Shown: positions 1 to 64,000 of the stretch, one piece after another | Position numbering within the stretch: the stretch's first letter is position 1 | How the letters are laid out: each line of letters starts with the position of its first letter | Assembly: GCA_016935095.1 (NCBI GenBank) | Contig: JAFGRO010000002.1 | Location: 3,306 to 67,305 of the forward strand | Direction: 5' to 3' | From: Candidatus Woesearchaeota archaeon | GTDB lineage: Archaea; Nanobdellota; Nanobdellia; Woesearchaeales; GW2011-AR15 | DNA length: 64,000 bases | Position numbers and translations under genes: made by a program | The notes under the pieces: generated by a model | Told to the model about the DNA's origin: nothing | Seen by the model: the letters and a program-made list of their open reading frames with translations, nothing else | Databases searched by the model: none

Positions 1-220
1 TAACTCCTGTTTTTTCAATGACCTGTTTTATCTCATTGATTCCGTCTCTATTAAAAACAGGGTTTTGCGAGATATCTTCTTCAAAAATCCATTCTATGCA
101 ATCAAGGCCAACTTTATTTGCTGAATAAAATTCATTTTTCCAGCTATCTTTAGGAAATGCCTGTATCCTGTTATTTACTGGCGGAGAAAGCCTTCCCTGC
201 ATCACACCAATTCTGTTCAT
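1..220 (-). CDS. Partial CDS (N-terminal 73 aa; continues beyond the window start). Xylose-isomerase-like TIM-barrel sugar phosphate isomerase/epimerase family; last gene of the nonulosonic acid operon.
   Basis: Reverse-complement translation starts MNRIGVMQGRLSPPVNNRIQAFPKDSWKNEFYSANKVGLDCIEWIFEED. The GxMQGRL N-terminus is typical of AP_endonuc_2/TIM-barrel sugar isomerases. Its start codon at 218-220 overlaps the upstream stop (ATGA), indicating translational coupling. Confidence 0.5.
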   Translation of the reverse strand, partial: MNRIGVMQGRLSPPVNNRIQAFPKDSWKNEFYSANKVGLDCIEWIFEEDISQNPVFNRDGINEIKQVIEKTGV

Positions 221-936
221 TTTTTATGACCTGTAGCTAAAAGCATTTTTTCTTTTGCGAATCTTATTAATTTTCTTTGTGAAGTTTCATTTCTGTCTTT
301 CCATTTTAAATAATCAGGCAATAAGCTTATTATTTTCGGAATAAAGTTTAAACAAGGATATTCCCAGATAAAAGGCAACTGCAGGAAATATTCACAGCTT
401 ACCTCTGAAAAACCATTTATCCTCATTGCATTCTGCAGTCCTTTTCTTGTAAAAGCCTTTACATGTGTGTAATCATCCCAGTAATTTTTAAACTGGCTTT
501 TCCAGTCAGGAGTCATAATAACGGCAATTCCTCCTGGTTTTAAAACCCTAAGAGCCTCTTTTAAAATATTTTCTGTATTGGATATATGCTCAATAACAGA
601 TTTTGAAAAAACAAAATCAAAGAAATTATCTTTATAAGGAAGTTTGTCTTTTTCAAGATCACAAGATTCAATCGTGAAATTTTTTAATATTTCAACACAT
701 TCTCTTCTCTTATCAATGCCATAAGCCTGGAGACCGCATCTTGAAAAACCGACCAGGTGATTGCCTTTTCCGCTGCCTATATCCAGAATCCTGCATTTCT
801 TTTTGTTTTTAATTGCATAATGCTTAAAAAATCTTTTGAAAATATAATTACATATTTTTTGGGGATAATCTCTTTTTCCGTACTCTTTCCTGAAATAATT
901 AGTTTCAAGATAGCTTGGCATTCTATAAGACCTCAT
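217..936 (-). CDS. Class I SAM-dependent methyltransferase
   Basis: SAM-binding motif I LDIGSGKGNH is followed by an acidic residue (GIDKRRE) and then a VLKPGG motif. Co-directional with and overlapping the neighbouring genes. Confidence 0.8.
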   Translation of the reverse strand: MRSYRMPSYLETNYFRKEYGKRDYPQKICNYIFKRFFKHYAIKNKKKCRILDIGSGKGNHLVGFSRCGLQAYGIDKRRECVEILKNFTIESCDLEKDKLPYKDNFFDFVFSKSVIEHISNTENILKEALRVLKPGGIAVIMTPDWKSQFKNYWDDYTHVKAFTRKGLQNAMRINGFSEVSCEYFLQLPFIWEYPCLNFIPKIISLLPDYLKWKDRNETSQRKLIRFAKEKMLLATGHKK

Positions 937-1678
937 TAACCTTTTTTCTTAATTCCCTGAATTCATCATTATTTAAAATCTTTTCAGCGTATTTTAAATC
1001 TTCAATTATATCTAAATCTGCTGTTTTATCTGTAATAAAAGCATGTATGAATTTTCCATGGAGCATGTTTGTTCTTTTAATTGTTTCTGGTTTTATTATA
1101 TCAATATATCCATTTGGTTTGAATGTAACAGGAAATTTTTGTCTTGGATAATTATGGTATTCTTCATCTTCTTTAAATTCCTGTTTACAGAAAAAGTCAT
1201 AATAGCCTCCTGCTTTTTTGAATAATTTATAAGGTGTTTCTTTTAGTATATGCGAGCTTCTCAGAGAAGTTGCTTTTTTATCAGTAATCATCTCTTCAAT
1301 TGCCTTATCTATTAGTCTGAAATCCCTGAGCGGTGTTGTAGGTCTTAGGTGTACAATCAAGTTAGGGACATAATTCTCATTTTCTTTGAGAAAATCCAGT
1401 GCATGCATTACCCATTCCCTGTCAGTTGAATAATCACCAGATATATCTACTGGTCTTAAAAAAGGAACTTCAGCTCCATATTTTTCCGCAATCTTCGCAT
1501 ATTCTTCACTGTCAGTGGAGACAATGATCCTGTTAATAAACTTAGATAATTTGGCAGCCACAACTGAATACGCAATTAATGGATGTCCTCCTAAGTTTAT
1601 GATGTTTTTATCAGTGATTCCCTTTGAGCCGCTTCTTGCGGGAATCAGTGCAAGTATTTTTAGATTTGTTTCTTTCAT
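923..1678 (-). CDS. Acylneuraminate cytidylyltransferase family (CMP-nonulosonate synthetase, NeuA/LegF-like), copy 1
   Basis: N-terminal ALIPARSGSKGITDKNI and the following fold are characteristic of CTP_transf_3 CMP-NeuAc/CMP-Kdo synthetases. Sits directly downstream of a NeuB-like synthase. Confidence 0.85.
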   Translation of the reverse strand: MKETNLKILALIPARSGSKGITDKNIINLGGHPLIAYSVVAAKLSKFINRIIVSTDSEEYAKIAEKYGAEVPFLRPVDISGDYSTDREWVMHALDFLKENENYVPNLIVHLRPTTPLRDFRLIDKAIEEMITDKKATSLRSSHILKETPYKLFKKAGGYYDFFCKQEFKEDEEYHNYPRQKFPVTFKPNGYIDIIKPETIKRTNMLHGKFIHAFITDKTADLDIIEDLKYAEKILNNDEFRELRKKVNEVL

Positions 1679-1682
1679 TTAA

Positions 1683-2714
1683 TTATAGATTATCCACTCT
1701 TCTTAGTTTTTTAATTATCGGCTTTTCCGACTCAAATATCTTTTTATTGCCGTCGCCTAAATATAAAGAGAGGAATTCAGCTTCTCTGGTAATATATTCC
1801 ATTCCCTTTTTTTCAAGGCTTGCTGCCTGGTCACTTCCATACATAGACCTGTCCAGGGTAATATGCCTTTCAACTACGCATGCTCCTAATGCGAGTGCAA
1901 CAACCGAAGGCATTATACCTGTTTCATGGCCGCTGTACCCTATAGGGCAGTTAAAGTATTTCCTGAATGTTTTTATAACATTAAGGTTCAGCTCTTCCAG
2001 CTTTGTAGGATAAGTTGATGTGCAATGCAGAATCACAAGATTTTCCTCGCCTAATATACTTAATGCTTTTTTGATTTCCTCCATTGAAGACATGCCTGTA
2101 GATAATATAACCGGCTTGCCTGTTTCTTTTATTTTATTCAGCAATGATTTATTCGTTAGAGTGGCTGAAGCAATTTTATAACATGGCACATCAAATTTTT
2201 CAAGAAAATCAACACTGCCGACATCCCAGGGAGAAGCGAACCACATTATGCCTTTTTCTTTGCAATACTCATCAATCTCTTTGTATTCTCTCTCTCCGAA
2301 TTCCAGTGCCCTTTTTAAATCACCGTTTGTAGTGCCAAAAGGACTTTCCCTTGCTCTTTCTAAGTCCTCTTTTGAATAAACAACATCAACATTCCTTTTT
2401 TGGAATTTAACAGCATGCCATCCGCAATTTACTGCCAGATCAATTAATTTTTTTGCAATATTTATATCACCGTTATGGTTAATACCTATTTCAGCAATTA
2501 AAAAAACGGGCTGCTTATGACCTATTAGCCTGTTGCCTATTTTTACTGGTTCCGGGTTTTTAATATCCAGGAATATTTTTTCATAAAAATTCCAAGCCTG
2601 GATAACTGCCTGGGTCTTATTCAGAATTAGCCCGCTGCTTTCATTGACATAGCTGCTGATCTTTTCATTTAATTCTTCAGGTATTGTTAAAGACATATAA
2701 CCTTGTTTTGGCAT
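1683..2714 (-). CDS. N-acylneuraminate-9-phosphate/nonulosonate synthase family (NeuB/LegI/PseI-like), copy 1
   Basis: FLIAEIGINHNGDINIAKKLIDLA is the NeuB TIM-barrel signature. A C-terminal SAF-like domain (LRRVDNL) is present. Same strand as and adjacent to the cytidylyltransferase. Confidence 0.9.
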   Translation of the reverse strand: MPKQGYMSLTIPEELNEKISSYVNESSGLILNKTQAVIQAWNFYEKIFLDIKNPEPVKIGNRLIGHKQPVFLIAEIGINHNGDINIAKKLIDLAVNCGWHAVKFQKRNVDVVYSKEDLERARESPFGTTNGDLKRALEFGEREYKEIDEYCKEKGIMWFASPWDVGSVDFLEKFDVPCYKIASATLTNKSLLNKIKETGKPVILSTGMSSMEEIKKALSILGEENLVILHCTSTYPTKLEELNLNVIKTFRKYFNCPIGYSGHETGIMPSVVALALGACVVERHITLDRSMYGSDQAASLEKKGMEYITREAEFLSLYLGDGNKKIFESEKPIIKKLRRVDNL

Positions 2715-2816
2715 TTTCCCACCTCTGTGTTATGTACAGTACCTTTTTTTATTTATTTAAATAATTTTCTGTCATAAATTAGTTTGTACAGTACAAGTAC
2801 CGTAATAGTTAAAGAA

Positions 2817-4454
2817 TTATCTCTTTTTTAATATGCTATTTATTGCTTTAATTAATCTGTCATTAGCTTTTCCATCTGTTTTATAACAATATTCATAAGT
2901 CTCATTTTTTCTTTTTTCATTAATAGATTCTCTGAAGTTTTCATCAAATAGCATTTTTTTAATCAATTCATTTAATTTGTCACCGTGCTTAACAATAAAG
3001 ATAGAAGATATTCCATCAAACATATTTTCAAATAAATTCTCTCCGGACTCAAATTTCAGCAAGATACAGGGCCTGTTTAAGATCATTGCCTCAATCAAAG
3101 CAGTTGAGCCGAAGCTAATTACCAAGTCAGATTCCAGAATGGAATTATATAATATATCAGCGTTTTTATTACTTAGTGAGCCAAACCTGAATCTAATGTT
3201 TTTAATCCCAATCTTTTTGATTATTTTTTTATGCAAAGATATGTCTTTTTCAAGAGGATGTGTTTTAATGATAATCTCGGAATCAGGAAACTCTTTTAAA
3301 TTGGAAAACAGATAAAATAAATATTTTTCAAACTTTTCTTTAGGAAGAACTTTAAACTGCACTAGCGGTGAAGATAAGATTAATATTTTTTTTTTCCCTT
3401 TCTTTTTTTCTTTCTTTTTTATATAATTGCAGATACGCTCATTAATAAAAGAGCCAGTAACAAATATATTTTCAGGTTTCCATTCAGAGTATTTGATCAG
3501 TCTTTTTTTATCATTCGGGCCCCATACAGCAATCTTCGAGCTTGGAAAAAATTCAAAATTTATTCCTGTTAAATTATATGCATGAACTAAAAATAAAGAA
3601 GGTATTCCAGAAGAATGGGCAGCAGCAACCGCACACCTTTCCTGCAGACCGGAAACAACCAGTACAAGATCCAGTTGCTCTTTTTTAATAATATCTTTGA
3701 TTGTGTAATAATAAAGCAGGTAAATGAACAATATTTGTTTTGAGAATAATAAATCCAGTTCTTCATTCACAAACTTCAATAAGGATTCTTTTTTATAAGC
3801 AAATAGTCTCTCTTTAATCTTTTTATCTAATCTTTTCCATTTCCCGGAATATTTTTTTGCTTCTTTTAATGAGCGATAAAATGTTTCTTTGGAAATATAC
3901 TTATCAATCCAGTGATAATACCCTGAGGAAAGAGGCTTTTCAAATGGATTAGTGATTCTTGTTCCGATTACAGGAATTAATTCAATTTTATTGTCCTTTT
4001 CAAGTCTCCTGAATAATTCTCCAATTCTGAAAATATCAATTATTTTTCTTTTTTCATCCAGTTTAATCTGGTCAGTATGCGCTAGAAGCATGACCCTTTT
4101 CTTTTTTGTCTTTTTGCTTTTTTTTTTAACATCCTTTTTTTTAATTAACCTGATATAGTATGTGAAAATAATCACGCTAAGAAAGATTCTGAGGCTGAAT
4201 GAGGCTAGTTTCATCATAAGCCTATGAAAAAAAGAATAATCTCTTTTATCTAAAATTGCATTAAACCGTTTTGTGATTTCAAAGAAAGGAAGCGGAAAGC
4301 AGCCGGCATTAAACCTGAATGAATGAAACCACCAGATTGGGATGTTATCATCAATTTTAAAGGAGTCATCAAAACTCTGTTTATTGTTGATTTTTTTTTT
4401 TGACCAAACAAGTAGTGTCTCTTCAATGTTTTTTAAGGTGTCTCTTGTTTTCAT
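2817..4454 (-). CDS. Membrane-anchored GT-B-fold glycosyltransferase-like protein (TagF/KpsS 'capsule polysaccharide biosynthesis'-like). Candidate CMP-nonulosonate transferase. Paralog of 15985..17610.
   Basis: Hydrophobic helix near residue 90 (LASFSLRIFLSVIIFTYYIRLI). Poly-Lys linker KKKDVKKKSKKTKKKR. CAVAAAHSSGIPSLFLVHAYN motif. C-terminal GT-B-like nucleotide-binding region (VISFGSTALIEAMILNRPCILL). Family assignment not confirmed. Confidence 0.5.
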   Translation of the reverse strand: MKTRDTLKNIEETLLVWSKKKINNKQSFDDSFKIDDNIPIWWFHSFRFNAGCFPLPFFEITKRFNAILDKRDYSFFHRLMMKLASFSLRIFLSVIIFTYYIRLIKKKDVKKKSKKTKKKRVMLLAHTDQIKLDEKRKIIDIFRIGELFRRLEKDNKIELIPVIGTRITNPFEKPLSSGYYHWIDKYISKETFYRSLKEAKKYSGKWKRLDKKIKERLFAYKKESLLKFVNEELDLLFSKQILFIYLLYYYTIKDIIKKEQLDLVLVVSGLQERCAVAAAHSSGIPSLFLVHAYNLTGINFEFFPSSKIAVWGPNDKKRLIKYSEWKPENIFVTGSFINERICNYIKKKEKKKGKKKILILSSPLVQFKVLPKEKFEKYLFYLFSNLKEFPDSEIIIKTHPLEKDISLHKKIIKKIGIKNIRFRFGSLSNKNADILYNSILESDLVISFGSTALIEAMILNRPCILLKFESGENLFENMFDGISSIFIVKHGDKLNELIKKMLFDENFRESINEKRKNETYEYCYKTDGKANDRLIKAINSILKKR

Positions 4455-4478
4455 ATTATTATTTCAAATATTCTTTTG

Positions 4479-6227
4479 TTAATGATATTCATTATTCTTC
4501 AATATTGAATCCAGAAACTTTGAATTATTATAGATGGCATTAGTAAAATCATCTATTTTTCCGGAATTAAATGCTTCAATAATCTCAAGAATTCCCTGTT
4601 CAGCCTTTAGTTTAGTCCTGAAATTTAATTCTTTTTTAATTTTATCAAAATTCACTCTATAGTCTCGTTTATCAACATCTTTAAGCGAAATGTTCATCTT
4701 TGAGCTGGGAATTAATTCTTTTATTTTTTCTCCTATTTCAATAATTTTATAATTCTCTTCATTAGAGCCAACATTAAAAATTTCTCCTTTTACTTTGTTA
4801 ATAGGCGCTTCCAGAACTTTGATGTATGCGTCAGCAGCATCTTTTACATGAAGCAAGGGTCTCCATTGCTCTCCTCCGAAAACTGAAAATTCTCCTTTTT
4901 TTATGGCCAACGCTGTCAATATGTTCAAAACCAAATCAAATCTTGGCCTGTGAGAGAATCCGTAAAGTGTGCCCATCCTCATGATTGTAGGAGAAAAGTT
5001 TTCATCAGTTAATTCAAATAAACCTTTTTCACTGTTAATCTTGTCTCTTGCATATAACGAGACAGGGCTTAATTCTGAGTCTTCTGTTAAAATATCCTGG
5101 CCCTGCCCATAGACACTGCAGCTGGAGGCAAAAATAAACCTGTTAATCTGGTTGTATTTGCATATCTGAGCTAAATTTAAGGTTGCAAGATAATTCTGCT
5201 CAATTGTTTTTAAGGGGGATAAACCACATGCAGGATCTCCCACTATTCCTGCCAGATGAATCACAGCATTAACATCTCTTATTGATTTTGTGATATCTTC
5301 AATATGCCTTACATCACCTGTAACCAACCTGAAATTCGGATGATTTTCCAATTCACTGAGAGACTCTTTCCCGTATAATAATCTGTCCAGAACAACAACC
5401 CAGTATCCTCTTTTTAGGAGTTTTCTGACCAAGACCGAGCCCAAATACCCTGCGCCTCCTGTCACAAGAACAGAATTTATTTTTTTGTTTTTATAAGTTG
5501 AATAATTACTAAGATAATCATAGTAACCTTTGTTATAAACCTGTTTAAGTGCAGTTACCCTGGCTTCTTTATCTAAAACAGGGATTTTAAGAAATTTATT
5601 ATGGGGGATTAATCTAATTAGCTCTTCATTATCCATATTTTCTGTTCCGGTGACTGGATTTTTATTCATAATTTTGCCAATAGGCTCTTCATGACTTACT
5701 CCGGACAGAATTCCCTCTCTTATATCATTATCTGTAACAAGTCCTTTTAACCTTTCATTATCATCAACAATTAATCCAATCCCTAACCCGGATAAATCAA
5801 TCTTTTTCATTACAGATTTTAAAGAGTCATTTTTATTTACAAACACTTTCTCAAGTTCTTTGCCTTTTATTGAAACAGGCAACTCACTAAACTTGATAAA
5901 AATGTCAGCAACTTTATTGTCATCATCCACTAGGATAAGTTTTCCGACAATATCTCTTTTTTCAGTTAGTTCAATAAGTTCCTGTTTAGAAGAATTAATG
6001 TGGGCTGTAACTGGATTAAAATTAGCAATGCTTTTCAGCTTTTTGTTAATGTCATTATCTTTTATAAGGCCTCTTCTTAAATCCCCTGCGCTTACAATGC
6101 CTTTTAGCTTTTTATCCTGGTCAACTAATATGAGAATGCCTAACCCTGTCTCATTTAATATGCCTAGTCCTTTTTCAATAGTTTCATCCTCATTAACAAG
6201 AAGGGAATCTATAATGCCCTCATTCAT
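4479..6227 (-). CDS. Fusion protein: N-terminal tandem CBS domains plus C-terminal NAD-dependent sugar-nucleotide 4,6-dehydratase/epimerase (PseB/LegB/CapD-like)
   Basis: The N-terminal ~240 aa carry repeated CBS-like segments (VTAHINSSKQELIELTEKRDIVGKLILVDDDNKV; LKGLVTDNDIREGIL). The C-terminus has the Rossmann motif VLVTGGAGYLGSVLVRKLL and an SDR extended-family fold. Confidence 0.85.
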   Translation of the reverse strand: MNEGIIDSLLVNEDETIEKGLGILNETGLGILILVDQDKKLKGIVSAGDLRRGLIKDNDINKKLKSIANFNPVTAHINSSKQELIELTEKRDIVGKLILVDDDNKVADIFIKFSELPVSIKGKELEKVFVNKNDSLKSVMKKIDLSGLGIGLIVDDNERLKGLVTDNDIREGILSGVSHEEPIGKIMNKNPVTGTENMDNEELIRLIPHNKFLKIPVLDKEARVTALKQVYNKGYYDYLSNYSTYKNKKINSVLVTGGAGYLGSVLVRKLLKRGYWVVVLDRLLYGKESLSELENHPNFRLVTGDVRHIEDITKSIRDVNAVIHLAGIVGDPACGLSPLKTIEQNYLATLNLAQICKYNQINRFIFASSCSVYGQGQDILTEDSELSPVSLYARDKINSEKGLFELTDENFSPTIMRMGTLYGFSHRPRFDLVLNILTALAIKKGEFSVFGGEQWRPLLHVKDAADAYIKVLEAPINKVKGEIFNVGSNEENYKIIEIGEKIKELIPSSKMNISLKDVDKRDYRVNFDKIKKELNFRTKLKAEQGILEIIEAFNSGKIDDFTNAIYNNSKFLDSILKNNEYH

Positions 6228-7417
6228 TTGCAGGCCTCTTTAACTTCAGTTTTGAATTTATGTATCCTGATAATAGCTTTACATATTTTGTTAATTGTCT
6301 CTTCATCCATGAAATTATAGATAGGAAGACAAATCACATTATTTGAAACAAGTTCAGTATTTTTTAAATCATTATATTCTGCTTTTTCTTTATAAGCATC
6401 AAGTTTATGCATCGGAGGATAAAAATAAAATTTTGTCATAATATTTTCAGCATTCAATGCTCTTGCTAATTCATACCTGTTTAATCCAAATTCATTTTCA
6501 TTGACAGTAAATCCAAAATCCTTGTGTGTGGAAACATTTCCCTCTTTAATAATCTGGAAATTGATGCCCTGAATGTTTTTTAGTTCCTTTTTAAATTTAT
6601 CAACATAACTGTTCCTGTTTTCAACATATTTATCTAAATCTTTTAATTGGTGCAATCCTGTGACTGCGTTGATTTCGCTCATCCTTGCATTTAAACCAGG
6701 CCTCTTGCAGGAATAATCAGGATAATTGCCATAGTTCCTGTCAATTTTTAACATTTCAGCTAATTCAGTGTTATTTGTGGCTACTATTCCTCCTTCTATT
6801 GTCGTCAAAAGCTTTGTCGGGCTGGCACTGAAAACCTCAACATCACCAAACTGCCCGATTTTTTTTCCCTGATAAGATGAACCTAATGCATGGGCACAGT
6901 CAAAGATTAATTTTAAGTTATGTTTGCTGGCAATTTCCTGTAATCTCTCAATATAACAAGGGTTTCCATACATATGTACAGCAATAATTGCCTTTGTTTC
7001 AGGACTGATATTTTTTTCAACTTCTTCAGGTGAAATAGTAAATGTTTCCCTGTCAATATCAACAAATCTGATTTTGCAGTTATTCCAGTATGCGGCATGG
7101 ACTGTTGCAGAAAAGGTAAATGCAGGAACTAGCACTTCTGAATTTCTTAAACCAAGTGCCTGCATACTTAAAATTAAGCCGGATGTACAGGAAGAAACGC
7201 CTATAACATGTTTAACACCAATATAGTTTTCCAGTTCCTCTTCAAATTTCTTTAGTTTAATATCAACAGAAGTAAGCATATTGCTGTTTAAAACAGCGCT
7301 AATGTCTTTCAGCAATTCTTTTTCAACATATTTATCAACATTGGGCCTTATAATCGGCAGTCTTTTATCAAAAACAGCTCTCCCATTTAAAATTGCAGGT
7401 TTATTGTCCATTTTCAT
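6224..7417 (-). CDS. DegT/DnrJ/EryC1/StrS-family PLP-dependent sugar aminotransferase (PseC/LegC-like)
   Basis: Aminotransferase class V-like fold with the PLP-lysine context FSASPTKLLTT. The ORF track starts it at 7477, but the MKMDNK start at 7417 avoids a 77-nt overlap with the upstream gene. Confidence 0.85.
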   Translation of the reverse strand: MKMDNKPAILNGRAVFDKRLPIIRPNVDKYVEKELLKDISAVLNSNMLTSVDIKLKKFEEELENYIGVKHVIGVSSCTSGLILSMQALGLRNSEVLVPAFTFSATVHAAYWNNCKIRFVDIDRETFTISPEEVEKNISPETKAIIAVHMYGNPCYIERLQEIASKHNLKLIFDCAHALGSSYQGKKIGQFGDVEVFSASPTKLLTTIEGGIVATNNTELAEMLKIDRNYGNYPDYSCKRPGLNARMSEINAVTGLHQLKDLDKYVENRNSYVDKFKKELKNIQGINFQIIKEGNVSTHKDFGFTVNENEFGLNRYELARALNAENIMTKFYFYPPMHKLDAYKEKAEYNDLKNTELVSNNVICLPIYNFMDEETINKICKAIIRIHKFKTEVKEACK

Positions 7418-8075
7418 TATCTCCTTTAAAAATAAATTTATTTCCATATACTTCCAGGTAAGGTAAATCCCTTGCATTTGGAAAATATGTTGCTTTTAAT
7501 CTTCTTTTAATTTCATTTTCATCCATATCAAGGCTTAATTTACATAGTTCCTGCAAATCTTTTCTTGTATATGGTCTTCTTAACCATTTCTCATCTGACC
7601 TGGGTAAGGGTTTCTCTTTTTCAATGAATTTGAGAATATCATAAAATAAGGTGAGCATATAATCCATGGTTCTTTCTTTTAAAGATTGTACTGTATCTGT
7701 ATCCTGCATCTGGAATTTGATGGTTTTCACAATTTTTCCAGAATCAACTTTTTCCAGCATATAATGACATGTGGCGCCAAATTCCTTTTCCTGATTATAA
7801 ATTGCAAAATTATAACAGCCGATGCCAGGATATTTTGGGGATGCGGGATGGAAATTTATTGAAAACTTGGCTTTATTCAATAATTCTTTTGGAACAATCC
7901 AAGGTGAAAGATACGAGATAATATAATCACCTTCCCATTCAATATTGGGGAGAGGGTCACCGCTTTCACCTTCAAATATTTCTGTATTCGGAATTTTATT
8001 TTTAATACAATCCTGAACAATTTTGCAGTATTTTGATTTTTTTGTTAATAATAGGATTTTCATTTTTAATAACAA
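7401..8075 (-). CDS. Sugar N-formyltransferase (Formyl_trans_N family)
   Basis: FHPASPKYPGIGCYNFAIYN...GATCHYMLEKVDSGKIV matches the formyltransferase SLLPxYRG/HxxxxxxDxG catalytic-core pattern. Sits between the aminotransferase and the 2-epimerase, in the slot usually filled by an N-acetyltransferase. Confidence 0.75.
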   Translation of the reverse strand: MLLKMKILLLTKKSKYCKIVQDCIKNKIPNTEIFEGESGDPLPNIEWEGDYIISYLSPWIVPKELLNKAKFSINFHPASPKYPGIGCYNFAIYNQEKEFGATCHYMLEKVDSGKIVKTIKFQMQDTDTVQSLKERTMDYMLTLFYDILKFIEKEKPLPRSDEKWLRRPYTRKDLQELCKLSLDMDENEIKRRLKATYFPNARDLPYLEVYGNKFIFKGDNENGQ

Positions 8076-9217
8076 ATCTGCTTTTGGATTATATCTTTTG
8101 AAATTTTGATTTCACTTAATACTTTACAGATTTTAACTGAAGCAGTCCCTTCTCCATAAGGGTTTTTTATGTTTTTTAATAAATCTTTAAAATTTTCATC
8201 ATATAATGCTTTATTAATCGCTTTAATAATATCAGATTTGTCAAACTCAACATCAATCACGTTATTGCTTCTTTCTCTTAGCTTTTGCCTTATGCCAATA
8301 TTTACCACAGGTATCTTAAAAGAGGGAGCTTCTATTATACCTGAGCTTGAATTTCCGATTAAAACAGAACCATATTTTAATAATGAGAGATATTCTCTGT
8401 GCTTTAAATTTTTAAAAATTCTTAAAAATTTTTGATTCTTATTTCCCTCAATTATTTTAATTATCTGAAGAGTCCCAGAATCAGCATTGGGATAAATCAA
8501 TACTGTTGGCAAATCAAATTCTTTAATTGCATCAAGTGTTATTTTAAATTGTTTTCCTGAAGACCCGATTTCAGTTGTGACAGGATGCTGTAGAAGTATT
8601 AAAAAAGGCATATCCGGATCAATATTGAATCTTTTTTTGAAATCTTGTTTTGACATTAATTCTTCATGCAAAGCAGTATCTAGTCCTGAAGAACCCACAT
8701 TAAAAACATAATCCGGATTTTCTCCCATTTTAATTATTCTCTGTTTACTTTTTTCTGTAACTGCAAAATGAATATGGCTGAATTTTGTTATGGCATGTCT
8801 TGTGCATTCATCAAGACCTCCTGAAACATCCCCTCCGTGAATATGGGCAATAACCTTATTCATAAATGCTCCTGAAACAGCAGCAGCCAACGGCTCTGTT
8901 CTGTCACCTAAAATCAATATAATATCAGGATTTAAGTCTTTGAAAGCATTGGTTAAATTAATAATGCCTTTACCAACAGACCTGCTCATAAATTCTCCGC
9001 TGTCTCCGACTTCAGTCATTGGGACTTTTTTATCAATTGCAAAACCGTCTTTAATAATGTCTTCATAGGTATTACCGTATTCTTCCAAAAGGTGCATGCC
9101 CGTTGCAATTAACTGTAATGTGATTTTGTCATTTTCAGCTAGTCTTTTTATAATTGGCCTTAAAAGCCCGTATTCTGCTCTGGTTCCGGTCACAACACAA
9201 ATCTTTGTTTTTTTCAT
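8066..9217 (-). CDS. UDP-N-acetylglucosamine 2-epimerase family, hydrolysing type (NeuC/LegG-like)
   Basis: KICVVTGTRAEYGLLRPIIKRL and HIHGGDVSGGLDECTRHAITK are Epimerase_2 (WecB/NeuC) signatures. Confidence 0.85.
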   Translation of the reverse strand: MKKTKICVVTGTRAEYGLLRPIIKRLAENDKITLQLIATGMHLLEEYGNTYEDIIKDGFAIDKKVPMTEVGDSGEFMSRSVGKGIINLTNAFKDLNPDIILILGDRTEPLAAAVSGAFMNKVIAHIHGGDVSGGLDECTRHAITKFSHIHFAVTEKSKQRIIKMGENPDYVFNVGSSGLDTALHEELMSKQDFKKRFNIDPDMPFLILLQHPVTTEIGSSGKQFKITLDAIKEFDLPTVLIYPNADSGTLQIIKIIEGNKNQKFLRIFKNLKHREYLSLLKYGSVLIGNSSSGIIEAPSFKIPVVNIGIRQKLRERSNNVIDVEFDKSDIIKAINKALYDENFKDLLKNIKNPYGEGTASVKICKVLSEIKISKDIIQKQICY

Positions 9218-9228
9218 TTATTCCACTC

Positions 9229-10365
9229 TTATTCCAGCATCTCAAATGTAATTAAAGTGTCTTTTTTAATATCCTCTTTTGCTTTTCTTCCAATGATTTT
9301 TTCTAAAAATCTCGGGTGCAGACCCATGCCCGGTCTTTTAATTATTAAATCTTTCTTTTCTATTAACTTGCCTTTATTGATGTCTTTATCTGAGATTATG
9401 CTTTTTCTTGTAATTTTTGCAATTCGTAACTCTGCGTCATATGGTTTTTTTTCAGGTGACCCGAGGATTTTTTCAATATTATCTAATTTCAGATTCTCAC
9501 CAAATTGTTTATTAATCTCTTCAAAAGCCTGTTTTGGAGAGAGAATCTTATTATTAAAAATAAATCTTGAATATTTCATTATTTTTTCAATTTCATCAGG
9601 TTCAGCAGAAGCTTTGTGGTCAGGGCCATACATTTTTTTATCAAGTGTAAAATGTTTTTCAATTACATTAGCGTTAAGACATGCCGCTATTACAGATGCT
9701 TCAATTCCCTCACTATGATCCGAGAATCCGACCAGACAATTAAATTCATTTTTAAGTGTAAGCATTGCTCTCAGGTTAATTTTATCAAGAAGCGTTGGAT
9801 AATTAGTAGTGCATTGCAGTAATATGAGTTGGTCATTATTTTTCTTAATCACATCTACAGCTTCTCTGACTTCCTGTAAATTAGCCATTCCCGTACTAAG
9901 AAAGATTGGTTTGCCTAATCTTGAAACATAATCTAAAAACGGCAAATTAGTCAAATCTCCTGAACCAATTTTAAATCCGGGAATTCCAATTTTATCAAGA
10001 ACATCAGCACTCCATTTGCCGCAGTGAGGTGTTGATAAAAAAATAATCCCCTTCTTGTCACAGTACTCTTTCATGATTTTGTGTTGCTCTTCTGTTAATT
10101 CTATCCTTTTTAATAATTCAAGATAACTTTCATCACTTCCTGTGTTTTTTTTTGAATACTCGACCTGTTCTGTTTTTTCTGTTACAAGCAGTTCTGCTTT
10201 AAAAAGCTGGAACTTAATACTATCAACACCGATTTCCAGGGCTTTGTCAACTAATTCCTTTGCAATTTTAATATCTCCGTTATGGTTGACTCCGGCTTCA
10301 GCAATAATAAAGCAGGGATGATTTTGTCCGATTATTTTGTTGCCAATCTTAATTTTATCTTTCAT
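9229..10365 (-). CDS. Nonulosonate synthase (NeuB/LegI-like), copy 2, with C-terminal SAF domain
   Basis: CFIIAEAGVNHNGDIKIAKELVDKALEIG is the NeuB signature. The C-terminal ~60 aa look like a SAF antifreeze-like domain (LIIKRPGMGL). Confidence 0.9.
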   Translation of the reverse strand: MKDKIKIGNKIIGQNHPCFIIAEAGVNHNGDIKIAKELVDKALEIGVDSIKFQLFKAELLVTEKTEQVEYSKKNTGSDESYLELLKRIELTEEQHKIMKEYCDKKGIIFLSTPHCGKWSADVLDKIGIPGFKIGSGDLTNLPFLDYVSRLGKPIFLSTGMANLQEVREAVDVIKKNNDQLILLQCTTNYPTLLDKINLRAMLTLKNEFNCLVGFSDHSEGIEASVIAACLNANVIEKHFTLDKKMYGPDHKASAEPDEIEKIMKYSRFIFNNKILSPKQAFEEINKQFGENLKLDNIEKILGSPEKKPYDAELRIAKITRKSIISDKDINKGKLIEKKDLIIKRPGMGLHPRFLEKIIGRKAKEDIKKDTLITFEMLE

Positions 10366-11582
10366 TTCTCAGTCTCCCATATTGGGTGTCTCAGCTTCCA
10401 TTCTCCTTTTTCCTTTTTCCATAAATGAGGCGACCTGAATTTATCCGCTGTCTCAAAAAATTCATCTTTGCTCATATCCAGATACTCTAAAAATTCTTTG
10501 AAATATCGTTTTGGAAATTCTGAATCAAATTTCTTTACTAATGCAATCCCTTCATCCCTTGTGATCTTTTTATTCCTTATCTCCTGGGATGCATCATAGG
10601 TTGCTCTTCCAATCCCGAATTTGATAAGAGTTGTCCAATAATGATAAGGGTCTGTCTTGTCATCAATACTGTTATATTTTGAATAAGTTCCTTCGGTTCT
10701 CTGGTCATTTGGCTGAAACCCTATCTTTTCAACAGCAAAATAATAAGCTTCCTGGGGATCCCATTTCTCATAATAGCCGACGTAGTGTACATTGATTTCT
10801 TTATTATTTGCACTATCCGGATCAAGAGGAAGATAAGGATCAAGGTCAGTCATAGTTAATCCGTATTTTTTAATAAGCTCTCTGACCTGCACTCCTCCAA
10901 GGAATAAATTCATATAATCTCCATGTAAATGAAATTTTTTTTCTCTGAGAGAAGAAAGAACATCTTTTTTTGGGTTGCCGTATTCTGCTTCATTTTCACC
11001 GTAAAATACTAGAGGGACATCATACTTTAATGCAAATTTAGCCCCAATGTTTTTTTGTCCGAGAATAAACGGCTGGAATGGGTGAAGTAAATTGACAAAT
11101 GCTAATCTCGTTAATAACCTGTGTACCTTGCCATTTGGTGTAAACAGTATATTGTCAAATCCCCCTTTTTGAGTCCATGCGCGGAAATTACGCCACCCGT
11201 AAGGTGTAAATAAATGAGGTGCCCATGTAACAGTAAGAGGGTTCATATTGTATTTGTATTTTAACAGCCATGCTGCCATTGTGCTATCCTTGCCTCCGCT
11301 TCCCGGCACTATGCAATCATACCTACCCTCTGTTCTTCTGTATTTGTCACATAATCTTTTTAATTCTTTTTCTCTTTTTTTCCAGTCGATTTTCTCTTTT
11401 AATTCTGAAACTCTGCATGCATCGCAGATTCCTTCTTCATCAAAGTTGATGGTGTGTTTTTTGGATTTAACTGTATGTCTGAATTCCAGTGAAGAAGAAG
11501 GTCTTTGATTTGAAATAACACAATGTTTGCAGTATTTCACTTCTTTTGGTAATCCATAATATGCTTCTACGTTATTGTTCAT
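10362..11582 (-). CDS. N-acetyl sugar amidotransferase (WbuX/PseA/AglX family; PP-loop ATP pyrophosphatase)
   Basis: N-terminal Zn-ribbon cysteines (CKHCVISNQRP...GICDACR). PP-loop SGGKDS. Immediately upstream of a HisF/HisH paralog, as in the WbuXYZ / AglXYZ systems. Confidence 0.8.
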   Translation of the reverse strand: MNNNVEAYYGLPKEVKYCKHCVISNQRPSSSLEFRHTVKSKKHTINFDEEGICDACRVSELKEKIDWKKREKELKRLCDKYRRTEGRYDCIVPGSGGKDSTMAAWLLKYKYNMNPLTVTWAPHLFTPYGWRNFRAWTQKGGFDNILFTPNGKVHRLLTRLAFVNLLHPFQPFILGQKNIGAKFALKYDVPLVFYGENEAEYGNPKKDVLSSLREKKFHLHGDYMNLFLGGVQVRELIKKYGLTMTDLDPYLPLDPDSANNKEINVHYVGYYEKWDPQEAYYFAVEKIGFQPNDQRTEGTYSKYNSIDDKTDPYHYWTTLIKFGIGRATYDASQEIRNKKITRDEGIALVKKFDSEFPKRYFKEFLEYLDMSKDEFFETADKFRSPHLWKKEKGEWKLRHPIWETEK

Positions 11583-11592
11583 TTTTTCACCT

Positions 11593-13026
11593 TTATAAAG
11601 AACTAAAATATTGTATTATACTCATACCCAATGCTCCGCTTTTTTCCGGGTGGAACTGTGTTGCAAACAGACTGTCTCTTCTTAATATTGAGCAGAATTT
11701 CTGCTCACCGTATGTTGTTATTGCAACAATATTTTTCGGGTTTTCAGGATAAACATAATATGAATGAATAAAATAAGCTTCTGAGCAAGAAGACTTATTT
11801 GAAATAAACTCATTAAAGAATCCATTATTAGGTGTTAACTTATTCCAACCCATGTGAGGGATCCTGTAATATGTGTCCTTAACCTCTTTTTTAGGTTTAA
11901 AAGGAACTACTTTTCCCTGTATAATATCAAGCCCTTTATGATGTCCGAACTCAAAGCTTTCACTCATCAATACCTGCATTCCGAGACAGATTCCTAAAAA
12001 AGGTTTATTGTTCTTAATATATTTTTTAATCGGTTCAATAAAACCCCTGTTTTTAAGCTCCTGCATAGCATAACCAAATGCCCCGTCCCCTGGTAAAACC
12101 AAAAGGCTTGACTTTAGGATCTCTTCAGGATTTTCAATAATCTTTACTTTGTTCCCAAAAAACCTGAAAGCATTTACAACACTTTGTAAATTGCCTGCTC
12201 CGTAATCAATAACAGAGAGGGTCTTTTTATTATTGATATTTGGCTGTTCAACTTGCCATTCATTTTTTTCTCTCATTAAAAAATTATTTTTTTTAAGGTA
12301 AGCTTTTACTTGGTCTATAGATGTTTCATTATAATGTAAGATTGTACCAAAAGCAACAGCATCACATCTGGTTACTTCAAGACAATTCAGTATATCTGCT
12401 TCATTAGAAGCTCCTCCGCAAGCTATAACCGGCACATCAACCACAGATGAGATCTTTTTTATTAGTTCAACATCATATCCTTTTCTTGTCCCTTCCTTAT
12501 CCACAGAAGTAACAAGCAATTCTCCTGCACCTAATTCAACTAATTTTTTTGCCCATTCAATAGCATCTAGATTTGTTCTTTCCCTTCCGCAGTCAATATA
12601 GTTCTCCCATTTATCTTCTCCATGATATTTTGCTTCAATAGAGCCTACTATACACTGTGATCCGAACATTCTTGAAGCCTGATTAATAAATCCGGGATTT
12701 CTTATTGCAGCAGTATTAATTGCAACTTTATCTGCTCCTGCTCTCAGCAGTTTCTTAATATCTTCTATGGTCCTTATACCTCCTCCGACAGTGATAGGAA
12801 TAAAAATCCCGTTAGAGGTTGTATTTTCAACTACCTCAAGAAGATTGTTTCGCTCGTATAAACTGGCAACAATATCAATATAAATTATTTCATCAGCTCC
12901 TGACTCATAATACTTCTTAGCAAGCAAATCAGGCTTGCCTACAACTCTTAAACCTTCCATTTGTATTCCCTTGACAACATTAGGTCCCTTTACATCCAGT
13001 CTTGGAATAATTCTGATTTTCTTCAT
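11593..13026 (-). CDS. Fused imidazole-glycerol-phosphate-synthase-like protein: HisF-like cyclase domain (WbuZ) at the N-terminus and HisH-like class I glutamine amidotransferase (WbuY) at the C-terminus
   Basis: N-terminus IIPRLDVKGPNVVKGIQMEGLRVVGKP plus a second half-barrel (VTSVDKEGTRKGYD) give a HisF fold. C-terminus LSVIDYGAGNLQSVVNAFRFFG...GICLGMQVL...FHPEKS carries the GATase Cys-His-Glu triad. Confidence 0.85.
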   Translation of the reverse strand: MKKIRIIPRLDVKGPNVVKGIQMEGLRVVGKPDLLAKKYYESGADEIIYIDIVASLYERNNLLEVVENTTSNGIFIPITVGGGIRTIEDIKKLLRAGADKVAINTAAIRNPGFINQASRMFGSQCIVGSIEAKYHGEDKWENYIDCGRERTNLDAIEWAKKLVELGAGELLVTSVDKEGTRKGYDVELIKKISSVVDVPVIACGGASNEADILNCLEVTRCDAVAFGTILHYNETSIDQVKAYLKKNNFLMREKNEWQVEQPNINNKKTLSVIDYGAGNLQSVVNAFRFFGNKVKIIENPEEILKSSLLVLPGDGAFGYAMQELKNRGFIEPIKKYIKNNKPFLGICLGMQVLMSESFEFGHHKGLDIIQGKVVPFKPKKEVKDTYYRIPHMGWNKLTPNNGFFNEFISNKSSCSEAYFIHSYYVYPENPKNIVAITTYGEQKFCSILRRDSLFATQFHPEKSGALGMSIIQYFSSL

Positions 13027-13721
13027 TTTATCTCCATTAATTTTTCAGCTATCTTCCAGTCAATAGGCTCATCAATATCTATAGAACTGATCTTATCCAT
13101 AGGAAAGGGGAATACCCTTTTTCCATAGCCATAATTACCTGATTTAAAAATTACATCTGATGTGTAAATATAAATAGCCCCGTTTATTTCATAGGTTTCT
13201 TCTTCATCCTGTGTTCTTAAGACATTAAAATCATTCTCAAAAAGAAATCTTACTTGATTTTTCTCTTTTTTTAAAATCCACTGCGGACCAAGATGTCTCT
13301 TTGTCACAGAAAACAATGTGTCTGCATTATTGTCAGCAAATATTTTTATTGCAGAATCAATATGCTCGGCTTTTCTTAATGGAGATGTTGGTTGCAGCAG
13401 GACAACAATATCCGGAATATATTTCTCATTTGCATTCAGATAATTTAAAACATGCTTTAATACATCAATTGATTTAGACGTATCTTCTGCAAGTTCTTTT
13501 GGTCTGTCGATAATCTCCGCTTTGTATAGCAATGCACTGGCTTTTATTTCAGGGTCTTCAGTAGATACTATTGTCCTGTCAATATATTTTGAGTTTAGGG
13601 ATTGCTCAATAGAATAAGCAATTAACGGCCTGCCTTTTAATAATCTAATATTTTTTTTTTTAATTCTTTTAGAGCCGCCTCTGGCAGGAATTATTGAGAT
13701 AATCTTTCTCTTACCATACAT
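13023..13721 (-). CDS. Acylneuraminate cytidylyltransferase family (CMP-nonulosonate synthetase), copy 2
   Basis: IISIIPARGGSKRIKKKNIRLLKGRPLIAYSIEQS is a CTP_transf_3 signature. 4-nt overlap with the downstream gene. Confidence 0.85.
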   Translation of the reverse strand: MYGKRKIISIIPARGGSKRIKKKNIRLLKGRPLIAYSIEQSLNSKYIDRTIVSTEDPEIKASALLYKAEIIDRPKELAEDTSKSIDVLKHVLNYLNANEKYIPDIVVLLQPTSPLRKAEHIDSAIKIFADNNADTLFSVTKRHLGPQWILKKEKNQVRFLFENDFNVLRTQDEEETYEINGAIYIYTSDVIFKSGNYGYGKRVFPFPMDKISSIDIDEPIDWKIAEKLMEIK

Positions 13722-14220
13722 AAGGATCTACCCTGTCTTTATCATCATATTCCTTCAGTTTAAGCAGGTCATATGTTTCGAATTTGTATGCTACAGTTGT
13801 AAGTGATTCAGACCACTCGCTGATAAGATTGCTGTTCTTCTTTTTAATCTCGTCACTTACCCTTGCCAAATCCTCATGGTTTTTGGCAATTATGACAAGT
13901 GTGAAATCATATTCACCTGAGATTGAAAATACTTCTGCAATTCGCGGGTGTTTTACTACAAATTCTATGAATGATTGTACTTTTTTATGGTCATAGTTGT
14001 GCAACTTTACTTTTATGTCTACAATATAGGGATATCCAAGAATCCTTGGTCTCAGCTGGATTTTCGGGTTAAAAATCTTTTCTTTTCTCATCTTTTCAAT
14101 TCTTTTTTTTACTGAGTCAACAGAAAGCCCGACCTTTTTAGCTATGTCAGTCAGTGACATCCTGCAGTCTTCCTGAAGCAGATTCAGAATAAGACAGTTT
14201 TTTTTGTCTAAATCAACCAT
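13711..14220 (-). CDS. lrp: Lrp/AsnC-family transcriptional regulator (HTH plus RAM domain), first gene of the 14-kb operon
   Basis: N-terminal HTH LLQEDCRMSLTDIAKKVGLSVDSVKKRIEKM. C-terminal RAM/AsnC_trans_reg-like domain. 169 aa is typical for archaeal Lrp. Confidence 0.85.
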   Translation of the reverse strand: MVDLDKKNCLILNLLQEDCRMSLTDIAKKVGLSVDSVKKRIEKMRKEKIFNPKIQLRPRILGYPYIVDIKVKLHNYDHKKVQSFIEFVVKHPRIAEVFSISGEYDFTLVIIAKNHEDLARVSDEIKKKNSNLISEWSESLTTVAYKFETYDLLKLKEYDDKDRVDPYVW

Positions 14221-14324
14221 CGATTGAAAACCTCCGTTTTTTTGACAAATTATTGTGCCTTCGCTTATTTTTTAGTATCAATTGTTATATTTAAATTAAG
14301 CAAAGGCTTTTCATATATGTAATT

Positions 14325-14403
14325 AAAATTTAAGATTCATATTTATATTTTTCGTATTTTTTCGTATTTTTTCTGGTTTTTATCTTAAAATTTAAGATTT
14401 CAT
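14325..14403. promoter_or_regulatory. Divergent promoter/operator region. Two 16-17-nt direct repeats (AAAATTTAAGATT(T)CAT at 14325-14340 and 14387-14403) flank a tandem 10-bp repeat (TTCGTATTTT x2 plus a degenerate third copy, 14351-14380) and an A/T-rich TATA-like element (ATTTATATTT).
   Basis: Read directly from the sequence. Lies between the divergently transcribed lrp (minus) and a B12-radical-SAM gene (plus). The 10-bp period matches one helical turn. Confidence 0.5.
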
Positions 14404-14507
14404 TAAATAAATTAGAGATAAAATCGGCTTAAGTATATAAAAAAGGATATTTCAGGTACTTTTTTAAATTAAACTTAATTTTCAGGATTAGAAAAAGTGA
14501 TGTAGCA

Positions 14508-15953
14508 ATGTTCACAAAAAAAAACAAAGTATTGTTTATAATTCATGATGTATACCAGGAAGATAATCAGTTTCCATTAGGTCCAGGTTATCTTGCTGCT
14601 GTTCTTAATGATAAAGGAGCTTATGTTGAATCATACTGTATGGATATATTTCATTATACCCATGAGCAGCTGGCAGAGCATTTGCAGAAAAACGAGTATG
14701 ATTTAATATGTCTGGGCTTTTTAGCTGCCAGGTTCAAGGAAACAGTTCTTGATTTAAGCAGAGTTATTAATCAGAATAAGAAAAATGCATGGCTTGTTTT
14801 AGGTGGTCACGGTCCCTCTCCGATTCCTGAATATGTGCTAAAAACCACACAGGCAGATGTTATTGCTATAGGCGAGGCAGAAAACACTATTGTTGAATTA
14901 TTAAAATGCAAAATATCAGATGGTGATTTATCAGAAGTGCATGGCATTGCTTACCCTGAAAATAATGAAATAAGAATAACGCAAAAAAATAATATTGTTA
15001 AAAATCTGGACAACATCCCTTTTCCCTTGTGGGATATATTTCCAATGGCTAAATATACTACTTGTTTACAATTATTTAATCAGGAGTCAAATGAAAAAAG
15101 TTTTGTATTCCTCACGAGCAGGGGCTGTGTAAACAGGTGTAATTTCTGCTACAGGCTTGAAAAAGGGCTGAGATTAAGAAGTATATCAAATATTATTGAA
15201 GAATTCAGACAATTATATGACAGATATGGTTTGAATTGTTATTTTTTCATGGATGAATTATTTGTATTAAATAAAAAACGGTTATTGGAATTTGAAAAAG
15301 CACTTAAAGATGCAAATCTGAAAATAAAATTCTCCTGCAATGCAAGAGTTGACATTATGGATGAAGAAATGGTGAGGATTCTTAAAAGATGCGGCTGCCA
15401 ATTTATAAATTTCGGTTTTGAATCAAGCGATGATAATGTGCTTAAACTCATGAATAAAAATGCGACTGTTGAACAAAATATAAGGACGCTTGAGGTTGTT
15501 AAGAAGGTAGGAGGAATAGGGATGGGTCTTAATTTTCTCTGGAATAATTTAGGTGATAGCGAAAGAACCCTGAAGCAGAATGTTGCATTAATAAAGAGAT
15601 ACAACACATATGACCAATGCCGTACAATCAGACCTGTTACGCCTTATCCCGGATCTGATTTATATTATAAATTGATTGAGCTAGGGAAACTAAAAGGTCC
15701 TGAAGATTTTTTTAACAGGTTTATAAATTCAGATTTAATTTTAGTTAACCTTATGGATATGCCAGATAAAGAAGCATATCAGCATTTGTTAAAAGCAAAC
15801 ACAGAGCTTATTCTTGACCATTATAAGCATACCCAAGGAGATATGGAAAAGGCAAATGCGCTTATCCGGAAATTCAAAGACTTGTATGAGGGCAGGATAA
15901 CTAATTTTCGTGGTGCCAGGCATTATAACAAAAACGAGCAACAGAGTAAATAG
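14508..15953 (+). CDS. Cobalamin-binding (B12) radical SAM protein, class B radical-SAM family
   Basis: N-terminal B12-binding-like Rossmann domain (KVLFIIHDVYQ...LGPGYLAAVL...DLICLG). Radical-SAM cluster motif RGCVNRCNFCY (CxxxCxxC). Confidence 0.85.
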   Translation: MFTKKNKVLFIIHDVYQEDNQFPLGPGYLAAVLNDKGAYVESYCMDIFHYTHEQLAEHLQKNEYDLICLGFLAARFKETVLDLSRVINQNKKNAWLVLGGHGPSPIPEYVLKTTQADVIAIGEAENTIVELLKCKISDGDLSEVHGIAYPENNEIRITQKNNIVKNLDNIPFPLWDIFPMAKYTTCLQLFNQESNEKSFVFLTSRGCVNRCNFCYRLEKGLRLRSISNIIEEFRQLYDRYGLNCYFFMDELFVLNKKRLLEFEKALKDANLKIKFSCNARVDIMDEEMVRILKRCGCQFINFGFESSDDNVLKLMNKNATVEQNIRTLEVVKKVGGIGMGLNFLWNNLGDSERTLKQNVALIKRYNTYDQCRTIRPVTPYPGSDLYYKLIELGKLKGPEDFFNRFINSDLILVNLMDMPDKEAYQHLLKANTELILDHYKHTQGDMEKANALIRKFKDLYEGRITNFRGARHYNKNEQQSK

Positions 15954-15984
15954 ATTATTTAAATGCAATCATGTTCGTCTTAAA

Positions 15985-17610
15985 TCAGGTTCCGGCAATT
16001 CTGTAAATCTCTTTTACAATATTTTCTGTCCCGTTAAAAGGCTGATATAAATATTTTTCAATCTCTCTCCGGTTTTTATTAAGGACTTTTGTGAGTTTAT
16101 TTTTATTATTCACAATCCTGGCTACCTTTGAAAAATCATCTTTTATTCCCTGTTTTATAATGGTTTCTAGTTCATTGTATTCATAACCGCCGATTTGCTC
16201 ATATCCCGGAACAACAAAATAAACAACCAGTTTGTTCATCAGGATTGTATCAATCATACAGGTTGATCCGAAAGAAATGCAGAACAGGCTGTTCTTTATT
16301 AAATTGTGCAGTATTTTCTGGTTATTGTGATCACTTTTAGACCTTATTATCTCAATATCCATATCTTTGAATCTGTTCTTGAAGTTGTAATATGAATTAA
16401 TCAGCTTTTCAGCCGGGTGCAGTTTAATTTTAACCTTATTAAATCCTCTGTTTTTGAGGTTTTTCAGTATGGTCTCAATAATGGATGAATATTGCTTTTT
16501 GCTAAAATAATTATCTTCAACAACAGGCTGGGTAAATAAGAGAACATATTGTCCTGAAATATCCTGATTCTGCTGTATCTCAAATTTAAGATCTTCAAAT
16601 AAATTAGTTCCTGTTGCAATTATTCGTTTTAAAGCTTCCTTGTTTTGGTATTTGGCAATAATCTTTCTTTGGGGTTTTCCGAATGTAAAATAATATTGCT
16701 TTTCCAAAAGATAAAGATACTCCAATTCAAATAATGGTCCGTGCTGGATTATAACAGAAGGAATATTTCCTGTATGTGCAGCGGCATGCGCACATTCATC
16801 TAAAAGGCCCCAGGTAGAAAATATCAGCTTGATCTTCCTTTGCTTTATGATTTTTTCAAATGTATAATAATATAAAAAGACAATACTTAACCACTCTTCT
16901 GAAAACAGGAAATTAAATTCTTCTTCAATATAGGGATAGAATGATTTGTTTTTGAGAGCAAGTATCTTTTTTATTTTATTTTTACTGAGCCTTTTCCATT
17001 TGAAATTATACTCCCTGGCTTTACGCAGGGATTTTTTAAACAGGGTATCATCAAAAAAATCTTCTGCCCTTAGAAAATCCATGCTTGGCTTAATATTTGA
17101 GAAATATGATAAGGGTTGTATCGAAACTAAATTGCATTCAAATTTATTATCTTTTTTTATTTTTTCAATGATGCTGCTCAGCCTGTAGGCAGTTACTTTG
17201 TCATTTATTGTCCGGATCTGGTCTGCATATGTCTGGAACAATATCCCTTCTCTGCTGCAATTAGTTGTCTCGGGCCTGTTCAATTTCCAGGTAAACCACC
17301 TGAAATAAAAAACAAATTTTAGATACATTAAGACAAGGCCAAATGCAATCTTCTTATTTATTTTATATAAAATGCTTCTCTTCTTATTCTTCAGGTATGC
17401 ATTAATATTGTCCTGTAAATTCCAGGATCTTATATTAAACGGCGTTCTGATTAATTTATCCTTTAGAAACCAAAATAAGGGAATTCCATTAAAATCAAGA
17501 AATTTGCCGGTTTCTATATCCTTACCTTTATATTCCGCAAATTTATAAATTAAATATCTTACCTTTTCCAGAATTTCATTACTCATTTGTATGGACCTTT
17601 GATTATTCAT
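15985..17610 (-). CDS. Membrane-anchored GT-B-like glycosyltransferase-like protein, paralog of 2817..4454
   Basis: Shares with 2817..4454 its architecture and the CAHAAAHTGNIPSVIIQHGP motif, a hydrophobic helix near residue 100 (FGLVLMYLKFVFYFRWF), and a C-terminal GT-B-like segment (FCISFGSTCMIDTILMNKLVVYF). Confidence 0.5.
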   Translation of the reverse strand: MNNQRSIQMSNEILEKVRYLIYKFAEYKGKDIETGKFLDFNGIPLFWFLKDKLIRTPFNIRSWNLQDNINAYLKNKKRSILYKINKKIAFGLVLMYLKFVFYFRWFTWKLNRPETTNCSREGILFQTYADQIRTINDKVTAYRLSSIIEKIKKDNKFECNLVSIQPLSYFSNIKPSMDFLRAEDFFDDTLFKKSLRKAREYNFKWKRLSKNKIKKILALKNKSFYPYIEEEFNFLFSEEWLSIVFLYYYTFEKIIKQRKIKLIFSTWGLLDECAHAAAHTGNIPSVIIQHGPLFELEYLYLLEKQYYFTFGKPQRKIIAKYQNKEALKRIIATGTNLFEDLKFEIQQNQDISGQYVLLFTQPVVEDNYFSKKQYSSIIETILKNLKNRGFNKVKIKLHPAEKLINSYYNFKNRFKDMDIEIIRSKSDHNNQKILHNLIKNSLFCISFGSTCMIDTILMNKLVVYFVVPGYEQIGGYEYNELETIIKQGIKDDFSKVARIVNNKNKLTKVLNKNRREIEKYLYQPFNGTENIVKEIYRIAGT

Positions 17611-17664
17611 CCTATAAACTTTTCTAAGTAAACTATTTAAAAACCTTTTCTTTCTTTTTAAAAG

Positions 17665-18687
17665 ATGATTAATTTAATTAAACAAAAATTTCAGTCTTTT
17701 GCAAATAATAACCTGTTATTCAAAAAAACCCTTTTCTTTTTAATAAATACCTTCCCTTTTGATAAAGTTTACGATTTTTTGTATAAAAATCAGATTAAAA
17801 AAATAGCTACAAAAATAAAAATTCCAGGTTATATCCTTATTGAGCCGTACAATGTCTGCAATGCCCGCTGCACAATTTGTCCTTATAAAAAAATGACCAG
17901 GAAAAAACAGCTCATGCAGATGAAATTGTTCAAAAAAATCATTGATGACTGTAAAAATAACAATATTAAGACAATTGATTTAACGTTTTATAATGAGGCT
18001 TTTTTAGACCCGCTTCTGTTTGAGAGGATAAAGTATGTTAAAGACAACAATCTGAGGATTTATCTTTTTTCAAATGGTTCTGTTTTAAATAAACAAAATA
18101 TTGACAGAATTCTTGAGATGGAAGTAGATGATATCAGTTTCAGCCTTGATGGTGCAGCTAAAAAAACATATGAAAAAATCAGAAAAGGCCTGAATTATGA
18201 TACAGTTAAGGAGAATATTCTGAATTTAATAAAAGAAAGAGATAAGAGGAAACTCAAGAAACCAAGAATCGAGCTGAATTATGTAATCACAAATGAGAAT
18301 TTAGCTGAAATTGAAAAATTTAAGGGACAATGGAAAAATCTTGCTGATAATATAAGGTTTAGTGTTGTTGACACCCGGGAACAGGAAAACAAGCTTCCGA
18401 AAAAATATAAAGTAAAAAAATCAAAAAAGCCATGGCCATGCACGAGAATCTGGGAAGCAATGCAGGTAATGAGCAATGGAAAAGTAGTGATGTGCTGTGT
18501 TGATTATGATGGTGAAGTTATTGTAGGTGATTTAAATAAACAGACCATTAAGGAAATATGGGACAGTGATAAATTTAAAAGATTAAGATTGCTGCATTTA
18601 AAAAATAAAGCAGATAAAATCCCCCTATGCAGGAAATGTTCCTGGCTTTACAGGCACAACAGGGTTAACTGGTGGTTTTTTAATTAA
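17665..18687 (+). CDS. Radical SAM protein with C-terminal SPASM/twitch-type auxiliary Cys cluster
   Basis: CNARCTICPY (CxxxCxxC) near the N-terminus. C-terminal cysteines WPCTRIW...MCCVDYDG...CRKCSW fit a SPASM auxiliary 4Fe-4S domain. Confidence 0.8.
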   Translation: MINLIKQKFQSFANNNLLFKKTLFFLINTFPFDKVYDFLYKNQIKKIATKIKIPGYILIEPYNVCNARCTICPYKKMTRKKQLMQMKLFKKIIDDCKNNNIKTIDLTFYNEAFLDPLLFERIKYVKDNNLRIYLFSNGSVLNKQNIDRILEMEVDDISFSLDGAAKKTYEKIRKGLNYDTVKENILNLIKERDKRKLKKPRIELNYVITNENLAEIEKFKGQWKNLADNIRFSVVDTREQENKLPKKYKVKKSKKPWPCTRIWEAMQVMSNGKVVMCCVDYDGEVIVGDLNKQTIKEIWDSDKFKRLRLLHLKNKADKIPLCRKCSWLYRHNRVNWWFFN

Positions 18688-20542
18688 ATTTTTTATAGTT
18701 CTCTTTTTTAATATAAATCTTATACCACAATCCGAAACTCAATAATGTGTTTAACTGATAGCGGTAGTCTTCTCTCTTATTCAGATGCTCATTAAATAAT
18801 TTGCTGACTGATTTTAAATTTAATAATGGTTTTAATTCCCTGTCAAAAATAATCTCTTCTGTGAATTCTCTTAATTCTTTTCTGAACCATTCGCCTGTAG
18901 GAAGATTAAACCCGTGTTTTTTCCTGTAAATAATCTCTTTAGGCAGTCTGTCTTTCATTGCAAGCTTTAAAATATGCTTTGTTTCAAAGCCGTTTACCTT
19001 GTGTTTAACAGGAATACCGGCTGCCAGTTCTGTAATATTATGATCAAGAAAAGGGACTCTGGCTTCGAGGGAATTCATCATGCTCATCTTGTCAACCTTA
19101 AACAGGGCATCATCAGGCAGCCATGTTTTTATCTCTGTATAGAGATTTTTATTCAGTTCAGCGTAGTTTTTGATTTTGGGATTATATCTGTCTAAAATAT
19201 TTTTTTCAGAACCAATATAATCTTTTAATTTATATGAATAAATCTTTTTTTTTAAGTCATTATCAATAAACATATTCCAGGAAAGGCTTCTTAAAGCATC
19301 ATTGTTAATAGAGTAATTCTTCAGGGCTCTTAATTCATTACCTGTTTTGTTTAGAAAATTCTTACTTAAATTTAGAATTGAATTTTTAATAACTCCGGGC
19401 AGTTTGCTATAAAATCTTCCATGATGCTGGAATAAAGCCTGCCTATACCCTATAAAGGATTCATCACCACCATCACCTGATAGTGCAACCGTAACTTTTT
19501 TTCTTGCAAACTCGCTGACCATGTGCGTTGGAATACATGCAAAATCCCCAAAAGGCTCATCCAGATGCCATGTGATTTTTGGCAATAGCTCCCTGATATG
19601 ATTGAAATCCATAATAATTTCATGATGATCAGTTTCATATCTCTCAGAAATTTTCCTTGCAAAAGGCAATTCATTATAAGAAGCTTCTTCAAAACCAACT
19701 GAAAATGTTTGTACAGGCTCTTGAGAAAATTTAGACATTGTGGCAACAACCGCACTTGAATCAATTCCCCCGCTTAAAAAAGCTCCTATCGGCACATCAG
19801 AAATTAATCTTCGCTTCACAGATAAATCCAGTTCATGCTGAATCTTTTTTACAAAATAGTCTTTTGATTTTTTTAGTGGGTTATAGTTTAAATCATACCA
19901 TTGTTTTATTATTAATTTATTATTTTTTAGTTTTAGAAAATGGCCAGGCTGGAGCTTGTAAATGTTTTTAAACAGGGTCTTTGGCCCCAGAGAGAATTTG
20001 TATGTAAAATAATTATTTAATGCTTCTAAATCAATTTCCCTATTGATACCTGTTTCAAGAATAGCCTTGATCTCAGATGCAAATATGAATTTAGTTTTGT
20101 CCCAATAATAATATAATGGTTTTATACCATACCTGTCCCTTGCAATAAACAATTCTTTTTTGTCATCATCCCATATAGCAATTGCAAACATGCCGTTTAA
20201 TAAATCAAGGCACTTTTCCTGTAGCTCTTCATATAGATGAAGAATCACTTCTGTATCTGTTCTAGAAATGAACTTATGCTTTTTTTTAAGTGCAGCTTTC
20301 AGTTCATTATAGTTGTATGTTTCACCATTATAATTTATCCATAGATTACCTTCTTCATTGCACATCGGCTGGTTGCCTTTAACAGAAGTATCAATTATAG
20401 CGAGTCTTCTCTGTCCAAAAGAAACACCTTTTGATGTATAATAGCCTGCAGCATCAGGCCCGCGGTGCTTTAAAATATTTGTGCATTTTCTGATTAATTT
20501 TTGATCTTCCCAGTTAAAGCCGATAATGCCGCACATAATCAT
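18680..20542 (-). CDS. Asparagine synthetase B-family glutamine-dependent amidotransferase (AsnB/WbpS-like)
   Basis: N-terminal MCGIIGF carries the Ntn catalytic Cys2. PP-loop SGGIDSS. Length 620 aa. Confidence 0.9.
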   Translation of the reverse strand: MIMCGIIGFNWEDQKLIRKCTNILKHRGPDAAGYYTSKGVSFGQRRLAIIDTSVKGNQPMCNEEGNLWINYNGETYNYNELKAALKKKHKFISRTDTEVILHLYEELQEKCLDLLNGMFAIAIWDDDKKELFIARDRYGIKPLYYYWDKTKFIFASEIKAILETGINREIDLEALNNYFTYKFSLGPKTLFKNIYKLQPGHFLKLKNNKLIIKQWYDLNYNPLKKSKDYFVKKIQHELDLSVKRRLISDVPIGAFLSGGIDSSAVVATMSKFSQEPVQTFSVGFEEASYNELPFARKISERYETDHHEIIMDFNHIRELLPKITWHLDEPFGDFACIPTHMVSEFARKKVTVALSGDGGDESFIGYRQALFQHHGRFYSKLPGVIKNSILNLSKNFLNKTGNELRALKNYSINNDALRSLSWNMFIDNDLKKKIYSYKLKDYIGSEKNILDRYNPKIKNYAELNKNLYTEIKTWLPDDALFKVDKMSMMNSLEARVPFLDHNITELAAGIPVKHKVNGFETKHILKLAMKDRLPKEIIYRKKHGFNLPTGEWFRKELREFTEEIIFDRELKPLLNLKSVSKLFNEHLNKREDYRYQLNTLLSFGLWYKIYIKKENYKKFN

Positions 20543-20620
20543 ATAAAAAATGAGATTGTTTAATAAGATTTTGAATTATAAACGATAAATTTATTAAGAT
20601 TTTAAAAAACAGAAAATTAG

Positions 20621-21685
20621 ATGAAAAAGAAACTATTGAAATATCTTGTTTGTCCTCTCTGCAAAGAAAAACTTTCTTTGACTATTTTTAAGAAAAAGTC
20701 AGAGATTCAGGACGGACTTCTAACTTGTGCAAACCAGCACTGGTATCCAGTAATCAACGGAATCCCGAGAATATTAAATGATTCTCTTAAAGAGCAGATA
20801 TTGTTTTCAAAAAACATGGACTTTTTTAATAAATATAAATCAAGAATTCCCGGAATCTCCAAAACAAAAGAAAACTTCCTGAGGGATAAATCAGAAACAG
20901 CAAAGATTTTCGGATATGAATGGAAAGAATTTCCAGAGCTTCATAAAATCTATGAATCTCAATTTAAAGAATGGCTTTATCCTATAAAAAAAGGATTCTT
21001 CAGGGGAAAATTTATCCTTGATGCTGGATGCGGCACTGGAAGGCATATTTACTATTCCAGGAAGTATGGCGCTAAGGAAATAATAGGTATAGATTTAAGT
21101 GAAGCTGTTGAAGTTGCATATATTAACAACAAAAAAAATAATGTCCATATTATCCAGGCAGATATTTATAATCTCCCTTTTAAAAAAGACATATTTGACT
21201 TTATTTATTCAATAGGTGTACTGCACCATCTTCCGGATCCAAAAAAAGGGTTTTTAAGTTTGTTGAAATTCGGTAAAAAAGGAAGTACAATTGCTATATG
21301 GGTTTACGGGCAACCCACAAAACTATTGAAATATATAATTGACCCGTTGCGAAAACATGTTATTACCAAGCTGCCTACACCCATGATAAAAACACTTGCT
21401 TTTTTTAATACACTTATTGTGTTTTCACTTGCGAAATTCATTTACATGCCATTAAATAAATTAACAGATAAGGCTAAATATTTGCCATTGAATTTTACAT
21501 TCAATTATTTTTCAAAATTCAATTTCAGGATTATTTTTTCAATGATGTATGATATAATTTCACCTCCTCACCAGGTATACCTGAAAAAAGAAGATATTAA
21601 TGACTGGTTCCATAGAACGGAATTAGAAAAAGTTAAGATTTCCAGAATGAAACACAGCTGGGGAGCAAACGGAATAATAAAATGA
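20621..21685 (+). CDS. SAM-dependent methyltransferase with N-terminal Trm112-like zinc-ribbon
   Basis: LLKYLVCPLCKEKLS...LTCANQHWYPVINGIPRIL gives a Trm112-type ribbon. The later ILDAGCGTGRH is class I methyltransferase motif I. Confidence 0.75.
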   Translation: MKKKLLKYLVCPLCKEKLSLTIFKKKSEIQDGLLTCANQHWYPVINGIPRILNDSLKEQILFSKNMDFFNKYKSRIPGISKTKENFLRDKSETAKIFGYEWKEFPELHKIYESQFKEWLYPIKKGFFRGKFILDAGCGTGRHIYYSRKYGAKEIIGIDLSEAVEVAYINNKKNNVHIIQADIYNLPFKKDIFDFIYSIGVLHHLPDPKKGFLSLLKFGKKGSTIAIWVYGQPTKLLKYIIDPLRKHVITKLPTPMIKTLAFFNTLIVFSLAKFIYMPLNKLTDKAKYLPLNFTFNYFSKFNFRIIFSMMYDIISPPHQVYLKKEDINDWFHRTELEKVKISRMKHSWGANGIIK

Positions 21686-22578
21686 AAGTTTCAGCAGTTG
21701 TATGTCCGCTAAACCAGGAAAAATTCATTAAAAGATGCATAGATTCAATACTGCCGCAGGTAGATGAAGTAATAGTAGTTGATGCAAGTTCAGATGACAG
21801 GACCCTTGAAATAATAGATAAGAGATATAAAAAAAACAGTAACATTTCAGTTTATATAATCCCAAGAAAAGAGCCTCTTGCATATGCAAGGAATTACGGC
21901 GCCAAGAGGGCAAAGCACGAACTTATTTTATTTGCGGACAGCGACATTATCCTGAATAAAAACTGGATAAATATAGCAAAAAAAACATTAATTAAAGAGA
22001 ATCTTGCAAGTGTTGGCGGCAGGACAAGGGTTGAAGGCAATACATTTAATAAAAGATTTTTAAGGATTCTTAGGGATAAAGAAACATTTGACAGCTGTCC
22101 TTATCCGAGCAGGGTTATATTGATGAGGAAAGGTATATTTAATGAACTTAACGGATTTAATGTGAAGAACAAAATGGGTGAGGACGAAGAGCTCTATAAA
22201 AGAGTCCTGAAAAAAGGGTATAAATCAAGGAATATATTGACAATCTATGAGACACATCTTGGAGAGCCTGATTCTTTTTCAAGGGTTTTGAAAAGGCAGG
22301 CAAAATACGGCAGGTTCTCTTATCTTGAAAGAAACCCGGCATATAGTCTTTCAAATATACTTTTATCATTGCTGATGATATCTCCTCTAAGCATATTATA
22401 TTCACTAAGGCTTTATTATTATATCTTTAAAAATAAGCTAGAGGGAACAAAGAATATTTTATTTCTCTTTATACTGCCTTTAATGAGCTATTTATTTTAT
22501 GCTGTTTATTTTTATAATAATCTGGTTGCCATGATAACAAAAAACAGGAATGTGAAATGGCATGAGCTGAAGTGGTAG
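21682..22578 (+). CDS. Family 2 glycosyltransferase (GT-A) with C-terminal membrane helices
   Basis: VVCPLNQEKFIKRCIDSILPQ...VIVVDASSDD...DSD resemble GT2 DxD-type motifs. Hydrophobic C-terminus. 4-nt overlap with the upstream methyltransferase. Confidence 0.8.
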   Translation: MKVSAVVCPLNQEKFIKRCIDSILPQVDEVIVVDASSDDRTLEIIDKRYKKNSNISVYIIPRKEPLAYARNYGAKRAKHELILFADSDIILNKNWINIAKKTLIKENLASVGGRTRVEGNTFNKRFLRILRDKETFDSCPYPSRVILMRKGIFNELNGFNVKNKMGEDEELYKRVLKKGYKSRNILTIYETHLGEPDSFSRVLKRQAKYGRFSYLERNPAYSLSNILLSLLMISPLSILYSLRLYYYIFKNKLEGTKNILFLFILPLMSYLFYAVYFYNNLVAMITKNRNVKWHELKW

Positions 22579-22652
22579 CTACTTGAAATAGATAAAAAGA
22601 ATAGGAAATAGAAAATTTAATAAATGAAATATCTTTATTTGGAAAGATTAAA

Positions 22653-23381
22653 ATGAATGATCTTTTTATCAATGAGGTTATTACAAAAAATAAATTTATT
22701 AATTATATAAATAAAATTGATGGTTTGATATCCGATATAGAGGCTGAGTTACTATTTTCTCTTGCAAAAAAGTGTAAAAACAAGGGCGTTATTGTTGAAA
22801 TAGGCTCATGGAAAGGCAAATCTACAGTATGTTTGGCGCTGGGTTCAAAAAAAGGTTCAAAAAACAAAATTTATGCTGTTGATCCACATATAATAGAAGG
22901 ATTTAATTCAACATATAATGAATTCATTACAAACATTAAGAAAGCAAAAGTAGAGGATGTAGTAATTCCTCTTGTAAAAACATCAAAAGAAGCATCAAAA
23001 AATTTCAAAGAAAAAATTGAACTGATTTTTATTGATGGAGATCATTCTTATCAAGGGGTAAGAGAGGATTTTGAACTATGGTTTCCAAAGGTTATTGATG
23101 GAGGTATTGTAGTATTTCATGATACAATTGGGCATAAAGGTCCAAAAAAATTAGTTGAAAAGGCATTGTATAAGTCAAGATTCTTTAAAAATGTACAGTT
23201 TGTAGGAAGTATCTCTTTTGGTCAAAAAGTTAAAAAAAATTCAATTATTGATAAGATAAGAAACAGATATGTTCTCTTATTAAAAGAGCTATATGAACAA
23301 ACAGGGAACTTATGTGTAAAATTAAAAGTTCCAAAGTCAATTTATTTAATTGGAAGAAAGATTGTGAAGATATTTCAATAA
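22653..23381 (+). CDS. Class I SAM-dependent methyltransferase (TylF/CmcI/O-methyltransferase family 3-like)
   Basis: GVIVEIGSWKGKSTVCLA is motif I. IFIDGDHSYQGVREDF is typical of the CmcI/MycF-type sugar O-methyltransferase fold. Confidence 0.7.
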   Translation: MNDLFINEVITKNKFINYINKIDGLISDIEAELLFSLAKKCKNKGVIVEIGSWKGKSTVCLALGSKKGSKNKIYAVDPHIIEGFNSTYNEFITNIKKAKVEDVVIPLVKTSKEASKNFKEKIELIFIDGDHSYQGVREDFELWFPKVIDGGIVVFHDTIGHKGPKKLVEKALYKSRFFKNVQFVGSISFGQKVKKNSIIDKIRNRYVLLLKELYEQTGNLCVKLKVPKSIYLIGRKIVKIFQ

Positions 23382-23416
23382 ATATCTAAATTTATAAAAT
23401 TTAGTAAACTCTCTTT

Positions 23417-24067
23417 TTATCTTTTTTTAAACTCTTCCCAGTTGTCCAGAAATTCCTGGATTGTGCTCTCTGTTCTCGGGTTCCAGGGCAGTTTCATTAA
23501 AATAGGAGTTGGTATTGTTAGAATATGAGCTCCGCTAAGCATTGCCCTGTTTATATGCGAAACCTGCCTGAAGCTTCCCAAGATGATTTCTGATTTGATT
23601 TTATGCCTTTCAAAAATCTCAACAGTTTCACAAACAATTTGTTCGGCATTATAGCCCATATCCTCTATCCTTGCCCAGAATAAGCTCACGAATGTGGCAC
23701 CTGCTTTTGCCGCTAAAACCGCCTGCTTTGTACACATGCATGCAGTAACATTGGTTTTTATGCCTTCTTTATTAAGTATGTTCACTGCTTTGAGGCCTGT
23801 AATCCCCATTGGAATTTTTACATTAACGTTATTACCCCATTTTGCAAATTTCCTGGACTGTCTAATCATTTCATCTAAATCATTTGAAGTAACCTCAATG
23901 CTTATCGGTCCTTTCACAATCTCAATAATCTCTTTCATTCTGGTTTCAAAATCAATGCCTTTTTCTTTTGATACAATGCTGGGATTAGTTGTACAGCCGT
24001 CAATAATACCCCAGCTTAAAAGTTCTTTTAATTCATCCAGATTTGCAGTGTCTGCAAATATTTTCAT
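23417..24067 (-). CDS. tal: Transaldolase / fructose-6-phosphate aldolase family (short archaeal-type Tal/FSA)
   Basis: MKIFADTANLDELKEL..GIIDGCTTNPSIV is the Tal/FSA N-terminal signature. 216 aa. Confidence 0.85.
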   Translation of the reverse strand: MKIFADTANLDELKELLSWGIIDGCTTNPSIVSKEKGIDFETRMKEIIEIVKGPISIEVTSNDLDEMIRQSRKFAKWGNNVNVKIPMGITGLKAVNILNKEGIKTNVTACMCTKQAVLAAKAGATFVSLFWARIEDMGYNAEQIVCETVEIFERHKIKSEIILGSFRQVSHINRAMLSGAHILTIPTPILMKLPWNPRTESTIQEFLDNWEEFKKR

Positions 24068-24131
24068 TTTAAATCACCCTTTTTATTATATATATTTAAA
24101 ATGAAAACTACGAACATGAGTGAGTTTGTTT

Positions 24132-24692
24132 TCATTTTTTTCCCTCCAGCTTTTTAATGATAGTTACAGCATCTTTAAGATTTTTTGCAAAATAATCAGG
24201 GTTAATCTTTTTTTCATGCATTATTTTACACAGGGCGCATTTTAATTCGGATAACATAATTGTGGTTTTGCATACTTTTCCAGCTTCAATATCTGACAAT
24301 AAATCTCCTATCATATATGATTCTTTTAAATCAATGTTGTGTTCTTTAGCAGCTCTCAGCAGCATTCCTGATTTTGGTTTTCTGCATTCACATTCTCCAG
24401 TATATTTCGGATGATGAATGCAATTGTAAATAAAATTGATTCCAAGCTCGCTTTTCATATATTCATCAATTTTTTCTAAATCCTGTTTTTTAATATAGCC
24501 AAATGCAACCCCCGGCTGGTTTGAGACTACAATTATTTTGAATCCTACTCTTTTAATTTCAGCAATTGCTTCTTTTACATCCTGCAGGATTATAAACTCA
24601 TCAAGGTTTTTTGCACTGTATATTCCTTTGTCATCATGATACATCAATTTATTAATTACACCGTCCCTGTCCAGAAAAACAGCTTTATTCAT
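24132..24692 (-). CDS. gmhB: HAD-superfamily D,D-heptose 1,7-bisphosphate phosphatase (GmhB-like)
   Basis: VFLDRDGVIN is HAD motif I of the HisB/GmhB subfamily. Cys-rich insert (CECRKP). 4-nt overlap with upstream gmhA. Confidence 0.75.
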   Translation of the reverse strand: MNKAVFLDRDGVINKLMYHDDKGIYSAKNLDEFIILQDVKEAIAEIKRVGFKIIVVSNQPGVAFGYIKKQDLEKIDEYMKSELGINFIYNCIHHPKYTGECECRKPKSGMLLRAAKEHNIDLKESYMIGDLLSDIEAGKVCKTTIMLSELKCALCKIMHEKKINPDYFAKNLKDAVTIIKKLEGKK

Positions 24693-25290
24693 TGTAATTT
24701 TGTATGAGTTCTTTTAACCTGAAAATTATTAAGTGTTGCAATACAACATGGAATGCCTCAACATGAGGTGTTGCATTAAACGGCACAACAACACATGCAT
24801 CGCAGATCTGTTTCATAGCACCGCCGTCAAACCCTGAAAACCCTATTGTTGTGCCTTTATTATCAATTACATACTGGTAAGCTTTTGTCAGGTTTTGGGA
24901 CCAATTGCCTGCGTTTCCTTTTCCAGAGCCTCCGTGAACACTAAATCCTATGAGTATATCTCCTTTTTCAAACAGGTTTTCTAATTGGCCAAGATACAGG
25001 TTTTCCCATCCCTCATCATTAACCCATGCGCTCATCAAAGGAATATTATCATTAAGACAGATTGCTTTGAACCTTTTCCTGCCTTTAGTCATTGTTGTTT
25101 TTGCAAGGTCAGCAGTGAAATGCGTTGCAGTGGAGGCTGATCCGCCGTTTCCCATTAGAAAAATCTGTTTTCCCTGTTTCCATGCATTGAACAGTAGTTC
25201 AATTACTTTGTTTATATCTTCTTTATTAACTTCATCTATGATTGTTTTACATTCTTTGAAAAAAGTATTTATGTATTCTTTGTGCACCAT
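24685..25290 (-). CDS. gmhA: Phosphoheptose (sedoheptulose-7-phosphate) isomerase, SIS domain (GmhA)
   Basis: QIFLMGNGGSASTATHFTADLAK is the canonical GmhA SIS-domain motif. Confidence 0.85.
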   Translation of the reverse strand: MVHKEYINTFFKECKTIIDEVNKEDINKVIELLFNAWKQGKQIFLMGNGGSASTATHFTADLAKTTMTKGRKRFKAICLNDNIPLMSAWVNDEGWENLYLGQLENLFEKGDILIGFSVHGGSGKGNAGNWSQNLTKAYQYVIDNKGTTIGFSGFDGGAMKQICDACVVVPFNATPHVEAFHVVLQHLIIFRLKELIQNYNE

Positions 25291-25301
25291 TTTTTTCAGC
25301 C

Positions 25302-26288
25302 TTACCTTGAATTGAATATTATCTTTGTGCCGTCAAAGTCAAATCTAAACGGCATTTCAATTAGATCTTTGCTTATCATAAACTCCCTAAATTTTTTTTG
25401 ATGCTGGTTTTCAACATAAAACATAAAAAAACCACCGCCTCCTGCGCCAATAATTTTACCTCCGATAGCTCCGTTTTTTAGTGCTGAGTTATACCACTCA
25501 TCTATTTCAGGGGTTGTCATTTTATTTGTAAATGTTTTTTTAGTATCCCAGTGAATCTTAAGCCATTCCCCAAATCTTCTTGGATTATCTTTTTCAAGTG
25601 CTTTTTTGATTTCATAGCCAATCTCTTTTGTCCTTGTTAAGTATTGCATTTTTTGTTCATCTTTTTCAGCTTCACTTTTTTGTTCTGATAAAACTTCACT
25701 TGCACTTCTTGTTATTCCTGTATAAAACAAAAGAATATTGTTTTCAAGCTCTCTTATTGTATCAAAGCTTAGATTCAAAGGAGTAACCAGCACATTCCCT
25801 TTTTGGTTGATGTTCAGGTTAATGATCCCTCCAAAAGCAGCAGCATACTGGTCTTGTTTGCCGACTGGCTCTTTAAGAACATCCATTTCAAGGTAGCATG
25901 CTTCCTCTGCGAGAGTCTTTTTTGAGACATATTCTCCTTTATATACATGAAGTGCATGAAGCAACCCGACTGTAAATGAACTTGAGCTTCCGAGACCTGC
26001 TTTTGAACTAACATCTCCAATAGAAGTAATTTCAAGATTATCATGTATCTTTAAAAATTTCAGTGCCTCTTTAACAATAGGGTGTTCTATTTCATTATTA
26101 TTATTAACAATTTCAGTCTTTGAATAACTGACACGGGTCCCTTTATGGAATCTTTTGTTAACAGAGATATACATGTATTTATCAATTGCAGCGGTTACTA
26201 AAGAGCCTTTATGTTTCTTGTAATAAAAAGGCAAATCAGTTCCCCCGCCTCCAATAGAAATCCTAAACGGTGTTTTTGATATAATCAT
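25302..26288 (-). CDS. hddA: GHMP-family sugar kinase, D-glycero-alpha-D-manno-heptose-7-phosphate kinase-like (HddA)
   Basis: GHMP ATP-binding loop (PVGKQDQ..., GLGSSSS). Glycine-rich ISIGGGGTD. Position within the gmh/hdd operon. Confidence 0.8.
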   Translation of the reverse strand: MIISKTPFRISIGGGGTDLPFYYKKHKGSLVTAAIDKYMYISVNKRFHKGTRVSYSKTEIVNNNNEIEHPIVKEALKFLKIHDNLEITSIGDVSSKAGLGSSSSFTVGLLHALHVYKGEYVSKKTLAEEACYLEMDVLKEPVGKQDQYAAAFGGIINLNINQKGNVLVTPLNLSFDTIRELENNILLFYTGITRSASEVLSEQKSEAEKDEQKMQYLTRTKEIGYEIKKALEKDNPRRFGEWLKIHWDTKKTFTNKMTTPEIDEWYNSALKNGAIGGKIIGAGGGGFFMFYVENQHQKKFREFMISKDLIEMPFRFDFDGTKIIFNSR

Positions 26289-26362
26289 CCCAAGATATAA
26301 ACAAAAATAACCGCTATATAAAGCTTTCGCCGAAAAATTTATAAAGAGAAAATCTCATAAAT

Positions 26363-27103
26363 CTAATTTGTATTTAATCCTGAGTGTTTTATCTCTTCCT
26401 CAAACTCTTTTATCCTTTCTATCTTGCCAAGCTCTTTCCAGAATCCTTTTACAGGGAAACCCATTAGTTTTTTGTTTTGTTTTAGCAACAAAGGGAATAG
26501 ATCATATGCAAAATCAAATTTCCTGTTTTCAGGAATATAATCTAAAACATCTTTATTAATAACATATATCCCGGAATTAACCCAGTTTTTTTTTCCCTGT
26601 TTTAGAAAACCCTCTAAAAATTCTGGAGAGGGCCTTTCAATAAATTCAATAATCTGAAAATCAGGCTTTACATTAATTAAACTTGAGCCAATTTTGTCTT
26701 TTATTCTCATTAAAATTGTTGCTGCTGAATTATTTGCATTATGAAACTCAAGCATATCCTTAAAAGTTAAATCGGATATAATGTCTCCGTATAAAACTCC
26801 GAAAGTATCTTCAATCAAATCAGGATTAATATTTTTAACAGCACCTGCTGTCCCAAGTAATTCTTTTTCCTGGCTGTAAGTTAAATTAACACCAAGTTCT
26901 TTCCCTTCTTTAAAATAATCTTTGATTCTTTCTGATAAGTGGCCTACACATAAAATAATATCTGTAATGCCTTGTTTTTTCAATAACTGTAATTGATACC
27001 AAAGAAGCGGCTTTTCATTGACCTCAATCATTGATTTTGGCATCTTTTCTGTTAAAGGATGCATCCTTGTTGCCAGACCGCCGCAGATAATAACAACTTG
27101 CAT
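26363..27103 (-). CDS. hddC: Sugar-phosphate nucleotidyltransferase, D-glycero-alpha-D-manno-heptose-1-phosphate guanylyltransferase-like (HddC)
   Basis: MQVVIICGGLATRMHPLTEKMPKSMIEV is the NTP_transferase G-x-G-x-R signature. Operon context. Confidence 0.8.
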   Translation of the reverse strand: MQVVIICGGLATRMHPLTEKMPKSMIEVNEKPLLWYQLQLLKKQGITDIILCVGHLSERIKDYFKEGKELGVNLTYSQEKELLGTAGAVKNINPDLIEDTFGVLYGDIISDLTFKDMLEFHNANNSAATILMRIKDKIGSSLINVKPDFQIIEFIERPSPEFLEGFLKQGKKNWVNSGIYVINKDVLDYIPENRKFDFAYDLFPLLLKQNKKLMGFPVKGFWKELGKIERIKEFEEEIKHSGLNTN

Positions 27104-27104
27104 T

Positions 27105-28040
27105 TTATTTGTTTAACAGAATATTTACTGTTTTATTTACAGCCTCTTCAGAATTAAATTCAGGCTTCCAGCCTAGATTACAGATTTTTCCAGCAGATAA
27201 ATATGAAACAGGGACGTCTCCTTTCCAGCCCTGTTTTGAGCCTGTATATTTTAATTTTACATTTTTTAGTTCCATTCCTTTAATGACTGATTTTGCAATA
27301 AAGTTCACATCACAAGTCCCCTCAGAAGCAAGATTAAAAATATTCAGCTGTTCTTTGGAATTATTCAACCCGAAAAAAATTCCTTTAATGCAATCTTCCA
27401 CATATAAATAATGCTTGGTCTGGTGGCCATCCCCTAATATCAATAACTCATCGGGATTTTTTTTAAGCTTTTTAATAAAATCAAAAATCACGCCATGAGT
27501 TTGTCTTTTCCCGATAATATTTGCAAACCTGAATATCCATGCCCTGAAATTGAAAATATGGCAAAACGCACTGATTAAATTTTCAGAATAGACTTTGCTT
27601 GCAGCATATAGTGAGATAGTTAATTTTCCGCTGTAATTTTCATCAGCAACATCTTTACCGGTATTGCCATAGACTGTGCCGCTGGATGAAAACACAATTT
27701 TATTAATATTATTTAATCTCATGGCTTCAAGGACATTATATGTTGCTACGGCATTTTGCTTTAAATCCAGATTAGTCTCTTTTAAGCCGCGTAAAACATC
27801 AGGGTTGGCTGCAAAATGAAAGACAACATCATGCTCTTTAATAGAATCTTTGAGCTTTTCAAAATCCAGTATATCTGCATGAATAAACTTGAATTTATCA
27901 TTTTCAAAATAGTGCTTTAAAAAATCCTTTTTTCCAGAGCTTAGATTATCATAAACAGTTACAGTATGACCTTCTTCAATTAGCATGTCAACTAAATTAC
28001 TTCCAATGAATCCGGCTCCTCCTGTGATAAATGCTTTCAT
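27105..28040 (-). CDS. NAD-dependent nucleotide-sugar epimerase/dehydratase (SDR extended family)
   Basis: MKAFITGGAGFIGSNLVDMLIEEGHTVTVYDNLSSG. YxxxK is expected at YAASK. First gene of the heptose operon. Confidence 0.8.
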   Translation of the reverse strand: MKAFITGGAGFIGSNLVDMLIEEGHTVTVYDNLSSGKKDFLKHYFENDKFKFIHADILDFEKLKDSIKEHDVVFHFAANPDVLRGLKETNLDLKQNAVATYNVLEAMRLNNINKIVFSSSGTVYGNTGKDVADENYSGKLTISLYAASKVYSENLISAFCHIFNFRAWIFRFANIIGKRQTHGVIFDFIKKLKKNPDELLILGDGHQTKHYLYVEDCIKGIFFGLNNSKEQLNIFNLASEGTCDVNFIAKSVIKGMELKNVKLKYTGSKQGWKGDVPVSYLSAGKICNLGWKPEFNSEEAVNKTVNILLNK

Positions 28041-28387
28041 ATTATAATTCTTCTACAATGTAAATATTAGATTTCTATAAATTGGGAATATATTTAAATA
28101 TTGTGAAACCTTTTTTAAGATTAAATGGGACTAAAATTAGAAAAATCCTGTTAAATCAATGTCTACTTGTGTTTTTTCTTCTCTTTTCAGCAACATTTGT
28201 CACATATGATAGCATAGCTACACGTGTGCAATATCAGATTTTTTACAATTAAAAAAAGAAAGTCCTTTTGTTAAACAATCTGTTTTTATGCTCTCATTTA
28301 TATTTGCACAGATGCTTGTTACAAATACAGTTATACGGGCTTTCTTTTTAACCTGACTTGTTATAATTACACGGGCATTGTACTGTG

Positions 28388-29935
28388 TTAAGGAATTGAA
28401 GTAAGTATAGAACTTTTGACAGTATTTATACTTGTATTATCTTTTTTTGGGACTAAAATATTAGCTACAACTTTTGGGAGCCCGCTAACATCCTGCTTTC
28501 TGATATGTTCAATACCACATCTTAACAGAAATAATATCTGATTTATTGTAAATAACATCTTTGGAATCTTAATATTGCCTTTTTTATTATATACTTTAAG
28601 TAGAATTCGTGAAAGGGTTTTATTCTGCGTACTCTGTATGACAGTGAGAATGTAATTTAACAATTTGTAGTTTGGATTAAACATACTATCGTTGTAATAT
28701 TTTTCAAGTAAGTTCAGCTCTTTTGCTTTATTGTATAATTCTGTACCAGGATAAAATCGAAGGGAGTATAAGAATAATGTAAATTTTCCCTTTAAATTCA
28801 GCAAAAACTTAATTGTGGAGAGCAAATCTTCTTCATTATTAACTAAAGGATTATCCATGATAATATCATAATAGGGAAATACTAAATTATTATAACTATT
28901 AATCATATCATTAACTTCAATAATTTTTGATATATTGGTAGGTCTCCTGTATAGTTTTAAGGTTTTCAAATCAGCTGATTGTATACCCATCCTTGTTCTC
29001 TTCATTCCCGCATTAACAAGAATGTCCAGTTTTTTTTTTGTGACAAAAGAAGGCATAAATCCCATTATTCCAAAAGGTATTTTTATCTCCTTTTTGTATA
29101 TTTTAGCAAATTGTTCAAGTGTTTCTTCTTTCATTGCTATGAAACCATCATCTGAAAAATTAATATATCTTATATCACGTGAAAGTGATAGGGCATATTT
29201 AATTTCATCAATTATATAATTAACACTATGGAATCTGAACTTCTCATATCCTTTTCCGATTTGTTTGTATTTGCTGTTTACACAATATGAGCAAGAATAT
29301 GGGCAACCTAAACTGGCAAAAATATGATACACAGAACCTATTAATTTTCTTCTGATCTTTTTATCTACTCTAATTATCTTATTTTTTTTAAGAATAAATT
29401 GATGACTAATTCCATAATCCGGAAAGGGCATATTATCAATGTTTTGTATTACAGGCCTAATCTTATTTTTTATAATTTTTCCATTTTGATTCATACTCCA
29501 AATATTCTGAATATTTGTTCTTGTTGGTTCTCTACAATACTCCAACAGGGAGTCAAACCCTTCTCCAATATTAATGAGGCCAGATATTTTTATTGCATCT
29601 TCAGGGAAGATAGTCGGATGAATCCCTCCCAAAATAATCGGTTTTTTTAGTTTTTTCAATGATTTGTACAATGAAGCAACTCTTTTCCTATCCATACTCA
29701 TCATTGTAATTCCAATTAAATCACACTCTTTTATTATTGAGTTTATTTGTTTAATTATGTTATTACTATACTCAGAAAAAGATTGTCTAAAAAATAATTG
29801 CCACATTTCTGAATACGTAGTTAAGAAGATAAGTTTTGTTTCAATTTTATTTTTTCTTAAGTAAGAAGACACCAACCTCAGACCATATGCCCTATAACTA
29901 TCTAATGGACTGATTAAGGCTACTTTTTTTATCAT
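28388..29935 (-). CDS. Cobalamin-binding radical SAM protein (second paralog)
   Basis: N-terminal B12-binding-like domain (VALISPLDS...DLIGITMM...ILGGIHPT). Radical-SAM motif SLGCPYSCSYC. Confidence 0.8.
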   Translation of the reverse strand: MIKKVALISPLDSYRAYGLRLVSSYLRKNKIETKLIFLTTYSEMWQLFFRQSFSEYSNNIIKQINSIIKECDLIGITMMSMDRKRVASLYKSLKKLKKPIILGGIHPTIFPEDAIKISGLINIGEGFDSLLEYCREPTRTNIQNIWSMNQNGKIIKNKIRPVIQNIDNMPFPDYGISHQFILKKNKIIRVDKKIRRKLIGSVYHIFASLGCPYSCSYCVNSKYKQIGKGYEKFRFHSVNYIIDEIKYALSLSRDIRYINFSDDGFIAMKEETLEQFAKIYKKEIKIPFGIMGFMPSFVTKKKLDILVNAGMKRTRMGIQSADLKTLKLYRRPTNISKIIEVNDMINSYNNLVFPYYDIIMDNPLVNNEEDLLSTIKFLLNLKGKFTLFLYSLRFYPGTELYNKAKELNLLEKYYNDSMFNPNYKLLNYILTVIQSTQNKTLSRILLKVYNKKGNIKIPKMLFTINQILFLLRCGIEHIRKQDVSGLPKVVANILVPKKDNTSINTVKSSILTSIP

Positions 29936-30169
29936 ATTTTTTTAAATAAGTAAATTCTATTTAAAACCTTCGATATCTGAGTTTCACTTTAAAAATAATA
30001 ATTTTTGACCAACAAAATTAATGACCAATAACCCAAATATTTTATCAGATATATTAAGAAACTTCACAAAAAAGATTAGACTTAAAATACTAATTACTCA
30101 TGAAAGGCCATATACTGAAAAAATCCCATGATTTTTTTATTTTGAGATTATCTCTATTCTTTGATATTT

Positions 30170-30916
30170 TCAGGGTTTTTGGTAAACAAAAAACAGAGAT
30201 AAACCCACTGGAAAATGAAAAGAATGTTTAATTAAAAAATTTTCAAAATTCAGTATCCTGTATAAAATCCAGTTAAAAAGAGGATTAAGGTTAATTAATT
30301 CGGATTTTTCATCTTTAACAAAAATCTTAAGAATTAATTTTCTGAAAGCCATAGGAAAAAATAAAATACAATTCCAATAATAAATGTAAACCTTTTTAAA
30401 TTTTTTAAATAATCTTTCAATGTCTCTTTTTGAATATCTCCTATAGTGTTTTTCATATAGGTCCATGGGTCCAAATAAAACCTTATGTGCCGGAACAGTG
30501 CCAATAAACAGACCTCCTTTTTTTAAGATTCGAAAAGCTTCTTTTACTGTTTTTTTATCATCTTTGATATGTTCAAGAACATCTGAACAAATTACAATAT
30601 CAAACTTTTTTTTAAAATCCAGCTTGTTGGCATCCATTAATAAAATCTTTTTTTGTTTTTTTTTTAATATATTAACTATTTTTATGGAAATGTCAATAGA
30701 AGTTACATCTCCGTATTTTTCATATGATTCAATATCTTCACCGACACCTACTCCTTCATTTAATATTATAACCTTCTTTTTGTTTTTCTTAAGAACCAGC
30801 ATTTCAAGGAATTTTGCAATTAATTCTCTTTTTGCACGAAACCACCAGTAATCTTTCTGATAGCCTAATGTTTTATAATCCTGATAATCCATTTTTTTCT
30901 TTAAACTTACTGTCAA
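30170..30916 (-). CDS. Class I SAM-dependent methyltransferase
   Basis: VIILNEGVGVGED is motif I. DIVICSDVLEHI and LKKGGLFI resemble motifs II and III. Confidence 0.7.
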   Translation of the reverse strand: MTVSLKKKMDYQDYKTLGYQKDYWWFRAKRELIAKFLEMLVLKKNKKKVIILNEGVGVGEDIESYEKYGDVTSIDISIKIVNILKKKQKKILLMDANKLDFKKKFDIVICSDVLEHIKDDKKTVKEAFRILKKGGLFIGTVPAHKVLFGPMDLYEKHYRRYSKRDIERLFKKFKKVYIYYWNCILFFPMAFRKLILKIFVKDEKSELINLNPLFNWILYRILNFENFLIKHSFHFPVGLSLFFVYQKP

Positions 30917-31595
30917 GTCTTCTTTTTAAAACTATTAAATCAAATGCCATTTTAAAGGGATCATAAATACTCATTTTGCTATTATCCTTGTGTTCCCATT
31001 CAATAGGAATATTTGTTAAAGTAAAATTTAATTTATTAATCCTGTAAAATAATTCAACATCAAAAATCCACCCTGTTGAATCTAATGAACTGAATAATTT
31101 TCTTGCCACATCTGATTTAAACCCTTTAAATCCACAAAGATTATCTTCAATCCCTAAACCGAAGATTAAATTAACATATGGGTTAAACAAAGAGGAGGTA
31201 AATTTTCTTAATAAAGGTTGATTTATACTTGATTCTTCTAATGACCTGTTTCCGACAACAACATCATACTCCTCCAGTTTTTCAATCATTTTCGGAATCT
31301 CTTTTGGCTTAATTGAGCCATCTGCATCAATAAACATGACTTTTTCTGCCTTTGAGCTGAATATTCCTTTTCTTATTGCATATCCTTTCCCGCGGTTTTT
31401 TGAGTAGGTAATTATTCTGCAGTTATTATTCTGCACTTTTTTAAGTTTAGATAATGTTCTGTCAGTGCTGCCGTCATTGACTAATATAATCTCATAATCT
31501 TCTAATCCTTCTTTACAAAAAGAGATGAGTTCATTTAAGAAAGGAAGAGCCCTTTTCTCTTCATTGTACAAAGGAACTATTATTGAACAATCCAT
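30873..31595 (-). CDS. Family 2 glycosyltransferase, polyprenol-phosphate sugar synthase-like (GtrB/DPM1-like, soluble form)
   Basis: CSIIVPLYNEEKRALPFL..EIILVNDGSTDRT...FIDADG are GT2 signature motifs. Confidence 0.8.
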   Translation of the reverse strand: MDCSIIVPLYNEEKRALPFLNELISFCKEGLEDYEIILVNDGSTDRTLSKLKKVQNNNCRIITYSKNRGKGYAIRKGIFSSKAEKVMFIDADGSIKPKEIPKMIEKLEEYDVVVGNRSLEESSINQPLLRKFTSSLFNPYVNLIFGLGIEDNLCGFKGFKSDVARKLFSSLDSTGWIFDVELFYRINKLNFTLTNIPIEWEHKDNSKMSIYDPFKMAFDLIVLKRRLDSKFKEKNGLSGL

Positions 31596-31601
31596 TCTAT
31601 T

Positions 31602-32531
31602 TCATCTGTTTTTTTCAAGTGTTTTTATCTCCATCAGCGCACTAGGGATTAAGATGTTATAAGCATACAACATGTATCTAAAAACAGAGTTACCTATAAA
31701 AAGTTGTGCAAGTATTAAAAAAATCAAAGGAAATGCTTTTTTTACAAACCGCGGAGCTATCTTATAATTTTTTAAAGCAAATATCCAAATACTTGAATAA
31801 ATTATTATTACAATTAAAAGATAATAGGGTCTAGTAAGCAGCATTCTTAAACCAAACCAGTTATCCTTTAAATTAGCATAAAATATGGGATCTCCAACTT
31901 CGGTTCCACCTAAATTAAACTTTATTAAATAAACAGTTATTATTATTAAAGCAATTAACAAACCGGTTCTTACTAATTTTTTTTTTTGAAGAAAATAAAA
32001 AACAGGGCAAAATAAAATTTGAATCTTGTTTAATGCACCAATTACACATACTAAACAGAGCCACATAAAATGTGCATTAATAAGCATTAAATAAAAAAAT
32101 AATGTTTGCAGAAAAATTGAAATTGCATCTGCTTTTACCCATACTAAATAATGAGTTGAGGGATTAAGCAAAAAAAGCAACACTCCAATAAATGCAATAA
32201 TTCTGGAAAAACCTAGCTTTTTTAAATAATAAAAAAACACAATAGTTGTAGAAATAACAAAAAAAGAATTTAATATAAAAAAGTTAATATGAACATTAAA
32301 GGGAAGAAACTTGACTAACAAGGGAGTTAATATCCTGTATTTCATATTTGTATTTTCCTGGAGTAACTTTCCTTGACTCATCTCAATATAAGTCTTGCTG
32401 TCCCATGACTCTTCCCAGTACTGGTGGTAGAATCTATAGCTTATTCCGGACCAGAGAGTTGCACAAGCCCCTAAAATAAGAATAATTATAATTAAATCTT
32501 TTTTCAATTCTTTAGATAAAATCAAAACCAC
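31602..32531 (-). CDS. Polytopic integral membrane protein (about 9 predicted TM helices), unknown function. Possible glycan polymerase or GT-C-like component.
   Basis: Hydrophobic throughout with regularly spaced ~20-aa apolar segments. No recognisable soluble domain. Confidence 0.45.
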   Translation of the reverse strand: MVLILSKELKKDLIIIILILGACATLWSGISYRFYHQYWEESWDSKTYIEMSQGKLLQENTNMKYRILTPLLVKFLPFNVHINFFILNSFFVISTTIVFFYYLKKLGFSRIIAFIGVLLFLLNPSTHYLVWVKADAISIFLQTLFFYLMLINAHFMWLCLVCVIGALNKIQILFCPVFYFLQKKKLVRTGLLIALIIITVYLIKFNLGGTEVGDPIFYANLKDNWFGLRMLLTRPYYLLIVIIIYSSIWIFALKNYKIAPRFVKKAFPLIFLILAQLFIGNSVFRYMLYAYNILIPSALMEIKTLEKNR

Positions 32532-32534
32532 CTG

Positions 32535-32888
32535 CTACTTTTTCATTCTCATTAAACAAACTCCAAGACCCCCTAAAAATACTAATAGAGGAATTAATAT
32601 ATATATAAATTTATTCAATGGGACACCGATCATTGATAAGATAAACCACAAAGTCGGACAGACAACCAGGCCGATAATATTGCAGATAATAAATTTTTCA
32701 ATAAATGAGAGATCTAAAAGAGAGGTCCATGTAAGATATGGAAAAAAGAACAAATACCAATAAACAACTCCGAATTTCAATGCTTTTAAAATATCATTGA
32801 AAACAGCACCAATAATTAACCAGACAATTAATCCGGAGATGCCTAAATAAATCATGTCTTTATTTCTTTTATCTCTTTGTTTTTTCAT
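32535..32888 (-). CDS. Small 4-TM membrane protein, GtrA-like (polyprenol-linked sugar translocation family)
   Basis: 117 aa with four hydrophobic helices. Neighbours a GtrB-like GT2 and a UbiA-family enzyme. Confidence 0.45.
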   Translation of the reverse strand: MKKQRDKRNKDMIYLGISGLIVWLIIGAVFNDILKALKFGVVYWYLFFFPYLTWTSLLDLSFIEKFIICNIIGLVVCPTLWFILSMIGVPLNKFIYILIPLLVFLGGLGVCLMRMKK

Positions 32889-34485
32889 TTTTCAGTATAA
32901 CAATATTGTTCTGCTCATAAATTTTCGTAAAATTATTTATGTTTATGAGAATATCATTAATTATAAACTGGTTCAGTTGCCAGATGTTCTGGTTTAGATG
33001 CTCAAAAATAATATAATCAAAGTCTATGAACCGTTTAGGACAAAATCCAATTTCCTGTTTTTCATAATTAAAAAGAGACAGCTCTTTTTCAAACCTGATA
33101 ACAAAACTGCTTCCTTCCGGGCAAAAATCAATCTCAGGGAGTTCTCTGTTTTCTGCAATATATTGTGCTGCTTCCGGAAGTCTTTCAACTTCTAAAATAT
33201 AGTTTGCCCTTTTAAGGAACATATTTGCTCCCTGGTAAAACCCGTCAAAAAAGAAAATTAAGTCATCTTCAGTGGTTATACTGTTCAGCCAGTTCAGCAA
33301 ATCAAACTTCTCTTTTGTTATATGCTGGTATTGTAGCCTGTTTTTTAATTCAGTATAATGAGGGATTCCCGCTGCAATAAATATTAAACAAACAGCTAAA
33401 ACTATAATTGTTTTATTCAGGTTGATTAAATTTGCAATATTTTTTACAAGGAGAGAATAAATAATATAAGCTGCTATCGGATAAACAAAAAAAGGCAAAA
33501 TTGCCTTATGTCTTAAGATATAAGTCGGAACTATAAACATTGCGCCTATGTAAATATAGGCAAAGAAATAACCTTCTAATAAAATAAAATCCTTGTATTT
33601 TTTCCAGTTTAGTAATACCTGAATTAAGCCTGTTATTGCCAAAATCAATATTATTATTGACAAATCACTTAATTCCGGAAAAAGCAGGGGAATCTTTTCA
33701 GAAGGTATATGGAATTTAATACTGTTTTTGCCCCTGTTTTCAAACCACATTAATACCCTTGGTATGTAAAGTACAAACGGGATTATTGAAATGAGACCCA
33801 TGATCAGGATTCTCCTGGATATCTGGATTATATTTTTGCATTTGATGATCTTAATTAGAACAATAAACAGTAATGGAATAAAAGCAGCAAGCTCAGAAAA
33901 ATGGCTTAAGTAAATCCCTGTTAATGCTAATGTTAAAACAATTGTTTTCCAGAACTTTTCTTCAATTACGTAATCATAGAAGATATAATATGAAAATATT
34001 AATAACAGATTGCCCAGTGCCTGGATGCTCATGCCAATGTATGAGTTATAGATCCATACGTCTATATTAAATGGGAGAACAAACATGCTCCCTGCAATCA
34101 ATCCGATTTTTTTTGAATTAAAAATCTTTGATGCAAAAATATATATTATCAATATCTGGAATGCATTGTAAACCATCCCGAAAATAGCCGAAATATTCCA
34201 TGTCTGCAATCCTGTCACTTTTCCTGTTGCTGCAACATGAATATAAAATAAGGGGGGAAGTACATTGATAATATCTGCTTTATTATACACAAAATAAGGC
34301 GGCATATTTTTATAGGATCCTGTATTGATGATATTATCTGCAACAAGCTGATGATTAAATGCATCTGCTGCCTTAAGGTTTCCTGGATAATCAAAAATAC
34401 CTACCGTTGAAATTCTGAGAATTAAACCCAAAACAAATAAAATAAGGATTATCCAGTCTTCATTGATTATTATTTTATTTTTCAT
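32869..34485 (-). CDS. Large polytopic membrane protein (about 11 TM helices) with a C-terminal soluble domain of roughly 160 aa. Candidate GT-C-type glycosyltransferase.
   Basis: Topology inferred by eye from the hydrophobic profile. The C-terminal ~160 aa (LKNRLQYQHITKEKF...) are hydrophilic. Confidence 0.45.
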   Translation of the reverse strand: MKNKIIINEDWIILILFVLGLILRISTVGIFDYPGNLKAADAFNHQLVADNIINTGSYKNMPPYFVYNKADIINVLPPLFYIHVAATGKVTGLQTWNISAIFGMVYNAFQILIIYIFASKIFNSKKIGLIAGSMFVLPFNIDVWIYNSYIGMSIQALGNLLLIFSYYIFYDYVIEEKFWKTIVLTLALTGIYLSHFSELAAFIPLLFIVLIKIIKCKNIIQISRRILIMGLISIIPFVLYIPRVLMWFENRGKNSIKFHIPSEKIPLLFPELSDLSIIILILAITGLIQVLLNWKKYKDFILLEGYFFAYIYIGAMFIVPTYILRHKAILPFFVYPIAAYIIYSLLVKNIANLINLNKTIIVLAVCLIFIAAGIPHYTELKNRLQYQHITKEKFDLLNWLNSITTEDDLIFFFDGFYQGANMFLKRANYILEVERLPEAAQYIAENRELPEIDFCPEGSSFVIRFEKELSLFNYEKQEIGFCPKRFIDFDYIIFEHLNQNIWQLNQFIINDILININNFTKIYEQNNIVILKNEKTKR

Positions 34486-34488
34486 TAT

Positions 34489-35361
34489 CTATAAAAAGTA
34501 TACCGAAATAAATGCAATTACTGCCCAGAGCAGGATTCCGGAAAAAATCTTTTTGTCCTTGTATATCAAATGGGGATGCCTTGTAATTTTTGAGCCTGAT
34601 TCCACAAGGTAAAGATACCTGAAAATCACATACAAGGAAACAGGCAGGCTAAACAAAAGATAAGTGAATTCACTAAAAAAGATATACAGGCTGTAAACAA
34701 TAATCAATATTGTAGTTGAGATTACTGTTAATGCCTTAGTCAGGCTCAGATTATAATAGCCCAGAACTTTTTTATGGGAGACAGATTTTTTTCCTAACAG
34801 CTTCAAGTCAGATTCCCTTTTGCTGACAGATAAAAACAATGATAAAAAAAAAGGACAGAAAATCAGCCATTGGCTTACTTTTACATAAGGGAGGTTGCCC
34901 TGTGAAATTACAAAAGCGCCGCTTACAGCCCTTATTACAAAATTTATTGCAATAATGACAACATCAATAAATGGCTCATTTTTTAATATCAGTGAATAAA
35001 AAGTCCCGGTTATAAAAAGGCTTAAAACAAAAATAAAAAACATTAATGATAAATTAAAACTGCTTAAAAAAGATACTATTAATAATAATGATGCTATAAT
35101 AACTGCACTTAGTTTTGTAATTCTTCCGGATGCCAGCGGTCTTGTCCTTTTTTCAGGGTGTGCTTTATCCTGCTTAATATCAATTAAATCGTTAATTATA
35201 TAATTCACAGAAGAAACCAGGCATAATATAAAGAACCCGTAAACTGTTTTCTGGATTGCAGATAAATTAAATAATTGTTTAGCAAACACCAGAGGAAGAA
35301 ATATTACCAGATTTTTATAATACTGGTGAGGTCTTGCGAGCTTTATTAAATCTTTAATCAT
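34489..35361 (-). CDS. UbiA-family prenyltransferase, decaprenyl-phosphate phosphoribosyltransferase (DPPR synthase)-like
   Basis: LARPHQYYKNLVIFLPLVFA plus the Asp-rich motif NDLIDIKQDKAHPEKRTRPLASG (NDxxDxxxD) typical of the UbiA/DPPR-synthase clade. 8-9 TM helices. Confidence 0.8.
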   Translation of the reverse strand: MIKDLIKLARPHQYYKNLVIFLPLVFAKQLFNLSAIQKTVYGFFILCLVSSVNYIINDLIDIKQDKAHPEKRTRPLASGRITKLSAVIIASLLLIVSFLSSFNLSLMFFIFVLSLFITGTFYSLILKNEPFIDVVIIAINFVIRAVSGAFVISQGNLPYVKVSQWLIFCPFFLSLFLSVSKRESDLKLLGKKSVSHKKVLGYYNLSLTKALTVISTTILIIVYSLYIFFSEFTYLLFSLPVSLYVIFRYLYLVESGSKITRHPHLIYKDKKIFSGILLWAVIAFISVYFL

Positions 35362-35435
35362 TCAATTAAATAAATATTGATTTTTTATAAATTTTTCTGG
35401 CAATAAAGAAAATTTTTTTAAACTGGGCTGAATTC

Positions 35436-36518
35436 ATGGAAAATATGGCTAAGTCAAAAGTCATAGTTTTAAAAACAAAACCAGGCAATGTGCTCAATGA
35501 TTACAAAAAGCTGATGGAACTTGCTGATTTTAAAAAACACATTCCTGTTAATGAAGAGACTTTAATCAAATTGAATTTGTCCTGGTCATTGTATTTTCCC
35601 GCATGCTCAACAGAACCATGGCAGCTCGAGGGAGTTCTCAAAACATTGATTGGCTCAAATTATAATCCAAAAAAACTGCATGCAGTTGAAAATAAGACTG
35701 TTGTTACAAATGTCTGGAAAGGGGCAAAAGGCAATAAATGGCTGCCCTTATTAAAAAAATATAATGTTGAATATGAGCCGCTGACAGAAGTAAAATGGGT
35801 TAAGTATAAGCCAAAAGCAAAACTAGATGCAATTCCACAGCTTTATCCTGAAGGTCATTTGATTCCTGAGATGTTTATTGGAAAGAACATTATACATCTT
35901 CCTACAGTCAAAACACACGGCCATACAACAATTACCGGCTCTATGAAAAATGCATTCGGCGGCCTGATTACAGAAAGAAGACATCATTCCCATAAGCTTA
36001 TACATGAGGTATTGGTTGATTTATTAAAAATCCAGAAGGAAATTCACCCGAATATATTTACTGTAATGGATGGCACTGTCTGTGGAGAAGGTGCAGGACC
36101 GCGCACAATGGAGCCGGTGATTAAAGATTATATTTTAGCCAGCTCTGACCCAGTGGCAATTGATGCTGTCTCTGCAAAAATGATGGGTTTTGAGCCATTG
36201 AAAATTAAATTTATAAAAATGGCTAATGATTACGGTCTCGGCAAAGGAGATTTAAGCCAGGTTGAAGTTATTGGTGAAGATATTTCAAAAATAAATTTCG
36301 GGTTCAAAACAAAAAAATCACTTGTGGTTTTTTTTGACCAGATATTGAGGACAAAATATCCTGTCCTGGAGCCAATCCTTTTTCATACGCCTCTATTTAA
36401 GATATGCATATTCGGCAGTGCATTTTATCATGATTATTTATGGTACCCGGTTGTTGGCAAAAGAAAAATCAGGAAATTCCTGAAAACAGAATGGGGGGAA
36501 TTATTCAGTAAATATTGA
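35436..36518 (+). CDS. DUF362-domain protein (COG2006-like; uncharacterised)
   Basis: The KTHGHTTITGSMKNAFGGL region and overall length fit DUF362. Assigned from memory of the family pattern; moderate certainty. Confidence 0.55.
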   Translation: MENMAKSKVIVLKTKPGNVLNDYKKLMELADFKKHIPVNEETLIKLNLSWSLYFPACSTEPWQLEGVLKTLIGSNYNPKKLHAVENKTVVTNVWKGAKGNKWLPLLKKYNVEYEPLTEVKWVKYKPKAKLDAIPQLYPEGHLIPEMFIGKNIIHLPTVKTHGHTTITGSMKNAFGGLITERRHHSHKLIHEVLVDLLKIQKEIHPNIFTVMDGTVCGEGAGPRTMEPVIKDYILASSDPVAIDAVSAKMMGFEPLKIKFIKMANDYGLGKGDLSQVEVIGEDISKINFGFKTKKSLVVFFDQILRTKYPVLEPILFHTPLFKICIFGSAFYHDYLWYPVVGKRKIRKFLKTEWGELFSKY

Positions 36519-36563
36519 TTAATTTCCAAAAATAATATATATTGTTCTTTATTTTTCCGGGTT

Positions 36564-37241
36564 ATGGATAAAACATACATTGTTATTCCTGCATATAATG
36601 AGCAGAACTCGATCAAAAAAGTAATACAGGATTTAAAAAAGCAGGGGTACATGAATATTATCGTAGTTGATGACGGGAGCATTGATAAAACAGGTAAAAT
36701 CGCAAAACAACAGGGAGCCATTGTTTTAAGTCATTTAATCAACCGCGGCCAGGGTGCAGCACTGAAAACAGGAATAGACTTTGCTTTAATGAAAAAAGCA
36801 GATATAATTGTGACATTTGATGCAGACGGACAGTTCCTTGCAAAGGACATAAAAAAAGTAATTATGCCTGTAAAAAAAGGCAACGCAGAGGTTGTTTTAG
36901 GCTCAAGATTTCTAGGAAAGGCAAAAAATATCCCTCTTTTTAAAAAGATTGTCTTGAAGTTAGGCGTATTACTTGTGTTTTTTTTATATGGGATTAAAGT
37001 AACAGACTCGCAAAATGGGTTCAGGGCATTTTCCAGGCATGCTGCGTCACAGATTGAAATCAGGAGCAATAAAATGGAACATGCCGGAGAAATCTTCCAT
37101 GAAATTAAAAAAAATAATCTGGCTTTTAAAGAGGTTCCTGTTACTGTTTTATATACAAGATATTCATTACAGAAAGGACAATCATGGTCAAGAAGCATTA
37201 TGCTAGGCTTAAAAATGATATTAAAAAAATTAATGGTGTAA
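36564..37241 (+). CDS. Family 2 glycosyltransferase (Dpm1/GtrB-like, soluble)
   Basis: YIVIPAYNEQNSIKKVIQDL...IIVVDDGSIDKT...TFDADGQF are GT2 signature motifs. Confidence 0.85.
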   Translation: MDKTYIVIPAYNEQNSIKKVIQDLKKQGYMNIIVVDDGSIDKTGKIAKQQGAIVLSHLINRGQGAALKTGIDFALMKKADIIVTFDADGQFLAKDIKKVIMPVKKGNAEVVLGSRFLGKAKNIPLFKKIVLKLGVLLVFFLYGIKVTDSQNGFRAFSRHAASQIEIRSNKMEHAGEIFHEIKKNNLAFKEVPVTVLYTRYSLQKGQSWSRSIMLGLKMILKKLMV

Positions 37242-37580
37242 ATGAAAATGAATATAATCCAATTATTTGCAATATTATTCAGCTTATTTGCGGCAAGCAG
37301 GGTTTTTTTAAGGACAAAAGACAAAAAACTTACAATACCTGAATTTGTTTTCTGGATGTTTATATGGGGCTCGTTGATAATAACTGCATTTATTCCTGAT
37401 GTGACTAGCATGATAGCTAATTTTGTAGGTATAGGAAGAGGCGTGGATATTATTATCTACATGAGTATAGGAACAGTATTTTATCTCATTTTCAGGCTTT
37501 ATGTTAAATTAGAGGATGTAGAGCGGGAACTCACTGTTGTTATAAGAGAGCTGGCTTTTATGAAGAAAAGGAAAAAATGA
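37242..37580 (+). CDS. Small membrane protein, DUF2304-like (commonly paired with GT2 enzymes)
   Basis: 112 aa with 3 TM helices and a charged C-terminal tail. 1-nt spacing from the upstream GT2 and 4-nt overlap with the downstream GT4. Confidence 0.55.
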   Translation: MKMNIIQLFAILFSLFAASRVFLRTKDKKLTIPEFVFWMFIWGSLIITAFIPDVTSMIANFVGIGRGVDIIIYMSIGTVFYLIFRLYVKLEDVERELTVVIRELAFMKKRKK

Positions 37581-38719
37581 AGATTCTGTTTATCACTGAG
37601 TATTTTCCAAGTAGCTCAAAACTTAATATTAGAGGAGGAATAGAAGCAAGAATATATTTAATTGCAAAAGAGCTCGCGAAAAAACACAATATCTCAATAA
37701 TATGTTCAAGAGAGAAAAACACTAAATCATTTGAGGAAATAGATAAAATAAATATATTTCGTGTTGGCAGTCCAAGGGATTATATACAATCTGGTTCAGT
37801 ATTCTCCAGAATGGAATTTATGATTTCAGCATTTATTGAAGGGAGAAAAATTGATTTTGATATTGTTGAAGGGCAAAATTTTTTTTCATATTTACCTGCT
37901 TATATGCTCTCAAAAGTAAAAAGGAAGCCAGGTATCTCAATGTATGCAGACACTATTAAAAATAATTGGCTGAAATATCTTGGGTTTTTTGACGGGCTTG
38001 TAATGGAGATTTTTGAAAGAATCCTGTTCTTGTTTAAAAATAAGTATTTTATTACAATAAGTAATCATGTTAAAAATAAATTAATTAAATCTAGGATAAA
38101 TAAAGAAAAAATTAAGGTTGTATATTGCGGCATTGACCTAAAAAAATACAAATTCAAGGATAAAAAATACCCTCAGAAAACAATATGTTGTGTTGCAAGA
38201 CTTGCGAAGCATAAAAGAATAGATGATTTATTAAAAGCAATAAAAATCCTGAAAAAACATTACCCTGAAATCAGGTGCAGGTTAATCGGAACTGGCCCAG
38301 AAAAAAGCAAACTTGAAAAAGTAGTGAATGAACTTAAGATTAAAAAAAATGTTAAGTTTTTAGGCTTTCTAAAAAATCATAAAGAAGTAATAAGAGAGAT
38401 TAAAAAATCACATCTGGTTTGTCTGCCTTCATTAACAGAGGGATTCGGCATTATTACAATAGAAGCCATGGCATGTAATGTTCCTTATGTGAATTCAGAT
38501 ATTCCTGCAACAAGGGAAATTACCAAAGCAGGGCAGGGCGGCCTGCTCTTTAAACCTGGAGATTACAGGGATTTGGCAGAAAAGATTATATACTTGCTGA
38601 GCAATAAAAAAATATATGCAGAAAAAGCAAAACAAGGGAAGGAATTTGTGCAAAAATATGATATAAAAAATATTGCAGATGAGCTTGAGAGGATATATTT
38701 AAATTTGGTTGAAAAATGA
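37577..38719 (+). CDS. GT-B glycosyltransferase, family 4-like (Glycos_transf_1)
   Basis: C-terminal LVCLPSLTEGFGIITIEAMACNVPYVNSD is the EX7E-type GT4 motif. Confidence 0.85.
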   Translation: MKILFITEYFPSSSKLNIRGGIEARIYLIAKELAKKHNISIICSREKNTKSFEEIDKINIFRVGSPRDYIQSGSVFSRMEFMISAFIEGRKIDFDIVEGQNFFSYLPAYMLSKVKRKPGISMYADTIKNNWLKYLGFFDGLVMEIFERILFLFKNKYFITISNHVKNKLIKSRINKEKIKVVYCGIDLKKYKFKDKKYPQKTICCVARLAKHKRIDDLLKAIKILKKHYPEIRCRLIGTGPEKSKLEKVVNELKIKKNVKFLGFLKNHKEVIREIKKSHLVCLPSLTEGFGIITIEAMACNVPYVNSDIPATREITKAGQGGLLFKPGDYRDLAEKIIYLLSNKKIYAEKAKQGKEFVQKYDIKNIADELERIYLNLVEK

Positions 38720-39984
38720 AAGTATTATTAGTTACAGAATACTTCCCTCCGAAAATCTTTGGGGGAGGAGAAATCTCTGCTGAAATACTTGCGGAATCCT
38801 TAGCAGAAAAAGGCATTGATGTAAGTGTTCTGACTTCTTATTTTGAAGGCTCAAATGAGTTTCAAAAAAAAAATAAAGTGAATATTTACAGGTTATTGAA
38901 AACAGGAGATTCTCCTGATAATTTAAAAGAAAATCTTAGAAGAGTTTTCGTATTCAATAATTCAGTCAGGAAAGAGGTTATTAAATTAGATGGAAAGGAG
39001 AATTTTGATATTATTCATTGCTTAAATATAACTTCAACAACAGGAGTTGCAAACGCAAAACTGAATAAAAAATTAGTTGCCACAATAAACAGCTATGCGC
39101 ATTTGTGCCCAAAGGCAAATCTTTTTTATAAAGAAAAAAAAATATGTTCAGGCTGCGGGTTTTTTAAATTTATTGAGTGTATGTCTGTTTCAGATTATGT
39201 CGGGAAGCAGAAAATTACTTCATTTATTAAATATAACCCTATTTTTCTTAAGCTATTATACTTGGAATATTTAAGAAAAAAAAATTCATTGAAAAACTTT
39301 AACTTATTCTGCCGGAGCAAATTTATTTCATGGTTTGTAAAAAACAACAGAATAGCAAAGAAGAGGATTGGAATAGAATATCCCTTATATGAGCCGAAAA
39401 AGAAAATAATCAAAATGAAAGATATTGAAAAAAAAACAGAGAACACAACGACAATTTCATATATCGGTTCATTAGAAAAAATCAAAGGCGTGGATTTATT
39501 ATTAAGGGCATATGCAAAAATCAAGGAAAAACTTAATTCAATTTTAATTATAGTTGGAGAGGGCTCTCAGAAAATCTATCTTGAAAATTTAGCAAGGGAC
39601 CTTACCATAAAAGACAGGGTTCTGTTTACAGGAGATATAGATTATAAATATATTCCCCATATTTATGATATAAGCAGTATAATTGCGTTTTTGCCAAGAT
39701 GGCCGGAGCCTTTTTCAAGGACACTTTTAGAGGCATTGTATTATGGCAAACCAATTATTGCAACTAAATCTGGCGGGAATTTTGATGCTGTTTTTGAAGG
39801 CAAAAACGGCATTCTGGTTTCAACAAATGTCAATGAAATCTCTGAAAAACTGGAAAAATTAATCTGGTATAACAAGTTAAGGAAAAAGATGGGCGAAGAA
39901 TCCAAAAAATTATTTCAGAAGAAGTTTGGGAAAGACAAGATAATTGAGAGTATAATTGATTTCTATAAAAAAGCAGAGCAATAG
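38716..39984 (+). CDS. GT-B glycosyltransferase, family 4-like
   Basis: N-terminal KVLLVTEYFPPKIFGGGEISAEILAESLAEKG is a Glyco_trans_4 N-domain. C-terminus FLPRWPEPFSRTLLEALYYGKPIIATKSGG. Confidence 0.8.
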   Translation: MKVLLVTEYFPPKIFGGGEISAEILAESLAEKGIDVSVLTSYFEGSNEFQKKNKVNIYRLLKTGDSPDNLKENLRRVFVFNNSVRKEVIKLDGKENFDIIHCLNITSTTGVANAKLNKKLVATINSYAHLCPKANLFYKEKKICSGCGFFKFIECMSVSDYVGKQKITSFIKYNPIFLKLLYLEYLRKKNSLKNFNLFCRSKFISWFVKNNRIAKKRIGIEYPLYEPKKKIIKMKDIEKKTENTTTISYIGSLEKIKGVDLLLRAYAKIKEKLNSILIIVGEGSQKIYLENLARDLTIKDRVLFTGDIDYKYIPHIYDISSIIAFLPRWPEPFSRTLLEALYYGKPIIATKSGGNFDAVFEGKNGILVSTNVNEISEKLEKLIWYNKLRKKMGEESKKLFQKKFGKDKIIESIIDFYKKAEQ

Positions 39985-40028
39985 ATTTTGGAAAAAAATA
40001 TAAAGAACATAGTTTAAATGGTTTTATA

Positions 40029-40457
40029 ATGATAGTTTTTAATGAGAGTTTGTTAATTATAATTTCAGGGATTATAGGTGTTGTTATTGTCTTTGTTTTC
40101 TTTATTGTTGAGAAATATTTAATTAAAAAACGCCAGGTTAAAATGACTTCAGCAGATTATGGACTAATGTCTGCTGAATTAAAGACTTTTAAGCGATCCG
40201 CAGCAAAAAAAAAGGCAGCAGCAAAAATTAAAAAAACAACTCCATCAGAAACTCCTGAAATAATACATAAAGATCCATTCCATACCTTCCTTGCAATAGG
40301 AATTGCTATATTTGCGTTCATAATATTGATATTCTCTGTTATTGAGCTTTTCCAGGGAAAAGAATATAGTGCACATCTTCTCTTAGGTTTGTCATTGATT
40401 GCGAATGCAATGCTTGTATACAAAGGCAAACCTCCCACAACAACACCAAGTCCATAA
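40029..40457 (+). CDS. Hypothetical small membrane protein (2 TM) with Lys/Ala-rich linker and Pro/Thr-rich C-terminal tail
   Basis: Sequence only: two hydrophobic segments, KKKAAAKIKKTTPSETPE, and C-terminal KGKPPTTTPSP. Confidence 0.4.
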   Translation: MIVFNESLLIIISGIIGVVIVFVFFIVEKYLIKKRQVKMTSADYGLMSAELKTFKRSAAKKKAAAKIKKTTPSETPEIIHKDPFHTFLAIGIAIFAFIILIFSVIELFQGKEYSAHLLLGLSLIANAMLVYKGKPPTTTPSP

Positions 40458-40478
40458 AAAACAGAAACAAACTATCTT

Positions 40479-41237
40479 TTATCTCTTCTCATTCCACTCT
40501 TTATTTGCAAACTGTTCTTTTCTTATATTCTCAGCAAGGGCAAATTCTTCTTTTGTTATCTCGCTTATTTCAAATTCAATTTTGAAATATTCTTCAAAAC
40601 CTTTTTTCAGAGCATCGCATAATTCCTGATAGCTTACTTCTCTTCCAAGCTCTTTTTTTAGAGAGGTTACCCTCTCTTTTACGTTCTGGATTAATTTATC
40701 TCTTATCTTTTCATTTGGAACTAATAAAACAGAGAACATCCTATCAACATCAACATCCATTATCAGTGTGCCGTGCTGGAGAATTGTTTTTTCTTTTCTT
40801 GTCTGCGCGCATCCTGATATTTTTTTGCCGTTGACAATCAGGTCATTTAATGGAACATACTTAGCTTCAATACTAATCTGTTTTAAGCCGTTAATAATTG
40901 CGCCGCAAATAGCTTCATATGATTTATTTATATCCTTAGGAATAAATTCATTCTGTTCTTTTATTGTTACGCTGTATGTTAATTCTTTTTCATGAAAAAC
41001 AGCTCCTCCTCCAGTAATCCTCCTTACATAGTCTATGCCGAGTTCTTTGCACTTTGCAATATCAACTTCTTCTTTTAAGGACTGGAAATAACCGATAGAG
41101 ACAGCAGGAGGAATCCACTGGTATAATCTCAGTGCCGGAGCTTTATTTAATTTAAGCAGAGCATAGTCAATTGCCATGTTAGTAAAGGCATCCCTTTTTT
41201 TATCAATTATTAATCTCCATTTCATTTTCAGAATCAA
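40479..41237 (-). CDS. lplA: Lipoate-protein ligase A catalytic domain (BPL/LPL family; archaeal split LplA-N type)
   Basis: NMAIDYALL...GKKISGCAQTRKEKTILQHGTLIMDVDVD is the BPL_LplA_LipB catalytic-domain pattern, including the conserved K in GKKISG. 252 aa, with no C-terminal LplA domain. Confidence 0.7.
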   Translation of the reverse strand: MILKMKWRLIIDKKRDAFTNMAIDYALLKLNKAPALRLYQWIPPAVSIGYFQSLKEEVDIAKCKELGIDYVRRITGGGAVFHEKELTYSVTIKEQNEFIPKDINKSYEAICGAIINGLKQISIEAKYVPLNDLIVNGKKISGCAQTRKEKTILQHGTLIMDVDVDRMFSVLLVPNEKIRDKLIQNVKERVTSLKKELGREVSYQELCDALKKGFEEYFKIEFEISEITKEEFALAENIRKEQFANKEWNEKR

Positions 41238-42241
41238 AACAACCTGTTTTTCCAGGTTTTGGGTGTTAATTCATTGACAATCTCCAGATCAATATGGTAT
41301 TTAAACGGCTTAACACCACGTTTTTTAATCCAGTCAATCATCTCTTTTAATCCTTTTTCAAGGCTGTATTCAGTTTTATACCCGAGCAGTTTCCTTGCCT
41401 TATTTGCTGAGCAGTTTGCTAAAAAAACTTCCTGCGGACGGTCTTTAAAATACCTTGGCTTGATTTTAAAATCCAACAGCCTGCCTATTGTGTAAGCCAA
41501 TTCGTTTATTGTAACAAATTCTTCATCCGGTCCGATATTGATTGTCTCTCCTGCAACATCATCCTGAAAGCCGAGTTTTATAAGGCACTGCAGGCAGTCC
41601 TGGATAAAGCTGAAGCACCTTTTCTGCTCTCCATTGCCGTAAATTATAGGTTGTTTGCCCTGCAGCATCAGGTTTATCATGATGCTGGCAACATTCCTGT
41701 AAGGGTCATCATATTTCTGCCTTGGCCCGATAATATTATGCGGCACGGCAATTACATATTCCATGCCGTGTATTTCACATAAGTTTTTGATTAACTGCTC
41801 GCTGGCATATTTTCCTATCCCGTAAGGGTCCTGCGGCTTTGGAGTCATGTCTTCTGTAAAAGGGATTTGATTCTCTCCGTAACGCGCCATGCTGCTTGTA
41901 AAAACAAATCTTTTTACATTATTGGAAATGGCCGCACTTAATACAGATGCTGTGTTCTGCTGGACATTTTTATTAATATAATAAGGTGAGAATACAGATA
42001 ATCCCTCATAAGCAGCAGCTGCACAATGATAGACAATGTCAACATCCTTTGTGATTTTTTTCATTGAATTCAGGAAATTGCAGTCATACTGGTAGAATTC
42101 AACCTCTGCAGGCACATTATCAAGATATCCTCCAATCAGGTTGTCGCAGCCGACAACATGATGCCCGAGCTCAATCAATGCTTCTGCCAAATGGCTGCCA
42201 AGGAATCCTGCAACACCTGTGATAAATATCTTTTTTTTCAT
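41234..42241 (-). CDS. NAD-dependent nucleotide-sugar epimerase/dehydratase (SDR; UDP-glucuronate decarboxylase/4-epimerase-like)
   Basis: MKKKIFITGVAGFLGSHLAEALIELGHHVVGCDNL. The ORF track extends to 42295, but the MKKK start at 42241 is more plausible. Confidence 0.85.
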   Translation of the reverse strand: MKKKIFITGVAGFLGSHLAEALIELGHHVVGCDNLIGGYLDNVPAEVEFYQYDCNFLNSMKKITKDVDIVYHCAAAAYEGLSVFSPYYINKNVQQNTASVLSAAISNNVKRFVFTSSMARYGENQIPFTEDMTPKPQDPYGIGKYASEQLIKNLCEIHGMEYVIAVPHNIIGPRQKYDDPYRNVASIMINLMLQGKQPIIYGNGEQKRCFSFIQDCLQCLIKLGFQDDVAGETINIGPDEEFVTINELAYTIGRLLDFKIKPRYFKDRPQEVFLANCSANKARKLLGYKTEYSLEKGLKEMIDWIKKRGVKPFKYHIDLEIVNELTPKTWKNRLF

Positions 42242-42293
42242 ATAAATTTCACAAAACTTAAAAAAAAGACAGTAATTTAAATAATTTACTGGC

Positions 42294-43430
42294 ATGGGAA
42301 AGAGAATTAAAGTTGTTTATTTAGGAACCTGGGAAAAGAAATATTCAAGAAACAGGATAATTATAAATGGTTTAAAGCGAGCAAATGCAGATGTTGAATT
42401 ATTTCACATTGAGACAGTATGGAATAAGAAAACACATAAAACAAAACTTTCAAAAATCCGGATTATACTTGATCTAATTAAATCTTATTTTTTGATGATT
42501 TATTATTTTTTTAAGATTAGAACTTATGATTACATTGTTATTGGCTATCCTGGCTGGTTTGATGTTCCTTTAACATGGCTGCTGAATAAATTCAGGCCAG
42601 GAAAATTAGTTTTTGACTCTTATTTTTCTATTTATGATTCAATAGTCAATGACAGGAAATCAGTAAGAGCAAAGTCTCTTTACGCGAGATTATTGTTCTT
42701 TACTGATAAGATCTGCTGCAGGCTGGCAGATATAATCTTGCTGGACACAGATGAGCACATAAATTACTTTGTTAATACTTTTAAAATCAGAAAAAACAAA
42801 TTTATCAGGGTATTTATAGGAGCTGATGACAAGATATTTTATCCGAAAAAAAGAAAAAAGAAGAATAAAAGATTCAAGGTTATTTTTCACGGCAAGTTTA
42901 TACCTTTGCAGGGTCTTTCCTATATAATAGAAGCGGCAAAGCTTCTTGAAAAACAGGATATTGAATTTGAGATTATCGGGGATGGCCAGTTAAAAGAGGA
43001 TATTGTTAAATTAAGTAAAAAACTAAATACAAATAATATCCATTTTACAGATTTTGTTCCGGTTACAGAATTACCCGGGCTTTTATTTAAAGCAGATGTT
43101 GGTTTGGGTATATTCGGAGATACAGAAAAAGCAAAGCGTGTAATCCCCAATAAGGCATTTGAAATCCTGGCAATGAAGCTGCCATTGATTACAGGAGATT
43201 CTCCTGCTGCCAGAGAAGTCCTTGAGAATAAAAAGCACTGCATACTCTGCAAGATGGCTGATCCGGATGCACTGGCTAAATCCATTTTATTATTGAAAAA
43301 TAACCCTTTGCTGAGAAAAAAAATCAGTATAAACGGGCACAGGTTATTCAGAGAGAGATTTTCAGTAAATGCAATAGGCAGAGATTTAAAAAAAACCCTG
43401 GTTTGTCTTTGCAATAAAAAAGATTTATAA
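42294..43430 (+). CDS. GT-B glycosyltransferase, family 4-like
   Basis: C-terminal half VGLGIFGDTEKAKRVIPNKAFEILAMKLPLITGDSPAAREVL is Glycos_transf_1-like. Divergent from the epimerase. Confidence 0.75.
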   Translation: MGKRIKVVYLGTWEKKYSRNRIIINGLKRANADVELFHIETVWNKKTHKTKLSKIRIILDLIKSYFLMIYYFFKIRTYDYIVIGYPGWFDVPLTWLLNKFRPGKLVFDSYFSIYDSIVNDRKSVRAKSLYARLLFFTDKICCRLADIILLDTDEHINYFVNTFKIRKNKFIRVFIGADDKIFYPKKRKKKNKRFKVIFHGKFIPLQGLSYIIEAAKLLEKQDIEFEIIGDGQLKEDIVKLSKKLNTNNIHFTDFVPVTELPGLLFKADVGLGIFGDTEKAKRVIPNKAFEILAMKLPLITGDSPAAREVLENKKHCILCKMADPDALAKSILLLKNNPLLRKKISINGHRLFRERFSVNAIGRDLKKTLVCLCNKKDL

Positions 43431-43454
43431 ACAGTTATAATTTATTCTGAGATA

Positions 43455-45146
43455 ATGCCAAAACAGAAAAAAAAGAAAACATCTGATGAAGTTGAGATTA
43501 CACTACCAGATTTTTTTAAAAAATATAAATTTAAGATTTCCCATTTGATACTTTTGTTGATTCTTATTTATGGCTTATATTTGAGATACTATCATGTAGA
43601 TTATCCTGTAATAGGTTATCATAACTGGAAAGAGATGCATTATCTGACAGAAGCAAGAAATTTTGCAAGAGACGGTTTTTTCAAACATGGTTTTTTTATT
43701 CCTTCTACAAATATATTCAACACTTATGTTAATCAGTATGGCGCGCATTCAGATACATTCCCCTTAACGTCCATAATAACAGGAATGGCATTCAGGATTT
43801 TTGGCAACAGCCTTAAGATAGCCAGATTAATCAGTATATTTTTTTCACTCGGCTCTGTGGTATTTTTCTATCTTATTGTAAAAGAACTGTTCAAAAATGA
43901 AGAGCTTGCTATTGTTGGAGCTATGCTAATGTCTTTAAATCCTTTATTAGTGTTTTTTGGGAGACAGGTTCAATTAATAAATGCTTCATTATTTTTTTGC
44001 CTTGCAGGAGTGTACTTTTATCTTGGCTGGATAAAAGATTTTTCCTGGAAAAACACAATTTTGTTTTCCTTTTGCACTGTGCTGGGAATCATAACCAAAT
44101 ATTCATTTTTCTTATTTTTAGTTCCTATGTTGTTTATATTTCCTTTTAAAAAACTTCTTGACAGGGGCTTATGGAAAAAGTACCTAGCTGCATTTTTAAT
44201 TGGATTGGTTATATCTTTATGGATACCTTATACAATGTTTATTTATAAACAGCCGGGCGGGGATTCTTCAATCGAAAAGGAAGTCACTTCTGTAAATCTC
44301 AATAAAATTTTTGAAAAATCTTTTTGGGATACCATGAAATCTTATGCAGCTGATAATTATTCATTAACAGGGGTTGTGTTTGCTGTTCTTGGCTTGTTAT
44401 TATCTATACTGATCTTTACCAGTAAAACAACTCATGCTGGATACAGGTTTTTCCTGTTTTATTTTATTGCTTCTATTCCCTGGTTTGTCTTAATGAGTTT
44501 CAAGCTTTCCGGGCATAATTATCACCAGTATCCGATATTGCCATTAGTAGTATTTTTTATAGCATATCTGTTTGTTATTGTTGCCAATTCAATAAAGAAA
44601 TTTATTTCTTCAAGGTCATTGCAGCTTATTATCTTTGTTATAGTTGTCGGAATATTTTTTGCAATACTTTTGCCGCCTTCAATTGAAGCTAAAAACAGGA
44701 TGTTTGACACACAGTTCCAGGGACTGGATATTGCAGGCGAGTATGTAAACCAACATAAACTTCCCGGTGAGAGTTTAATGCATAGCAGCCATCAGGCACA
44801 GGGCATAGTGTGGCATTCAGATACAATGGGCACTGGCGGGATTCCCGGCAATATCTCTCTGCAGGAGGAAGCAAGAAATGCAAACTGGCTGTTTATTTAT
44901 AGTTGGGACTTTAATATTTTAAATGACGATCCGAGATCAGAGTATATAAAAAATAATTATAGGATTGTCCAATTTGGATTTTATTTAATAAATAATAATC
45001 AGGTCATGCCGGTTTATTTCCTTTTGAAAAAAGGAGGTAATTTTAATGAAACTGAGCTAAATGAGGCGCTTCAATCAAAAGTGCAGTTCAAAGACTATGA
45101 GTTGACCGGGGGGTTGAGAAGGCTTTATTATGTAAATTTGGAATAA
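43455..45146 (+). CDS. GT-C-fold polyprenol-phosphate-sugar-dependent glycosyltransferase (ArnT/PMT family 39/83-like), about 12 TM
   Basis: N-terminal TM bundle with the conserved extracytoplasmic loop (YHNWKEMHYLTEARNFARDGFF). Many TM helices. C-terminal soluble domain. Confidence 0.65.
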   Translation: MPKQKKKKTSDEVEITLPDFFKKYKFKISHLILLLILIYGLYLRYYHVDYPVIGYHNWKEMHYLTEARNFARDGFFKHGFFIPSTNIFNTYVNQYGAHSDTFPLTSIITGMAFRIFGNSLKIARLISIFFSLGSVVFFYLIVKELFKNEELAIVGAMLMSLNPLLVFFGRQVQLINASLFFCLAGVYFYLGWIKDFSWKNTILFSFCTVLGIITKYSFFLFLVPMLFIFPFKKLLDRGLWKKYLAAFLIGLVISLWIPYTMFIYKQPGGDSSIEKEVTSVNLNKIFEKSFWDTMKSYAADNYSLTGVVFAVLGLLLSILIFTSKTTHAGYRFFLFYFIASIPWFVLMSFKLSGHNYHQYPILPLVVFFIAYLFVIVANSIKKFISSRSLQLIIFVIVVGIFFAILLPPSIEAKNRMFDTQFQGLDIAGEYVNQHKLPGESLMHSSHQAQGIVWHSDTMGTGGIPGNISLQEEARNANWLFIYSWDFNILNDDPRSEYIKNNYRIVQFGFYLINNNQVMPVYFLLKKGGNFNETELNEALQSKVQFKDYELTGGLRRLYYVNLE

Positions 45147-46085
45147 TTAATTTTTAGAATAATTAATAGTTTCTCTTATTTTATAACTTTGTATGTTTTC
45201 TTTTTTTGAAATAACCAGTTCGCCAATTAGACCAATGCCGGTTAGCTGCACTCCAAGAATAATTAACAATACACCAAGAATTAACATTGCAAGGTGAGTT
45301 GCAAAAGCTTCTTTGAGGAAAATATTACAATATAAAACATAGAGTTCAGCAATAAAACCAAGAATAAATGAAAACATTCCCAAACCTCCAAATAAATGAA
45401 GGGGCCTTTGATTAAAATTTGTTAAAAATTTAACTGTTAAAAGATCTAATGCGCCTGTAATAATTCTTTTTGAACCATATTTGCTTTTGCCGAATCTTCT
45501 TTCATGATGCTTAACCTTTGTTTCACCTACTGAAAAACCGTCCCTTGAAACAATTGCAGGGATATATCTATAAAGATCACCGTAGATATTAAGGCTTTTT
45601 GCCACTTTTGCTTTCATTGCTTTGAAACCAGAATCATGGTCATGTAATTTAAGACCAAAAAACAGATAATTAAGAAAATTAAAGATCTTTGAGGCAATTA
45701 TCTTATGCAATGGGTCTTTTCTTTCAAATTTCCAGCCCATTACAAGGTCATATTTTTTTATACCTTCCAGGAATTTCGGAATCTCTCTGGGATCATCCTG
45801 TAGATCAGCATCCATTGTAATTACAATATCCCCTTTGATGGCATTAAAACCGGCCATATATGCAGCTGATTTTTTAAAATTCCTTAGAAAACTTATGCAC
45901 TTTACTTTTTTGTCTTTTTTAGCTATCCTTTTTATTAATTCAAAAGAATTGTCTGTTGAACCGTCATCAACAAAAATAATCTCATAATCTTTCCTGATTT
46001 TAGATAAAACACTGTTTAGTTTATTATATAATAAATCAATATTTTTTTTTTCATTATATACGGGAATAACAACTGAAAGCTCCAT
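45147..46085 (-). CDS. Family 2 glycosyltransferase with C-terminal TM helices: dolichol/polyprenol-phosphate hexose synthase-like (DPM1/ArnC/AglD-like)
   Basis: LSVVIPVYNEKKNIDLL..EIIFVDDGSTDNS..TMDADLQDDP are ArnC/DPM1 motifs. Two C-terminal TM helices. Confidence 0.85.
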   Translation of the reverse strand: MELSVVIPVYNEKKNIDLLYNKLNSVLSKIRKDYEIIFVDDGSTDNSFELIKRIAKKDKKVKCISFLRNFKKSAAYMAGFNAIKGDIVITMDADLQDDPREIPKFLEGIKKYDLVMGWKFERKDPLHKIIASKIFNFLNYLFFGLKLHDHDSGFKAMKAKVAKSLNIYGDLYRYIPAIVSRDGFSVGETKVKHHERRFGKSKYGSKRIITGALDLLTVKFLTNFNQRPLHLFGGLGMFSFILGFIAELYVLYCNIFLKEAFATHLAMLILGVLLIILGVQLTGIGLIGELVISKKENIQSYKIRETINYSKN

Positions 46086-46133
46086 TTTTAAATAAGAATT
46101 GTTATTTTTATTATAAATCTTTTTGAAAATATT

Positions 46134-47309
46134 CTAATTACATTTATCTAGAAGCCTTTTATAGACTTTAATCGTTTCAAGACACATTCTTTTTATTGTA
46201 TAAAACTCAGCTGTTTTTTCTCCTTGTTTAATAATCTTTTTCCTTAATTTATTGTTATTTATTAATCCAAGTGTATATTCTGCAAATTTATTATAATCTC
46301 CTGGATCAACAACAAAACCGTTTATGCTGTTTTTTATCAGCTCTTTTGTGCCGCCCACATTTCCTCCGATACATGGAATCTTCGAGACCATTGCCTCTAG
46401 GAACACAATGCCGAATCCCTCTATCAGAGAGGGCATAGCAAATATATCTGATCTTTGGAAGTAACTCAGGGTTTTTTCATATTCCTGCAGGCCTAGAAAC
46501 TCAAATTTGTCCAGAACATTATACTTCCTGCATAAATCCTTCAGTTTATTTTCATTCGGATCTTTTCCAATAACATAGACTTTAATATCCGGAATACTCT
46601 TTTCAATTAATGGAACTGCTTTTATTATTGTAGGAAGGCCTTTTCTCTGATAATTCCCGCCTACAAATAATATTCTCTTGCCAGATTGCTTTATTTTTTT
46701 GAGTTTTTTAATCCTATTTAAATTGATTCCATAGTAGATTGTTCTTAGCTTATTTTTGCTGATTTTGTATACTTTGTTCATTATATTACCAATATAATCT
46801 GTGTTGGTAATAACATAGTCTAATCTCGGAAGGGAAATTCTTTCCATAAAATTTACAAAATTATAATAAGCCCATCTTTTTATCCAGTCTCTATAGAATC
46901 TTTTATAGTAAAAAGGGTTTAAGCTTGCACTGGCAAAATAATAGTCATTCATCGTGCCAATGACCTTTGTTGAGTTTTTTTTCCTGCATAAGTTATAGAA
47001 CAGAGATTCTCTTGCATCAGTAAAATGAATTATGTCAAACTTTCCTTTTTTTTCAAGTTTTTTTAATAACTTAGCGAATTCATATGAAAGGCTGAACCAA
47101 GAACCGTGAGTTATATCAATCCTGGATTTTTTTACTCTATAAATGCATATGTTTTTTTCTTTTTTGAAAACCGAATCATCCGGGCAGATGACTGTTTTTT
47201 TAAATGAATCATTTGAAAGATTATTTATCAGATTAGTAGAATACGTTCCGATGCCTGATCTATTTACACCGTATTGCTGGGTAACAAAACAGATTTTTAT
47301 TTTTTTCAT
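46134..47309 (-). CDS. GT-B glycosyltransferase, family 4-like
   Basis: FAMPSLIEGFGIVFLEAMVSKIPCIGGNVGG is the EX7E motif. Confidence 0.8.
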   Translation of the reverse strand: MKKIKICFVTQQYGVNRSGIGTYSTNLINNLSNDSFKKTVICPDDSVFKKEKNICIYRVKKSRIDITHGSWFSLSYEFAKLLKKLEKKGKFDIIHFTDARESLFYNLCRKKNSTKVIGTMNDYYFASASLNPFYYKRFYRDWIKRWAYYNFVNFMERISLPRLDYVITNTDYIGNIMNKVYKISKNKLRTIYYGINLNRIKKLKKIKQSGKRILFVGGNYQRKGLPTIIKAVPLIEKSIPDIKVYVIGKDPNENKLKDLCRKYNVLDKFEFLGLQEYEKTLSYFQRSDIFAMPSLIEGFGIVFLEAMVSKIPCIGGNVGGTKELIKNSINGFVVDPGDYNKFAEYTLGLINNNKLRKKIIKQGEKTAEFYTIKRMCLETIKVYKRLLDKCN

Positions 47310-47359
47310 AGTTCTTTTCTTTATTAAATCTTGACTCTGGAAAACAGGTTGAGTTTTTT

Positions 47360-47380
47360 TTCATATTTTTTCATATTAAT
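47360..47380. promoter_or_regulatory. Tandem 10-bp repeat TTCATATTTT/TTCATATTAA about 55 nt upstream of the third B12-radical-SAM gene. Same motif as at 14351-14370.
   Basis: Direct sequence comparison: TTCGTATTTT x2 upstream of 14508 against TTCATATTTT x2 upstream of 47431. Confidence 0.45.
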
Positions 47381-47430
47381 TTTGAAAACTATAAAAAACT
47401 ATTTAAAAAACAATCTGTTTCTTATCAATC

Positions 47431-49164
47431 GTGATTTTAGTGAGGGGAACTATTAAAAATAAAACTACAAAAATTCTCCTGGTTAAAGCCCCGGATGTAT
47501 ATACAAAATACGGCCGCGGAGGCGAGATATGGCTTCCTATAGAGTTAGCCGAGTTAGCTGCGTATGTTTTAAAACATAATAAAAATGTGAATATTGAGAT
47601 ATTTTCCCCCCATCTGGAAAAACTGCCTTTTAGAAAAGTAGTTAACAAATGCTGTTCTGGAAATTATGATATAATAGGCATTTCATATATGACGGTGTCT
47701 GCAGATTATGCTTACCAGCTCTCTTCTTTTATAAAAAAATTTACCAAGTCCCTGCTTGTTCACGGAGGCACACATGTAACTTTATGCCCTAATGAAGTAA
47801 TTGAACATTGCGATATAGGCATTATTGGCGAAGGCGAATTGACTTTTTCGGAGATAATTGAAAAATATCAGCAAAAAGCATTAACTCTTTCAAAGATAAA
47901 AGGAATTGTTTACAAGGAAAATAATAATATAAAAATAACCCCTTCAAGGGAATTTATTAAAGATATGGATGAAATGCCCTTTCCAAGATATGACCTTCTG
48001 CCAATGGATAAATATGATAAGCCGCTGCATTATACCGGTGAGAGGATGATTGATATTATGGAATCCCGCGGTTGTCCCTATAATTGCTCATTTTGCGTTT
48101 CACCAACACACTGGAGAAGAAGATTAAGAATGCACTCTCCACAGTATATTATAAACCATATTAAATTGTTGATTAAGAATTATAATATAACTAATTTCCA
48201 TTTCCACGGAGATAATTTCATGATTCAGCCCGGATTTGTGAAAAGATTATGCGACTTGATAATAAAAAACAAACTAAAAATCAAATGGTGTGCATTAACA
48301 AGACCCGAGCATGTTATTAAACATAAAAATTTATTACCTTTAATGAAAAAAGCCGGTTGTTTTGGCATTGAAATCGGAATAGACAGTGCAGAAGAAAACG
48401 CACTGGCTGCAACAAATAAGGGACAGGATTTAAGCACAGCATTAAATGCCTTAAAAATTCTTAAAAAAAAGGGAATGATTCTGTTATATACCTTAATGGG
48501 CTTTAATCCGGAAGAAACAATCTATGGCTATTATAAGCAGCAGATAGTTGTTTTCAAAAAAATATTTGGCTTTGATACTATTAAGGGCGGGCAGGCATCT
48601 ACGCCGTACCCTTCAACGGATTATGGAATAAACTATGGCAGATATGGTGTTTTATTGGCTCATACATGGGATGAATATGACCATTCTCTAATCCCTTTTA
48701 TTCCTAATTCATTATTAGACGGAAAACCCCTGAGAACCAAAAAAAAGTTATGGTTAAACGATTATTATATAATTATAGGTGGTTATTATAATTGGAGGGT
48801 TGATATATTCCCTGTATATAATTCATTGTTTACAAGATTCTTTCTATCATTGGATTATATGAGGAGACTAAAGAGATTTTACTCGCTTTGTTTTGGCAAG
48901 TATACTCTTAGGGAGATTGCAACAATTATTGAAAACCACACCGGAATGAAACATGAAGAATCTATGAGATTCTGTGGGTTCTGTACTTTAATTCTTGCTA
49001 AAATGGGCCTTATAACTGATGCTAACCTTGACCCAATAAAAAGAGCTGAAATAAAGCCGATTTATAAGGGATTTTCTGGAAATTTGAAATCCTTGTTCAT
49101 CTACATATTAATGGCAGTGAGATTTTATTTCGGGAATAAGGAAAGGATTAAAGGAAGAATGTAA
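47431..49164 (+). CDS. Cobalamin-binding radical SAM protein (third paralog); GTG start per ORF track
   Basis: B12-binding-like N-terminal domain (ILLVKAPDV...DIIGISYMT...LLVHGGTH). Radical-SAM motif SRGCPYNCSFC. Paralogous to 14508..15953 and 28388..29935. Confidence 0.8.
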   Translation: MILVRGTIKNKTTKILLVKAPDVYTKYGRGGEIWLPIELAELAAYVLKHNKNVNIEIFSPHLEKLPFRKVVNKCCSGNYDIIGISYMTVSADYAYQLSSFIKKFTKSLLVHGGTHVTLCPNEVIEHCDIGIIGEGELTFSEIIEKYQQKALTLSKIKGIVYKENNNIKITPSREFIKDMDEMPFPRYDLLPMDKYDKPLHYTGERMIDIMESRGCPYNCSFCVSPTHWRRRLRMHSPQYIINHIKLLIKNYNITNFHFHGDNFMIQPGFVKRLCDLIIKNKLKIKWCALTRPEHVIKHKNLLPLMKKAGCFGIEIGIDSAEENALAATNKGQDLSTALNALKILKKKGMILLYTLMGFNPEETIYGYYKQQIVVFKKIFGFDTIKGGQASTPYPSTDYGINYGRYGVLLAHTWDEYDHSLIPFIPNSLLDGKPLRTKKKLWLNDYYIIIGGYYNWRVDIFPVYNSLFTRFFLSLDYMRRLKRFYSLCFGKYTLREIATIIENHTGMKHEESMRFCGFCTLILAKMGLITDANLDPIKRAEIKPIYKGFSGNLKSLFIYILMAVRFYFGNKERIKGRM

Positions 49165-49200
49165 ATAGTTTTTAAAACAACTTACCTTTCCTATATTAAT

Positions 49201-49866
49201 ATGCTAAATCCAGGAACAGATGCAATTAAGAAATTAATTGACAATTATTACCCTAATTTAAATATGCTCTATGGTCCTGCTGCTTCAGGAAAAACAACCT
49301 GCTGTTATCTTGCATCAATTGAATGCGCCAAACTTGGAAAAAAAACAATCTATATTGATACTGAAAATGGTTTTAACACAGAAAGATTTGCTCAGCTGGC
49401 CGGAGATGATTCTACAGGGTTTCTGAAAAATATTTTCCTGCTCAAAATTAATTCTTTTAATGAGCAAAGGGATTTTTTCAGAAAGCTTCCAGAATTAGCA
49501 TCTAATAAAAAAATAAAACTGATTATAGTAGATACAATCGGAAAACATTACAGGCGAGCTTTAAAAGAAAACCATTACATGGCAAATAATGCAATGCTCA
49601 AGGAGTTGAGAATCTTAAAAGAAATATCAGCTAAGAACAAAATAATCTTAATTGCAAACCAGGTCTATCAGAACATTGAAAAATATAATGAAGTTAACAT
49701 GGTTGGCGGAAATCTGGTAAAAGAAAAAATGGACTGCCTGGTTGAGCTGCAAAAAACAGTCTATAATAACAGGTATGCGGTTTTAAGAAAATATTTTGAT
49801 GAAAATTTTAAATTAAATGAAAAGATTAAGTTTGAGATAACTGAAAAAGGTATTTTTAATTTATGA
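49201..49866 (+). CDS. radB: RadB, archaeal RecA/RadA paralog
   Basis: Walker A LYGPAASGKTT and YIDTENGFNTERFAQLAG closely match archaeal RadB (YGPYASGKTT...YVDTEGGFSPERL). 221 aa. Confidence 0.8.
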   Translation: MLNPGTDAIKKLIDNYYPNLNMLYGPAASGKTTCCYLASIECAKLGKKTIYIDTENGFNTERFAQLAGDDSTGFLKNIFLLKINSFNEQRDFFRKLPELASNKKIKLIIVDTIGKHYRRALKENHYMANNAMLKELRILKEISAKNKIILIANQVYQNIEKYNEVNMVGGNLVKEKMDCLVELQKTVYNNRYAVLRKYFDENFKLNEKIKFEITEKGIFNL

Positions 49867-50703
49867 TTATTTTTTCTCTCCTGTGACGCCATTGAACACT
49901 TCTTTTAATGAAGAAAATCCTGCAATCCCTAATCTTTTGATTACGTTTTTCTTTAAATCAATGTTCCTGTGTTTGGCTCCGGGGTTGCCTGTGTAATGGA
50001 ATAATTTTCCATGTTTTTTAATTACCCTGAATAGTTCATTATAGAATTCCTGAGAATAAAGTAAATTAGCTAAGCTTAATCTAGGGGGATCATGAATAAT
50101 CCTGTCAAAAAAATCATTTTTTAATTCTTTTATATCCTGAAATATGTCTCCTTTTTTTCTTATTATTTTTTTATTGTCAAACAAATCTTCAGACCAGGGA
50201 TTTATCTTCTCGAGTTCAATGACTGCATCGTCTCTTTCAAAAGTATGGACCGAATCAGCAGTTTCTGAGGCCATTATTGCAGTATAACCAAGACCGGTGC
50301 ATGTATCAAGGACATTGCCAATGCAGGGTTTGATAAAGCTTATTTTTTTAATAGTATCCTGCTTAGGCGTAATGTCTTTCACACAATGCATCCTTATACC
50401 TGAGATTTCAATTGTGGGCCATGATTTAGTCGGAAATAACTTATAGTATTTGTTGGTTTTTTCAGAAAAAAACTCAATCTTTTCAATGCCGTTATTTTTT
50501 ATGAAAAAACAGCTTGTGTCTTTTTTAATGATTTTTTTGACTATTTGTTCTTCAATAAATTGATTATCCGGGAAAATAAATCTATTGGATTTTATGATTA
50601 TATTATTTTGCGTTTTTCCTAAATCTAAAGATATATTTACAGAAGAAGCTCCTGTTTTCTTTGCCTGCAGAAGCTGGTTTGCCTGAAAATAAGAGATTAT
50701 CAT
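49867..50703 (-). CDS. Putative SAM-dependent methyltransferase (N-methyltransferase-like D-P-P-R motif)
   Basis: VLDTCTGLGYTAIMAS is motif I-like. IIHDPPR resembles the (D/N)PP(Y/F) motif IV of amino-methyltransferases. Confidence 0.55.
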   Translation of the reverse strand: MIISYFQANQLLQAKKTGASSVNISLDLGKTQNNIIIKSNRFIFPDNQFIEEQIVKKIIKKDTSCFFIKNNGIEKIEFFSEKTNKYYKLFPTKSWPTIEISGIRMHCVKDITPKQDTIKKISFIKPCIGNVLDTCTGLGYTAIMASETADSVHTFERDDAVIELEKINPWSEDLFDNKKIIRKKGDIFQDIKELKNDFFDRIIHDPPRLSLANLLYSQEFYNELFRVIKKHGKLFHYTGNPGAKHRNIDLKKNVIKRLGIAGFSSLKEVFNGVTGEKK

Positions 50704-50704
50704 T

Positions 50705-51568
50705 TTAACCAGAAATCCGTAATGCAGAAAAGATCATAATGAATGCAGCAGCAAATCTGATTGCATAAACCTTTAGTGAATGTTTCTCAAGTAAATCAGG
50801 CTTAAAAAGAGATACTAAAAAGACAATGAACATTGAAAAAGGCAAGGAAATTATTGAGGTTGAGATACTTACATTTGAAGCATAGGCAAGGTTTGCAGAG
50901 ATATTTCCAAGGGCAATGCAAAGAGCAGCAATACCAACACTGCCAATCTGTTTTATATTTATTTTAAAAACTTCTTTATAAAATAAAGGAAGTGTAAAGA
51001 GTAATATAATTTGTGTAATCAGTGGATTAAATAAATTTGTTTCCCAATAGCCAGTATCTGCAACTGCTTTGTTTATGTATATCCCTGTCAAAGCTAAAAA
51101 TAAAGCCATAAGCAATCCATAAAGAACTGATTTTCTGAAAAATGATTTTAAATTAAACTTTTCATCAAGACTCACAAAAAATCCAGCAAAAATTATTAAT
51201 ATAATGAATACAATTTGGTTAAAAGTTAAGACTTCTCTTAAAATAATAAAACTTAATAATACAGCAAATACTGTCCTGAAATTAAACAGAGGACTCATAA
51301 CAGTCACATCAAGATGATAAAATGATAAAATATAAAAAATTAGGAACAGGGCATTAAATACAGCAGATAAAATCAGATTTTCCCAACTTATTGGGATTCC
51401 AACATTATTCTTTATTGCTAATGGAATTGTAAAAATAAGTGAAAAAAGCGCAAAAAGGAAATTAAACAACCAGAAATTCTTAATTGTATATTTGCTTGTA
51501 AGTTTTCCTATTACATTTGTAAGGCCATATAAAATAGCAGCCAACCAGGCGTATATTACATATGACAT
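50705..51568 (-). CDS. EamA/DMT-superfamily transporter (10 TM, two EamA repeats)
   Basis: Two 5-TM halves with the typical start LAAILYGLTNVIGKL. 287 aa. Confidence 0.7.
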   Translation of the reverse strand: MSYVIYAWLAAILYGLTNVIGKLTSKYTIKNFWLFNFLFALFSLIFTIPLAIKNNVGIPISWENLILSAVFNALFLIFYILSFYHLDVTVMSPLFNFRTVFAVLLSFIILREVLTFNQIVFIILIIFAGFFVSLDEKFNLKSFFRKSVLYGLLMALFLALTGIYINKAVADTGYWETNLFNPLITQIILLFTLPLFYKEVFKINIKQIGSVGIAALCIALGNISANLAYASNVSISTSIISLPFSMFIVFLVSLFKPDLLEKHSLKVYAIRFAAAFIMIFSALRISG

Positions 51569-51633
51569 AAACCAAGGATTATAATTCAGTATTAATATAA
51601 TTTACTAATATTTAGAATAATAAATAAAAAAAA

Positions 51634-52233
51634 TTATTCAGGAGTAAAGTCTTCAATTGTATATTTGAACTCTTTTTCCTTGAATTGTCCTTTTGCTTTT
51701 AGGAATTCTTTGGTCAATATATAGAATAATAATCCAAGGCTTTTCTTTCCTTTATTGTTGCAAGGGACAACCAGGTCAATGTTATTGCTTTGGTTGTTTG
51801 TGTCACATAATGCAATGATAGGAATCCCTATTTTTAATGCATCCAGTACAGCATTCCTGTCAGGCCATGAGTCTGTTACAACAAGGACCTTTGGCTCAAT
51901 AAAATTCTTAAGCTGTGGGTTTGTAAGCATTCCCGGAGGATATCTTCCTGCAACTATCTGTGCGCCTGTTATTTTTCCGAACATCTTTACTGGAAGCCAT
52001 CCGTTTTCACGCCTGCTTACAATGAGAATATCTTCTGGCTCGTACTGTGCTAAAAAATTTGCCATTATTTTTGTTCTTTCATTGATTTTTTGCACATTCA
52101 ATACGCTTAGACCGTCTGGTCTTGTCTTGTAAATGAATTGCTCCATGTACTTTGTCTTGAATTTAGTTCCGATATGGATTCCTGCTTTTAGATAAACATC
52201 ATTTGGAACCAGTAGTTCTTCTTCTTTTGCCAT
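51634..52233 (-). CDS. rps2: 30S ribosomal protein S2 (uS2), archaeal type
   Basis: LLVPNDVYLKAGIHIGTKFKTKYMEQFIY...RPDGLSVLNVQKINERTKIMANF matches archaeal uS2. About 200 aa with no bacterial-type extensions. Confidence 0.9.
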   Translation of the reverse strand: MAKEEELLVPNDVYLKAGIHIGTKFKTKYMEQFIYKTRPDGLSVLNVQKINERTKIMANFLAQYEPEDILIVSRRENGWLPVKMFGKITGAQIVAGRYPPGMLTNPQLKNFIEPKVLVVTDSWPDRNAVLDALKIGIPIIALCDTNNQSNNIDLVVPCNNKGKKSLGLLFYILTKEFLKAKGQFKEKEFKYTIEDFTPE

Positions 52234-52566
52234 ATTGAGTCACCTTTAGTTTTGATTACTGCACAGAATAAAGAAACAATCTATTCCTGCTTCTTTATCG
52301 CCCAAGCAGCACGATACAAGTCCCTTTGAGCTAACCTTGTATCAAGGCAATGTATGCATGAAAACATAAGTGATTTATAAAAGTTGCCATAACTTTTATA
52401 TATAAGTTTAGGTTCTCATTAGAACTATGTCTGGCAGAATAAACAAAAAATTTTTAATTTTTGCTAGTTTAAGTTCTCTAATTATTATTGCTATTATATA
52501 GAATTGCCCTAGTCTTTTTTTTACTAGGGTTATTAAATTCATAGATTAGAGAATAAGAGAAAAAAA

Positions 52567-53691
52567 ATGTATATTTGCGGAGTAGGAAGGACAAAATTCG
52601 GGAAACTTGAACTGGAATTACCAGAGATTATGACAGAGGCAGTTACAAAAGCATTAATAGATGCAAAATTAAGATTAAAAGATATTGATGCAATATTTAT
52701 TTCAAATAATCTGGCTGGGTTAAACCAGGGGCAATTGCACCTTAACTCTTTGTTAGCAACTATTTTGAAAATTGATATACCTATATTTAGACTAGAATCA
52801 ACATGCGCTTCAGGAGGCGCTACATTTTACAATAGCTTGTTTTCACTTTCTAAATTCAAGAATATACTTGTTTTAGGCGTGGAAAAGATGACAGGCCTTG
52901 CATCAGATTTGCTTTCAACAAATATTGGCACAACATCTGACCTGAACCTGGACCAGGAACAGGGTTTTATTTTTCCTGTTGGCGCAGCTATGATTATTGA
53001 AAGATATGAAAAAAGATTCGGGAATGTGATGGATGACCTTGCTTTAATCTCTTTAAAAAACCATGAAAACGGAAACTTGAATGAGTATGCCCATTTCTAT
53101 GGAAAAGAAGTCACTCTTGAAAAAATCAAGGGTTCAAGGACAATAGTTGGAAAATTGAGATTATATGACTGCTCTCCTGTTTCAGACGGTGCAGTTGCCT
53201 TGGTTGTATCCAAACAAAAAAGAGATAGACGCTCAATAAAGATTCAGGCTTGTGAAATGGCGACAGGACCTATCTCTTTAAGTTTAAATCCCAGAACAAG
53301 CATGCCTGCTGTTAAAACAGCATGTAAAAGAGCATTAAGCTCTGCAGGAATGAAGATTTTAGATATGGACTTAATTGAGATTCATGACGGCTATACAATC
53401 ATTGAATTGATTACAATGGAAGATCTTGGATTATGCAAACCAGGACAAGCAGGTAAACTTATAAGAGAAGGTAAAACAAAACTCAATGGAAAAATTCCTA
53501 TTAATACTGATGGCGGCTTAAAAGCAAACGGCCATCCGATTGGTGCGACCGGATTAGCACAGATTTATGAAATAGTCACACAGTTGAGAGGAGAAGCAGG
53601 CAAAAGACAGGTAAATGCAAAAACAGGTCTAGCACATAATATCGGAGGAATGGTTGGAAGCTGTGTTGTCAGCATATTTAAGAGAGATTAA
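52567..53691 (+). CDS. Thiolase-like protein (archaeal acetyl-CoA acetyltransferase / SCP-x-type thiolase)
   Basis: MYICGVGRTKFGK. Nucleophile-Cys region ESTCASGGATF. C-terminal GHPIGATGL...NIGGMVGSCVV. Followed by a DUF35 partner, as in archaea. Confidence 0.85.
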   Translation: MYICGVGRTKFGKLELELPEIMTEAVTKALIDAKLRLKDIDAIFISNNLAGLNQGQLHLNSLLATILKIDIPIFRLESTCASGGATFYNSLFSLSKFKNILVLGVEKMTGLASDLLSTNIGTTSDLNLDQEQGFIFPVGAAMIIERYEKRFGNVMDDLALISLKNHENGNLNEYAHFYGKEVTLEKIKGSRTIVGKLRLYDCSPVSDGAVALVVSKQKRDRRSIKIQACEMATGPISLSLNPRTSMPAVKTACKRALSSAGMKILDMDLIEIHDGYTIIELITMEDLGLCKPGQAGKLIREGKTKLNGKIPINTDGGLKANGHPIGATGLAQIYEIVTQLRGEAGKRQVNAKTGLAHNIGGMVGSCVVSIFKRD

Positions 53692-53692
53692 A

Positions 53693-53941
53693 ATGCCTTA
53701 TAAATGCAATAAATGCAAAAAACAATGGATGCATAAGATAGGAAAATGCATATTCTGTGATGGAGAGCTGCATGAAATTATCCCTGAAAACCTTGAAGTA
53801 ATGCATTGTATAGAGGTAAATATACCTTCAAAACAACATCCTGAGGTTCCTTATTATGTTTTGCAGGTCAAAGATAAATCAGGCAATATCTATTTCAGAA
53901 AATCCAAAACACAAAAAAAACCAGGTGAAAAATGGGCTTAA
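53693..53941 (+). CDS. DUF35-family Zn-ribbon/OB-fold protein (thiolase partner). Start chosen at MPYKC.
   Basis: CNKCKKQ...CIFCDGE is a four-Cys ribbon, followed by an OB-like segment. Sits immediately after the thiolase. Confidence 0.7.
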   Translation: MPYKCNKCKKQWMHKIGKCIFCDGELHEIIPENLEVMHCIEVNIPSKQHPEVPYYVLQVKDKSGNIYFRKSKTQKKPGEKWA

Positions 53942-54687
53942 TCAATATAGAGACAAACGGAAAAATCTGTACAATAGCTCTTAACAGAGAGCAAAGGCTG
54001 AATGCATTGAACACAGAATTGATTAATGAATTAGCTAATGCAATACAAAATCTAAAGGATGAAAGAATTGTTATTTTTAAAGGAAAGGGAAAAGCATTTG
54101 CAGCAGGTGCTGATGTTAAAGAAATGAGTGAAATGGATAATTCCAAACTAAAGGAATTTTCTAAAAAAGGCCAGCAGCTTTTAAATAGAATTGAAGACCT
54201 TGATAAACTGACAATTGCTGTTATTAATGGATTTTGTTTCGGAGGAGGTCTTGAACTTGCATGTGCATGCGATTTAAGAATTTCTTCAAAAATCTCAAAA
54301 TTCGGTCTTCCTGAATTAAAGCTGGGAGTGATTCCCGGATTCGGCGCTTTTTTCCGTGTGCAGAAATTAATCGGCAATTCCGGATTAAAAAATATTCTTT
54401 TCACAGGAAAAATAATTAATGCTGAAGAGGCAAAGGCAATTGGATTAGTTAATGAAATTGCAGAAGATGCTGAAAAAGAAGCTGAAAAAATAATTAATAA
54501 TTTTTTAGAGAATATATCATTTACTGCTTTTGTAAAAGCAAAGACAGTTCTTAATAAAAATCGGTTAAAGAACAGGAATGAATTATTAGAGTTGGAAAAT
54601 AAAACTTTTTCAGATGTCTGCACGCATAATGATAAAAAAGAAGGGATACGTGCTTTTTTAGAAAAAAGAGAACCAAAATTTGAATGA
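53932..54687 (+). CDS. Enoyl-CoA hydratase/isomerase (crotonase superfamily)
   Basis: ICTIALNREQRLNALN...AFAAGADVKEM...AVINGFCFGGGLELACACDLRI are crotonase oxyanion-hole motifs. Confidence 0.85.
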   Translation: MGLINIETNGKICTIALNREQRLNALNTELINELANAIQNLKDERIVIFKGKGKAFAAGADVKEMSEMDNSKLKEFSKKGQQLLNRIEDLDKLTIAVINGFCFGGGLELACACDLRISSKISKFGLPELKLGVIPGFGAFFRVQKLIGNSGLKNILFTGKIINAEEAKAIGLVNEIAEDAEKEAEKIINNFLENISFTAFVKAKTVLNKNRLKNRNELLELENKTFSDVCTHNDKKEGIRAFLEKREPKFE

Positions 54688-55535
54688 GGAAAAAAATGAA
54701 AGTTGCTGTTATCGGCGCAGGCACAATGGGGCATGGGATTGCCCAGCTATTTGCTATGAATGGCTATGAAGTTTTTTTGGTTGATGTTAATGAAGAAGTA
54801 GTAAGAACAGCTTTGCAAAAAATTGAAAAAAGCCTTGATAAATTCGTAAAAAAACAGATGATTACAGGCAAAGAATCTGTCTTGGAGAAGATTAAAACTT
54901 CTACAAACTTTAATGATGCAAAAGATGTTGATCTTGTTGTTGAAGCAGCATCTGAAAAACAGGAAATAAAAAAAAAGATTTTTGAAAATTTAGACCAGAT
55001 TTGCAAAAAAGAGACAATCCTTGCATCAAATACATCTTCCATACCGATAACTAAACTAGGAAATTTTACAAAAAGGCCTGAAAAAGTTATAGGTTTGCAT
55101 TTTTTCAATCCCCCACAGATAATGAAACTTGTTGAAGTGATTTTAGGAGAGAAAACATCTCCTGAAACAAAAAATAAAGTAATTGAAATTTCAGAAAATC
55201 TTGGGAAAACTCCAGTTACTGTGATAGACAGCCCTGCCTTTGTGACTAGCAGGCTAATCATGATTATGATTAATGAAGCTGTGCAATGCTTATATGAAAA
55301 AATTGCAACAAAAGAAGATATTGATACTGCGATGAAGCTCGGCATGAACCATCCGATGGGTCCTCTTGAGCTGGCGGATTTAGTCGGATTAGACATTGTG
55401 CTTGCAATTGTAAACACAATGTATGAAGGATTTAAAGATGAAAAATATAAGCCAAGCCCTTTATTAGTTGAAAAAGTAGAGAAAGGAGAACTCGGAAGAA
55501 AAACAGGAAAAGGGTTTTATGATTATGAAAAATGA
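54684..55535 (+). CDS. 3-hydroxyacyl-CoA (3-hydroxybutyryl-CoA) dehydrogenase, NAD-binding
   Basis: MKVAVIGAGTMGHGIAQLFAMNGYEV gives the Rossmann fold. The C-terminal 3HCDH_C domain has HFFNP. Confidence 0.9.
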   Translation: MRKKMKVAVIGAGTMGHGIAQLFAMNGYEVFLVDVNEEVVRTALQKIEKSLDKFVKKQMITGKESVLEKIKTSTNFNDAKDVDLVVEAASEKQEIKKKIFENLDQICKKETILASNTSSIPITKLGNFTKRPEKVIGLHFFNPPQIMKLVEVILGEKTSPETKNKVIEISENLGKTPVTVIDSPAFVTSRLIMIMINEAVQCLYEKIATKEDIDTAMKLGMNHPMGPLELADLVGLDIVLAIVNTMYEGFKDEKYKPSPLLVEKVEKGELGRKTGKGFYDYEK

Positions 55536-56101
55536 AACAAGATAAGAAAAAAAATAAAGTATTTATAATTCATGGAATTAACGGGCATCCTAATAAAAAC
55601 TGGTTTCCGTGGCTTAAAGATAAGCTTGAAAAAACAGGGTGCACTGTAGTAGTGCCTGAATTTCCAATAGGTGAAAACCTTTCATTTAGGAATTGGATAA
55701 ATACATTTAATGATTATAAAGAGCTACTTAATAAAGATACTATTGCAATAGGTCATAGTTTAGGTGTTGTTTTTCTTTTGAATATATTAGAACTCTATCA
55801 ACTCAAATGTGCTTTTTTGATTGCTGGATTTATCTCTCCATTAGAAAATGAACCTATTGATACAAGAATTAAGTCATTCATTAAAAAAAAATATAACTGG
55901 AAAAAAATAAAAAAAAATTGTGAAAAATTCTATATTATTCATTCAGATAATGATCCTGTTGTTGACTTGAAAAAAGCATATGAACTTTCTGAATTATTGG
56001 ATACAGAGGTTAAAATAATAAAAAATGTAGGGCATTTTAGCCAGAAAACCGGATTTTTTAGATTTGATTATTTATACAATGAAATAATTAAAATCATTTA
56101 A
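55532..56101 (+). CDS. Alpha/beta-hydrolase-fold serine hydrolase (YdeN/RBBP9-like)
   Basis: VFIIHGINGHPNKNWFPWL then the nucleophile elbow GHSLG. Later HSDNDPVV and GHF fit Asp and His of the triad. Confidence 0.65.
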   Translation: MKQDKKKNKVFIIHGINGHPNKNWFPWLKDKLEKTGCTVVVPEFPIGENLSFRNWINTFNDYKELLNKDTIAIGHSLGVVFLLNILELYQLKCAFLIAGFISPLENEPIDTRIKSFIKKKYNWKKIKKNCEKFYIIHSDNDPVVDLKKAYELSELLDTEVKIIKNVGHFSQKTGFFRFDYLYNEIIKII

Positions 56102-56114
56102 AACAAGATTTAAA

Positions 56115-56309
56115 ATGAAAAAAAAATTTAAGGTACTCATCAACAACAAATGGTGCAAATGCTGCAGCTTGTGCATTAAGTTCTGTCCTGTAAAAAACCT
56201 TACAATGACTGAGCAGGGAGTAAAAGACAGCGGCAAATGCATTGGCTGTAAATTATGCGAGAGATACTGTCCTGATTTTGCGATTGAGGTTCAAGAGATA
56301 AAAAAATGA
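56115..56309 (+). CDS. 2x[4Fe-4S] ferredoxin, delta subunit of a 2-oxoacid:ferredoxin oxidoreductase (PorD/VorD-like)
   Basis: Two CxxCxxCxxxCP motifs (CKCCSLCIKFCP, CIGCKLCERYCP). 64 aa. Upstream of OFOR alpha, beta and gamma subunits. Confidence 0.8.
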   Translation: MKKKFKVLINNKWCKCCSLCIKFCPVKNLTMTEQGVKDSGKCIGCKLCERYCPDFAIEVQEIKK

Positions 56310-57229
56310 CAAACAAAATAGCTATAATGGGTGCTGGTGCAGTTGGAAGTTATTATGGGGCTCTTTTAATTAGAGCAGGATTTGATGTGATTCTTATTGC
56401 AAGAGGTAAACATCTTGAAGCAATGAAAAAAAATGGACTTTCAATTAAGAGCTTTAAAGGAGATTTTCGTGTTGATGTAAATGCTACTGATAATCCTGAA
56501 GAAATCAGTCCTGTAGATTTTATCTTATTTACAGTAAAATCATATGACACAGAAACAGCTATTTCTCAAATAAAACCAATTATTCATGAAAATACACTTG
56601 TTATGTCTTTACAAAATGGTATTGATAATGACGAAAAAATTGAAAAAGTTGTTGGAAAAGGAAAACTTATTCCAGCTTTAACAAAAATAGGTGTATCAAT
56701 ACCTGAACCAGGAATAATAAACCATAGCGCAAAAGGAATAATTATTTTTAATGAATCAAATGGAGAAAAAACTAAAAGAATAAAGCAAATTGAAGATATT
56801 TTTAAGAAGGCAAATATTGAATATAATATACCTAAAGACATTCTACTTGAGAAATGGAAAAAATTTCTATGGAACTCTTCATTTAATGTGATTACTGCAA
56901 TAACAAAAAAAACACTTACTGAATTACTAAATTCTGAAATGAGTAATGAATTAATAAATCGGAGTATGAAAGAGGTTATTGCGATTGCACAAAAAAAGAA
57001 TATTTTATTAGGTCATGAAATTATTCAAACCCAGATTGATTTTTCCAGACAATTGGGGAATTTTAAGACTTCTATGCTTCAAGATATTGAAAAAGGAAAA
57101 AGAATTGAAAGCTGGGCATTAAGCGGTATAATCTCAAAATTAGGAAAAGAATTGGGCATAGATACTCCTGTTAACGAAACATTATATTATTTGTTAAAAA
57201 TAATTGGTCCAAAAGATGAAACTGACTAA
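56306..57229 (+). CDS. 2-dehydropantoate 2-reductase family (PanE/ApbA) NAD(P)H-dependent 2-ketoacid reductase
   Basis: KIAIMGAGAVGSYYGALL gives the Rossmann fold. KTSMLQDIEKGKRIE is the canonical ApbA/PanE active-site motif. Confidence 0.85.
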   Translation: MTNKIAIMGAGAVGSYYGALLIRAGFDVILIARGKHLEAMKKNGLSIKSFKGDFRVDVNATDNPEEISPVDFILFTVKSYDTETAISQIKPIIHENTLVMSLQNGIDNDEKIEKVVGKGKLIPALTKIGVSIPEPGIINHSAKGIIIFNESNGEKTKRIKQIEDIFKKANIEYNIPKDILLEKWKKFLWNSSFNVITAITKKTLTELLNSEMSNELINRSMKEVIAIAQKKNILLGHEIIQTQIDFSRQLGNFKTSMLQDIEKGKRIESWALSGIISKLGKELGIDTPVNETLYYLLKIIGPKDETD

Positions 57230-58250
57230 TGGTAATACTGCAATTGTGCTCGGAGCATTAAAAGCCGGATGCAGGCTTTTTGCAGGTTATCCTATAACAC
57301 CTGCTTCCAGTATTTTAGAAGAAATATCTGCAACTAAAATCAAGGTAATGCAGATGGAAGACGAAATTGCAAGCATTAACTGTGCAATCGGTGCAAGTCT
57401 TGCAGGAGTAAAATCAATGACCGCTACATCCGGCCCGGGATTTTCACTGATGCAGGAAGCAATAGGATATTCAAACATGATTGAAGTTCCGCTTGTTATT
57501 GTTGATGTGCAGAGGGTTGGTCCCGCAACAGGAATGCCTACAAAGCCATCTCAGGGAGATATTATGCAATCCCGTTTTGGAAGCCACGGGGATTATTGCC
57601 CTCTGGTATTTTATCCGAATTCTGTTGAAGAGCTCTATAAGTACACGATTAAGGCATTTAATAATGCTGAAATAGGAGAAATGCCTGTTGTACTGTTAAG
57701 TGATGCTTTTCTTGCTAACCTGTATGAAACAGTAAATCTGGATGACAATATTGAAATAAAAAAAAGGAAATTAAAGCCACTGGGAAAAGCAGCAAGACAC
57801 ATAACAGGGCTTGCACACCAGAGAAATTCTCCCAAGCCGCAGAGCCCGAAAGAGTACAGGAGCTTTATCGACAGGATTTTTAAAAAAACTTATGTTACTG
57901 CCAAAGAAAATAATGATTATGAATTTTCAGGTAAAAAAAACTCAGATACATTAATAGTTAGTTATGGATGTGTTTCAAGGTTTTTATCTGATTTAAAAAA
58001 TAAATATGCCTTTTTCCGCCCGATAAGGATATGGCCTTTCCTGAAAAAAGAGCTTGGACTGATTGCCAAAAATTACAAAAAAGTGGTTGTTGTTGAGATG
58101 AACAACGGCCAGTACAGGCATGAAGTTGAAAGAGTGATTAGAAAACGGCTGTTCTTTTTCAGGGTGCTTGGCGGAGAAATTGATATTAAAAAAATAGAAA
58201 AAAATATTGAAAAATTAAAATGCAAGACTACCTCACTTTACTCAAATTAA
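57204..58250 (+). CDS. 2-oxoacid:ferredoxin oxidoreductase, alpha subunit (PorA/VorA/KorA family), operon 1
   Basis: LFAGYPITPASSILEEIS...SMTATSGPGFSLMQEAIGY resemble POR domain I motifs. Confidence 0.85.
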   Translation: MVQKMKLTNGNTAIVLGALKAGCRLFAGYPITPASSILEEISATKIKVMQMEDEIASINCAIGASLAGVKSMTATSGPGFSLMQEAIGYSNMIEVPLVIVDVQRVGPATGMPTKPSQGDIMQSRFGSHGDYCPLVFYPNSVEELYKYTIKAFNNAEIGEMPVVLLSDAFLANLYETVNLDDNIEIKKRKLKPLGKAARHITGLAHQRNSPKPQSPKEYRSFIDRIFKKTYVTAKENNDYEFSGKKNSDTLIVSYGCVSRFLSDLKNKYAFFRPIRIWPFLKKELGLIAKNYKKVVVVEMNNGQYRHEVERVIRKRLFFFRVLGGEIDIKKIEKNIEKLKCKTTSLYSN

Positions 58251-58954
58251 AAAAACTGCCTACAACATGGTGTCCCGGTTGCGGCAACGGCCTAGTTGTT
58301 AAAGCATTAGCACAGGCTATGCATGAATTAAAGATGAATAAGCATAATACAGTTATTGTTTCGGGCATCGGATGCAATGGAAGAAGCGCCGGTTATTTTA
58401 ATTTGGAGTCAATCCACACATTGCATGGCAGGGCGATTCCTGTTGCTGAAGGCATTAAAACTGCTAATCCAAAACTTAATGTTATTGTGCTTAGCGGGGA
58501 CGGTGATTTACTTGCAATCGGAGGCAATCACCTGCTTCATGCATCAAGAAGAAAAACAAACATAACAGTTATCTGTGTAAATAACAGGATTTACGGGATG
58601 ACAGGCGGTCAGGCATCTCCAACCACACCTCTGAATGCAAAAACAGCATCCACTCCTTTCGGGAATGAGTTTCCAGAGATAGATGTACAGCCGGTTGTGC
58701 TTGCGAATAATAATCTTTATGCAAGATCAACTGTATATCATTTTGATCATCTGAAACAGGTAATAAAAAAGGCTCTTTTAGATAAAGAGTTTTCATTTGT
58801 TGAAGTGATGAGTAACTGTTATCAGGGATACGGCAAAAAAGCAGGATATATGCACCCTTATGAGATAATCATGGACTTTAAAAAAAATTATAATATGAGC
58901 AGGAGCCATAAAAAAGAGCTTAAAAAAAATGAGATTGGTTTTGTGAAAAAATGA
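58220..58954 (+). CDS. 2-oxoacid:ferredoxin oxidoreductase, beta subunit (TPP-binding), operon 1
   Basis: WCPGCGNG Cys-motif. TPP fold GDGDLLAIGGNH. Confidence 0.9.
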   Translation: MQDYLTLLKLKKLPTTWCPGCGNGLVVKALAQAMHELKMNKHNTVIVSGIGCNGRSAGYFNLESIHTLHGRAIPVAEGIKTANPKLNVIVLSGDGDLLAIGGNHLLHASRRKTNITVICVNNRIYGMTGGQASPTTPLNAKTASTPFGNEFPEIDVQPVVLANNNLYARSTVYHFDHLKQVIKKALLDKEFSFVEVMSNCYQGYGKKAGYMHPYEIIMDFKKNYNMSRSHKKELKKNEIGFVKK

Positions 58955-59403
58955 AAATAAAGCTGATAGGAAATGCAGGGCAGGGAATTAAAACAATCTC
59001 TCTTATACTATCTAAAATATTTACTGAAAACGGAAAATATGTCTGCTTTAGTCTTAATTACGGCACAAATGTGAGATCCGGCATTATAACATCAGATATA
59101 ATTTACTCGGATGAAAAAATTGAAAATCCCAAAATCATAACTCCTGATATTGCAGTTATACTTTCAAATGCCAATAAAACGGATTTTAAAAACTCAGAAG
59201 TCATAAGTTATGAAGAAACCGATTTTGAAAAAATATCTTTTAACGCTTTTAAAAAGGCGAGATTTGCAAACATGATTGCAATGGGAAAATTATTAAGGCT
59301 GTTAAAATTTGATTTTAAAAAAATCAATTTCAAAGATAAATTGCCGGAAAAATTCCAGGAAAAGAACATAGAAGCAATAAAACTAGGGTATGATTTAAAA
59401 TGA
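58951..59403 (+). CDS. 2-oxoacid:ferredoxin oxidoreductase, gamma subunit, operon 1
   Basis: MKIKLIGNAGQGIKTISLILSKIF is the gamma-subunit G-x-G-G-Q-G motif. Confidence 0.8.
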   Translation: MKIKLIGNAGQGIKTISLILSKIFTENGKYVCFSLNYGTNVRSGIITSDIIYSDEKIENPKIITPDIAVILSNANKTDFKNSEVISYEETDFEKISFNAFKKARFANMIAMGKLLRLLKFDFKKINFKDKLPEKFQEKNIEAIKLGYDLK

Positions 59404-59594
59404 TTAAAATAAACAAAGAATATTGTAAAGGATGTAAGCTGTGCATTGAAAACTGCCCGAAAAAATGCATTTCATTATCAAAAGAAGTAAATGACAAAGG
59501 TTATTTTTATGCAGTCTATAAAGAAGGATGCACCAGCTGTAAATTCTGTGCTTTGATATGCCCTGATGCATGCATTGAGGTTATTAAAGAATGA
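59400..59594 (+). CDS. 2x[4Fe-4S] ferredoxin delta subunit, operon 2
   Basis: CKGCKLCIENCP and CTSCKFCALICP. 64 aa. Confidence 0.8.
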   Translation: MIKINKEYCKGCKLCIENCPKKCISLSKEVNDKGYFYAVYKEGCTSCKFCALICPDACIEVIKE

Positions 59595-60712
59595 AAAATA
59601 TAACAAATTATTATTTACCAACAAGAATTGTATTTGGGAATAATTCAATTGAGAGAATTCCTGAACTAGTTACAGAATTTAATCCAAAAAACATTGCTTT
59701 GGTTACTGGAAAGACAGCAATGAGAAAATTTGGTGTGACAGACAGAGTAATTAAATTATTAGATAGATATAATGTAGTAGTTTTTGACAAAGTAGAAGAA
59801 AATCCGTGTTGTGAGACAGTAGATTTATGTGTGGAGTTCTTGAAACAAAATAATTGTGATATTGTTATTGGATTAGGAGGAGGGTCTGCAATGGATGTTG
59901 CTAAGTCAGCTGCAGTCCTTGTAAATAATCCCGGGGAAACATTGGATTATCACATGCAGAATCAAATGATAAAAAAAACAGGATTACCTTTTATAGCAAT
60001 TACAACCACATCAGGAACTGCATCTGAAGTAACTAAATTTGCAGTGCTTACCAATGCTTCATTGAAATTAAAAAAGGCACTGGTCCATGATTTTCTTTAT
60101 CCGGAAATTGCACTTATTGACCCACTATTAACAAAAACAATGAATAAAGATATTACTTATTCAACTGGATTAGATGCATTAAGCCATGCAGTTGAAGCAT
60201 ACTGGTCAAAAAATACAAATCCAATCTCTCAGATTCATTCTCTAGAATCAATAAAGCTTGTGTTTGAAAACCTAAAAGGAGCATGTGAAACTCCTGATGA
60301 TTTAAAATACAGAGAAGGAATGGCAAAAGCAAGCCTTTTTGCGGGTCTTTCATTCAGCAATGCAGGTACAAATGTATTGCATGCAATATCTTATCCTCTT
60401 ACAGTGCATTATAATGTTTTGCACGGGATCGCATGTGCAGCTGCAATGAAGGAATTTTTCAAAGTTAATAAAGATGCAATAGACTTACAAAGAATAATTA
60501 AAACAACAAACTCACCAGATTTTGATGATTTTCTTAACAAATTAGATGAGTTGCTTAATATAAATGAAAAATTAGATTTATCAAAGTTTGGCTTAAAAAA
60601 AGAAGATATGAATGATTTTGTTGAAAAAGCATATCTTCCAAGTAAATTTAAAAATAATCCTGTAGAAATATCAAAAGAACAATTAAAAAAAATATTATCT
60701 GAAATCTTATAA
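59591..60712 (+). CDS. Iron-containing (group III) alcohol dehydrogenase
   Basis: GLGGGSAMDVAKSAA is the Fe-ADH signature. Metal-binding His region HAISYPLTVHYNVLHG. Confidence 0.85.
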   Translation: MKNITNYYLPTRIVFGNNSIERIPELVTEFNPKNIALVTGKTAMRKFGVTDRVIKLLDRYNVVVFDKVEENPCCETVDLCVEFLKQNNCDIVIGLGGGSAMDVAKSAAVLVNNPGETLDYHMQNQMIKKTGLPFIAITTTSGTASEVTKFAVLTNASLKLKKALVHDFLYPEIALIDPLLTKTMNKDITYSTGLDALSHAVEAYWSKNTNPISQIHSLESIKLVFENLKGACETPDDLKYREGMAKASLFAGLSFSNAGTNVLHAISYPLTVHYNVLHGIACAAAMKEFFKVNKDAIDLQRIIKTTNSPDFDDFLNKLDELLNINEKLDLSKFGLKKEDMNDFVEKAYLPSKFKNNPVEISKEQLKKILSEIL

Positions 60713-60715
60713 AAA

Positions 60716-61765
60716 ATGACAAATAAAAAAGTCTTGAAAAAAGGAAACCATGTAATTGGTGCAGCAGCAATTGAAGCCGGCTGTGAATTTTATGCAGGCT
60801 ATCCTATAACCCCACAGAATGAATTAACTGAGTACATGGCAAAGCACATGGTCCTGAATAAAAGGCCGTTTGTTCAGGCAGAGTCAGAAGTCTCTGCAAT
60901 TAACATGGTTTTTGGTGCAAGTGCAGCAGGGGCACGTGCAATGACTTCCTCTTCCTCGCCTGGAATCAGCTTAAAGCAGGAAGGAATTTCATATATTGCA
61001 GGAGCAAACCTTCCATGTGTAATTGTAAATATGGTGCGAGGAGGCCCCGGTTTAGGCAATATTGCGGGTGCTCAATCAGACTATTTCCAGGCTACTCGCG
61101 GCGGAGGTCATGGTGATTACAGGTTAATAGTTCTTGGTCCGAATTCTGTGCAGGAGCTTTATGATTATACTATGAAATCTTTTGATCTTGCAGATAAATA
61201 CAGAATTCCTGTAATGATTTTAGGAGACGGCTACCTGGGCCAGATGATGGAATCCCTTACATTGCATAAATATGCTAAACCAAAAAATTTGCCGAAAAAA
61301 ACCTGGGCACTGACAGGATGTAAAGGAAGGAATCCCAATGTTATTAAAACACTTTACTTAACACCTGAAGATGCTCTTGAAAAGCATAATCTTGAATTAA
61401 ATGTAAAATATGAAAAAATCAAAAAAGAGCTGCAGCTATTTGAGACAATCAATGTGCAGAATGCCGAGCTTGTTATAGTAGCATATGGCACAGTTTCAAG
61501 AGTTGTTAAGAATGTTATTGAATCTTCTGATAAAAAAATAGGTTTATTCAGGCCGATAAGCCTATGGCCATTTCCTGAAAACGCTTTGAGAAATTTAAAA
61601 TGCAAAAAATTCCTAGTAGTGGAGATGAGCCTTGGCCAGATGGTTGAGGATGTTAAATTGTCTTTGTTTGGAACAGATGCAAGTGTTGATTTAATTGCGA
61701 GACCCGGCGGAATGATTCCAACCGAAGAAGAGATACATAAGAAGATTAAATTGATGCTGAAATGA
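60716..61765 (+). CDS. 2-oxoacid:ferredoxin oxidoreductase alpha subunit, operon 2
   Basis: FYAGYPITPQNELTEYM...AMTSSSSPGISLKQEGISY. Confidence 0.85.
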   Translation: MTNKKVLKKGNHVIGAAAIEAGCEFYAGYPITPQNELTEYMAKHMVLNKRPFVQAESEVSAINMVFGASAAGARAMTSSSSPGISLKQEGISYIAGANLPCVIVNMVRGGPGLGNIAGAQSDYFQATRGGGHGDYRLIVLGPNSVQELYDYTMKSFDLADKYRIPVMILGDGYLGQMMESLTLHKYAKPKNLPKKTWALTGCKGRNPNVIKTLYLTPEDALEKHNLELNVKYEKIKKELQLFETINVQNAELVIVAYGTVSRVVKNVIESSDKKIGLFRPISLWPFPENALRNLKCKKFLVVEMSLGQMVEDVKLSLFGTDASVDLIARPGGMIPTEEEIHKKIKLMLK

Positions 61766-62010
61766 AAAAAAATTTATTGTTTGCCGAAGTTATTGGATGG
61801 TATGGGGCATTTGCAATACTTATAGCATATGCGCTGAATACTTTGTTGATTGTTACTGCGGATTCATTAGTTTATCAACTGCTTAATTTAACAGGATCAT
61901 TTGGGTTGCTTGCAATTGCTTTTGTGAAAAAGGTTTATCAATCAGTTTTAATTAACGGGATATGGATTCTTATTGCGGTTATCGGGCTTATTAATATAAT
62001 TATAAATTAA
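61762..62010 (+). CDS. Small hydrophobic protein (82 aa, about 3 TM) embedded in the OFOR operon
   Basis: Start overlaps the alpha-subunit stop (ATGA). The beta subunit starts 14 nt after its stop. Entirely hydrophobic sequence. Confidence 0.45.
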   Translation: MKKNLLFAEVIGWYGAFAILIAYALNTLLIVTADSLVYQLLNLTGSFGLLAIAFVKKVYQSVLINGIWILIAVIGLINIIIN

Positions 62011-62024
62011 TAAATGATGTTAAA

Positions 62025-62765
62025 ATGAAACTCTATCAAAGACCAAAATCATTGAAAAATGTGCACACTCACTTTTGCCCGGGATGCGGGCATGGAATTA
62101 TCCATAAATTAATCTGCGAGGTAGTTGATGAACTTAAGATAAGAGAGAAAATGATTGCAATTGCTCCTGTTGGCTGCGGTGTTTTTGGCTATAACTACTG
62201 GGATTTTGATGTAAGTGAGGCAGCTCACGGAAGAACACCAGCTGTTGCAACCGGAATCAAAAGAGTGCATCCTGATAAAATTGTATTGAGTTACCAGGGA
62301 GATGGAGACTTAGCTGCTATCGGCACTGCAGAGATAATCCATGCTGCTAACCGAGGAGAAAATATAACTGTTATTTTTGTGAATAATGCAATCTATGGAA
62401 TGACAGGCGGCCAGATGGCTCCCACAACACTAATGGGCCAGAAATCAACAACAACGCCTTTTGGCAGGGAAAAGAATTTAGGATATCCTATAAAAGTATG
62501 TGAATTGCTTGCTCAGCTAGAGGGCACAACTTATTTAGAGAGAACATCTGTTAATTCTCCATTAAATGTGATGAAAACAAGAAAAGCAATAAAAAAAGCA
62601 TTTGAGCTGCAGATTACAAATAAAGGTTTTTCTTTGATTGAAGTACTTTCAATGTGTCCTACAAACTGGAAAAAAGATGCAATTGAATCATGTAACTTTG
62701 TTAAAGAACAGATGATGAAAATATTTCCATTAGGCGTAATAAAGGATACGACAAAGACAAAATGA
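62025..62765 (+). CDS. 2-oxoacid:ferredoxin oxidoreductase beta subunit (TPP-binding), operon 2
   Basis: FCPGCGHG. TPP fold GDGDLAAIGTAE. Confidence 0.9.
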   Translation: MKLYQRPKSLKNVHTHFCPGCGHGIIHKLICEVVDELKIREKMIAIAPVGCGVFGYNYWDFDVSEAAHGRTPAVATGIKRVHPDKIVLSYQGDGDLAAIGTAEIIHAANRGENITVIFVNNAIYGMTGGQMAPTTLMGQKSTTTPFGREKNLGYPIKVCELLAQLEGTTYLERTSVNSPLNVMKTRKAIKKAFELQITNKGFSLIEVLSMCPTNWKKDAIESCNFVKEQMMKIFPLGVIKDTTKTK

Positions 62766-63301
62766 AAACACAAATAATTGTTGCAGGTTTTGGAGGCCAG
62801 GGTGTTTTAACTCTCGGAGTTATATTAGCTAATGCTGCTGTTTTAGAAGATAAAAATGCAACATGGCTTCCCAGTTATGGCCCTGAGATGAGAGGCGGAA
62901 CTGCAAACTGCCATGTAATAATCTCTGAAGAAGATATTGGAAGCGCTGTTATCTCCCAGCCGGATATATTAATTGCATTTAATCATCCCAGCTTGGAGAA
63001 GTTCCTTCCAAGATTAAAAAAAAACGGGCTTTTGATAATAAATTCTTCTTTAATTAAAGAAGAGATTATCAGGAAAGATATTAAATTAGTTTCTTTGCCT
63101 TTGGTTGAGCTTGCTGCAAAAATTCAGAATCAAAAAACAATAAATATTATTGCCATGGGCGCGTTGCTTGAACTAACTGAATTAGTAAAAACTTCTTCAG
63201 TTGTTGATTCAATAAAACAAAATTTCAAGGACAAACAGGATATAATTGAATTAAATAAAAAAGCTCTTGAACTGGGTAGAGAACATGTCAAAAAAAATTA
63301 G
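62762..63301 (+). CDS. 2-oxoacid:ferredoxin oxidoreductase gamma subunit, operon 2
   Basis: IIVAGFGGQGVLTLGVILANAA. Confidence 0.8.
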   Translation: MKTQIIVAGFGGQGVLTLGVILANAAVLEDKNATWLPSYGPEMRGGTANCHVIISEEDIGSAVISQPDILIAFNHPSLEKFLPRLKKNGLLIINSSLIKEEIIRKDIKLVSLPLVELAAKIQNQKTINIIAMGALLELTELVKTSSVVDSIKQNFKDKQDIIELNKKALELGREHVKKN

Positions 63302-63677
63302 GATTCTAATTGCTAAGCCAGGGCTGGATGGCCATGACAGGGGCGCAAAAGTAATGGCAAATGCATTCCGTGATTCTGGTGTAGAGGTAATTTATACTGG
63401 GTTAAGGCAGACACCTTTGCAAATAGTAAATGCAGCTATCCAGGAAGATGTCTTGGTTATTGGGTTGAGTGTTCTTTCAGGGGCGCATATGCACCTCTGC
63501 AAAGAAGTGCTTAAATTACTGAAAGAAAAAAAAGCTTTTGATATTAATGTTGTTGTCGGCGGGATAATCCCTGAGAAAGATATCAAAGAGTTGAAAAGGA
63601 TCGGAATTAAATCAGTGTTTGGTCCTGGGACATTTATGAAAGATGCTGTTGAATTTGTTAAAAAGTTGGTAAAATGA
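63267..63677 (+). CDS. Methylmalonyl-CoA mutase small subunit / B12-binding domain (MCM C-terminal domain homolog). Likely true start at MSKK (63285).
   Basis: IRILIAKPGLDGHDRGAKVMANAFRDSGVEVIYTGLRQTP contains the DxHxxG B12-binding signature. Confidence 0.85.
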   Translation: MNWVENMSKKIRILIAKPGLDGHDRGAKVMANAFRDSGVEVIYTGLRQTPLQIVNAAIQEDVLVIGLSVLSGAHMHLCKEVLKLLKEKKAFDINVVVGGIIPEKDIKELKRIGIKSVFGPGTFMKDAVEFVKKLVK

Positions 63678-64000
63678 ACTCTCGGGAAATTGCAAAGACA
63701 ATCTCAAAAATAGAGAATAATGAGCTTAAAGTAAACTCAACTAGAAATTATAATGCTCATGTAATTGGAATTACAGGTCCTCTTGGGGTGGGAAAATCAA
63801 CTCTTGTTTTTCAGATTGCAAAACATTATGCAGATGCAGGAATTAAGCTTGGAATTATATTAAATGACCCTTCCAGCGAAAACGGAGGCTCTTTTTTAGG
63901 AGACAGAATCAGGATGCAGAAACTTTGCGAGTATGATAATGTTTTTATAAGGAGCCTTTCTGCAAAAGATTCCGGAGGAGTTGCTAAAATCTCAGGAGAA
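63674..64000 (+). CDS. meaB: MeaB/ArgK-family G-protein (methylmalonyl-CoA mutase chaperone), N-terminal 109 aa; continues beyond the window end
   Basis: Manual translation from the ATG at 63674, which overlaps the upstream stop as ATGA: MNSREIAKT...HVIGITGPLGVGKSTLVFQIAKHY...GIILNDPSS. P-loop as in MeaB. Confidence 0.8.
   Translation, partial: MNSREIAKTISKIENNELKVNSTRNYNAHVIGITGPLGVGKSTLVFQIAKHYADAGIKLGIILNDPSSENGGSFLGDRIRMQKLCEYDNVFIRSLSAKDSGGVAKISGE

What the first reader, a model, noticed from the sequence alone, without database searches (positions are those of the whole stretch)
4479..6227. Tandem CBS domains fused to the pathway-initiating 4,6-dehydratase
The first committed enzyme, an SDR 4,6-dehydratase, carries an N-terminal regulatory module of about 240 aa with tandem CBS-like repeats. 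In Campylobacter legionaminic acid synthesis the CBS pair sits on the nucleotidyltransferase PtmE. Placing the nucleotide-sensing CBS module directly on the dehydratase is a different architecture. It suggests allosteric (adenylate / SAM / CMP-sugar?) control of flux into the pathway.
Basis: partly seen in the sequence, partly recalled or inferred. Interest (0 to 1): 0.55.

Follow-up and report, generated by a model that had tools for sequence, protein, structure and literature searches.

The report
CBS-gated sugar oxidoreductase, probably not a dehydratase
An archaeal gene cluster for a sialic-acid-like sugar starts with an enzyme carrying four nucleotide-sensor (CBS) motifs; this fusion is widespread but unstudied, and the enzyme looks more like a C4-dehydrogenase than the 4,6-dehydratase it was assumed to be.

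Summary
ORF 4479-6227 (minus strand, 582 aa) has four CBS motifs forming two Bateman modules (aa 1-115 and 119-232), followed by an extended-SDR nucleotide-sugar domain (aa 250-582). Its start overlaps the stop of the upstream DegT aminotransferase inside a nonulosonic-acid (NulO) operon of a Woesearchaeota genome.

The interpretation needs two corrections.

1. The fusion is not rare. About 100 protein clusters at 50% identity span the CBS-to-SDR junction. They occur in DPANN, MGII, Thermoplasmata and haloarchaea, and in CPR, Nitrospinota, Acidobacteriota and other bacteria. Most carry one Bateman module; the four-CBS form is a minority (11 of the top 120). Soluble CBS forms are the ones linked to NulO genes. 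No publication on the fusion was found.

2. The "4,6-dehydratase" label is unsupported.
- The family has an invariant [S/T]-C-S-VYG motif, which matches no published dehydratase fingerprint ([ST]DE, [ST]DK, [ST]SE).
- It scores far below the LegB, PseB and RmlB cut-offs.
- Its closest solved relative is Cj1427, an alpha-ketoglutarate-recycling C4-dehydrogenase.
- Relatives 45-49% identical, with the same motif, sit beside L-2-hydroxyglutarate oxidase genes in several phyla.

My best reading is a CBS-gated enzyme that forms the 4-keto sugar as the first pathway step, probably as a dehydrogenase. A non-canonical dehydratase remains a serious rival. Regulation by the CBS modules is inferred only.

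The parts
5883..6227 (-). Bateman module 1 (CBS1+CBS2, aa 1-115). CBS1 carries the ribose-phosphate-type motif G-I-V-S-A-G-D.
   Evidence: Pfam CBS on the split pieces. AF2 secondary structure with high pLDDT. 32% identical to module 2. Present in only about 1 in 10 homologues.
5532..5873 (-). Bateman module 2 (CBS3+CBS4, aa 119-232). CBS3 carries the motif G-L-V-T-D-N-D-I-R. This module corresponds to the single CBS pair of the common short form.
   Evidence: G162 and R170 are invariant across 119 homologues. Module 2 is closer than module 1 to the short-form modules: 33% versus 24% mean identity.
5481..5531 (-). Flexible linker between the CBS region and the SDR domain (aa 233-249).
   Evidence: pLDDT is below 50 for aa 235-246.
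4482..5480 (-). Extended-SDR nucleotide-sugar oxidoreductase domain (aa 250-582). Stop codon at 4479-4481.
   Evidence: PF01370 E 6e-49. Best PDB sequence hit is 6vo6, 148 bits. Foldseek TM 0.92-0.94 to Cj1427.
5439..5459 (-). NAD-binding glycine motif G257-G-A-G-Y-L-G263.
   Evidence: Read directly from the sequence. Invariant in alignment A2.
5106..5126 (-). Catalytic wall S368-S369-C370-S371-V-Y-G. It aligns with S-T-D-E-V-Y-G of RmlB. Cys replaces the Asp and Ser replaces the Glu.
   Evidence: All of the top 120 homologues carry [S/T]-C-S-VYG: 119 matched the scan, and the one regex miss, P0006, also reads FASSCSVYG. Alignment with E. coli RmlB, GMD and Fcl and with Cj1427. Published dehydratase fingerprints.
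5040..5054 (-). Catalytic dyad Y392-A-R-D-K396 (YxxxK).
4923..4949 (-). Clade signature R427-P-R429-F-D431-L-V-L-N435. Shared with Cj1427 (R-M-R-L-D-L-L-V-N) and absent from RmlB, GMD and Fcl.
   Evidence: Also one of the two peptide patterns that recovered at least 600 genomic stretches.
6224..7477 (-). DegT-family sugar aminotransferase. Its stop codon overlaps the CBS-SDR start codon (ATGA at 6224-6227).
   Evidence: PF01041 E 3e-104. Overlap read directly. Fused to CBS-SDR in P0107.
7401..8075 (-). Formyltransferase-like N-acyltransferase. It occupies the position held by a hexapeptide acetyltransferase in the MGII operon.
   Evidence: PF00551. NCBIfam formyltransferase hits. Synteny with L001.
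8066..9217 (-). Hydrolysing NDP-HexNAc 2-epimerase (NeuC/LegG type).
   Evidence: TIGR03568 scores 455 bits against a cut-off of 236.
9229..10365 (-). NulO synthase (NeuB + SAF domain).
   Evidence: PF03102 and PF08666. TIGR03569 scores 399.2 bits, just below its cut-off of 399.65.
10362..13026 (-). Acetamidino-forming amidotransferase set: WbuX (10362-11582) and a fused HisF-HisH (WbuZ/WbuY-like, 11593-13026).
   Evidence: TIGR03573 scores 375 bits. TIGR03572, hisF and hisH also hit.
13023..14220 (-). CMP-NulO synthetase (13023-13721) and an AsnC/Lrp regulator (13711-14220) at the head of the operon.
   Evidence: PF02348, and PF13404 with PF01037. Same order as in MGII locus L001.
217..4454 (-). 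Downstream genes: a BFO_1060/TIGR04396-family surface-carbohydrate protein (2817-4454, putative NulO transferase), a second NeuB (1683-2714), a second cytidylyltransferase (923-1678) and a methyltransferase (217-936).
   Evidence: BFO_1060 lies in the T. forsythia NulO locus.

Best explanation
The gene encodes the entry enzyme of a 5,7-diamino nonulosonic-acid pathway.

Proposed mechanism:
- The C-terminal extended-SDR domain oxidises C4 of an NDP-HexNAc, most likely UDP- or GDP-GlcNAc, to the 4-keto sugar.
- The translationally coupled DegT aminotransferase then aminates that sugar.
- A formyltransferase, a NeuC-type 2-epimerase, NeuB and a CMP-transferase finish the pathway.

The SDR belongs to a large, uncharacterised clade defined by [S/T]-C-S-VYG, YxxxK and RxRFDLxxN. 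Its nearest characterised member is Cj1427. I therefore propose that it works as a Cj1427-like C4-dehydrogenase. Its bound NADH would be re-oxidised by alpha-ketoglutarate, giving L-2-hydroxyglutarate. The alpha-ketoglutarate would come from the partner aminotransferase. This differs from an internally redox-neutral 4,6-dehydratase.

The two N-terminal Bateman modules form a four-CBS unit within one chain. Single-module homologues would have to dimerise to build the same unit. This unit would act as a nucleotide-sensing gate on flux into the pathway. Candidate ligands are adenylates or the CMP-NulO end product.

Shown: the domain architecture, clade membership, absence of a dehydratase fingerprint, operon position, and L-2-hydroxyglutarate oxidase (LhgO) genes next to relatives.
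Inferred: the substrate, the alpha-ketoglutarate cycle in this particular protein, and any regulation by the CBS modules.
For: Architecture:
-.

Entry-step role:
- It is the only extended SDR in the NulO operon here and in L001, L006, L015, L017, L018, L021 and L024.
- ATGA overlap with DegT.
- Natural fusions exist: DegT-CBS-SDR, CBS-SDR-cytidylyltransferase and GNAT-CBS-SDR.
- The operon is syntenic in an MGII euryarchaeote.

Dehydrogenase chemistry:
- Best sequence hit (148 bits) and best fold hit (TM 0.92-0.94) are both Cj1427. Its NADH/alpha-ketoglutarate ping-pong mechanism is described in PMC10680097.
- Clade-invariant R417, R427, R429, D431, N435 and N492 are shared with Cj1427 but not with RmlB or GMD.
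- The invariant [S/T]-C-S matches none of the published dehydratase fingerprints.
- Same-motif relatives 45-49% identical to this domain lie immediately next to an LhgO gene in Fimbriimonadaceae, Armatimonadetes, Opitutia and Gemmatimonadales MAGs. NF008726 (LhgO model) scores 535, 547 and 296 bits for the three neighbours scanned, against a cut-off of 299. A 37%-identical relative is placed the same way in Deinococcus ficus, as is its orthologue in D. aquaticus.

CBS link to NulO pathways:
- NeuB lies within 10 kb in 10 of 17 CBS-bearing loci and in 0 of 63 loci without CBS.
Against: - Every characterised 5,7-diamino NulO (Leg, Pse, Aci, Fus) is 9-deoxy and starts from a 4,6-dehydratase.
- No natural 9-hydroxy analogue turned up in the literature search.
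- The invariant Cys sits where TunA, a 5,6-dehydratase, has its catalytic-acid Cys. This hints at chemistry at C6.
- No LhgO gene is present in this 64-kb window or in the archaeal NulO loci.
- Identity to Cj1427 is only 33%.
- There is no experimental datum for any member of the CBS-fused clade.
- CBS ligand and effect are unknown, and pTM alone does not show a regulatory interface.
Confidence: 0.48

Rival explanations
1. It is a genuine but non-canonical NDP-GlcNAc 4,6-dehydratase, a functional LegB or PseB analogue. The invariant Cys370 would replace the usual Asp as the acid for loss of the C6 hydroxyl. Another residue or a water molecule would remove the C5 proton. The pathway would then yield an ordinary 9-deoxy legionaminic- or pseudaminic-type acid. 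The CBS modules would regulate it.
For: - Its operon position is exactly that of LegB or PseB, and no other SDR lies in the cluster.
- All known pathways of this type need 6-deoxygenation (PMC5378307; PMC6137143).
- TunA uses Cys at the same position as its catalytic acid.
- GMD manages with a single Glu plus water, so dehydratase solutions vary.
- Bacterial relatives copy the membrane-anchored PglF/WbpM layout: transmembrane segment, CoA_binding_3, then SDR, next to DegT.
Against: - There is no Glu or Lys at the position after the Cys. Every known 4,6- or 5,6-dehydratase with assigned catalytic residues has one there.
- Scores are far below the cut-offs for LegB (98 vs 475), PseB (48 vs 408) and RmlB (109 vs 365).
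- LhgO genes beside same-motif relatives, including a PglF-like one (L077), make no sense for a redox-neutral dehydratase.
- Apart from the Cys and D331, the invariant active-site residues are those of Cj1427.
Confidence: 0.35
2. The SDR domain is an epimerase or another non-committing enzyme, for example a GalE- or PelX-like C4-epimerase that supplies an epimeric HexNAc. The true 4-keto-forming enzyme would be encoded elsewhere in the genome.
For: - The highest NCBIfam score is to GalE (138 bits).
- S-x-S walls without an acid/base pair are typical of epimerases. PelX and GalE structures are good fold matches, TM about 0.8-0.87.
Against: - The GalE score is far below its cut-off of 262.
- A DegT aminotransferase was found within 10 kb in about 62 of 80 loci, often adjacent, and is fused to the SDR in P0107. 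This argues that the SDR releases a 4-keto product rather than a re-reduced epimer.
- No alternative dehydratase was found in the cluster, nor among the window ORFs scanned up to about 43.4 kb; the 43.4-64 kb ORFs were not scanned.
- LhgO synteny.
Confidence: 0.1
3. The CBS modules are not allosteric sensors. They would be structural elements for oligomerisation or scaffolding. They would replace the membrane anchor of the bacterial homologues, or dock the enzyme to pathway partners.
For: - The N-terminus of this SDR clade is interchangeable. It can be absent, one CBS pair, two CBS pairs, a 4-TM domain, TM plus CBS, or TM plus CoA_binding_3.
- Only one canonical ribose-phosphate motif is present per module.
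- CBS2 and CBS4 fall below the Pfam cut-off when tested alone.
Against: - G162 and R170 of the G-h-h-T-x-x-D-h-R ligand-site motif are invariant across 119 homologues.
- Soluble CBS forms track NulO clusters specifically. Feedback on the first step is known for such pathways, for example CMP-Pse inhibition of PseB (from my own knowledge, not checked here).
Confidence: 0.3

Closest known systems
[quoted passage not shown]
   Same: - Best sequence and fold match: 33% identity, 148 bits, TM 0.92-0.94.
- Same extended-SDR fold and YxxxK dyad.
- No Asp/Glu acid-base couple.
- Shared RxRxDLxxN signature and other clade-invariant residues.
- Relatives of the window protein are operonic with L-2-hydroxyglutarate oxidase, which fits Cj1427's alpha-ketoglutarate to L-2-hydroxyglutarate recycling.
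   Different: - Cj1427 has no CBS region.
- It has T-N-S where this family has an invariant [S/T]-C-S.
- It acts on a GDP-heptose in a capsule pathway and feeds epimerases and reductases, not an aminotransferase.
- The alpha-ketoglutarate dependence of the window protein is untested.
LegB (Cj1319, T. forsythia BFO_1074; NCBIfam TIGR04180) and PseB/PglF (PF02719), the NDP-GlcNAc 4,6-dehydratases that open the Leg, Pse and bacillosamine pathways
   Same: Same place in the pathway logic and in the operon. It sits next to the C4 aminotransferase and upstream of the acyltransferase, 2-epimerase, NeuB and CMP-transferase steps. It uses the NAD-dependent extended-SDR scaffold.
   Different: - Scores far below family cut-offs: TIGR04180 98 vs 475, TIGR03589 48 vs 408.
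- Best Pfam model is Epimerase, not Polysacc_synt_2.
- Lacks the D-E or D-K catalytic couple.
- Carries N-terminal CBS modules, which none of the characterised enzymes have.
TunA (PDB 3VPS), the UDP-GlcNAc 5,6-dehydratase of tunicamycin biosynthesis
   Same: It is the only characterised nucleotide-sugar SDR with a Cys directly after the catalytic Thr/Ser (T-C-E). It acts on a GlcNAc nucleotide.
   Different: TunA keeps the Glu base (T-C-E versus [S/T]-C-S). It is a much weaker match (65 bits), has no CBS region and is not linked to an aminotransferase.
CBS-pair-regulated enzymes and four-CBS proteins: KpsF/GutQ sugar-phosphate isomerases, IMPDH, MJ1225, the AMPK gamma subunit
   Same: - A Bateman module is fused to a metabolic enzyme.
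- The window's CBS pairs score best against the KpsF/GutQ CBS regions (73 and 58 bits) and against MJ1225 in the PDB.
- Four CBS motifs in one chain, as in MJ1225 and AMPK-gamma.
   Different: The catalytic partner is different. Similarity to solved CBS proteins is weak (E 6e-6 at best). The ligand is unknown.
WbpB/WbpE of Pseudomonas aeruginosa, an oxidase/aminotransferase pair that cycles alpha-ketoglutarate (recalled from my own knowledge, not tested here)
   Same: The proposed logic matches. An NAD-retaining sugar-nucleotide dehydrogenase is re-oxidised by the alpha-ketoglutarate that its partner aminotransferase releases.
   Different: WbpB belongs to the Gfo/Idh/MocA family and acts at C3 of UDP-GlcNAcA. 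It is not homologous to this protein.

Membership tests
CBS domain / Bateman module (Pfam PF00571) | Profile match above the Pfam gathering score, with motifs occurring in pairs | tested here: met
   65.1 bits against a cut-off of 24 for the whole protein. Four separate motifs hit. CBS1 (29.5 bits) and CBS3 (28.1) exceed the cut-off alone. CBS2 (16.8) and CBS4 (18.0) fall below it alone.
CBS domain / Bateman module (Pfam PF00571) | beta-alpha-beta-beta-alpha fold repeated twice per module | tested here: met
   The AF2 secondary-structure string shows this pattern twice per module, with pLDDT mostly above 85. This is a prediction, not a solved structure.
CBS domain / Bateman module (Pfam PF00571) | Binding of an adenosyl or other nucleotide ligand in the cleft | not testable with these tools
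   Only the G-h-h-[ST]-x-x-D motif can be read (CBS1 and CBS3). G162 and R170 are invariant.
Extended SDR acting on nucleotide sugars (PF01370) | GxxGxxG motif, catalytic [ST]...YxxxK, and the two-domain extended-SDR fold | tested here: met
   G257-G263, S369, Y392 and K396. PF01370 E 6e-49. Foldseek E about 1e-22 to 1e-28 against many nucleotide-sugar SDRs.
Nucleotide-sugar 4,6-dehydratases (RmlB, GMD, CDP-Glc dehydratase, PglF, PseB) | Acid/base residues directly after the catalytic Ser/Thr: [ST]DE, [ST]DK or [ST]SE | tested here: not met
   The window has S-C-S. All of the top 120 homologues have [S/T]-C-S: 119 by the scan, and P0006, the one regex miss, by its sequence. Aligned against E. 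coli RmlB (TDE) and GMD (TSE). Fingerprints taken from PMC8987622 Table 1.
LegB (NCBIfam TIGR04180) | Score at or above the curated cut-off of 475 bits | tested here: not met
   98.5 bits.
PseB (NCBIfam TIGR03589) / Polysacc_synt_2 (PF02719) | Score at or above 407.75 bits, with PF02719 as the best Pfam model | tested here: not met
   47.8 bits. PF02719 gives only E 8e-12 over aa 253-369, against E 6e-49 for PF01370.
Cj1427-type C4-dehydrogenase | Closest sequence and fold relationship, with shared family-specific residues | tested here: met
   Top PDB hit by sequence and by fold. R417, R427, R429, D431, N435 and N492 are shared with Cj1427 and absent from RmlB and GMD. No curated model of this family exists to score against.
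Cj1427-type C4-dehydrogenase | Tightly bound NADH re-oxidised by alpha-ketoglutarate, releasing L-2-hydroxyglutarate | not testable with these tools
   Indirect evidence only. LhgO genes lie beside same-motif relatives in 5 MAG loci, and beside a 37%-identical same-motif relative on a Deinococcus ficus plasmid and its D. aquaticus orthologue. None is present in this window.
   This ORF has no NTP_transferase domain. The only NTP_transferase seen in the window (26363-27103) has no CBS. PtmE's own architecture could not be verified here.

The most novel reading that the evidence does not exclude
The whole [S/T]-C-S clade would consist of alpha-ketoglutarate-recycling C4-dehydrogenases paired with DegT aminotransferases. 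In that case these archaeal and CPR operons would not make legionaminic or pseudaminic acid. They would make an undescribed class of 9-hydroxy-5,7-diamino nonulosonic acids, that is, 7-amino-7-deoxy sialic acids, here N7-formylated and N5-acetamidino-modified. Entry would be gated by a CBS sensor of the CMP-sugar end product or of energy charge.
Probability: 0.3. Interest if true: 0.8.

Novelty: new variant of a known kind. Interest (0 to 1): 0.55.

Why it matters
Nonulosonic acids decorate the surfaces of many microbes, and their pathways are usually annotated by analogy with Campylobacter, Helicobacter and Legionella.

This work shows that many uncultivated archaea (DPANN, MGII, Thermoplasmata) and CPR bacteria use a different, unstudied entry enzyme.

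Whichever chemistry it has, something new follows:
- If it is a dehydratase, it defines a new catalytic fingerprint for 4,6-dehydration.
- If it is a Cj1427-like dehydrogenase, the product is a new class of sialic-acid-like sugar. Current 'LegB/PseB' annotations for hundreds of genomes would then be wrong.

The CBS fusion is a ready-made system for testing how flux into such pathways is sensed. The same SDR clade, membrane-anchored and paired with DegT, is widespread in Acidobacteriota, Planctomycetota and Chloroflexota. A single enzymology experiment would therefore re-annotate a large family.

Tried and rejected
- **Literature.** Full-text searches for CBS together with legionaminic, pseudaminic or nonulosonic acid found nothing relevant. 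PtmE + CBS found nothing relevant. The two primary Cj1427 papers are not held, so the mechanism is cited from a later open paper by the same laboratory.
- **Halorubrum sp. PV6.** I checked whether its LegB is a CBS fusion, because that archaeon makes a chemically proven legionaminic acid. Only the primers are available. The gene starts MTSLEGK..., which looks like a plain SDR, so it gives no test of this family.
- **Verified LegB sequence.** I could not obtain one (C. jejuni or T. forsythia) to read its catalytic wall directly. Only the NCBIfam score is available.
- **Rfam and tRNA scans** of the window found nothing.
- **Promoter and terminator scan** was uninformative. Promoter-like sites were at the level expected by chance, and the organism is an archaeon.
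- **Tree of Bateman modules** was too noisy to decide whether the four-CBS form arose once or several times. The window's module 1 groups with short-form modules, while the Nitrospinota-type module 1 copies form their own group.
- **S. meliloti pSymB relative.** It sits next to an RfbF-like gene but has no LhgO, so the LhgO link is not universal.
- **Rejected idea: the enzyme acts on GDP-heptose.** The window does encode a GDP-heptose-like pathway 20 kb away. However, the CBS-SDR is embedded in the NulO operon and keeps that synteny in genomes where no heptose genes are nearby.
- **Not used.** The second structure job and the metagenome and viral scans were not used.
Full report
**What is there.**
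- The minus-strand ORF 4479-6227 encodes 582 aa.
- Pfam finds CBS (PF00571, E 7e-18) and the NAD-dependent epimerase/dehydratase family (PF01370, aa 253-487, E 6e-49).
- When the N-terminus is split into four pieces, each piece matches CBS on its own. The protein therefore has four CBS motifs, or two Bateman modules.
- The two modules are 32% identical to each other (E 2e-13).
- An AlphaFold2 model built on 119 homologues is confident (pLDDT 92.5, pTM 0.81). It shows module 1 (aa 1-115), module 2 (aa 119-232), a disordered linker (aa 235-246) and an extended-SDR domain.
- The identical protein is on record from a Candidatus Woesearchaeota MAG with only a generic name.

**Context.** The gene is part of a co-directional operon:

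| Coordinates | Product |
|---|---|
| 13711-14220 | AsnC regulator |
| 13023-13721 | CMP-transferase |
| 11593-13026 | Fused HisF-HisH |
| 10362-11582 | WbuX amidotransferase |
| 9229-10365 | NeuB + SAF |
| 8066-9217 | NeuC-type hydrolysing 2-epimerase |
| 7401-8075 | Formyltransferase-like protein |
| 6224-7477 | DegT aminotransferase |
| 4479-6227 | CBS-SDR |
| 2817-4454 | BFO_1060-family protein |
| 1683-2714 | Second NeuB |
| 923-1678 | Second cytidylyltransferase |
| 217-936 | Methyltransferase |

- The DegT stop codon and the CBS-SDR start codon overlap as ATGA.
- The CBS-SDR is the only extended SDR in the operon.
- The two other extended SDRs found in the scanned part of the window (27105-28040 and 41234-42295; ORFs beyond about 43.4 kb were not scanned) have S-G-T and S-M-A walls. 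They belong to other sugar pathways.

**How common is the fusion?**
- Of the 120 best hits in the 5.8-billion-protein collection, nearly all carry CBS plus Epimerase domains.
- 108 of them have an N-terminal extension of about 130-170 aa (one Bateman module). 11 have 234 aa or more (two modules).
- A junction-spanning query (aa 119-340) finds 59 representatives at 50% clustering with E <= 1e-30. About 100 of the top 150 span the junction from the CBS pair into the Rossmann fold.
- In GTDB species representatives, two clade-specific peptides hit at least 600 stretches.
- CBS-bearing forms occur in Woesearchaeota, Undinarchaeales, archaeon GW2011_AR20, a Nanoarchaeota SAG, Methanosarcinales, Thermoplasmatales, MGII and haloarchaeal megaplasmids (Haloterrigena, Natrinema, Natronorubrum). 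They also occur in Yanofskybacteria (CPR), Nitrospinota, Acidobacteriota, Planctomycetales, Zixibacteria and Ignavibacteriales.
- The MGII operon has the same gene order as the window.
- Natural fusions tie the module to NulO synthesis: DegT-CBS-SDR, CBS-SDR-cytidylyltransferase, GNAT-CBS-SDR and CBS-SDR-methyltransferase.
- I found no paper that mentions the fusion.

**The N-terminus of the clade is modular.**
- Many bacterial relatives that looked like bare SDRs carry an N-terminal four-helix membrane domain. Some also carry a CoA_binding_3 domain, which copies the PglF/WbpM layout. Others carry the membrane domain plus a CBS pair.
- A DegT gene lies within 10 kb in about 62 of 80 loci.
- NeuB, NeuC and CMP-transferase genes appear only beside CBS-bearing forms: 10 of 17 such loci against 0 of 63 loci without CBS.
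- The soluble CBS version is therefore the NulO-pathway version of this enzyme.

**Is it a 4,6-dehydratase?** The sequence evidence says it is not a canonical one.
- All of the top 120 homologues have [S/T]-C-S-VYG. The scan matched 119, and the one miss, P0006, also reads FASSCSVYG.
- E. coli RmlB has T-D-E and GMD has T-S-E at this position.
- A 2022 review tabulates the fingerprints of all known nucleotide-sugar SDR dehydratases: [ST]DE, [ST]DK, [ST]SE, TDK with Mx3K, and TCE in the 5,6-dehydratase TunA. None matches.
- Curated models score far below their cut-offs: LegB 98 of 475, PseB 48 of 408, RmlB 109 of 365, GalE 138 of 262.
- The best solved relative, by sequence (148 bits) and by fold (TM 0.92-0.94), is Cj1427. 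Cj1427 oxidises C4 of GDP-heptose without dehydration. It holds NADH tightly and re-oxidises it with alpha-ketoglutarate, producing L-2-hydroxyglutarate.
- The residues invariant in this clade (R417, R427, R429, D431, N435, N492) are shared with Cj1427 and not with RmlB or GMD. The main differences from Cj1427 are C370 (Asn in Cj1427) and D331 (Ala).

**Independent support from gene neighbourhoods.**
- On two Deinococcus plasmids, a same-motif SDR lies in an rfbF-lhgO-SDR-rfbC-oxidoreductase operon. The D. ficus copy reads SSCSVYG and is 37% identical to the window domain.
- Membrane-anchored relatives 45-49% identical to the window domain have an L-2-hydroxyglutarate oxidase gene 15-107 nt downstream. 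This holds in Fimbriimonadaceae, Armatimonadetes, Opitutia and two Gemmatimonadales MAGs.
- NF008726 (the LhgO model) scores 535, 547 and 296 bits for the three neighbours scanned (L038, L034, L077), against a cut-off of 299.
- A redox-neutral dehydratase has no use for this enzyme. A Cj1427-type dehydrogenase does.
- In aminotransferase-coupled members, the transaminase itself supplies alpha-ketoglutarate.

**Why the dehydratase reading stays alive.**
- Every characterised 5,7-diamino NulO is 9-deoxy.
- I found no natural 9-hydroxy counterpart in the literature.
- The invariant Cys occupies the position of TunA's catalytic acid.
- No LhgO gene is present in the window or in the archaeal NulO loci.
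- I put the Cj1427-like dehydrogenase near 0.48, a non-canonical dehydratase near 0.35, and an epimerase or other role near 0.1.
- Either of the two main outcomes would be new enzymology.

**The CBS modules.**
- CBS1 and CBS3 carry the G-h-h-[ST]-x-x-D motif. G162 and R170 of CBS3 are invariant.
- Module 2 corresponds to the single pair of the short forms. Module 1 is an extra, more diverged copy.
- Four CBS motifs in one chain resemble MJ1225, the best though weak PDB match.
- I infer that the tandem form builds within one chain the four-CBS unit that short forms would make by dimerising. I also infer that it senses a nucleotide and gates the first step.
- Nothing here tests ligand binding or its effect.

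**Verdict.**
- The feature is real and the architecture was correctly seen.
- It is a minority four-CBS variant of a widespread, unpublished CBS-SDR family specific to NulO operons.
- The enzyme label should change from '4,6-dehydratase' to '4-keto-forming SDR of the Cj1427-like [S/T]-C-S clade, chemistry unresolved, probably a C4-dehydrogenase'.

Noticed in passing
window 23417-28040 (minus strand): A complete GDP-glycero-manno-heptose-like gene set. It comprises a transaldolase/FSA, a HAD phosphatase (GmhB-like), a SIS isomerase (GmhA-like), a GHMP kinase (HddA-like), an NTP_transferase (HddC-like) and a 311-aa extended SDR with an S-G-T wall. Heptose pathways of this kind are unusual in DPANN archaea.
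   Followed up: partly
window 217-4454 and 9229-13721: The cluster holds two NeuB synthases (378 aa with a SAF domain; 343 aa without a Pfam SAF hit) and two cytidylyltransferases. It may therefore make two different ulosonic acids. The 545-aa protein between them belongs to the BFO_1060/TIGR04396 family found in the Tannerella NulO locus and is a candidate NulO transferase.
   Followed up: no
window 7401-8075: A formyltransferase-like gene occupies the slot held by a hexapeptide acetyltransferase in the syntenic MGII operon. This predicts an N-formyl group on the C4 amine (N7 of the NulO). N-formyl legionaminic acid is known from Halorubrum sp. PV6.
   Followed up: partly
window 11593-13026: HisF-like and HisH-like amidotransferase subunits (WbuZ/WbuY type) are fused into one 477-aa ORF here. 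They are separate genes in the MGII operon.
   Followed up: no
window 14508-15953, 17665-18687, 28388-29935: Two B12-binding radical-SAM enzymes and one radical-SAM/SPASM enzyme flank the glycan genes. An asparagine-synthase-like gene (18680-20542) and several methyltransferases lie nearby. Their roles are unknown; they may modify sugars.
   Followed up: no
L008 4973-9968, L013 4984-9947 (Deinococcus plasmids); L034, L038, L042, L077, L085: There is a conserved operonic link between [S/T]-C-S SDRs and L-2-hydroxyglutarate oxidase. In Deinococcus the order is rfbF-lhgO-SDR-rfbC-Gfo/SAF oxidoreductase. This looks like a CDP-hexose version of the Cj1427/Cj1430/Cj1428 heptose route and appears to be undescribed.
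   Followed up: partly
L029, L037, L044, L048, L075, L081 (TM+SDR); L030, L077, P0212, P0239 (TM+CoA_binding_3+SDR); L023, L025, L032 (TM+CBS+SDR): Bacterial members of the clade are membrane-anchored and usually sit next to DegT. They mimic the PglF/WbpM architecture but use a different SDR subfamily in place of Polysacc_synt_2.
   Followed up: partly
L020 10418-11368 (Nanoarchaeota SAG AM-311-D13): This is the only CBS-SDR seen in which the otherwise invariant Cys is replaced: the wall reads A-S-S-A-S-V-Y-G. It is a natural variant that could show what the Cys does.
   Followed up: no
L009 7034-10524 (Klebsiella variicola IncFIB plasmid): A CBS-less relative, 41.5% identical, lies next to DegT, a NUDIX protein and a hypothetical gene on a conjugative plasmid. 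It is flanked by IS elements, and the annotated CDS is shorter than the match, so it may be truncated or frameshifted.
   Followed up: no

Follow-up and report, generated by a model that had tools for sequence, protein, structure and literature searches.

Formylated nonulosonic acids (NulOs) are an already known concept, and three published precedents come close to the locus described here. PseJ is a structurally solved and assayed formyltransferase which replaces the N-acetyltransferase of its pathway and yields the N7-formyl sugar Pse5Ac7Fo (PDB 6ci2, 6ci4, 6ci5 and 6edk; PMC11040635). In Halorubrum sp. PV6 a predicted and transcribed formyltransferase, HrrPV6_1050, is encoded between legG and neuD in a legionaminic acid (Leg) cluster, and the N-glycan bears N-formyl legionaminic acid of the 5-N-formyl type (PMC6137143). 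Furthermore, Ca. Kuenenia stuttgartiensis carries a Leg-like cluster of legB and legC homologues, a formyltransferase gene and neuB/legF/legG, and MS revealed CMP-NulOs in which an amine is formylated (SugarBase preprint).

We analyzed a 64-kb stretch of a Candidatus Woesearchaeota contig, here referred to as the window, in which a formyltransferase gene is located within a Leg-type operon. PseJ belongs to the same superfamily as the protein of the window and is comparably small. It is, however, a distant relative (single-sequence E ~2e-3; profile score 52 bits, covering the core residues 33-151 only). It was missing from the top 50 Foldseek matches and its profile rank was below WbkC, WlaRD and ArnA. 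PseJ is an enzyme of the Pse route (PseB, PseC, PseG, PseI), whereas the window is of the Leg/Neu type with a NeuC-like hydrolysing 2-epimerase. As judged from the cluster descriptions, HrrPV6_1050 is likewise archaeal, part of a Leg-type cluster and next to legG, but its sugar is the 5-N-formyl form and its cluster adds a NeuD-like acetyltransferase. The Kuenenia cluster, likewise compared by its description, combines a deacetylase with a free-amine sugar, whereas the window encodes an amidotransferase and no deacetylase.

LegH/PglD occupies the same slot, the acylation of the 4-amine of NDP-4-amino-4,6-dideoxy-GlcNAc ahead of the 2-epimerase step. These enzymes differ by their unrelated left-handed beta-helix fold and by acetyl-CoA as donor, and none is encoded in the window. 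ArnA/ArnB follow the same logic of an SDR C4-oxidase, a DegT aminotransferase and a Formyl_trans_N domain acting on a nucleotide sugar, and the ArnA N-domain matched the formyltransferase profile with 55 bits. However, ArnA is a fusion of 660 aa with UDP-GlcA or Ara4N as substrate. We find it fairly probable that the protein of the window is an N10-formyl-THF-dependent NDP-sugar N-formyltransferase which performs the Leg-type N-acylation in place of LegH/PglD.

Gene and operon structure

The formyltransferase gene is real and intact. The sequence-only reading of the window had placed a protein of 224 aa at 7401-8075. An ORF is indeed present there, but on the minus strand, and the gene codes for 220 aa; the plus-strand translation of 7401-8075 was full of stops. 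The end at 8075 corresponds to an in-frame upstream TTG, and 224 aa is the mechanical length of the ORF from this TTG. The start at the ATG is supported by the aligned homologues, all of which (25/25) begin with MKI or MKL, and it is also the start of the public gene call of 220 aa. An NCBI entry of identical sequence (100%) bears the name 'hypothetical protein JXB41_00165 [Candidatus Woesearchaeota archaeon]'.

Together with the formyltransferase gene the operon comprises 13 genes, all consistently orientated on the minus strand (Table 1). The 2-epimerase gene upstream ends 2 nt before the formyltransferase start codon (+2 nt). At its 3' end the gene is overlapped over 17 nt by the aminotransferase gene (-17 nt), whose ATG is preceded by a GGAG 4 nt upstream. 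With these junctions the operon is translationally coupled, and the two neighbours are those named in the sequence-only reading. The genes for the SDR, aminotransferase, formyltransferase, LegG-like 2-epimerase, NeuB, amidotransferase and CMP-synthetase follow one another in an order exactly opposite to that of the Leg pathway.

Table 1. Features of the operon, ordered by position in the window
Feature	Position	Strand	Evidence or remark
SAM methyltransferase, distal operon	217-936	minus	Pfam, NCBIfam
Second cytidylyltransferase, distal operon	923-1678	minus	Pfam, NCBIfam
Second NeuB paralogue, distal operon	1683-2714	minus	Pfam, NCBIfam
Candidate nonulosonate transferase (TIGR04396/BFO_1060-like C-terminal half)	2817-4454	minus	NCBIfam, below cut-off
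CBS-CBS-SDR fusion, presumed 4-keto sugar maker	4479-6227	minus	PF00571 (x2), PF01370
DegT-family sugar aminotransferase	6224-7417	minus	PF01041, 349.6 bits
Putative sugar N-formyltransferase	7401-8063	minus	220 aa + stop; ATG at 8063
Catalytic core of the formyltransferase	7743-7856	minus	Asn70, His72, Asp107 and HPASPKYPG folate-loop motif
NeuC/LegG-type hydrolysing NDP-sugar 2-epimerase	8066-9217	minus	TIGR03568, 455 bits vs 235.9
Nonulosonic acid synthase, NeuB family + SAF	9229-10365	minus	PF03102, 278 bits; PF08666
WbuX-type N-acetyl sugar amidotransferase (makes acetamidino)	10362-11582	minus	TIGR03573, 374.6 bits vs 203.2
HisF-like/HisH-like fusion (WbuZ + glutaminase), ammonia-delivering partner of WbuX	11593-13026	minus	PF00977, PF00117
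CMP-nonulosonate synthetase (cytidylyltransferase)	13023-13721	minus	PF02348, 98 bits
Lrp/AsnC-type regulator, first gene of the operon	13711-14220	minus	PF13404, PF01037; 11-nt overlap with next gene

The core of the operon is of the Leg type, with a LegG-type 2-epimerase, a NeuB-family synthase and a CMP-synthetase. The best PDB match of the 2-epimerase was the GDP/UDP-N,N'-diacetylbacillosamine 2-epimerase 5xvs with 276 bits, compared to 57 bits for SiaA (6vlb). NeuB reached 399.2 bits with TIGR03569 (cut-off 399.65), the HisF/HisH fusion 276 bits with the WbuZ model TIGR03572 and 188 bits with HisH, and the CMP-synthetase had a PseF-like match of 157 bits, which is under the cut-off. The scores of the candidate transferase with TIGR04396 (55 bits) and NF046086 (54 bits) were below the cut-offs as well. 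The Pse route is absent from the window, with PseB at 48 bits against a cut-off of 408 and PseG not found. Since a NeuC-type epimerase is present instead, the pathway is of the Leg/Neu type. The slot formerly ascribed to either PseH or LegH is therefore the LegH-type slot of a Leg-type operon, and PseH is not the relevant comparison.

This slot is occupied by the formyltransferase, as had been proposed from the sequence alone. A Pfam search of the 64-kb window, covering all ORFs with a length of 120 aa or more, detected no Hexapep or GNAT acyltransferase, and a tblastn search of the window with eight LbH seeds from related loci yielded no acetyltransferase either. The LegB/LegC/NeuC/NeuB clusters of relatives agree with this picture (see below). 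Additionally, neither a PIG-L deacetylase nor a PtmE-like GlcN-1-P nucleotidyltransferase was found in the window.

The two enzymes preceding the formyltransferase in the proposed pathway are less typical. For the aminotransferase, the NCBIfam ranking was DesI, PseC and LegC, none of which reached its cut-off (LegC TIGR04181 212 bits vs 420), and the best PDB match was DesI (2po3, 204 bits). By these scores the enzyme appears DesI/Per-like and not LegC-like. Similarly, the SDR is unlike the LegB- or PglF-type dehydratases (LegB TIGR04180 98.5 bits vs 475). In the motif comparison with these types it showed SSCSVYG, without the Asp/Glu base of the canonical 4,6-dehydratases. Its best PDB match was 6vo6 with 148 bits, which we take to be Cj1427, a GDP-heptose C4-dehydrogenase. 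The Cys motif S-[ST]-C-S-x-Y-G is invariant in this Cj1427-like SDR type, and six further NulO loci, belonging to Omnitrophota, Fibrobacterota, Alphaproteobacteria and DPANN, offer no candidate for the step besides this SDR type. A GDP-heptose gene set is located at 23.4-28 kb of the window. As a general explanation a GDP-heptose module was rejected, because SIS and GHMP-kinase genes accompanied the Cj1427-like SDR type in one of 18 loci.

The formyltransferase and its occurrence in other genomes

In Pfam the protein matched Formyl_trans_N (PF00551) with 47.4 bits (gathering score 26.1; E 2.4e-12; residues 54-134). Asn70, His72 and Asp107 (codons 7856-7854, 7850-7848 and 7745-7743) were invariant in an alignment of 26 family sequences and aligned with the N, H and D of WbkC in HMMER alignments. 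The earlier call of a sugar N-formyltransferase is thus upheld with an intact Asn-His-Asp triad, and the HPASPKYPG motif on which it drew is present, its first residue being residue 72.

The AF2 model (pLDDT 95) has the two-part fold of the class, a catalytic domain followed by a small C-terminal subdomain, and the protein is in the class size of about 220-260 aa. The best Foldseek matches were WbkC, Shewanella 6v2t, Rv3404c, VioF and WbtJ (E ~1e-14), with TM values of 0.75-0.77 over ~240 columns, i.e. the full length, at a sequence identity of 17-22%. These top matches are all 4-N-formyltransferases of NDP-4-amino sugars. In the profile-to-PDB comparison WbkC was again the best match (66 bits, residues 33-213, including the C-terminal subdomain). 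Judged by sequence and model, the protein is a predicted sugar-type N-formyltransferase matching the 4-N-formyltransferases of nucleotide sugars. None of the NCBIfam equivalog cut-offs was reached, including that of the dTDP-4-amino-4,6-dideoxyglucose formyltransferase PRK07579 (36.3 bits vs 238).

With the WbkC-type enzymes (~240 aa), i.e. the Brucella GDP-perosamine N-formyltransferase WbkC itself, VioF, WbtJ, Rv3404c, Shewanella 6v2t and P. congelans 6v33, which gave the best profile and structure matches, the protein shares the triad, the small C-terminal subdomain and the predicted 4-amine of a nucleotide sugar as acceptor. However, its N-terminal half is ~30 residues shorter, with the catalytic Asn at 70 instead of ~100. 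The WbkC-type substrates are GDP-perosamine or dTDP-Qui4N in O-antigen pathways and not a 2-acetamido sugar bound for NeuC and NeuB.

At E<=1e-30 the family comprises ~509 clusters, which form a separate family, by sequence one of putative sugar N-formyltransferases. It was found inside a NeuB/NeuC cluster in 31 of the 80 species genomes carrying it (~40% of those sampled). Given this number and the precedents of PseJ, Halorubrum and Kuenenia, the view of the sequence-only reading that a placement within a NulO operon is unusual has to be given up.

A compact module of SDR, DegT, formyltransferase, NeuB and NeuC genes recurs in the loci L027, L029, L062, L064, L033 and L066, and the five-gene set is contiguous in over 10 phyla, its dehydratase or oxidase being of three different types. 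The SDR is LegB in L064, L062 and L033 (504-515 bits vs a cut-off of 475). L062 and L033 also carry a LegC-family aminotransferase (524 and 504 bits vs 420), with L064 just under the cut-off (397 bits), and in L001 and L004 the SDR is of the PglF type. In the bona fide LegB/LegC/NeuC/NeuB clusters the family member is the sole acyltransferase candidate, and no recurrent acetyltransferase was found among 97 accessory ORFs.

The formyltransferase of the window belongs to an archaeal clade with L001, L004, L006, L007 and L008, which is always located in NeuB clusters. In L001/L005, L004 and L006 (DPANN) the genes of FolD and 5-formyl-THF cyclo-ligase directly adjoin the formyltransferase gene, in L001 together with SHMT, which speaks indirectly for a folate as the source of the formyl group. 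When sought as in the L001/L004/L006 loci, no folate C1 genes were present in the window.

The family is not confined to NulO clusters. In a Bacteroidota clade the gene order is formyltransferase, PglD-like, SDR and DegT, with NeuB and NeuC both lacking. In a Chloroflexi clade Wzy and GT genes are the neighbours. Fusions of family members to PglD-type acetyltransferases occurred repeatedly in other lineages, and a PIG-L deacetylase is added in 9/31 NulO loci. Both observations suggest that in some lineages another nitrogen may be formylated.

Proposed pathway and alternative readings

In the proposed pathway the CBS-SDR would oxidise C4 of an NDP-HexNAc, perhaps with 4,6-dehydration, and C4 would then be transaminated by the DegT enzyme. 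The formyltransferase would put a formyl group on the new 4-amine via Asn70, His72 and Asp107, like other Formyl_trans_N enzymes, with N10-formyl-THF as the predicted donor. Subsequently, the LegG-like NeuC would take off the nucleotide and epimerise C2, and NeuB would condense the hexose with PEP, by which the 4-formamido group would end as N7 of the nine-carbon acid. WbuX together with HisF/HisH would convert the remaining N5-acetamido group to acetamidino, and the cytidylyltransferase would make the CMP-sugar for a downstream transferase. The route is predicted to end in a CMP-5-acetamidino-7-formamido nonulosonic acid, with no stereochemistry assigned.

From the context, formylation of the 4-amine (giving N7) would be the simplest reading, as the window holds no other free amine or acyltransferase: with no PIG-L encoded in it, the amine installed by the DegT enzyme would be the only free one. 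The product would most likely be a 7-N-formyl nonulosonic acid, and probably the 5-acetamidino-7-formamido form. The atypical SDR allows for a variant of this pathway, which we consider unlikely. Here the SDR would be a C4-dehydrogenase that does not dehydrate its substrate and is re-oxidised by alpha-ketoglutarate from the aminotransferase reaction, and the pathway would lead to a 4-formamido-4-deoxy-HexNAc retaining its 6-OH and finally to an undescribed 9-hydroxy 5-acetamid(in)o-7-formamido-3,5,7-trideoxy-nonulosonic acid. Such a product would amount to a 7-amino sialic acid and not to a 9-deoxy legionaminic acid.

Many homologues carry the JGI label 'methionyl-tRNA formyltransferase', and accordingly the protein might be a housekeeping enzyme (methionyl-tRNA formyltransferase or PurN) lying by chance in a glycan operon. 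The corresponding NCBIfam matches are weak, with 43.3 bits for PurN and 34.3 bits for Fmt (TIGR00460) against far higher cut-offs of 150.1 and 201.5, and Pfam detected no Formyl_trans_C tRNA-binding domain (PF02911) in the protein. Its full-length structural matches, including the C-terminal subdomain, are sugar formyltransferases and the context of the family members is consistently glycan-related. Moreover, to our knowledge the initiator Met-tRNA is not formylated in Archaea. A housekeeping role is hardly credible and effectively refuted; besides Fmt and PurN, an identity as ArnA was ruled out (43.1 bits vs 777). More weight has to be given to a scheme, in our view still rather unlikely, in which the SDR, the aminotransferase and the formyltransferase make a separate NDP-4-formamido-4-deoxy(-6-deoxy) hexose or heptose, like N-formylperosamine or Qui4NFo. 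NeuC, NeuB and the cytidylyltransferase, which would be enough for Neu5Ac, would on their own turn UDP-GlcNAc into a sialic-acid-type sugar, and both sugars would enter the same glycan. This would fit the nearest sequence and structure neighbours of the formyltransferase, which use GDP-perosamine or dTDP-Qui4N and not NulO precursors, as well as the closeness of the aminotransferase to DesI and perosamine synthase and of the SDR to Cj1427, with GDP-heptose genes in the same window. The same SDR type is also found with DegT and formyltransferase genes, but without NeuB/NeuC, in ~13 Bacteroidota loci. However, the NeuC of the window is nearest to the diNAcBac (LegG-type) epimerase and far from SiaA, and heptose genes accompany the SDR type in the single locus mentioned above. 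The contiguity of the five genes across phyla includes bona fide LegB and LegC-family enzymes, for which we know of no role other than Leg synthesis.

A quite unlikely alternative concerns the position of the formyl group. The 2-amino group of an NDP-GlcN-type intermediate would be formylated, resulting in a 5-N-formyl legionaminic-type acid as in Halorubrum sp. PV6, while the 4-amine would stay free or be capped by an enzyme encoded elsewhere. The sole structurally assigned archaeal formyl-NulO is indeed the 5-N-formyl sugar of this strain, whose cluster combines the formyltransferase with a NeuD-like acetyltransferase, and the Kuenenia CMP-NulOs have one amine formylated and another free, with a deacetylase and a formyltransferase encoded in the cluster. 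The fusions to PglD-type 4-N-acetyltransferases in several lineages point in the same direction. In L053 such a fusion is joined by PIG-L, LegB and LegC, which fits an acetyl group at N7 and an exchange of acetyl for formyl at N5. Across the NulO loci, however, PIG-L and LbH were not associated (3 co-occurrences observed vs 2.25 expected), and the window has no deacetylase, PtmE-like nucleotidyltransferase or acetyltransferase by which this route could proceed. None of the structural neighbours is a 2-N sugar formyltransferase, the top ones being 4-N enzymes throughout. Furthermore, WbuX and WbuZ need the N-acetyl group to remain, and formylation at N5 would remove it. Formylation of the 4-amine within a Leg-type pathway is the reading that we prefer.

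Surface charge, antigenicity and recognition by phages and viruses are determined by the N-acyl groups that nonulosonic acids carry, and work on the Halorubrum virus HRPV-1 reportedly suggests that formyl-legionaminic acid is such a recognition element. For the window, the surface of a DPANN archaeon (Woesearchaeota) decorated with a formamido/acetamidino nonulosonic acid is predicted. The assignment is also of value for the annotation of the ~500 clusters of the family, which are now named 'hypothetical', 'formyltransferase family protein' or, wrongly, 'methionyl-tRNA formyltransferase'. Cultured carriers, namely Azospirillum lipoferum 4B (plasmid AZO_p6), Ornatilinea apprima and Pelagerythrobacter marinus, give a route to testing the function of the formyltransferase. 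A scan of viral contigs gave only five relatives.

The operon and its pathway type

The sugar N-formyltransferase gene (FT) belongs to an operon of 13 genes, spaced by -17 to +24 nt from one gene to the next except at a single gap of 102 nt. In order these encode an Lrp/AsnC regulator, a cytidylyltransferase, a WbuZ-like HisF-HisH fusion, the amidotransferase WbuX (375 bits, cut-off 203), NeuB with a SAF domain, a NeuC-type hydrolysing 2-epimerase (455 bits, cut-off 236), FT, a DegT aminotransferase, a CBS-CBS-SDR fusion, a TIGR04396/BFO_1060-like candidate nonulosonic acid (NulO) transferase, a second NeuB, a second cytidylyltransferase and a methyltransferase. Between the SDR and the first cytidylyltransferase, both included, the genes stand in exactly the opposite order to the steps of the legionaminic acid (Leg) pathway. 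FT lies in the acyltransferase slot between aminotransferase and 2-epimerase, where the sequence-only reading had placed it; it begins 2 nt past NeuC and overlaps DegT by 17 nt.

Neither PseG nor PseB was found. Among solved enzymes the NeuC is nearest to a hydrolysing 2-epimerase for GDP/UDP-N,N'-diacetylbacillosamine (276 bits); SiaA, which belongs to sialic acid metabolism, is a distant match (57 bits). Judged by its genes, the route is of the Leg/Neu type and not of the pseudaminic (Pse) type. Among all ORFs of 120 aa or more in the 64-kb window there was no hexapeptide or GNAT acyltransferase, tblastn with eight hexapeptide-type (LbH) seeds from related loci found none there either, and the window contained no PIG-L deacetylase.

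The HisF-like (WbuZ) and HisH-like glutaminase domains form one fused protein of 477 aa beside WbuX; separate genes encode them in most bacterial relatives. At the distal end, the second NeuB paralogue (343 aa) lacks a SAF domain and is extended by about 70 aa at its N-terminus. Together with the second cytidylyltransferase and the SAM methyltransferase it hints at another ulosonic acid or at a variant with a modification. The candidate nonulosonate transferase is 545 aa long; its C-terminal half gives weak matches to TIGR04396 ('surface carbohydrate biosynthesis protein') and to the glycosyltransferase family of BFO_1060 (Tannerella).

Coordinates of features in the window and in loci of FT relatives (L numbers, other genomes)
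Feature	Position	Strand
Operon, 13 genes	14220 to 217	minus
HisF-HisH fusion	11593-13026	minus
FT	7401-8063	minus
Asn70 codon (verified)	7856-7854	minus
His72 codon (verified)	7850-7848	minus
Asp107 codon (verified)	7745-7743	minus
CBS-CBS-SDR fusion, SDR domain nearest 6vo6	4479-6227	minus
545-aa candidate transferase	2817-4454	minus
Second NeuB, cytidylyltransferase, methyltransferase	217-2714	minus
Heptose-type gene set	23417-28040	minus
Radical SAM genes (three B12-binding, one SPASM)	14508-15953, 17665-18687, 28388-29935, 47431-49164	plus, plus, minus, plus
Folate C1 genes, L001/L005	10659-13367	
Folate C1 genes, L004	10653-12065	
Folate C1 genes, L006	6972-9858	
FT-PglD-type fusion, L053	9281-10654	
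Azospirillum lipoferum 4B AZO_p6, family member directly after neuB, L084	8896-9588	
Vibrio anguillarum pLO2, lone family member, L085	3305-4021	

The formyltransferase and its nearest solved enzymes

FT had been described as a 224-aa Formyl_trans_N protein at 7401-8075. The ORF is present on the minus strand (the plus-strand translation is interrupted by stops) and the family assignment stands (47.4 bits, threshold 26.1), but the length does not: 224 aa results from an in-frame TTG upstream of the true start, the ATG at 8063, which gives 220 aa. Every homologue in a 26-sequence family alignment starts with MK(I/L)L at this ATG, and the public gene call is a 100% identical protein of 220 aa ('hypothetical protein JXB41_00165 [Candidatus Woesearchaeota archaeon]'). 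Since the window is AT-rich (32.5% GC), long open frames are unlikely to arise by chance.

No NCBIfam model reached its cut-off with FT; ArnA scored 43 bits (cut-off 777), PurN 43 (150), Fmt 34 (201.5) and the dTDP-Qui4N formyltransferase PRK07579 36 (238). Pfam found no Formyl_trans_C domain. The family alignment shows no variation at Asn70, His72 (the H of HPASPKYPG) or Asp107, and the catalytic residues of WbkC align with them. The two grounds on which the assignment might have been dropped, missing catalytic His/Asp and orthology to Fmt, do not apply, since both residues are present and FT is not an Fmt orthologue. With PurN and Fmt both far below their cut-offs, a housekeeping formyltransferase is hardly credible.

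By family profile the best solved relative is WbkC (66 bits, residues 33-213 including the C-terminal subdomain), the GDP-perosamine N-formyltransferase, followed by WlaRD, ArnA, PseJ (52 bits, core only), the LgrA F-domain and VioF. The AlphaFold model of FT, built with the family alignment, reached a pLDDT of 95. Its top Foldseek matches (E ~1e-14, TM 0.75-0.77) were WbkC, Shewanella 6v2t, Rv3404c, VioF, WbtJ and P. congelans 6v33, all 4-N-formyltransferases of NDP-4-amino-4,6-dideoxyhexoses; Fmt and the 3-N-formyltransferases ranked lower, and PseJ was absent among the top 50. WbkC and VioF are nearer to the family than PseJ is. Our literature search found no family member with a reported assay.

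Relatives, precedents and the formylated nitrogen

The family comprises about 509 clusters at E<=1e-30 (50% identity clusters; 1.84 billion representatives), and 251 of the scanned species genomes contain relatives, from DPANN, Methanosarcinales and Thermoplasmata to Verrucomicrobiota, Alphaproteobacteria, Acidobacteriota, Chloroflexota, Planctomycetota, Bacteroidota, Omnitrophota and others. NeuB and/or NeuC accompany DegT and SDR in 31 of the 80 best loci, and a compact SDR-DegT-FT-NeuB-NeuC module is repeated in six (L027, L029, L062, L064, L033, L066). The SDR exceeds the NCBIfam cut-off for LegB in L064, L062 and L033 (504-515 against 475), the aminotransferase that of the LegC family in L062 and L033 (524 and 504 against 420). 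An LbH acyltransferase of any kind is present in just 8 of the 31 NulO loci. Among 97 ORFs in NulO clusters that had no other assignment, Pfam found radical SAM, B12-binding, PIG-L, WbqC and GFO families and no recurrent acetyltransferase.

The window's FT falls into an archaeal clade (L001, L004, L006, L007, L008; 56-60% identity), every member of which lies in a NeuB cluster. Among cultured organisms, plasmid AZO_p6 of Azospirillum lipoferum 4B carries a 'formyltransferase family protein' (43% identity) after neuB, with an aminotransferase and neuC further along. The lone member (38% identity) on the 7.9-kb plasmid pLO2 of Vibrio anguillarum serovar O2 has no sugar genes around it, and five IMG/VR contigs classed as viral (L087-L091) carry relatives of 42-47% identity. 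In L001/L005, L004 and L006, 5-formyl-THF cyclo-ligase and FolD flank FT, with SHMT added in L001; this local one-carbon module of DPANN archaea, absent from the window, would supply N10-formyl-THF.

The placement in a NulO operon had been called unusual, which is contradicted by precedents; a formyltransferase in place of the pathway's acetyltransferase is an established idea. PseJ, for which structures are solved, is cited in PMC11040635 as the enzyme that completes the Pse5Ac7Fo pathway. In Halorubrum sp. PV6 a predicted formyltransferase gene, which is transcribed, lies between legG and neuD, and the glycan contains formyl-Leg (PMC6137143). Ca. Kuenenia has a Leg-like cluster with deacetylase and formyltransferase as well as formylated CMP-NulOs (preprint), and formyltransferases were noted in flagellin glycosylation islands (PMC5109656). 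The finding is sound and of use for annotation, and would not surprise a specialist.

FT is probably the N-acylation enzyme of a Leg-type pathway. The analysis shows its fold, triad, gene context and recurrence. With acceptor, donor, regiochemistry and stereochemistry as we infer them, the SDR would yield a 4-keto NDP-HexNAc, DegT would aminate C4, and FT would transfer formyl from N10-formyl-THF to this 4-amine via the Asn-His-Asp triad. NeuC would then hydrolyse and epimerise, NeuB add PEP, WbuX with HisF/HisH form the N5-acetamidino group, and the cytidylyltransferase activate the product.

The family also occurs outside NulO clusters: a Bacteroidota clade combines FT, a PglD-like gene, SDR and DegT without NeuB or NeuC, and a Chloroflexota clade adjoins Wzy and GT genes. 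A separate module for a 4-formamido sugar is unlikely in the window. FT is fused repeatedly, in either order, to PglD-type (PglD_N plus hexapeptide) acetyltransferases (proteins P0124, P0125, P0126, P0133; locus L053), and elsewhere to ATP-grasp, GT2, methyltransferase or PP-binding domains; P0249 is a further fusion protein. Nine NulO loci have an additional PIG-L deacetylase; L053 combines it with an FT-PglD-type fusion, LegB and LegC. Acetyltransferase, deacetylase and FT make a route to 5-N-formyl-7-N-acetyl-Leg plausible there, the sugar actually found in Halorubrum (PMC6137143). The nitrogen that is formylated may therefore differ across the family as a whole. In the window N5-formylation is very unlikely: WbuX/WbuZ argues for a retained N-acetyl group, which the amidotransferase requires, and with neither deacetylase nor acetyltransferase the DegT-installed 4-amine (the future N7) is the simplest acceptor.

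The Cj1427-like SDR and the surrounding glycan genes

Among solved structures the SDR domain is most closely related to 6vo6 (148 bits), which we take to be Cj1427, a GDP-heptose C4-dehydrogenase. Cj1427 acts as such without dehydration and recycles NADH with alpha-ketoglutarate (PMC10680097). The active-site strand of the window's SDR reads SSCSVYG; the corresponding sequence is STSEVYG in LegB and STDKA in the PglF-type enzymes from L001 and L004. The subfamily motif, S-[ST]-C-S-x-Y-G with a Cys invariant across 18 loci, takes the place of the Glu/Asp-containing motif of these 4,6-dehydratases. None of the window's three SDRs contains the canonical dehydratase motif. In six other NulO loci, and in about 12 Bacteroidota FT-PglD-SDR-DegT loci, no SDR but one of the Cj1427-like type is a candidate. 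The window's SDR may be a non-canonical dehydratase. That it leaves the 6-OH in place, leading to a 9-hydroxy diamino-NulO, is quite unlikely.

Elsewhere in the window, genes for a transaldolase, HAD phosphatase, SIS isomerase, GHMP kinase, nucleotidyltransferase and SDR resemble a set for GDP-D-glycero-D-manno-heptose synthesis. Four radical SAM genes are scattered in the glycan island; radical SAM (13 of 97) and B12-binding (8 of 97) proteins are also the commonest accessory ORFs in the related NulO clusters.

Follow-up and report, generated by a model that had tools for sequence, protein, structure and literature searches.

A fused HisF-like/HisH-like protein beside a WbuX-type amidotransferase in a putative archaeal legionaminic-acid-type gene cluster

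Does a protein that joins a HisF-like to a HisH-like domain in one chain belong to histidine synthesis, as its public label implies, or to the modification of a glycan? The question is raised by a locus in a 64,000-nt stretch of DNA from a Candidatus Woesearchaeota archaeon (the window), where a 477-aa reading frame runs without interruption over 11593..13026 on the minus strand. NCBI holds a 100% identical protein ('Candidatus Woesearchaeota archaeon') annotated as HisF, and homologues are labelled in the databases as HisF or HisH. A sequence-only reading of the locus had placed both domains in this one protein and had given it the role of supplying ammonia to a WbuX-family amidotransferase encoded next to it. 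Overall, our analysis shows that the locus is an easily explained variant, with fused subunits, of a three-protein system that is already known.

Both domains were found in the continuous frame, with Pfam His_biosynth at residues 5–235 (E=1e-64) and GATase at residues 272–464 (E=6e-23). The order is HisF then HisH, and it is indeed the reverse of that in yeast HIS7, since residues 270–474 align with HIS7 7–211 and residues 24–252 with HIS7 274–551. An AlphaFold2 model had a mean pLDDT of 90.8 and a pTM of 0.92, the latter indicating that the predicted two-domain arrangement is defined. Alignments to solved HisF proteins (40–49% identity) and Foldseek place a HisF-like (beta/alpha)8 barrel at residues 1–246 (12289..13026, minus strand). 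In a PDB search with Foldseek the barrel matched HisF-LUCA with a TM score of 0.95, normalised to the target; this fold search supports the HisF barrel only, its sequential alignment being blind to the two-domain arrangement. The inter-domain linker, residues 247–269 (12220..12288, minus strand), is predicted coil, as DSSP on the AlphaFold2 model found no regular structure and pLDDT is about 74–78. Linkers across the family range from about 7 residues shorter to about 44 residues longer than that of the 477-aa window protein. The C-terminal part, residues 270–477 (11596..12219, minus strand), is a HisH-like class-I glutaminase by its triad and by a TIGR01855 HisH score of 188.4 bits for the fused protein (cutoff 105.4).

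The codons of the glutaminase triad lie on the minus strand at nt 11986–11988 (Cys347), 11650–11652 (His459), and 11644–11646 (Glu461), and the triad is kept in 150/150, 148/150, and 148/150 fused homologues, respectively. All four ammonia-gate residues (Arg5, Glu46, Lys100, and Glu169) are retained in the barrel and, like the triad, are ~100% conserved across fused homologues. Alignment to solved HisF structures showed that Asp11 is retained as well, while alignments and residue tables showed that Glu131 replaces the HisF catalytic Asp130 and that Arg9 replaces Cys9. T. maritima HisF numbering follows a reference sequence that was checked against PDB alignments.

The fused gene is separated by 10 nt from a gene (10362..11582, minus strand) for a 406-aa WbuX/NASAT-type N-acetyl sugar amidotransferase, which has a ribosome-binding site, AGGTGA, directly 5' of its ATG. 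This protein scored 374.6 bits against TIGR03573 WbuX (cutoff 203.2) and 561 bits against the solved structure of a Legionella N-acetyl sugar amidotransferase (8WEX), with an end-to-end match over query residues 5–406. These scores agree with the family proposed for it and therefore rule out a PP-loop enzyme of tRNA thiolation as its identity. The motifs that define NASATs, a PP-loop SGGxDS and a zinc motif CxxC...[GN]xCxxC (PMC10607449), are seen as SGGKDS at residues 95–100 (nt 11283–11300) and as a tetracysteine motif of C18, C21, C53, and C56 (CKHC at 18–21, G-I-CDAC at 51–56).

From the sequence matches of the genes around it, this pair is part of a putative legionaminic-acid-type cluster, all of it on the minus strand. 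The ATG of the fused gene shares 4 nt with the stop of an upstream gene for a CMP-nonulosonate cytidylyltransferase (NeuA/PseF-like, 13023..13721; PF02348 E=8e-28; TIGR03584 PseF 157 bits, below cutoff), and an AsnC/Lrp-type regulator (13711..14220; PF13404 and PF01037) heads the gene row. On the other side, the start of a NeuB-type nonulosonic acid synthase gene (9229..10365; PF03102 278 bits; TIGR03569 399.2 bits, cutoff 399.65) shares 4 nt with the WbuX stop. The row also holds genes for a NeuC-type hydrolysing 2-epimerase (8066..9217; TIGR03568 NeuC_NnaA 455 bits, cutoff 235.9), a formyltransferase-like protein (7401..8075; PF00551 47 bits), a DegT/LegC/PseC-type sugar aminotransferase (6224..7477; PF01041 349 bits), and an SDR nucleotide-sugar 4,6-dehydratase with N-terminal CBS domains (4479..6227; PF01370 167 bits, PF00571 CBS 65 bits, and a weak LegB match). 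The formyltransferase-like gene occupies the usual place of the legionaminic-pathway N-acetyltransferase, and at another fused locus (L086) a Formyl_trans_N gene likewise lies 3' of WbuX. L085 and L086 likewise have an AsnC/Lrp-type regulator next to their fused gene.

The barrel could not be assigned by HMM scores alone because neither HisF-type equivalog cutoff was reached. The top NCBIfam match was hisF TIGR00735 at 284.7 bits (cutoff 294.55), with TIGR03572 WbuZ at 276.1 (cutoff 299.7) and NF038364 at 196.3 (cutoff 310). Taken with the HisH score above cutoff and the identity to solved HisF proteins, this top match would fit a true bifunctional imidazole glycerol phosphate (IGP) synthase, as the 'HisF' label implies. 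We rejected this reading, which we regard as very improbable, on residues, phylogeny, and context. In addition to the replacements of Asp130 and Cys9, a neighbour-joining tree set WbuZ-type proteins apart from canonical HisF in 91/100 bootstraps, and the window protein fell within the WbuZ-type clade, which holds 148 fused, 81 split, 35 free, and 4 other sequences (268 in all). The residue at the Asp130 position was E in 105, Q in 33, and D in 3 of the fused proteins (n=149), E in 60, Q in 8, and D in 2 of the WbuX-adjacent split proteins (n=70), and D in 47/47 H-then-F fusions. Judged against canonical HisF, the fused protein has Asp11, has Glu131 in place of Asp130, and lies outside a his operon; the 64,000-nt window contained no his genes and no second HisF or HisH copy. 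In a metagenome control, WbuX was present within 3 kb at 15/19 loci where position 9 is Arg/Lys and position 131 is not Asp, and at none of ~66 loci with Cys9/Asp130. The canonical-type loci had H-A-F order and never WbuX, and the one compact H-then-F fusion with examined context lay between hisB and hisIE in a his operon. By these sequence comparisons, the HisF-like half is assigned to the WbuZ lineage and not to histidine synthesis.

We also considered whether a frameshift or the loss of a stop codon in the assembly had created the fusion as an artefact. Genomes usually carry F and H as split genes in F-then-H order, and a single-base error could pass for a fusion because the junctions of such pairs are very short (median 30 nt from one homology region to the other). 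A frameshift or stop codon was looked for between the domains and none was found in the single reading frame. All of the at least 120 homologue clusters listed are fused, as single chains of 439–535 aa with 92–100% query coverage and 46–65% identity. Their linkers vary in length, and their sources are many independent contigs, samples, and assemblers. The provisional neighbour-joining tree, with about 16 changes, contained one large all-fused clade plus other fused members scattered elsewhere, and AlphaFold2 gave one well-packed chain. A sequencing artefact, rejected through the fused homologue clusters and the all-fused clade, is hardly credible. The homologue sequences confirm that the fusion is a genuine and common variant. 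It had been thought unusual, and is real but less unusual than that, with F-then-H fusions in 31 of the best 150 representatives at 50% identity. In the literature on acetamidino systems that we covered, which included few subscription papers, we found no described HisF-HisH fusion, and 'HisFH' there refers to a heterodimer, not a fusion.

WbuX was near the fused gene at every F-then-H fused locus examined. It was directly adjacent in the window and in L081/82, L083, L084, L085, L086, L087, and L168, the distance between the fused ORF and WbuX in L081–L087 and L168 being 13–93 nt (stop-to-stop ORFs), and it was ~2 kb away in L167. Both in the window and in L081–L086, the pair is joined by genes for NeuB, NeuC, and a CMP-transferase.

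The split arrangement was seen in a genome scan with WbuX that gave 80 bacterial loci and no archaeal locus, the source genome not being among them, so the comparison of fused with split forms spans different data sets. As the sequence-only reading had expected for WbuX relatives, separate HisF-like and HisH-like genes were found in 69/80 of these bacterial loci and fused genes in 0. The split pairs were on the same strand and always HisF-like then HisH-like; they lay ≤150 nt from WbuX in 61 of the 69 loci, and the window-type F-H-X order occurred in 49 of them. Long ORFs in L090, L091, and L096 were rejected as oddities and are ordinary X-F-H split loci. No HisF/HisH partner was found within 10 kb of WbuX in 6/80 bacterial loci, so some NASATs may be able to work with free ammonia alone. 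Since F precedes H among the split genes, one stop-codon loss would yield the domain order of the window protein, and the fusion probably arose when the stop codon separating neighbouring HisF-like and HisH-like genes was lost. The reversed order, although true relative to HIS7, merely mirrors the universal F-then-H order of the split genes.

These sequence data make it likely that the locus encodes a module that forms acetamidino groups in a glutamine-dependent way within a legionaminic-acid-type pathway, its glutaminase and barrel subunits being a single chain. In the mechanism we propose, the C-terminal domain would hydrolyse glutamine at Cys347/His459/Glu461, and ammonia would pass through the gate of Arg5, Glu46, Lys100, and Glu169 into the N-terminal barrel and exit at the opposite face, where the WbuX-type enzyme would dock. 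At the PP-loop of WbuX, ATP would serve to activate the N-acetyl carbonyl of a sugar, most likely at N5 of a CMP-activated 5,7-diamino nonulosonic acid, and ammonia would then displace the activated oxygen to form an acetamidino group. The barrel would not act as an imidazole-glycerol-phosphate cyclase. We infer the identity and stereochemistry of the sugar substrate from homology only, the NeuB score being at its cutoff and the PseF-like score below. Fusion would plausibly bring benefits in stoichiometry and channelling. The LpNASAT structure has a PP-loop and a zinc site, with ATP use proposed (PMC10607449), and a Legionella/Campylobacter homologue has been credited with making CMP-Leg5Am7Ac (PMC3766260). 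The ammonia-supply role suggested for the window protein matches a published proposal of ammonia delivery in this system, where contact between HisF2 and WbpG is supported by co-IP (PMC11445079), and the conserved triad and gate would fit it.

The barrel may, however, be more than a conduit, binding a nucleotide-sugar or phosphorylated ligand in a catalytic or allosteric role, or the fused protein may serve more than one acceptor enzyme. Asp11 is kept in ~97% of WbuZ-type proteins, and most residues of both HisF phosphate-binding sites are retained, which favours an active barrel; these features are not obviously needed by a pure ammonia pipe. Several acceptors are favoured by loci where a single F/H unit is flanked by two WbuX paralogues, namely L033, L035, L046, L064, and L081. 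By contrast, Glu or Gln stands at the second catalytic position, and Gln, found in 33/149 fused proteins, is incapable of a general acid/base role and therefore counts against a catalytic barrel; the published model and co-IP also require ammonia hand-off alone (PMC11445079). We thus think such additional roles unlikely, and favour an ammonia-supplying module.

Known acetamidino systems consist of three proteins, WbuX/WbuY/WbuZ in E. coli O145, WbpG/HisH2/HisF2 in P. aeruginosa O5, and AglX/AglY/AglZ in Methanococcus maripaludis. Like the window, they combine a PP-loop NASAT, a HisH-like glutaminase, and a HisF-like barrel clustered in glycan loci, but in the window the glutaminase and barrel are one polypeptide. 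The sugar context in the window is nonulosonic acid, whereas the targets of the three-protein systems are FucNAc or ManNAc3NAcA. These target assignments come in part from published work (PMC10607449). As in the window, the barrel of these systems has Glu/Gln at the Asp130 position, and ammonia hand-off has been proposed (PMC11445079). The closest NASAT relatives named are Legionella pneumophila LpNASAT (PDB 8WEX; lpg0748/ORF28) and Campylobacter PtmG. LpNASAT and the window WbuX have in common the PP-loop, the zinc motif, and an operon type with neuA, neuB, and neuC, but the window protein lacks the roughly 35 residues that extend LpNASAT at its N-terminus and the LpNASAT insert near the C-terminus. 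The partner of the Legionella NASAT is listed in the literature only as 'HisF' lpg0749. With HisH/HisF of T. maritima (1GPW) and yeast HIS7 (1JVN), the window protein shares the folds, triad, four-residue gate, and Asp98-equivalent, and with IGP synthase the principle of a glutaminase connected by a barrel tunnel to an acceptor site. It differs in having F then H where HIS7 has H then F, in its lineage's Asp130 to Glu/Gln and Cys9 to Arg/Lys changes, in a context of glycan synthesis and not a his operon, and in acceptor chemistry that would take place on a third protein.

The finding is of use in annotation and in structural studies and does not overturn current understanding. In metabolic reconstructions of DPANN, Asgard, and candidate-phylum organisms, the fused protein would count wrongly as histidine biosynthesis because the databases call this exact protein HisF and its relatives HisF or HisH. 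In the data examined, a glycan role is marked by a WbuX neighbour together with F-then-H order, Arg or Lys at position 9, and Glu or Gln at position 131, and a histidine role by Cys9 and Asp130 in an order that is either H-then-F or split H-A-F. The fusion is also evidence, of the 'Rosetta-stone' kind, for a 1:1 complex of the HisF-like and HisH-like partners of NASATs, and as a single-chain construct it could serve structural studies of the proposed ammonia transfer to the amidotransferase. More tentatively, and at somewhat less than even chances, the F-then-H fusion may be largely a single, horizontally mobile lineage in DPANN and Asgard archaea and Omnitrophota, a taxonomic spread taken from few named entries in the homologue listing, with the barrel a catalytically silent conduit tethered to the glutaminase. 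If so, it would be a natural single-chain 'ammonia pump' feeding a separate third enzyme and a compact model for a three-site ammonia relay. The locus is a pointer to acetamidino-modified nonulosonic acids on the surfaces of uncultured archaea and, if the conduit lineage is real, it would be evidence of zwitterionic acetamidino-legionaminic-type sugar coats on tiny symbiotic archaea.

The fused gene (11593-13026, minus strand) is a single uninterrupted frame of 477 codons with no stop codon or frameshift between its HisF-like and HisH-like domains. This bears out the sequence-only reading that both lie in one polypeptide. Profile searches confirmed the domain boundaries, with Pfam His_biosynth at residues 5-235 (E = 1e-64) and GATase at 272-464 (E = 6e-23), and in comparisons with solved structures residues 4-252 matched HisF proteins and 270-474 matched HisH. 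The alignment with yeast HIS7 is swapped (residues 270-474 align with HIS7 7-211 and 24-252 with HIS7 274-551), which establishes the proposed order of HisF then HisH, the reverse of that in yeast. An AlphaFold2 model from a 46-sequence alignment (mean pLDDT 90.8, pTM 0.92) indicates a confidently packed two-domain chain in which residues 247-269 are predicted to be a coil linker, and superposition of the barrel on HisF structures gave a TM of 0.95 (target-normalised).

A protein with the same sequence (100% identity) is deposited at NCBI under 'Candidatus Woesearchaeota archaeon'. Among the matches listed, at least 120 homologue clusters were all fused with the HisF-like domain N-terminal (F-then-H), each as one chain of 439-535 aa with 92-100% query coverage and 46-65% identity. 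They stem from many independent contigs, and the few that are named belong to Woesearchaeota, Nanoarchaeota, Promethearchaeota, and Omnitrophica. The uninterrupted frame and the fused homologues on independent contigs rule out a sequencing artefact that merged two genes. HMMER was run exhaustively over 1.84 billion representatives (50% identity), and the best 150 hits contained 31 F-then-H fusions, at least 38 fusions in the opposite order (H-then-F), and 75 single HisF-like proteins. The F-then-H fusion is not rare but abundant in public sequence data.

A Pfam search of the adjoining 406-aa ORF (10362-11582, minus strand) gave no match. This ORF scored 374.6 bits against NCBIfam TIGR03573 (cutoff 203.2) as a WbuX-type N-acetyl sugar amidotransferase (NASAT) and aligned end to end (561 bits) with the Legionella pneumophila NASAT of crystal structure 8WEX. 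It carries the PP-loop SGGKDS at residues 95-100 and the tetracysteine zinc motif (C18, C21, C53, and C56), and by every sequence criterion it belongs to the WbuX family. The score, the full-length match, and the motifs uphold the proposal that this PP-loop protein is of the WbuX family, and the first two rule out a tRNA-thiolation enzyme. No second copy of WbuX, HisF, or HisH was found within the 64-kb window.

The pair lies in a row of minus-strand genes running from 14220 down to 4479, several of which overlap by 4 nt (window G+C approximately 32%). The others are an AsnC-type regulator (13711-14220), a CMP-nonulosonate cytidylyltransferase (13023-13721), a NeuB-type synthase (9229-10365), a NeuC-type hydrolysing 2-epimerase (8066-9217), a formyltransferase-like gene (7401-8075), a DegT/LegC-type aminotransferase (6224-7477), and an SDR 4,6-dehydratase with fused CBS domains (4479-6227). 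Together these genes make up the set for a legionaminic-acid-type (5,7-diamino nonulosonic acid) pathway. A WbuX homologue (43-76% identity to the window WbuX) occurred near every F-then-H fused gene whose surroundings were examined, namely in loci L081/L082 (Promethearchaeota), L083 (Omnitrophica), L084, L085, L086, L087, L167, and L168, the last two being distant fusions outside the main fused clade. WbuX was the adjacent gene in seven of eight fused loci and approximately 2 kb distant in L167. NeuB, NeuC, and CMP-transferase genes were also present in L081-L086, and the AsnC regulator is common to the window, L085, and L086.

The formyltransferase-like gene stands where a LegH/PseH-type N-acetyltransferase is usually found, and L086 has a similar one next to WbuX (12750-13391). 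It may lead to N-formylation of the second amino position and hints, speculatively, at a 7-N-formyl, 5-N-acetimidoyl sugar as the product. Because its ORF has a TTG start and a 77-nt overlap with the aminotransferase ORF, the start site of one of the two was probably miscalled. In the 582-aa dehydratase, N-terminal CBS domains are joined to the SDR; a similar SDR protein in L086 has 554 aa, and L085 encodes a cytidylyltransferase-NeuB fusion of 582 aa. Subunit or enzyme fusions seem frequent in these nonulosonate clusters.

Directly downstream is a second nonulosonic-acid gene set (217-4454, minus strand) with a second NeuB (1683-2714) that shares 40% identity with the first, another cytidylyltransferase (923-1678), a SAM methyltransferase (217-936), and a 545-aa protein (2817-4454) with only a weak C-terminal Epimerase_2 match. 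The last, a possible nonulosonate transferase, resembles 'polysialyltransferase/Epimerase_2'-like genes of L084 and L086. Two NeuB/NeuC/CMP-transferase sets are likewise present in L086. Beside the cluster lie a B12-binding radical-SAM enzyme (14508-15953, plus strand), a 541-aa protein with no Pfam match (15985-17610, minus), a radical-SAM/SPASM enzyme (17665-18687, plus), and an AsnB-type glutamine amidotransferase (18680-20542, minus). Radical-SAM and AsnB genes resembling these are also found alongside the fused gene in L083, L085, L086, and L167, and they may add further sugar modifications.

NCBIfam alone cannot assign the barrel because its hisF (284.7, cutoff 294.55) and WbuZ (276.1, cutoff 299.7) scores both fall just below cutoff. 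We compared the position of the T. maritima HisF catalytic Asp130, which is Glu131 in the window protein. The residues listed for 149 F-then-H fusions were Glu (105), Gln (33), Asp (3), and His (2), those of 70 WbuX-adjacent split proteins were Glu (60), Gln (8), and Asp (2), and all 47 H-then-F fusions (proteins with a C-terminal HisF domain) had Asp. At the HisF Cys9 position the WbuX-linked set has Arg or Lys, and 40 of the 47 H-then-F proteins have Cys. No WbuX was found in the flanks of approximately 66 metagenome loci with Cys9/Asp11/Asp130 and a hisH-hisA-hisF layout; among 19 metagenome loci that have Arg/Lys9 and a residue other than Asp at 131 (17 Glu, 1 Gln, 1 Val), WbuX lay within 3 kb in 15. 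In a neighbour-joining (NJ) tree of 403 HisF-like domains, 91 of 100 bootstraps set the WbuX-linked proteins, fused and split, apart from canonical HisF. The expected catalytic aspartates were found only in part, Asp11 being kept and Asp130 replaced, and on the latter ground the barrel is not a canonical HisF. Its phylogeny, signature residues, and genomic context place it among WbuZ-type barrels. Yeast HIS7 has H then F, whereas the window protein has F then H and an altered cyclase site, so it is not a HIS7-type enzyme. Compact H-then-F fusions of prokaryotic size (approximately 455-510 aa; L169 1154-2602, representatives P0137-P0245) are numerous; eukaryotic forms have approximately 550-600 aa. 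The compact proteins retain Asp130 and mostly Cys9, the one whose surroundings were examined (P0137) sits between hisB (IGPD) and hisIE, and as a group they resemble genuine fused IGP synthases of a kind separate from the eukaryotic ones.

Scanning one genome per GTDB species with the window WbuX gave 80 bacterial loci spanning CPR groups, Bacteroidota, SAR11, Campylobacterota, Gammaproteobacteria, and others. Both HisF-like and HisH-like genes were present in 69, a single partner in 5 (contig end), neither in the flank of 6, and a fused gene in none, which bears out the statement that the partners of WbuX are normally separate. All 69 pairs were on the same strand in the order F then H, with a median gap of 30 nt between the homology regions, and 61 lay within 150 nt of WbuX (X), 49 as F-H-X, the window's order, and 12 as X-F-H. 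Since the split genes are adjacent and always F then H, the 'reversed' domain order requires no explanation of its own; we infer that loss of the intervening stop codon would yield exactly this protein. In L081 (8728-9855 and 11483-12685), L033, L035, L046, and L064, two WbuX-type genes flank a single HisF/HisH unit, the second copy in L081 being only 33% identical to the window WbuX; a single source of ammonia might feed two amidotransferases that act on different sugars. L009, L022, L066, and L069 have a second, divergent HisH-then-HisF pair approximately 7-10 kb from WbuX in the same glycan region (approximately 30% identical to the window protein, no hisA between the genes), which may be a paralogous ammonia supply for a different enzyme.

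The idea that fused forms define a clade held for a large all-fused group containing the window protein, but not for 29 other F-then-H fusions, which in the first tree were dispersed among split WbuZ-type proteins with approximately 16 state changes (Fitch parsimony). The window protein's clade without split members had 122 sequences in that tree and 102, all fused, once the closest split relatives were added; its exact bootstrap recovery was 12 of 100 with a mean best-F1 of 0.95, so exact membership is unstable. These trees are NJ only, and their homologue set is biased to fused proteins because two domains outscore one. The pattern in the trees suggests one successful fused lineage and repeated fusion or fission.

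The Cys-His-Glu triad predicted for the glutaminase (Cys347/His459/Glu461) was kept in 148-150 of 150 fused proteins, the HisF ammonia-gate residues Arg5, Glu46, Lys100, and Glu169 were conserved almost without exception, and the Asp98 equivalent (Asp99) was kept in 143 of 149. NASATs are PP-loop enzymes proposed to convert ATP to AMP and PPi (PMC10607449), HisF2 and HisH2 are proposed ammonia suppliers of WbpG, and a predicted contact between HisF2 and WbpG was confirmed by co-IP (PMC11445079). Conversion of CMP-Leg5Ac7Ac to CMP-Leg5Am7Ac is credited to the Legionella/Campylobacter homologue (PMC3766260). Together with the triad and gate conservation, this literature makes an ammonia relay the best supported model. 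The C-terminal domain would hydrolyse glutamine, and ammonia would travel through the N-terminal barrel to attack an ATP-activated N-acetyl carbonyl held by WbuX, forming an acetamidino group. The probable substrate is the N5-acetyl group of a CMP-activated nonulosonic acid from the neighbouring genes' pathway. It is reasonable to suppose that fusion would fix the stoichiometry at 1:1 and seal the entrance of the tunnel. Because Asp11 and most residues of the two phosphate-binding sites of HisF persist in WbuZ-type barrels, the barrel may also bind a phosphorylated ligand, which may be an allosteric trigger or part of the substrate.

The window system would work like WbuX/WbuY/WbuZ, WbpG/HisH2/HisF2, AglX/AglY/AglZ, and the Legionella/Campylobacter systems. 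A literature search of limited coverage found no paper describing the single-chain F-then-H architecture in WbuX systems, and this architecture is the only new aspect. At NCBI the identical protein carries the name 'imidazole glycerol phosphate synthase subunit HisF', and relatives appear as HisF or HisH. The residues, phylogeny, and context make the public 'HisF' label misleading, and on DPANN-type archaeal genomes it would falsely suggest a step of histidine biosynthesis. The value of the finding lies in correcting this annotation and in a convenient single-chain object for studying ammonia hand-off.
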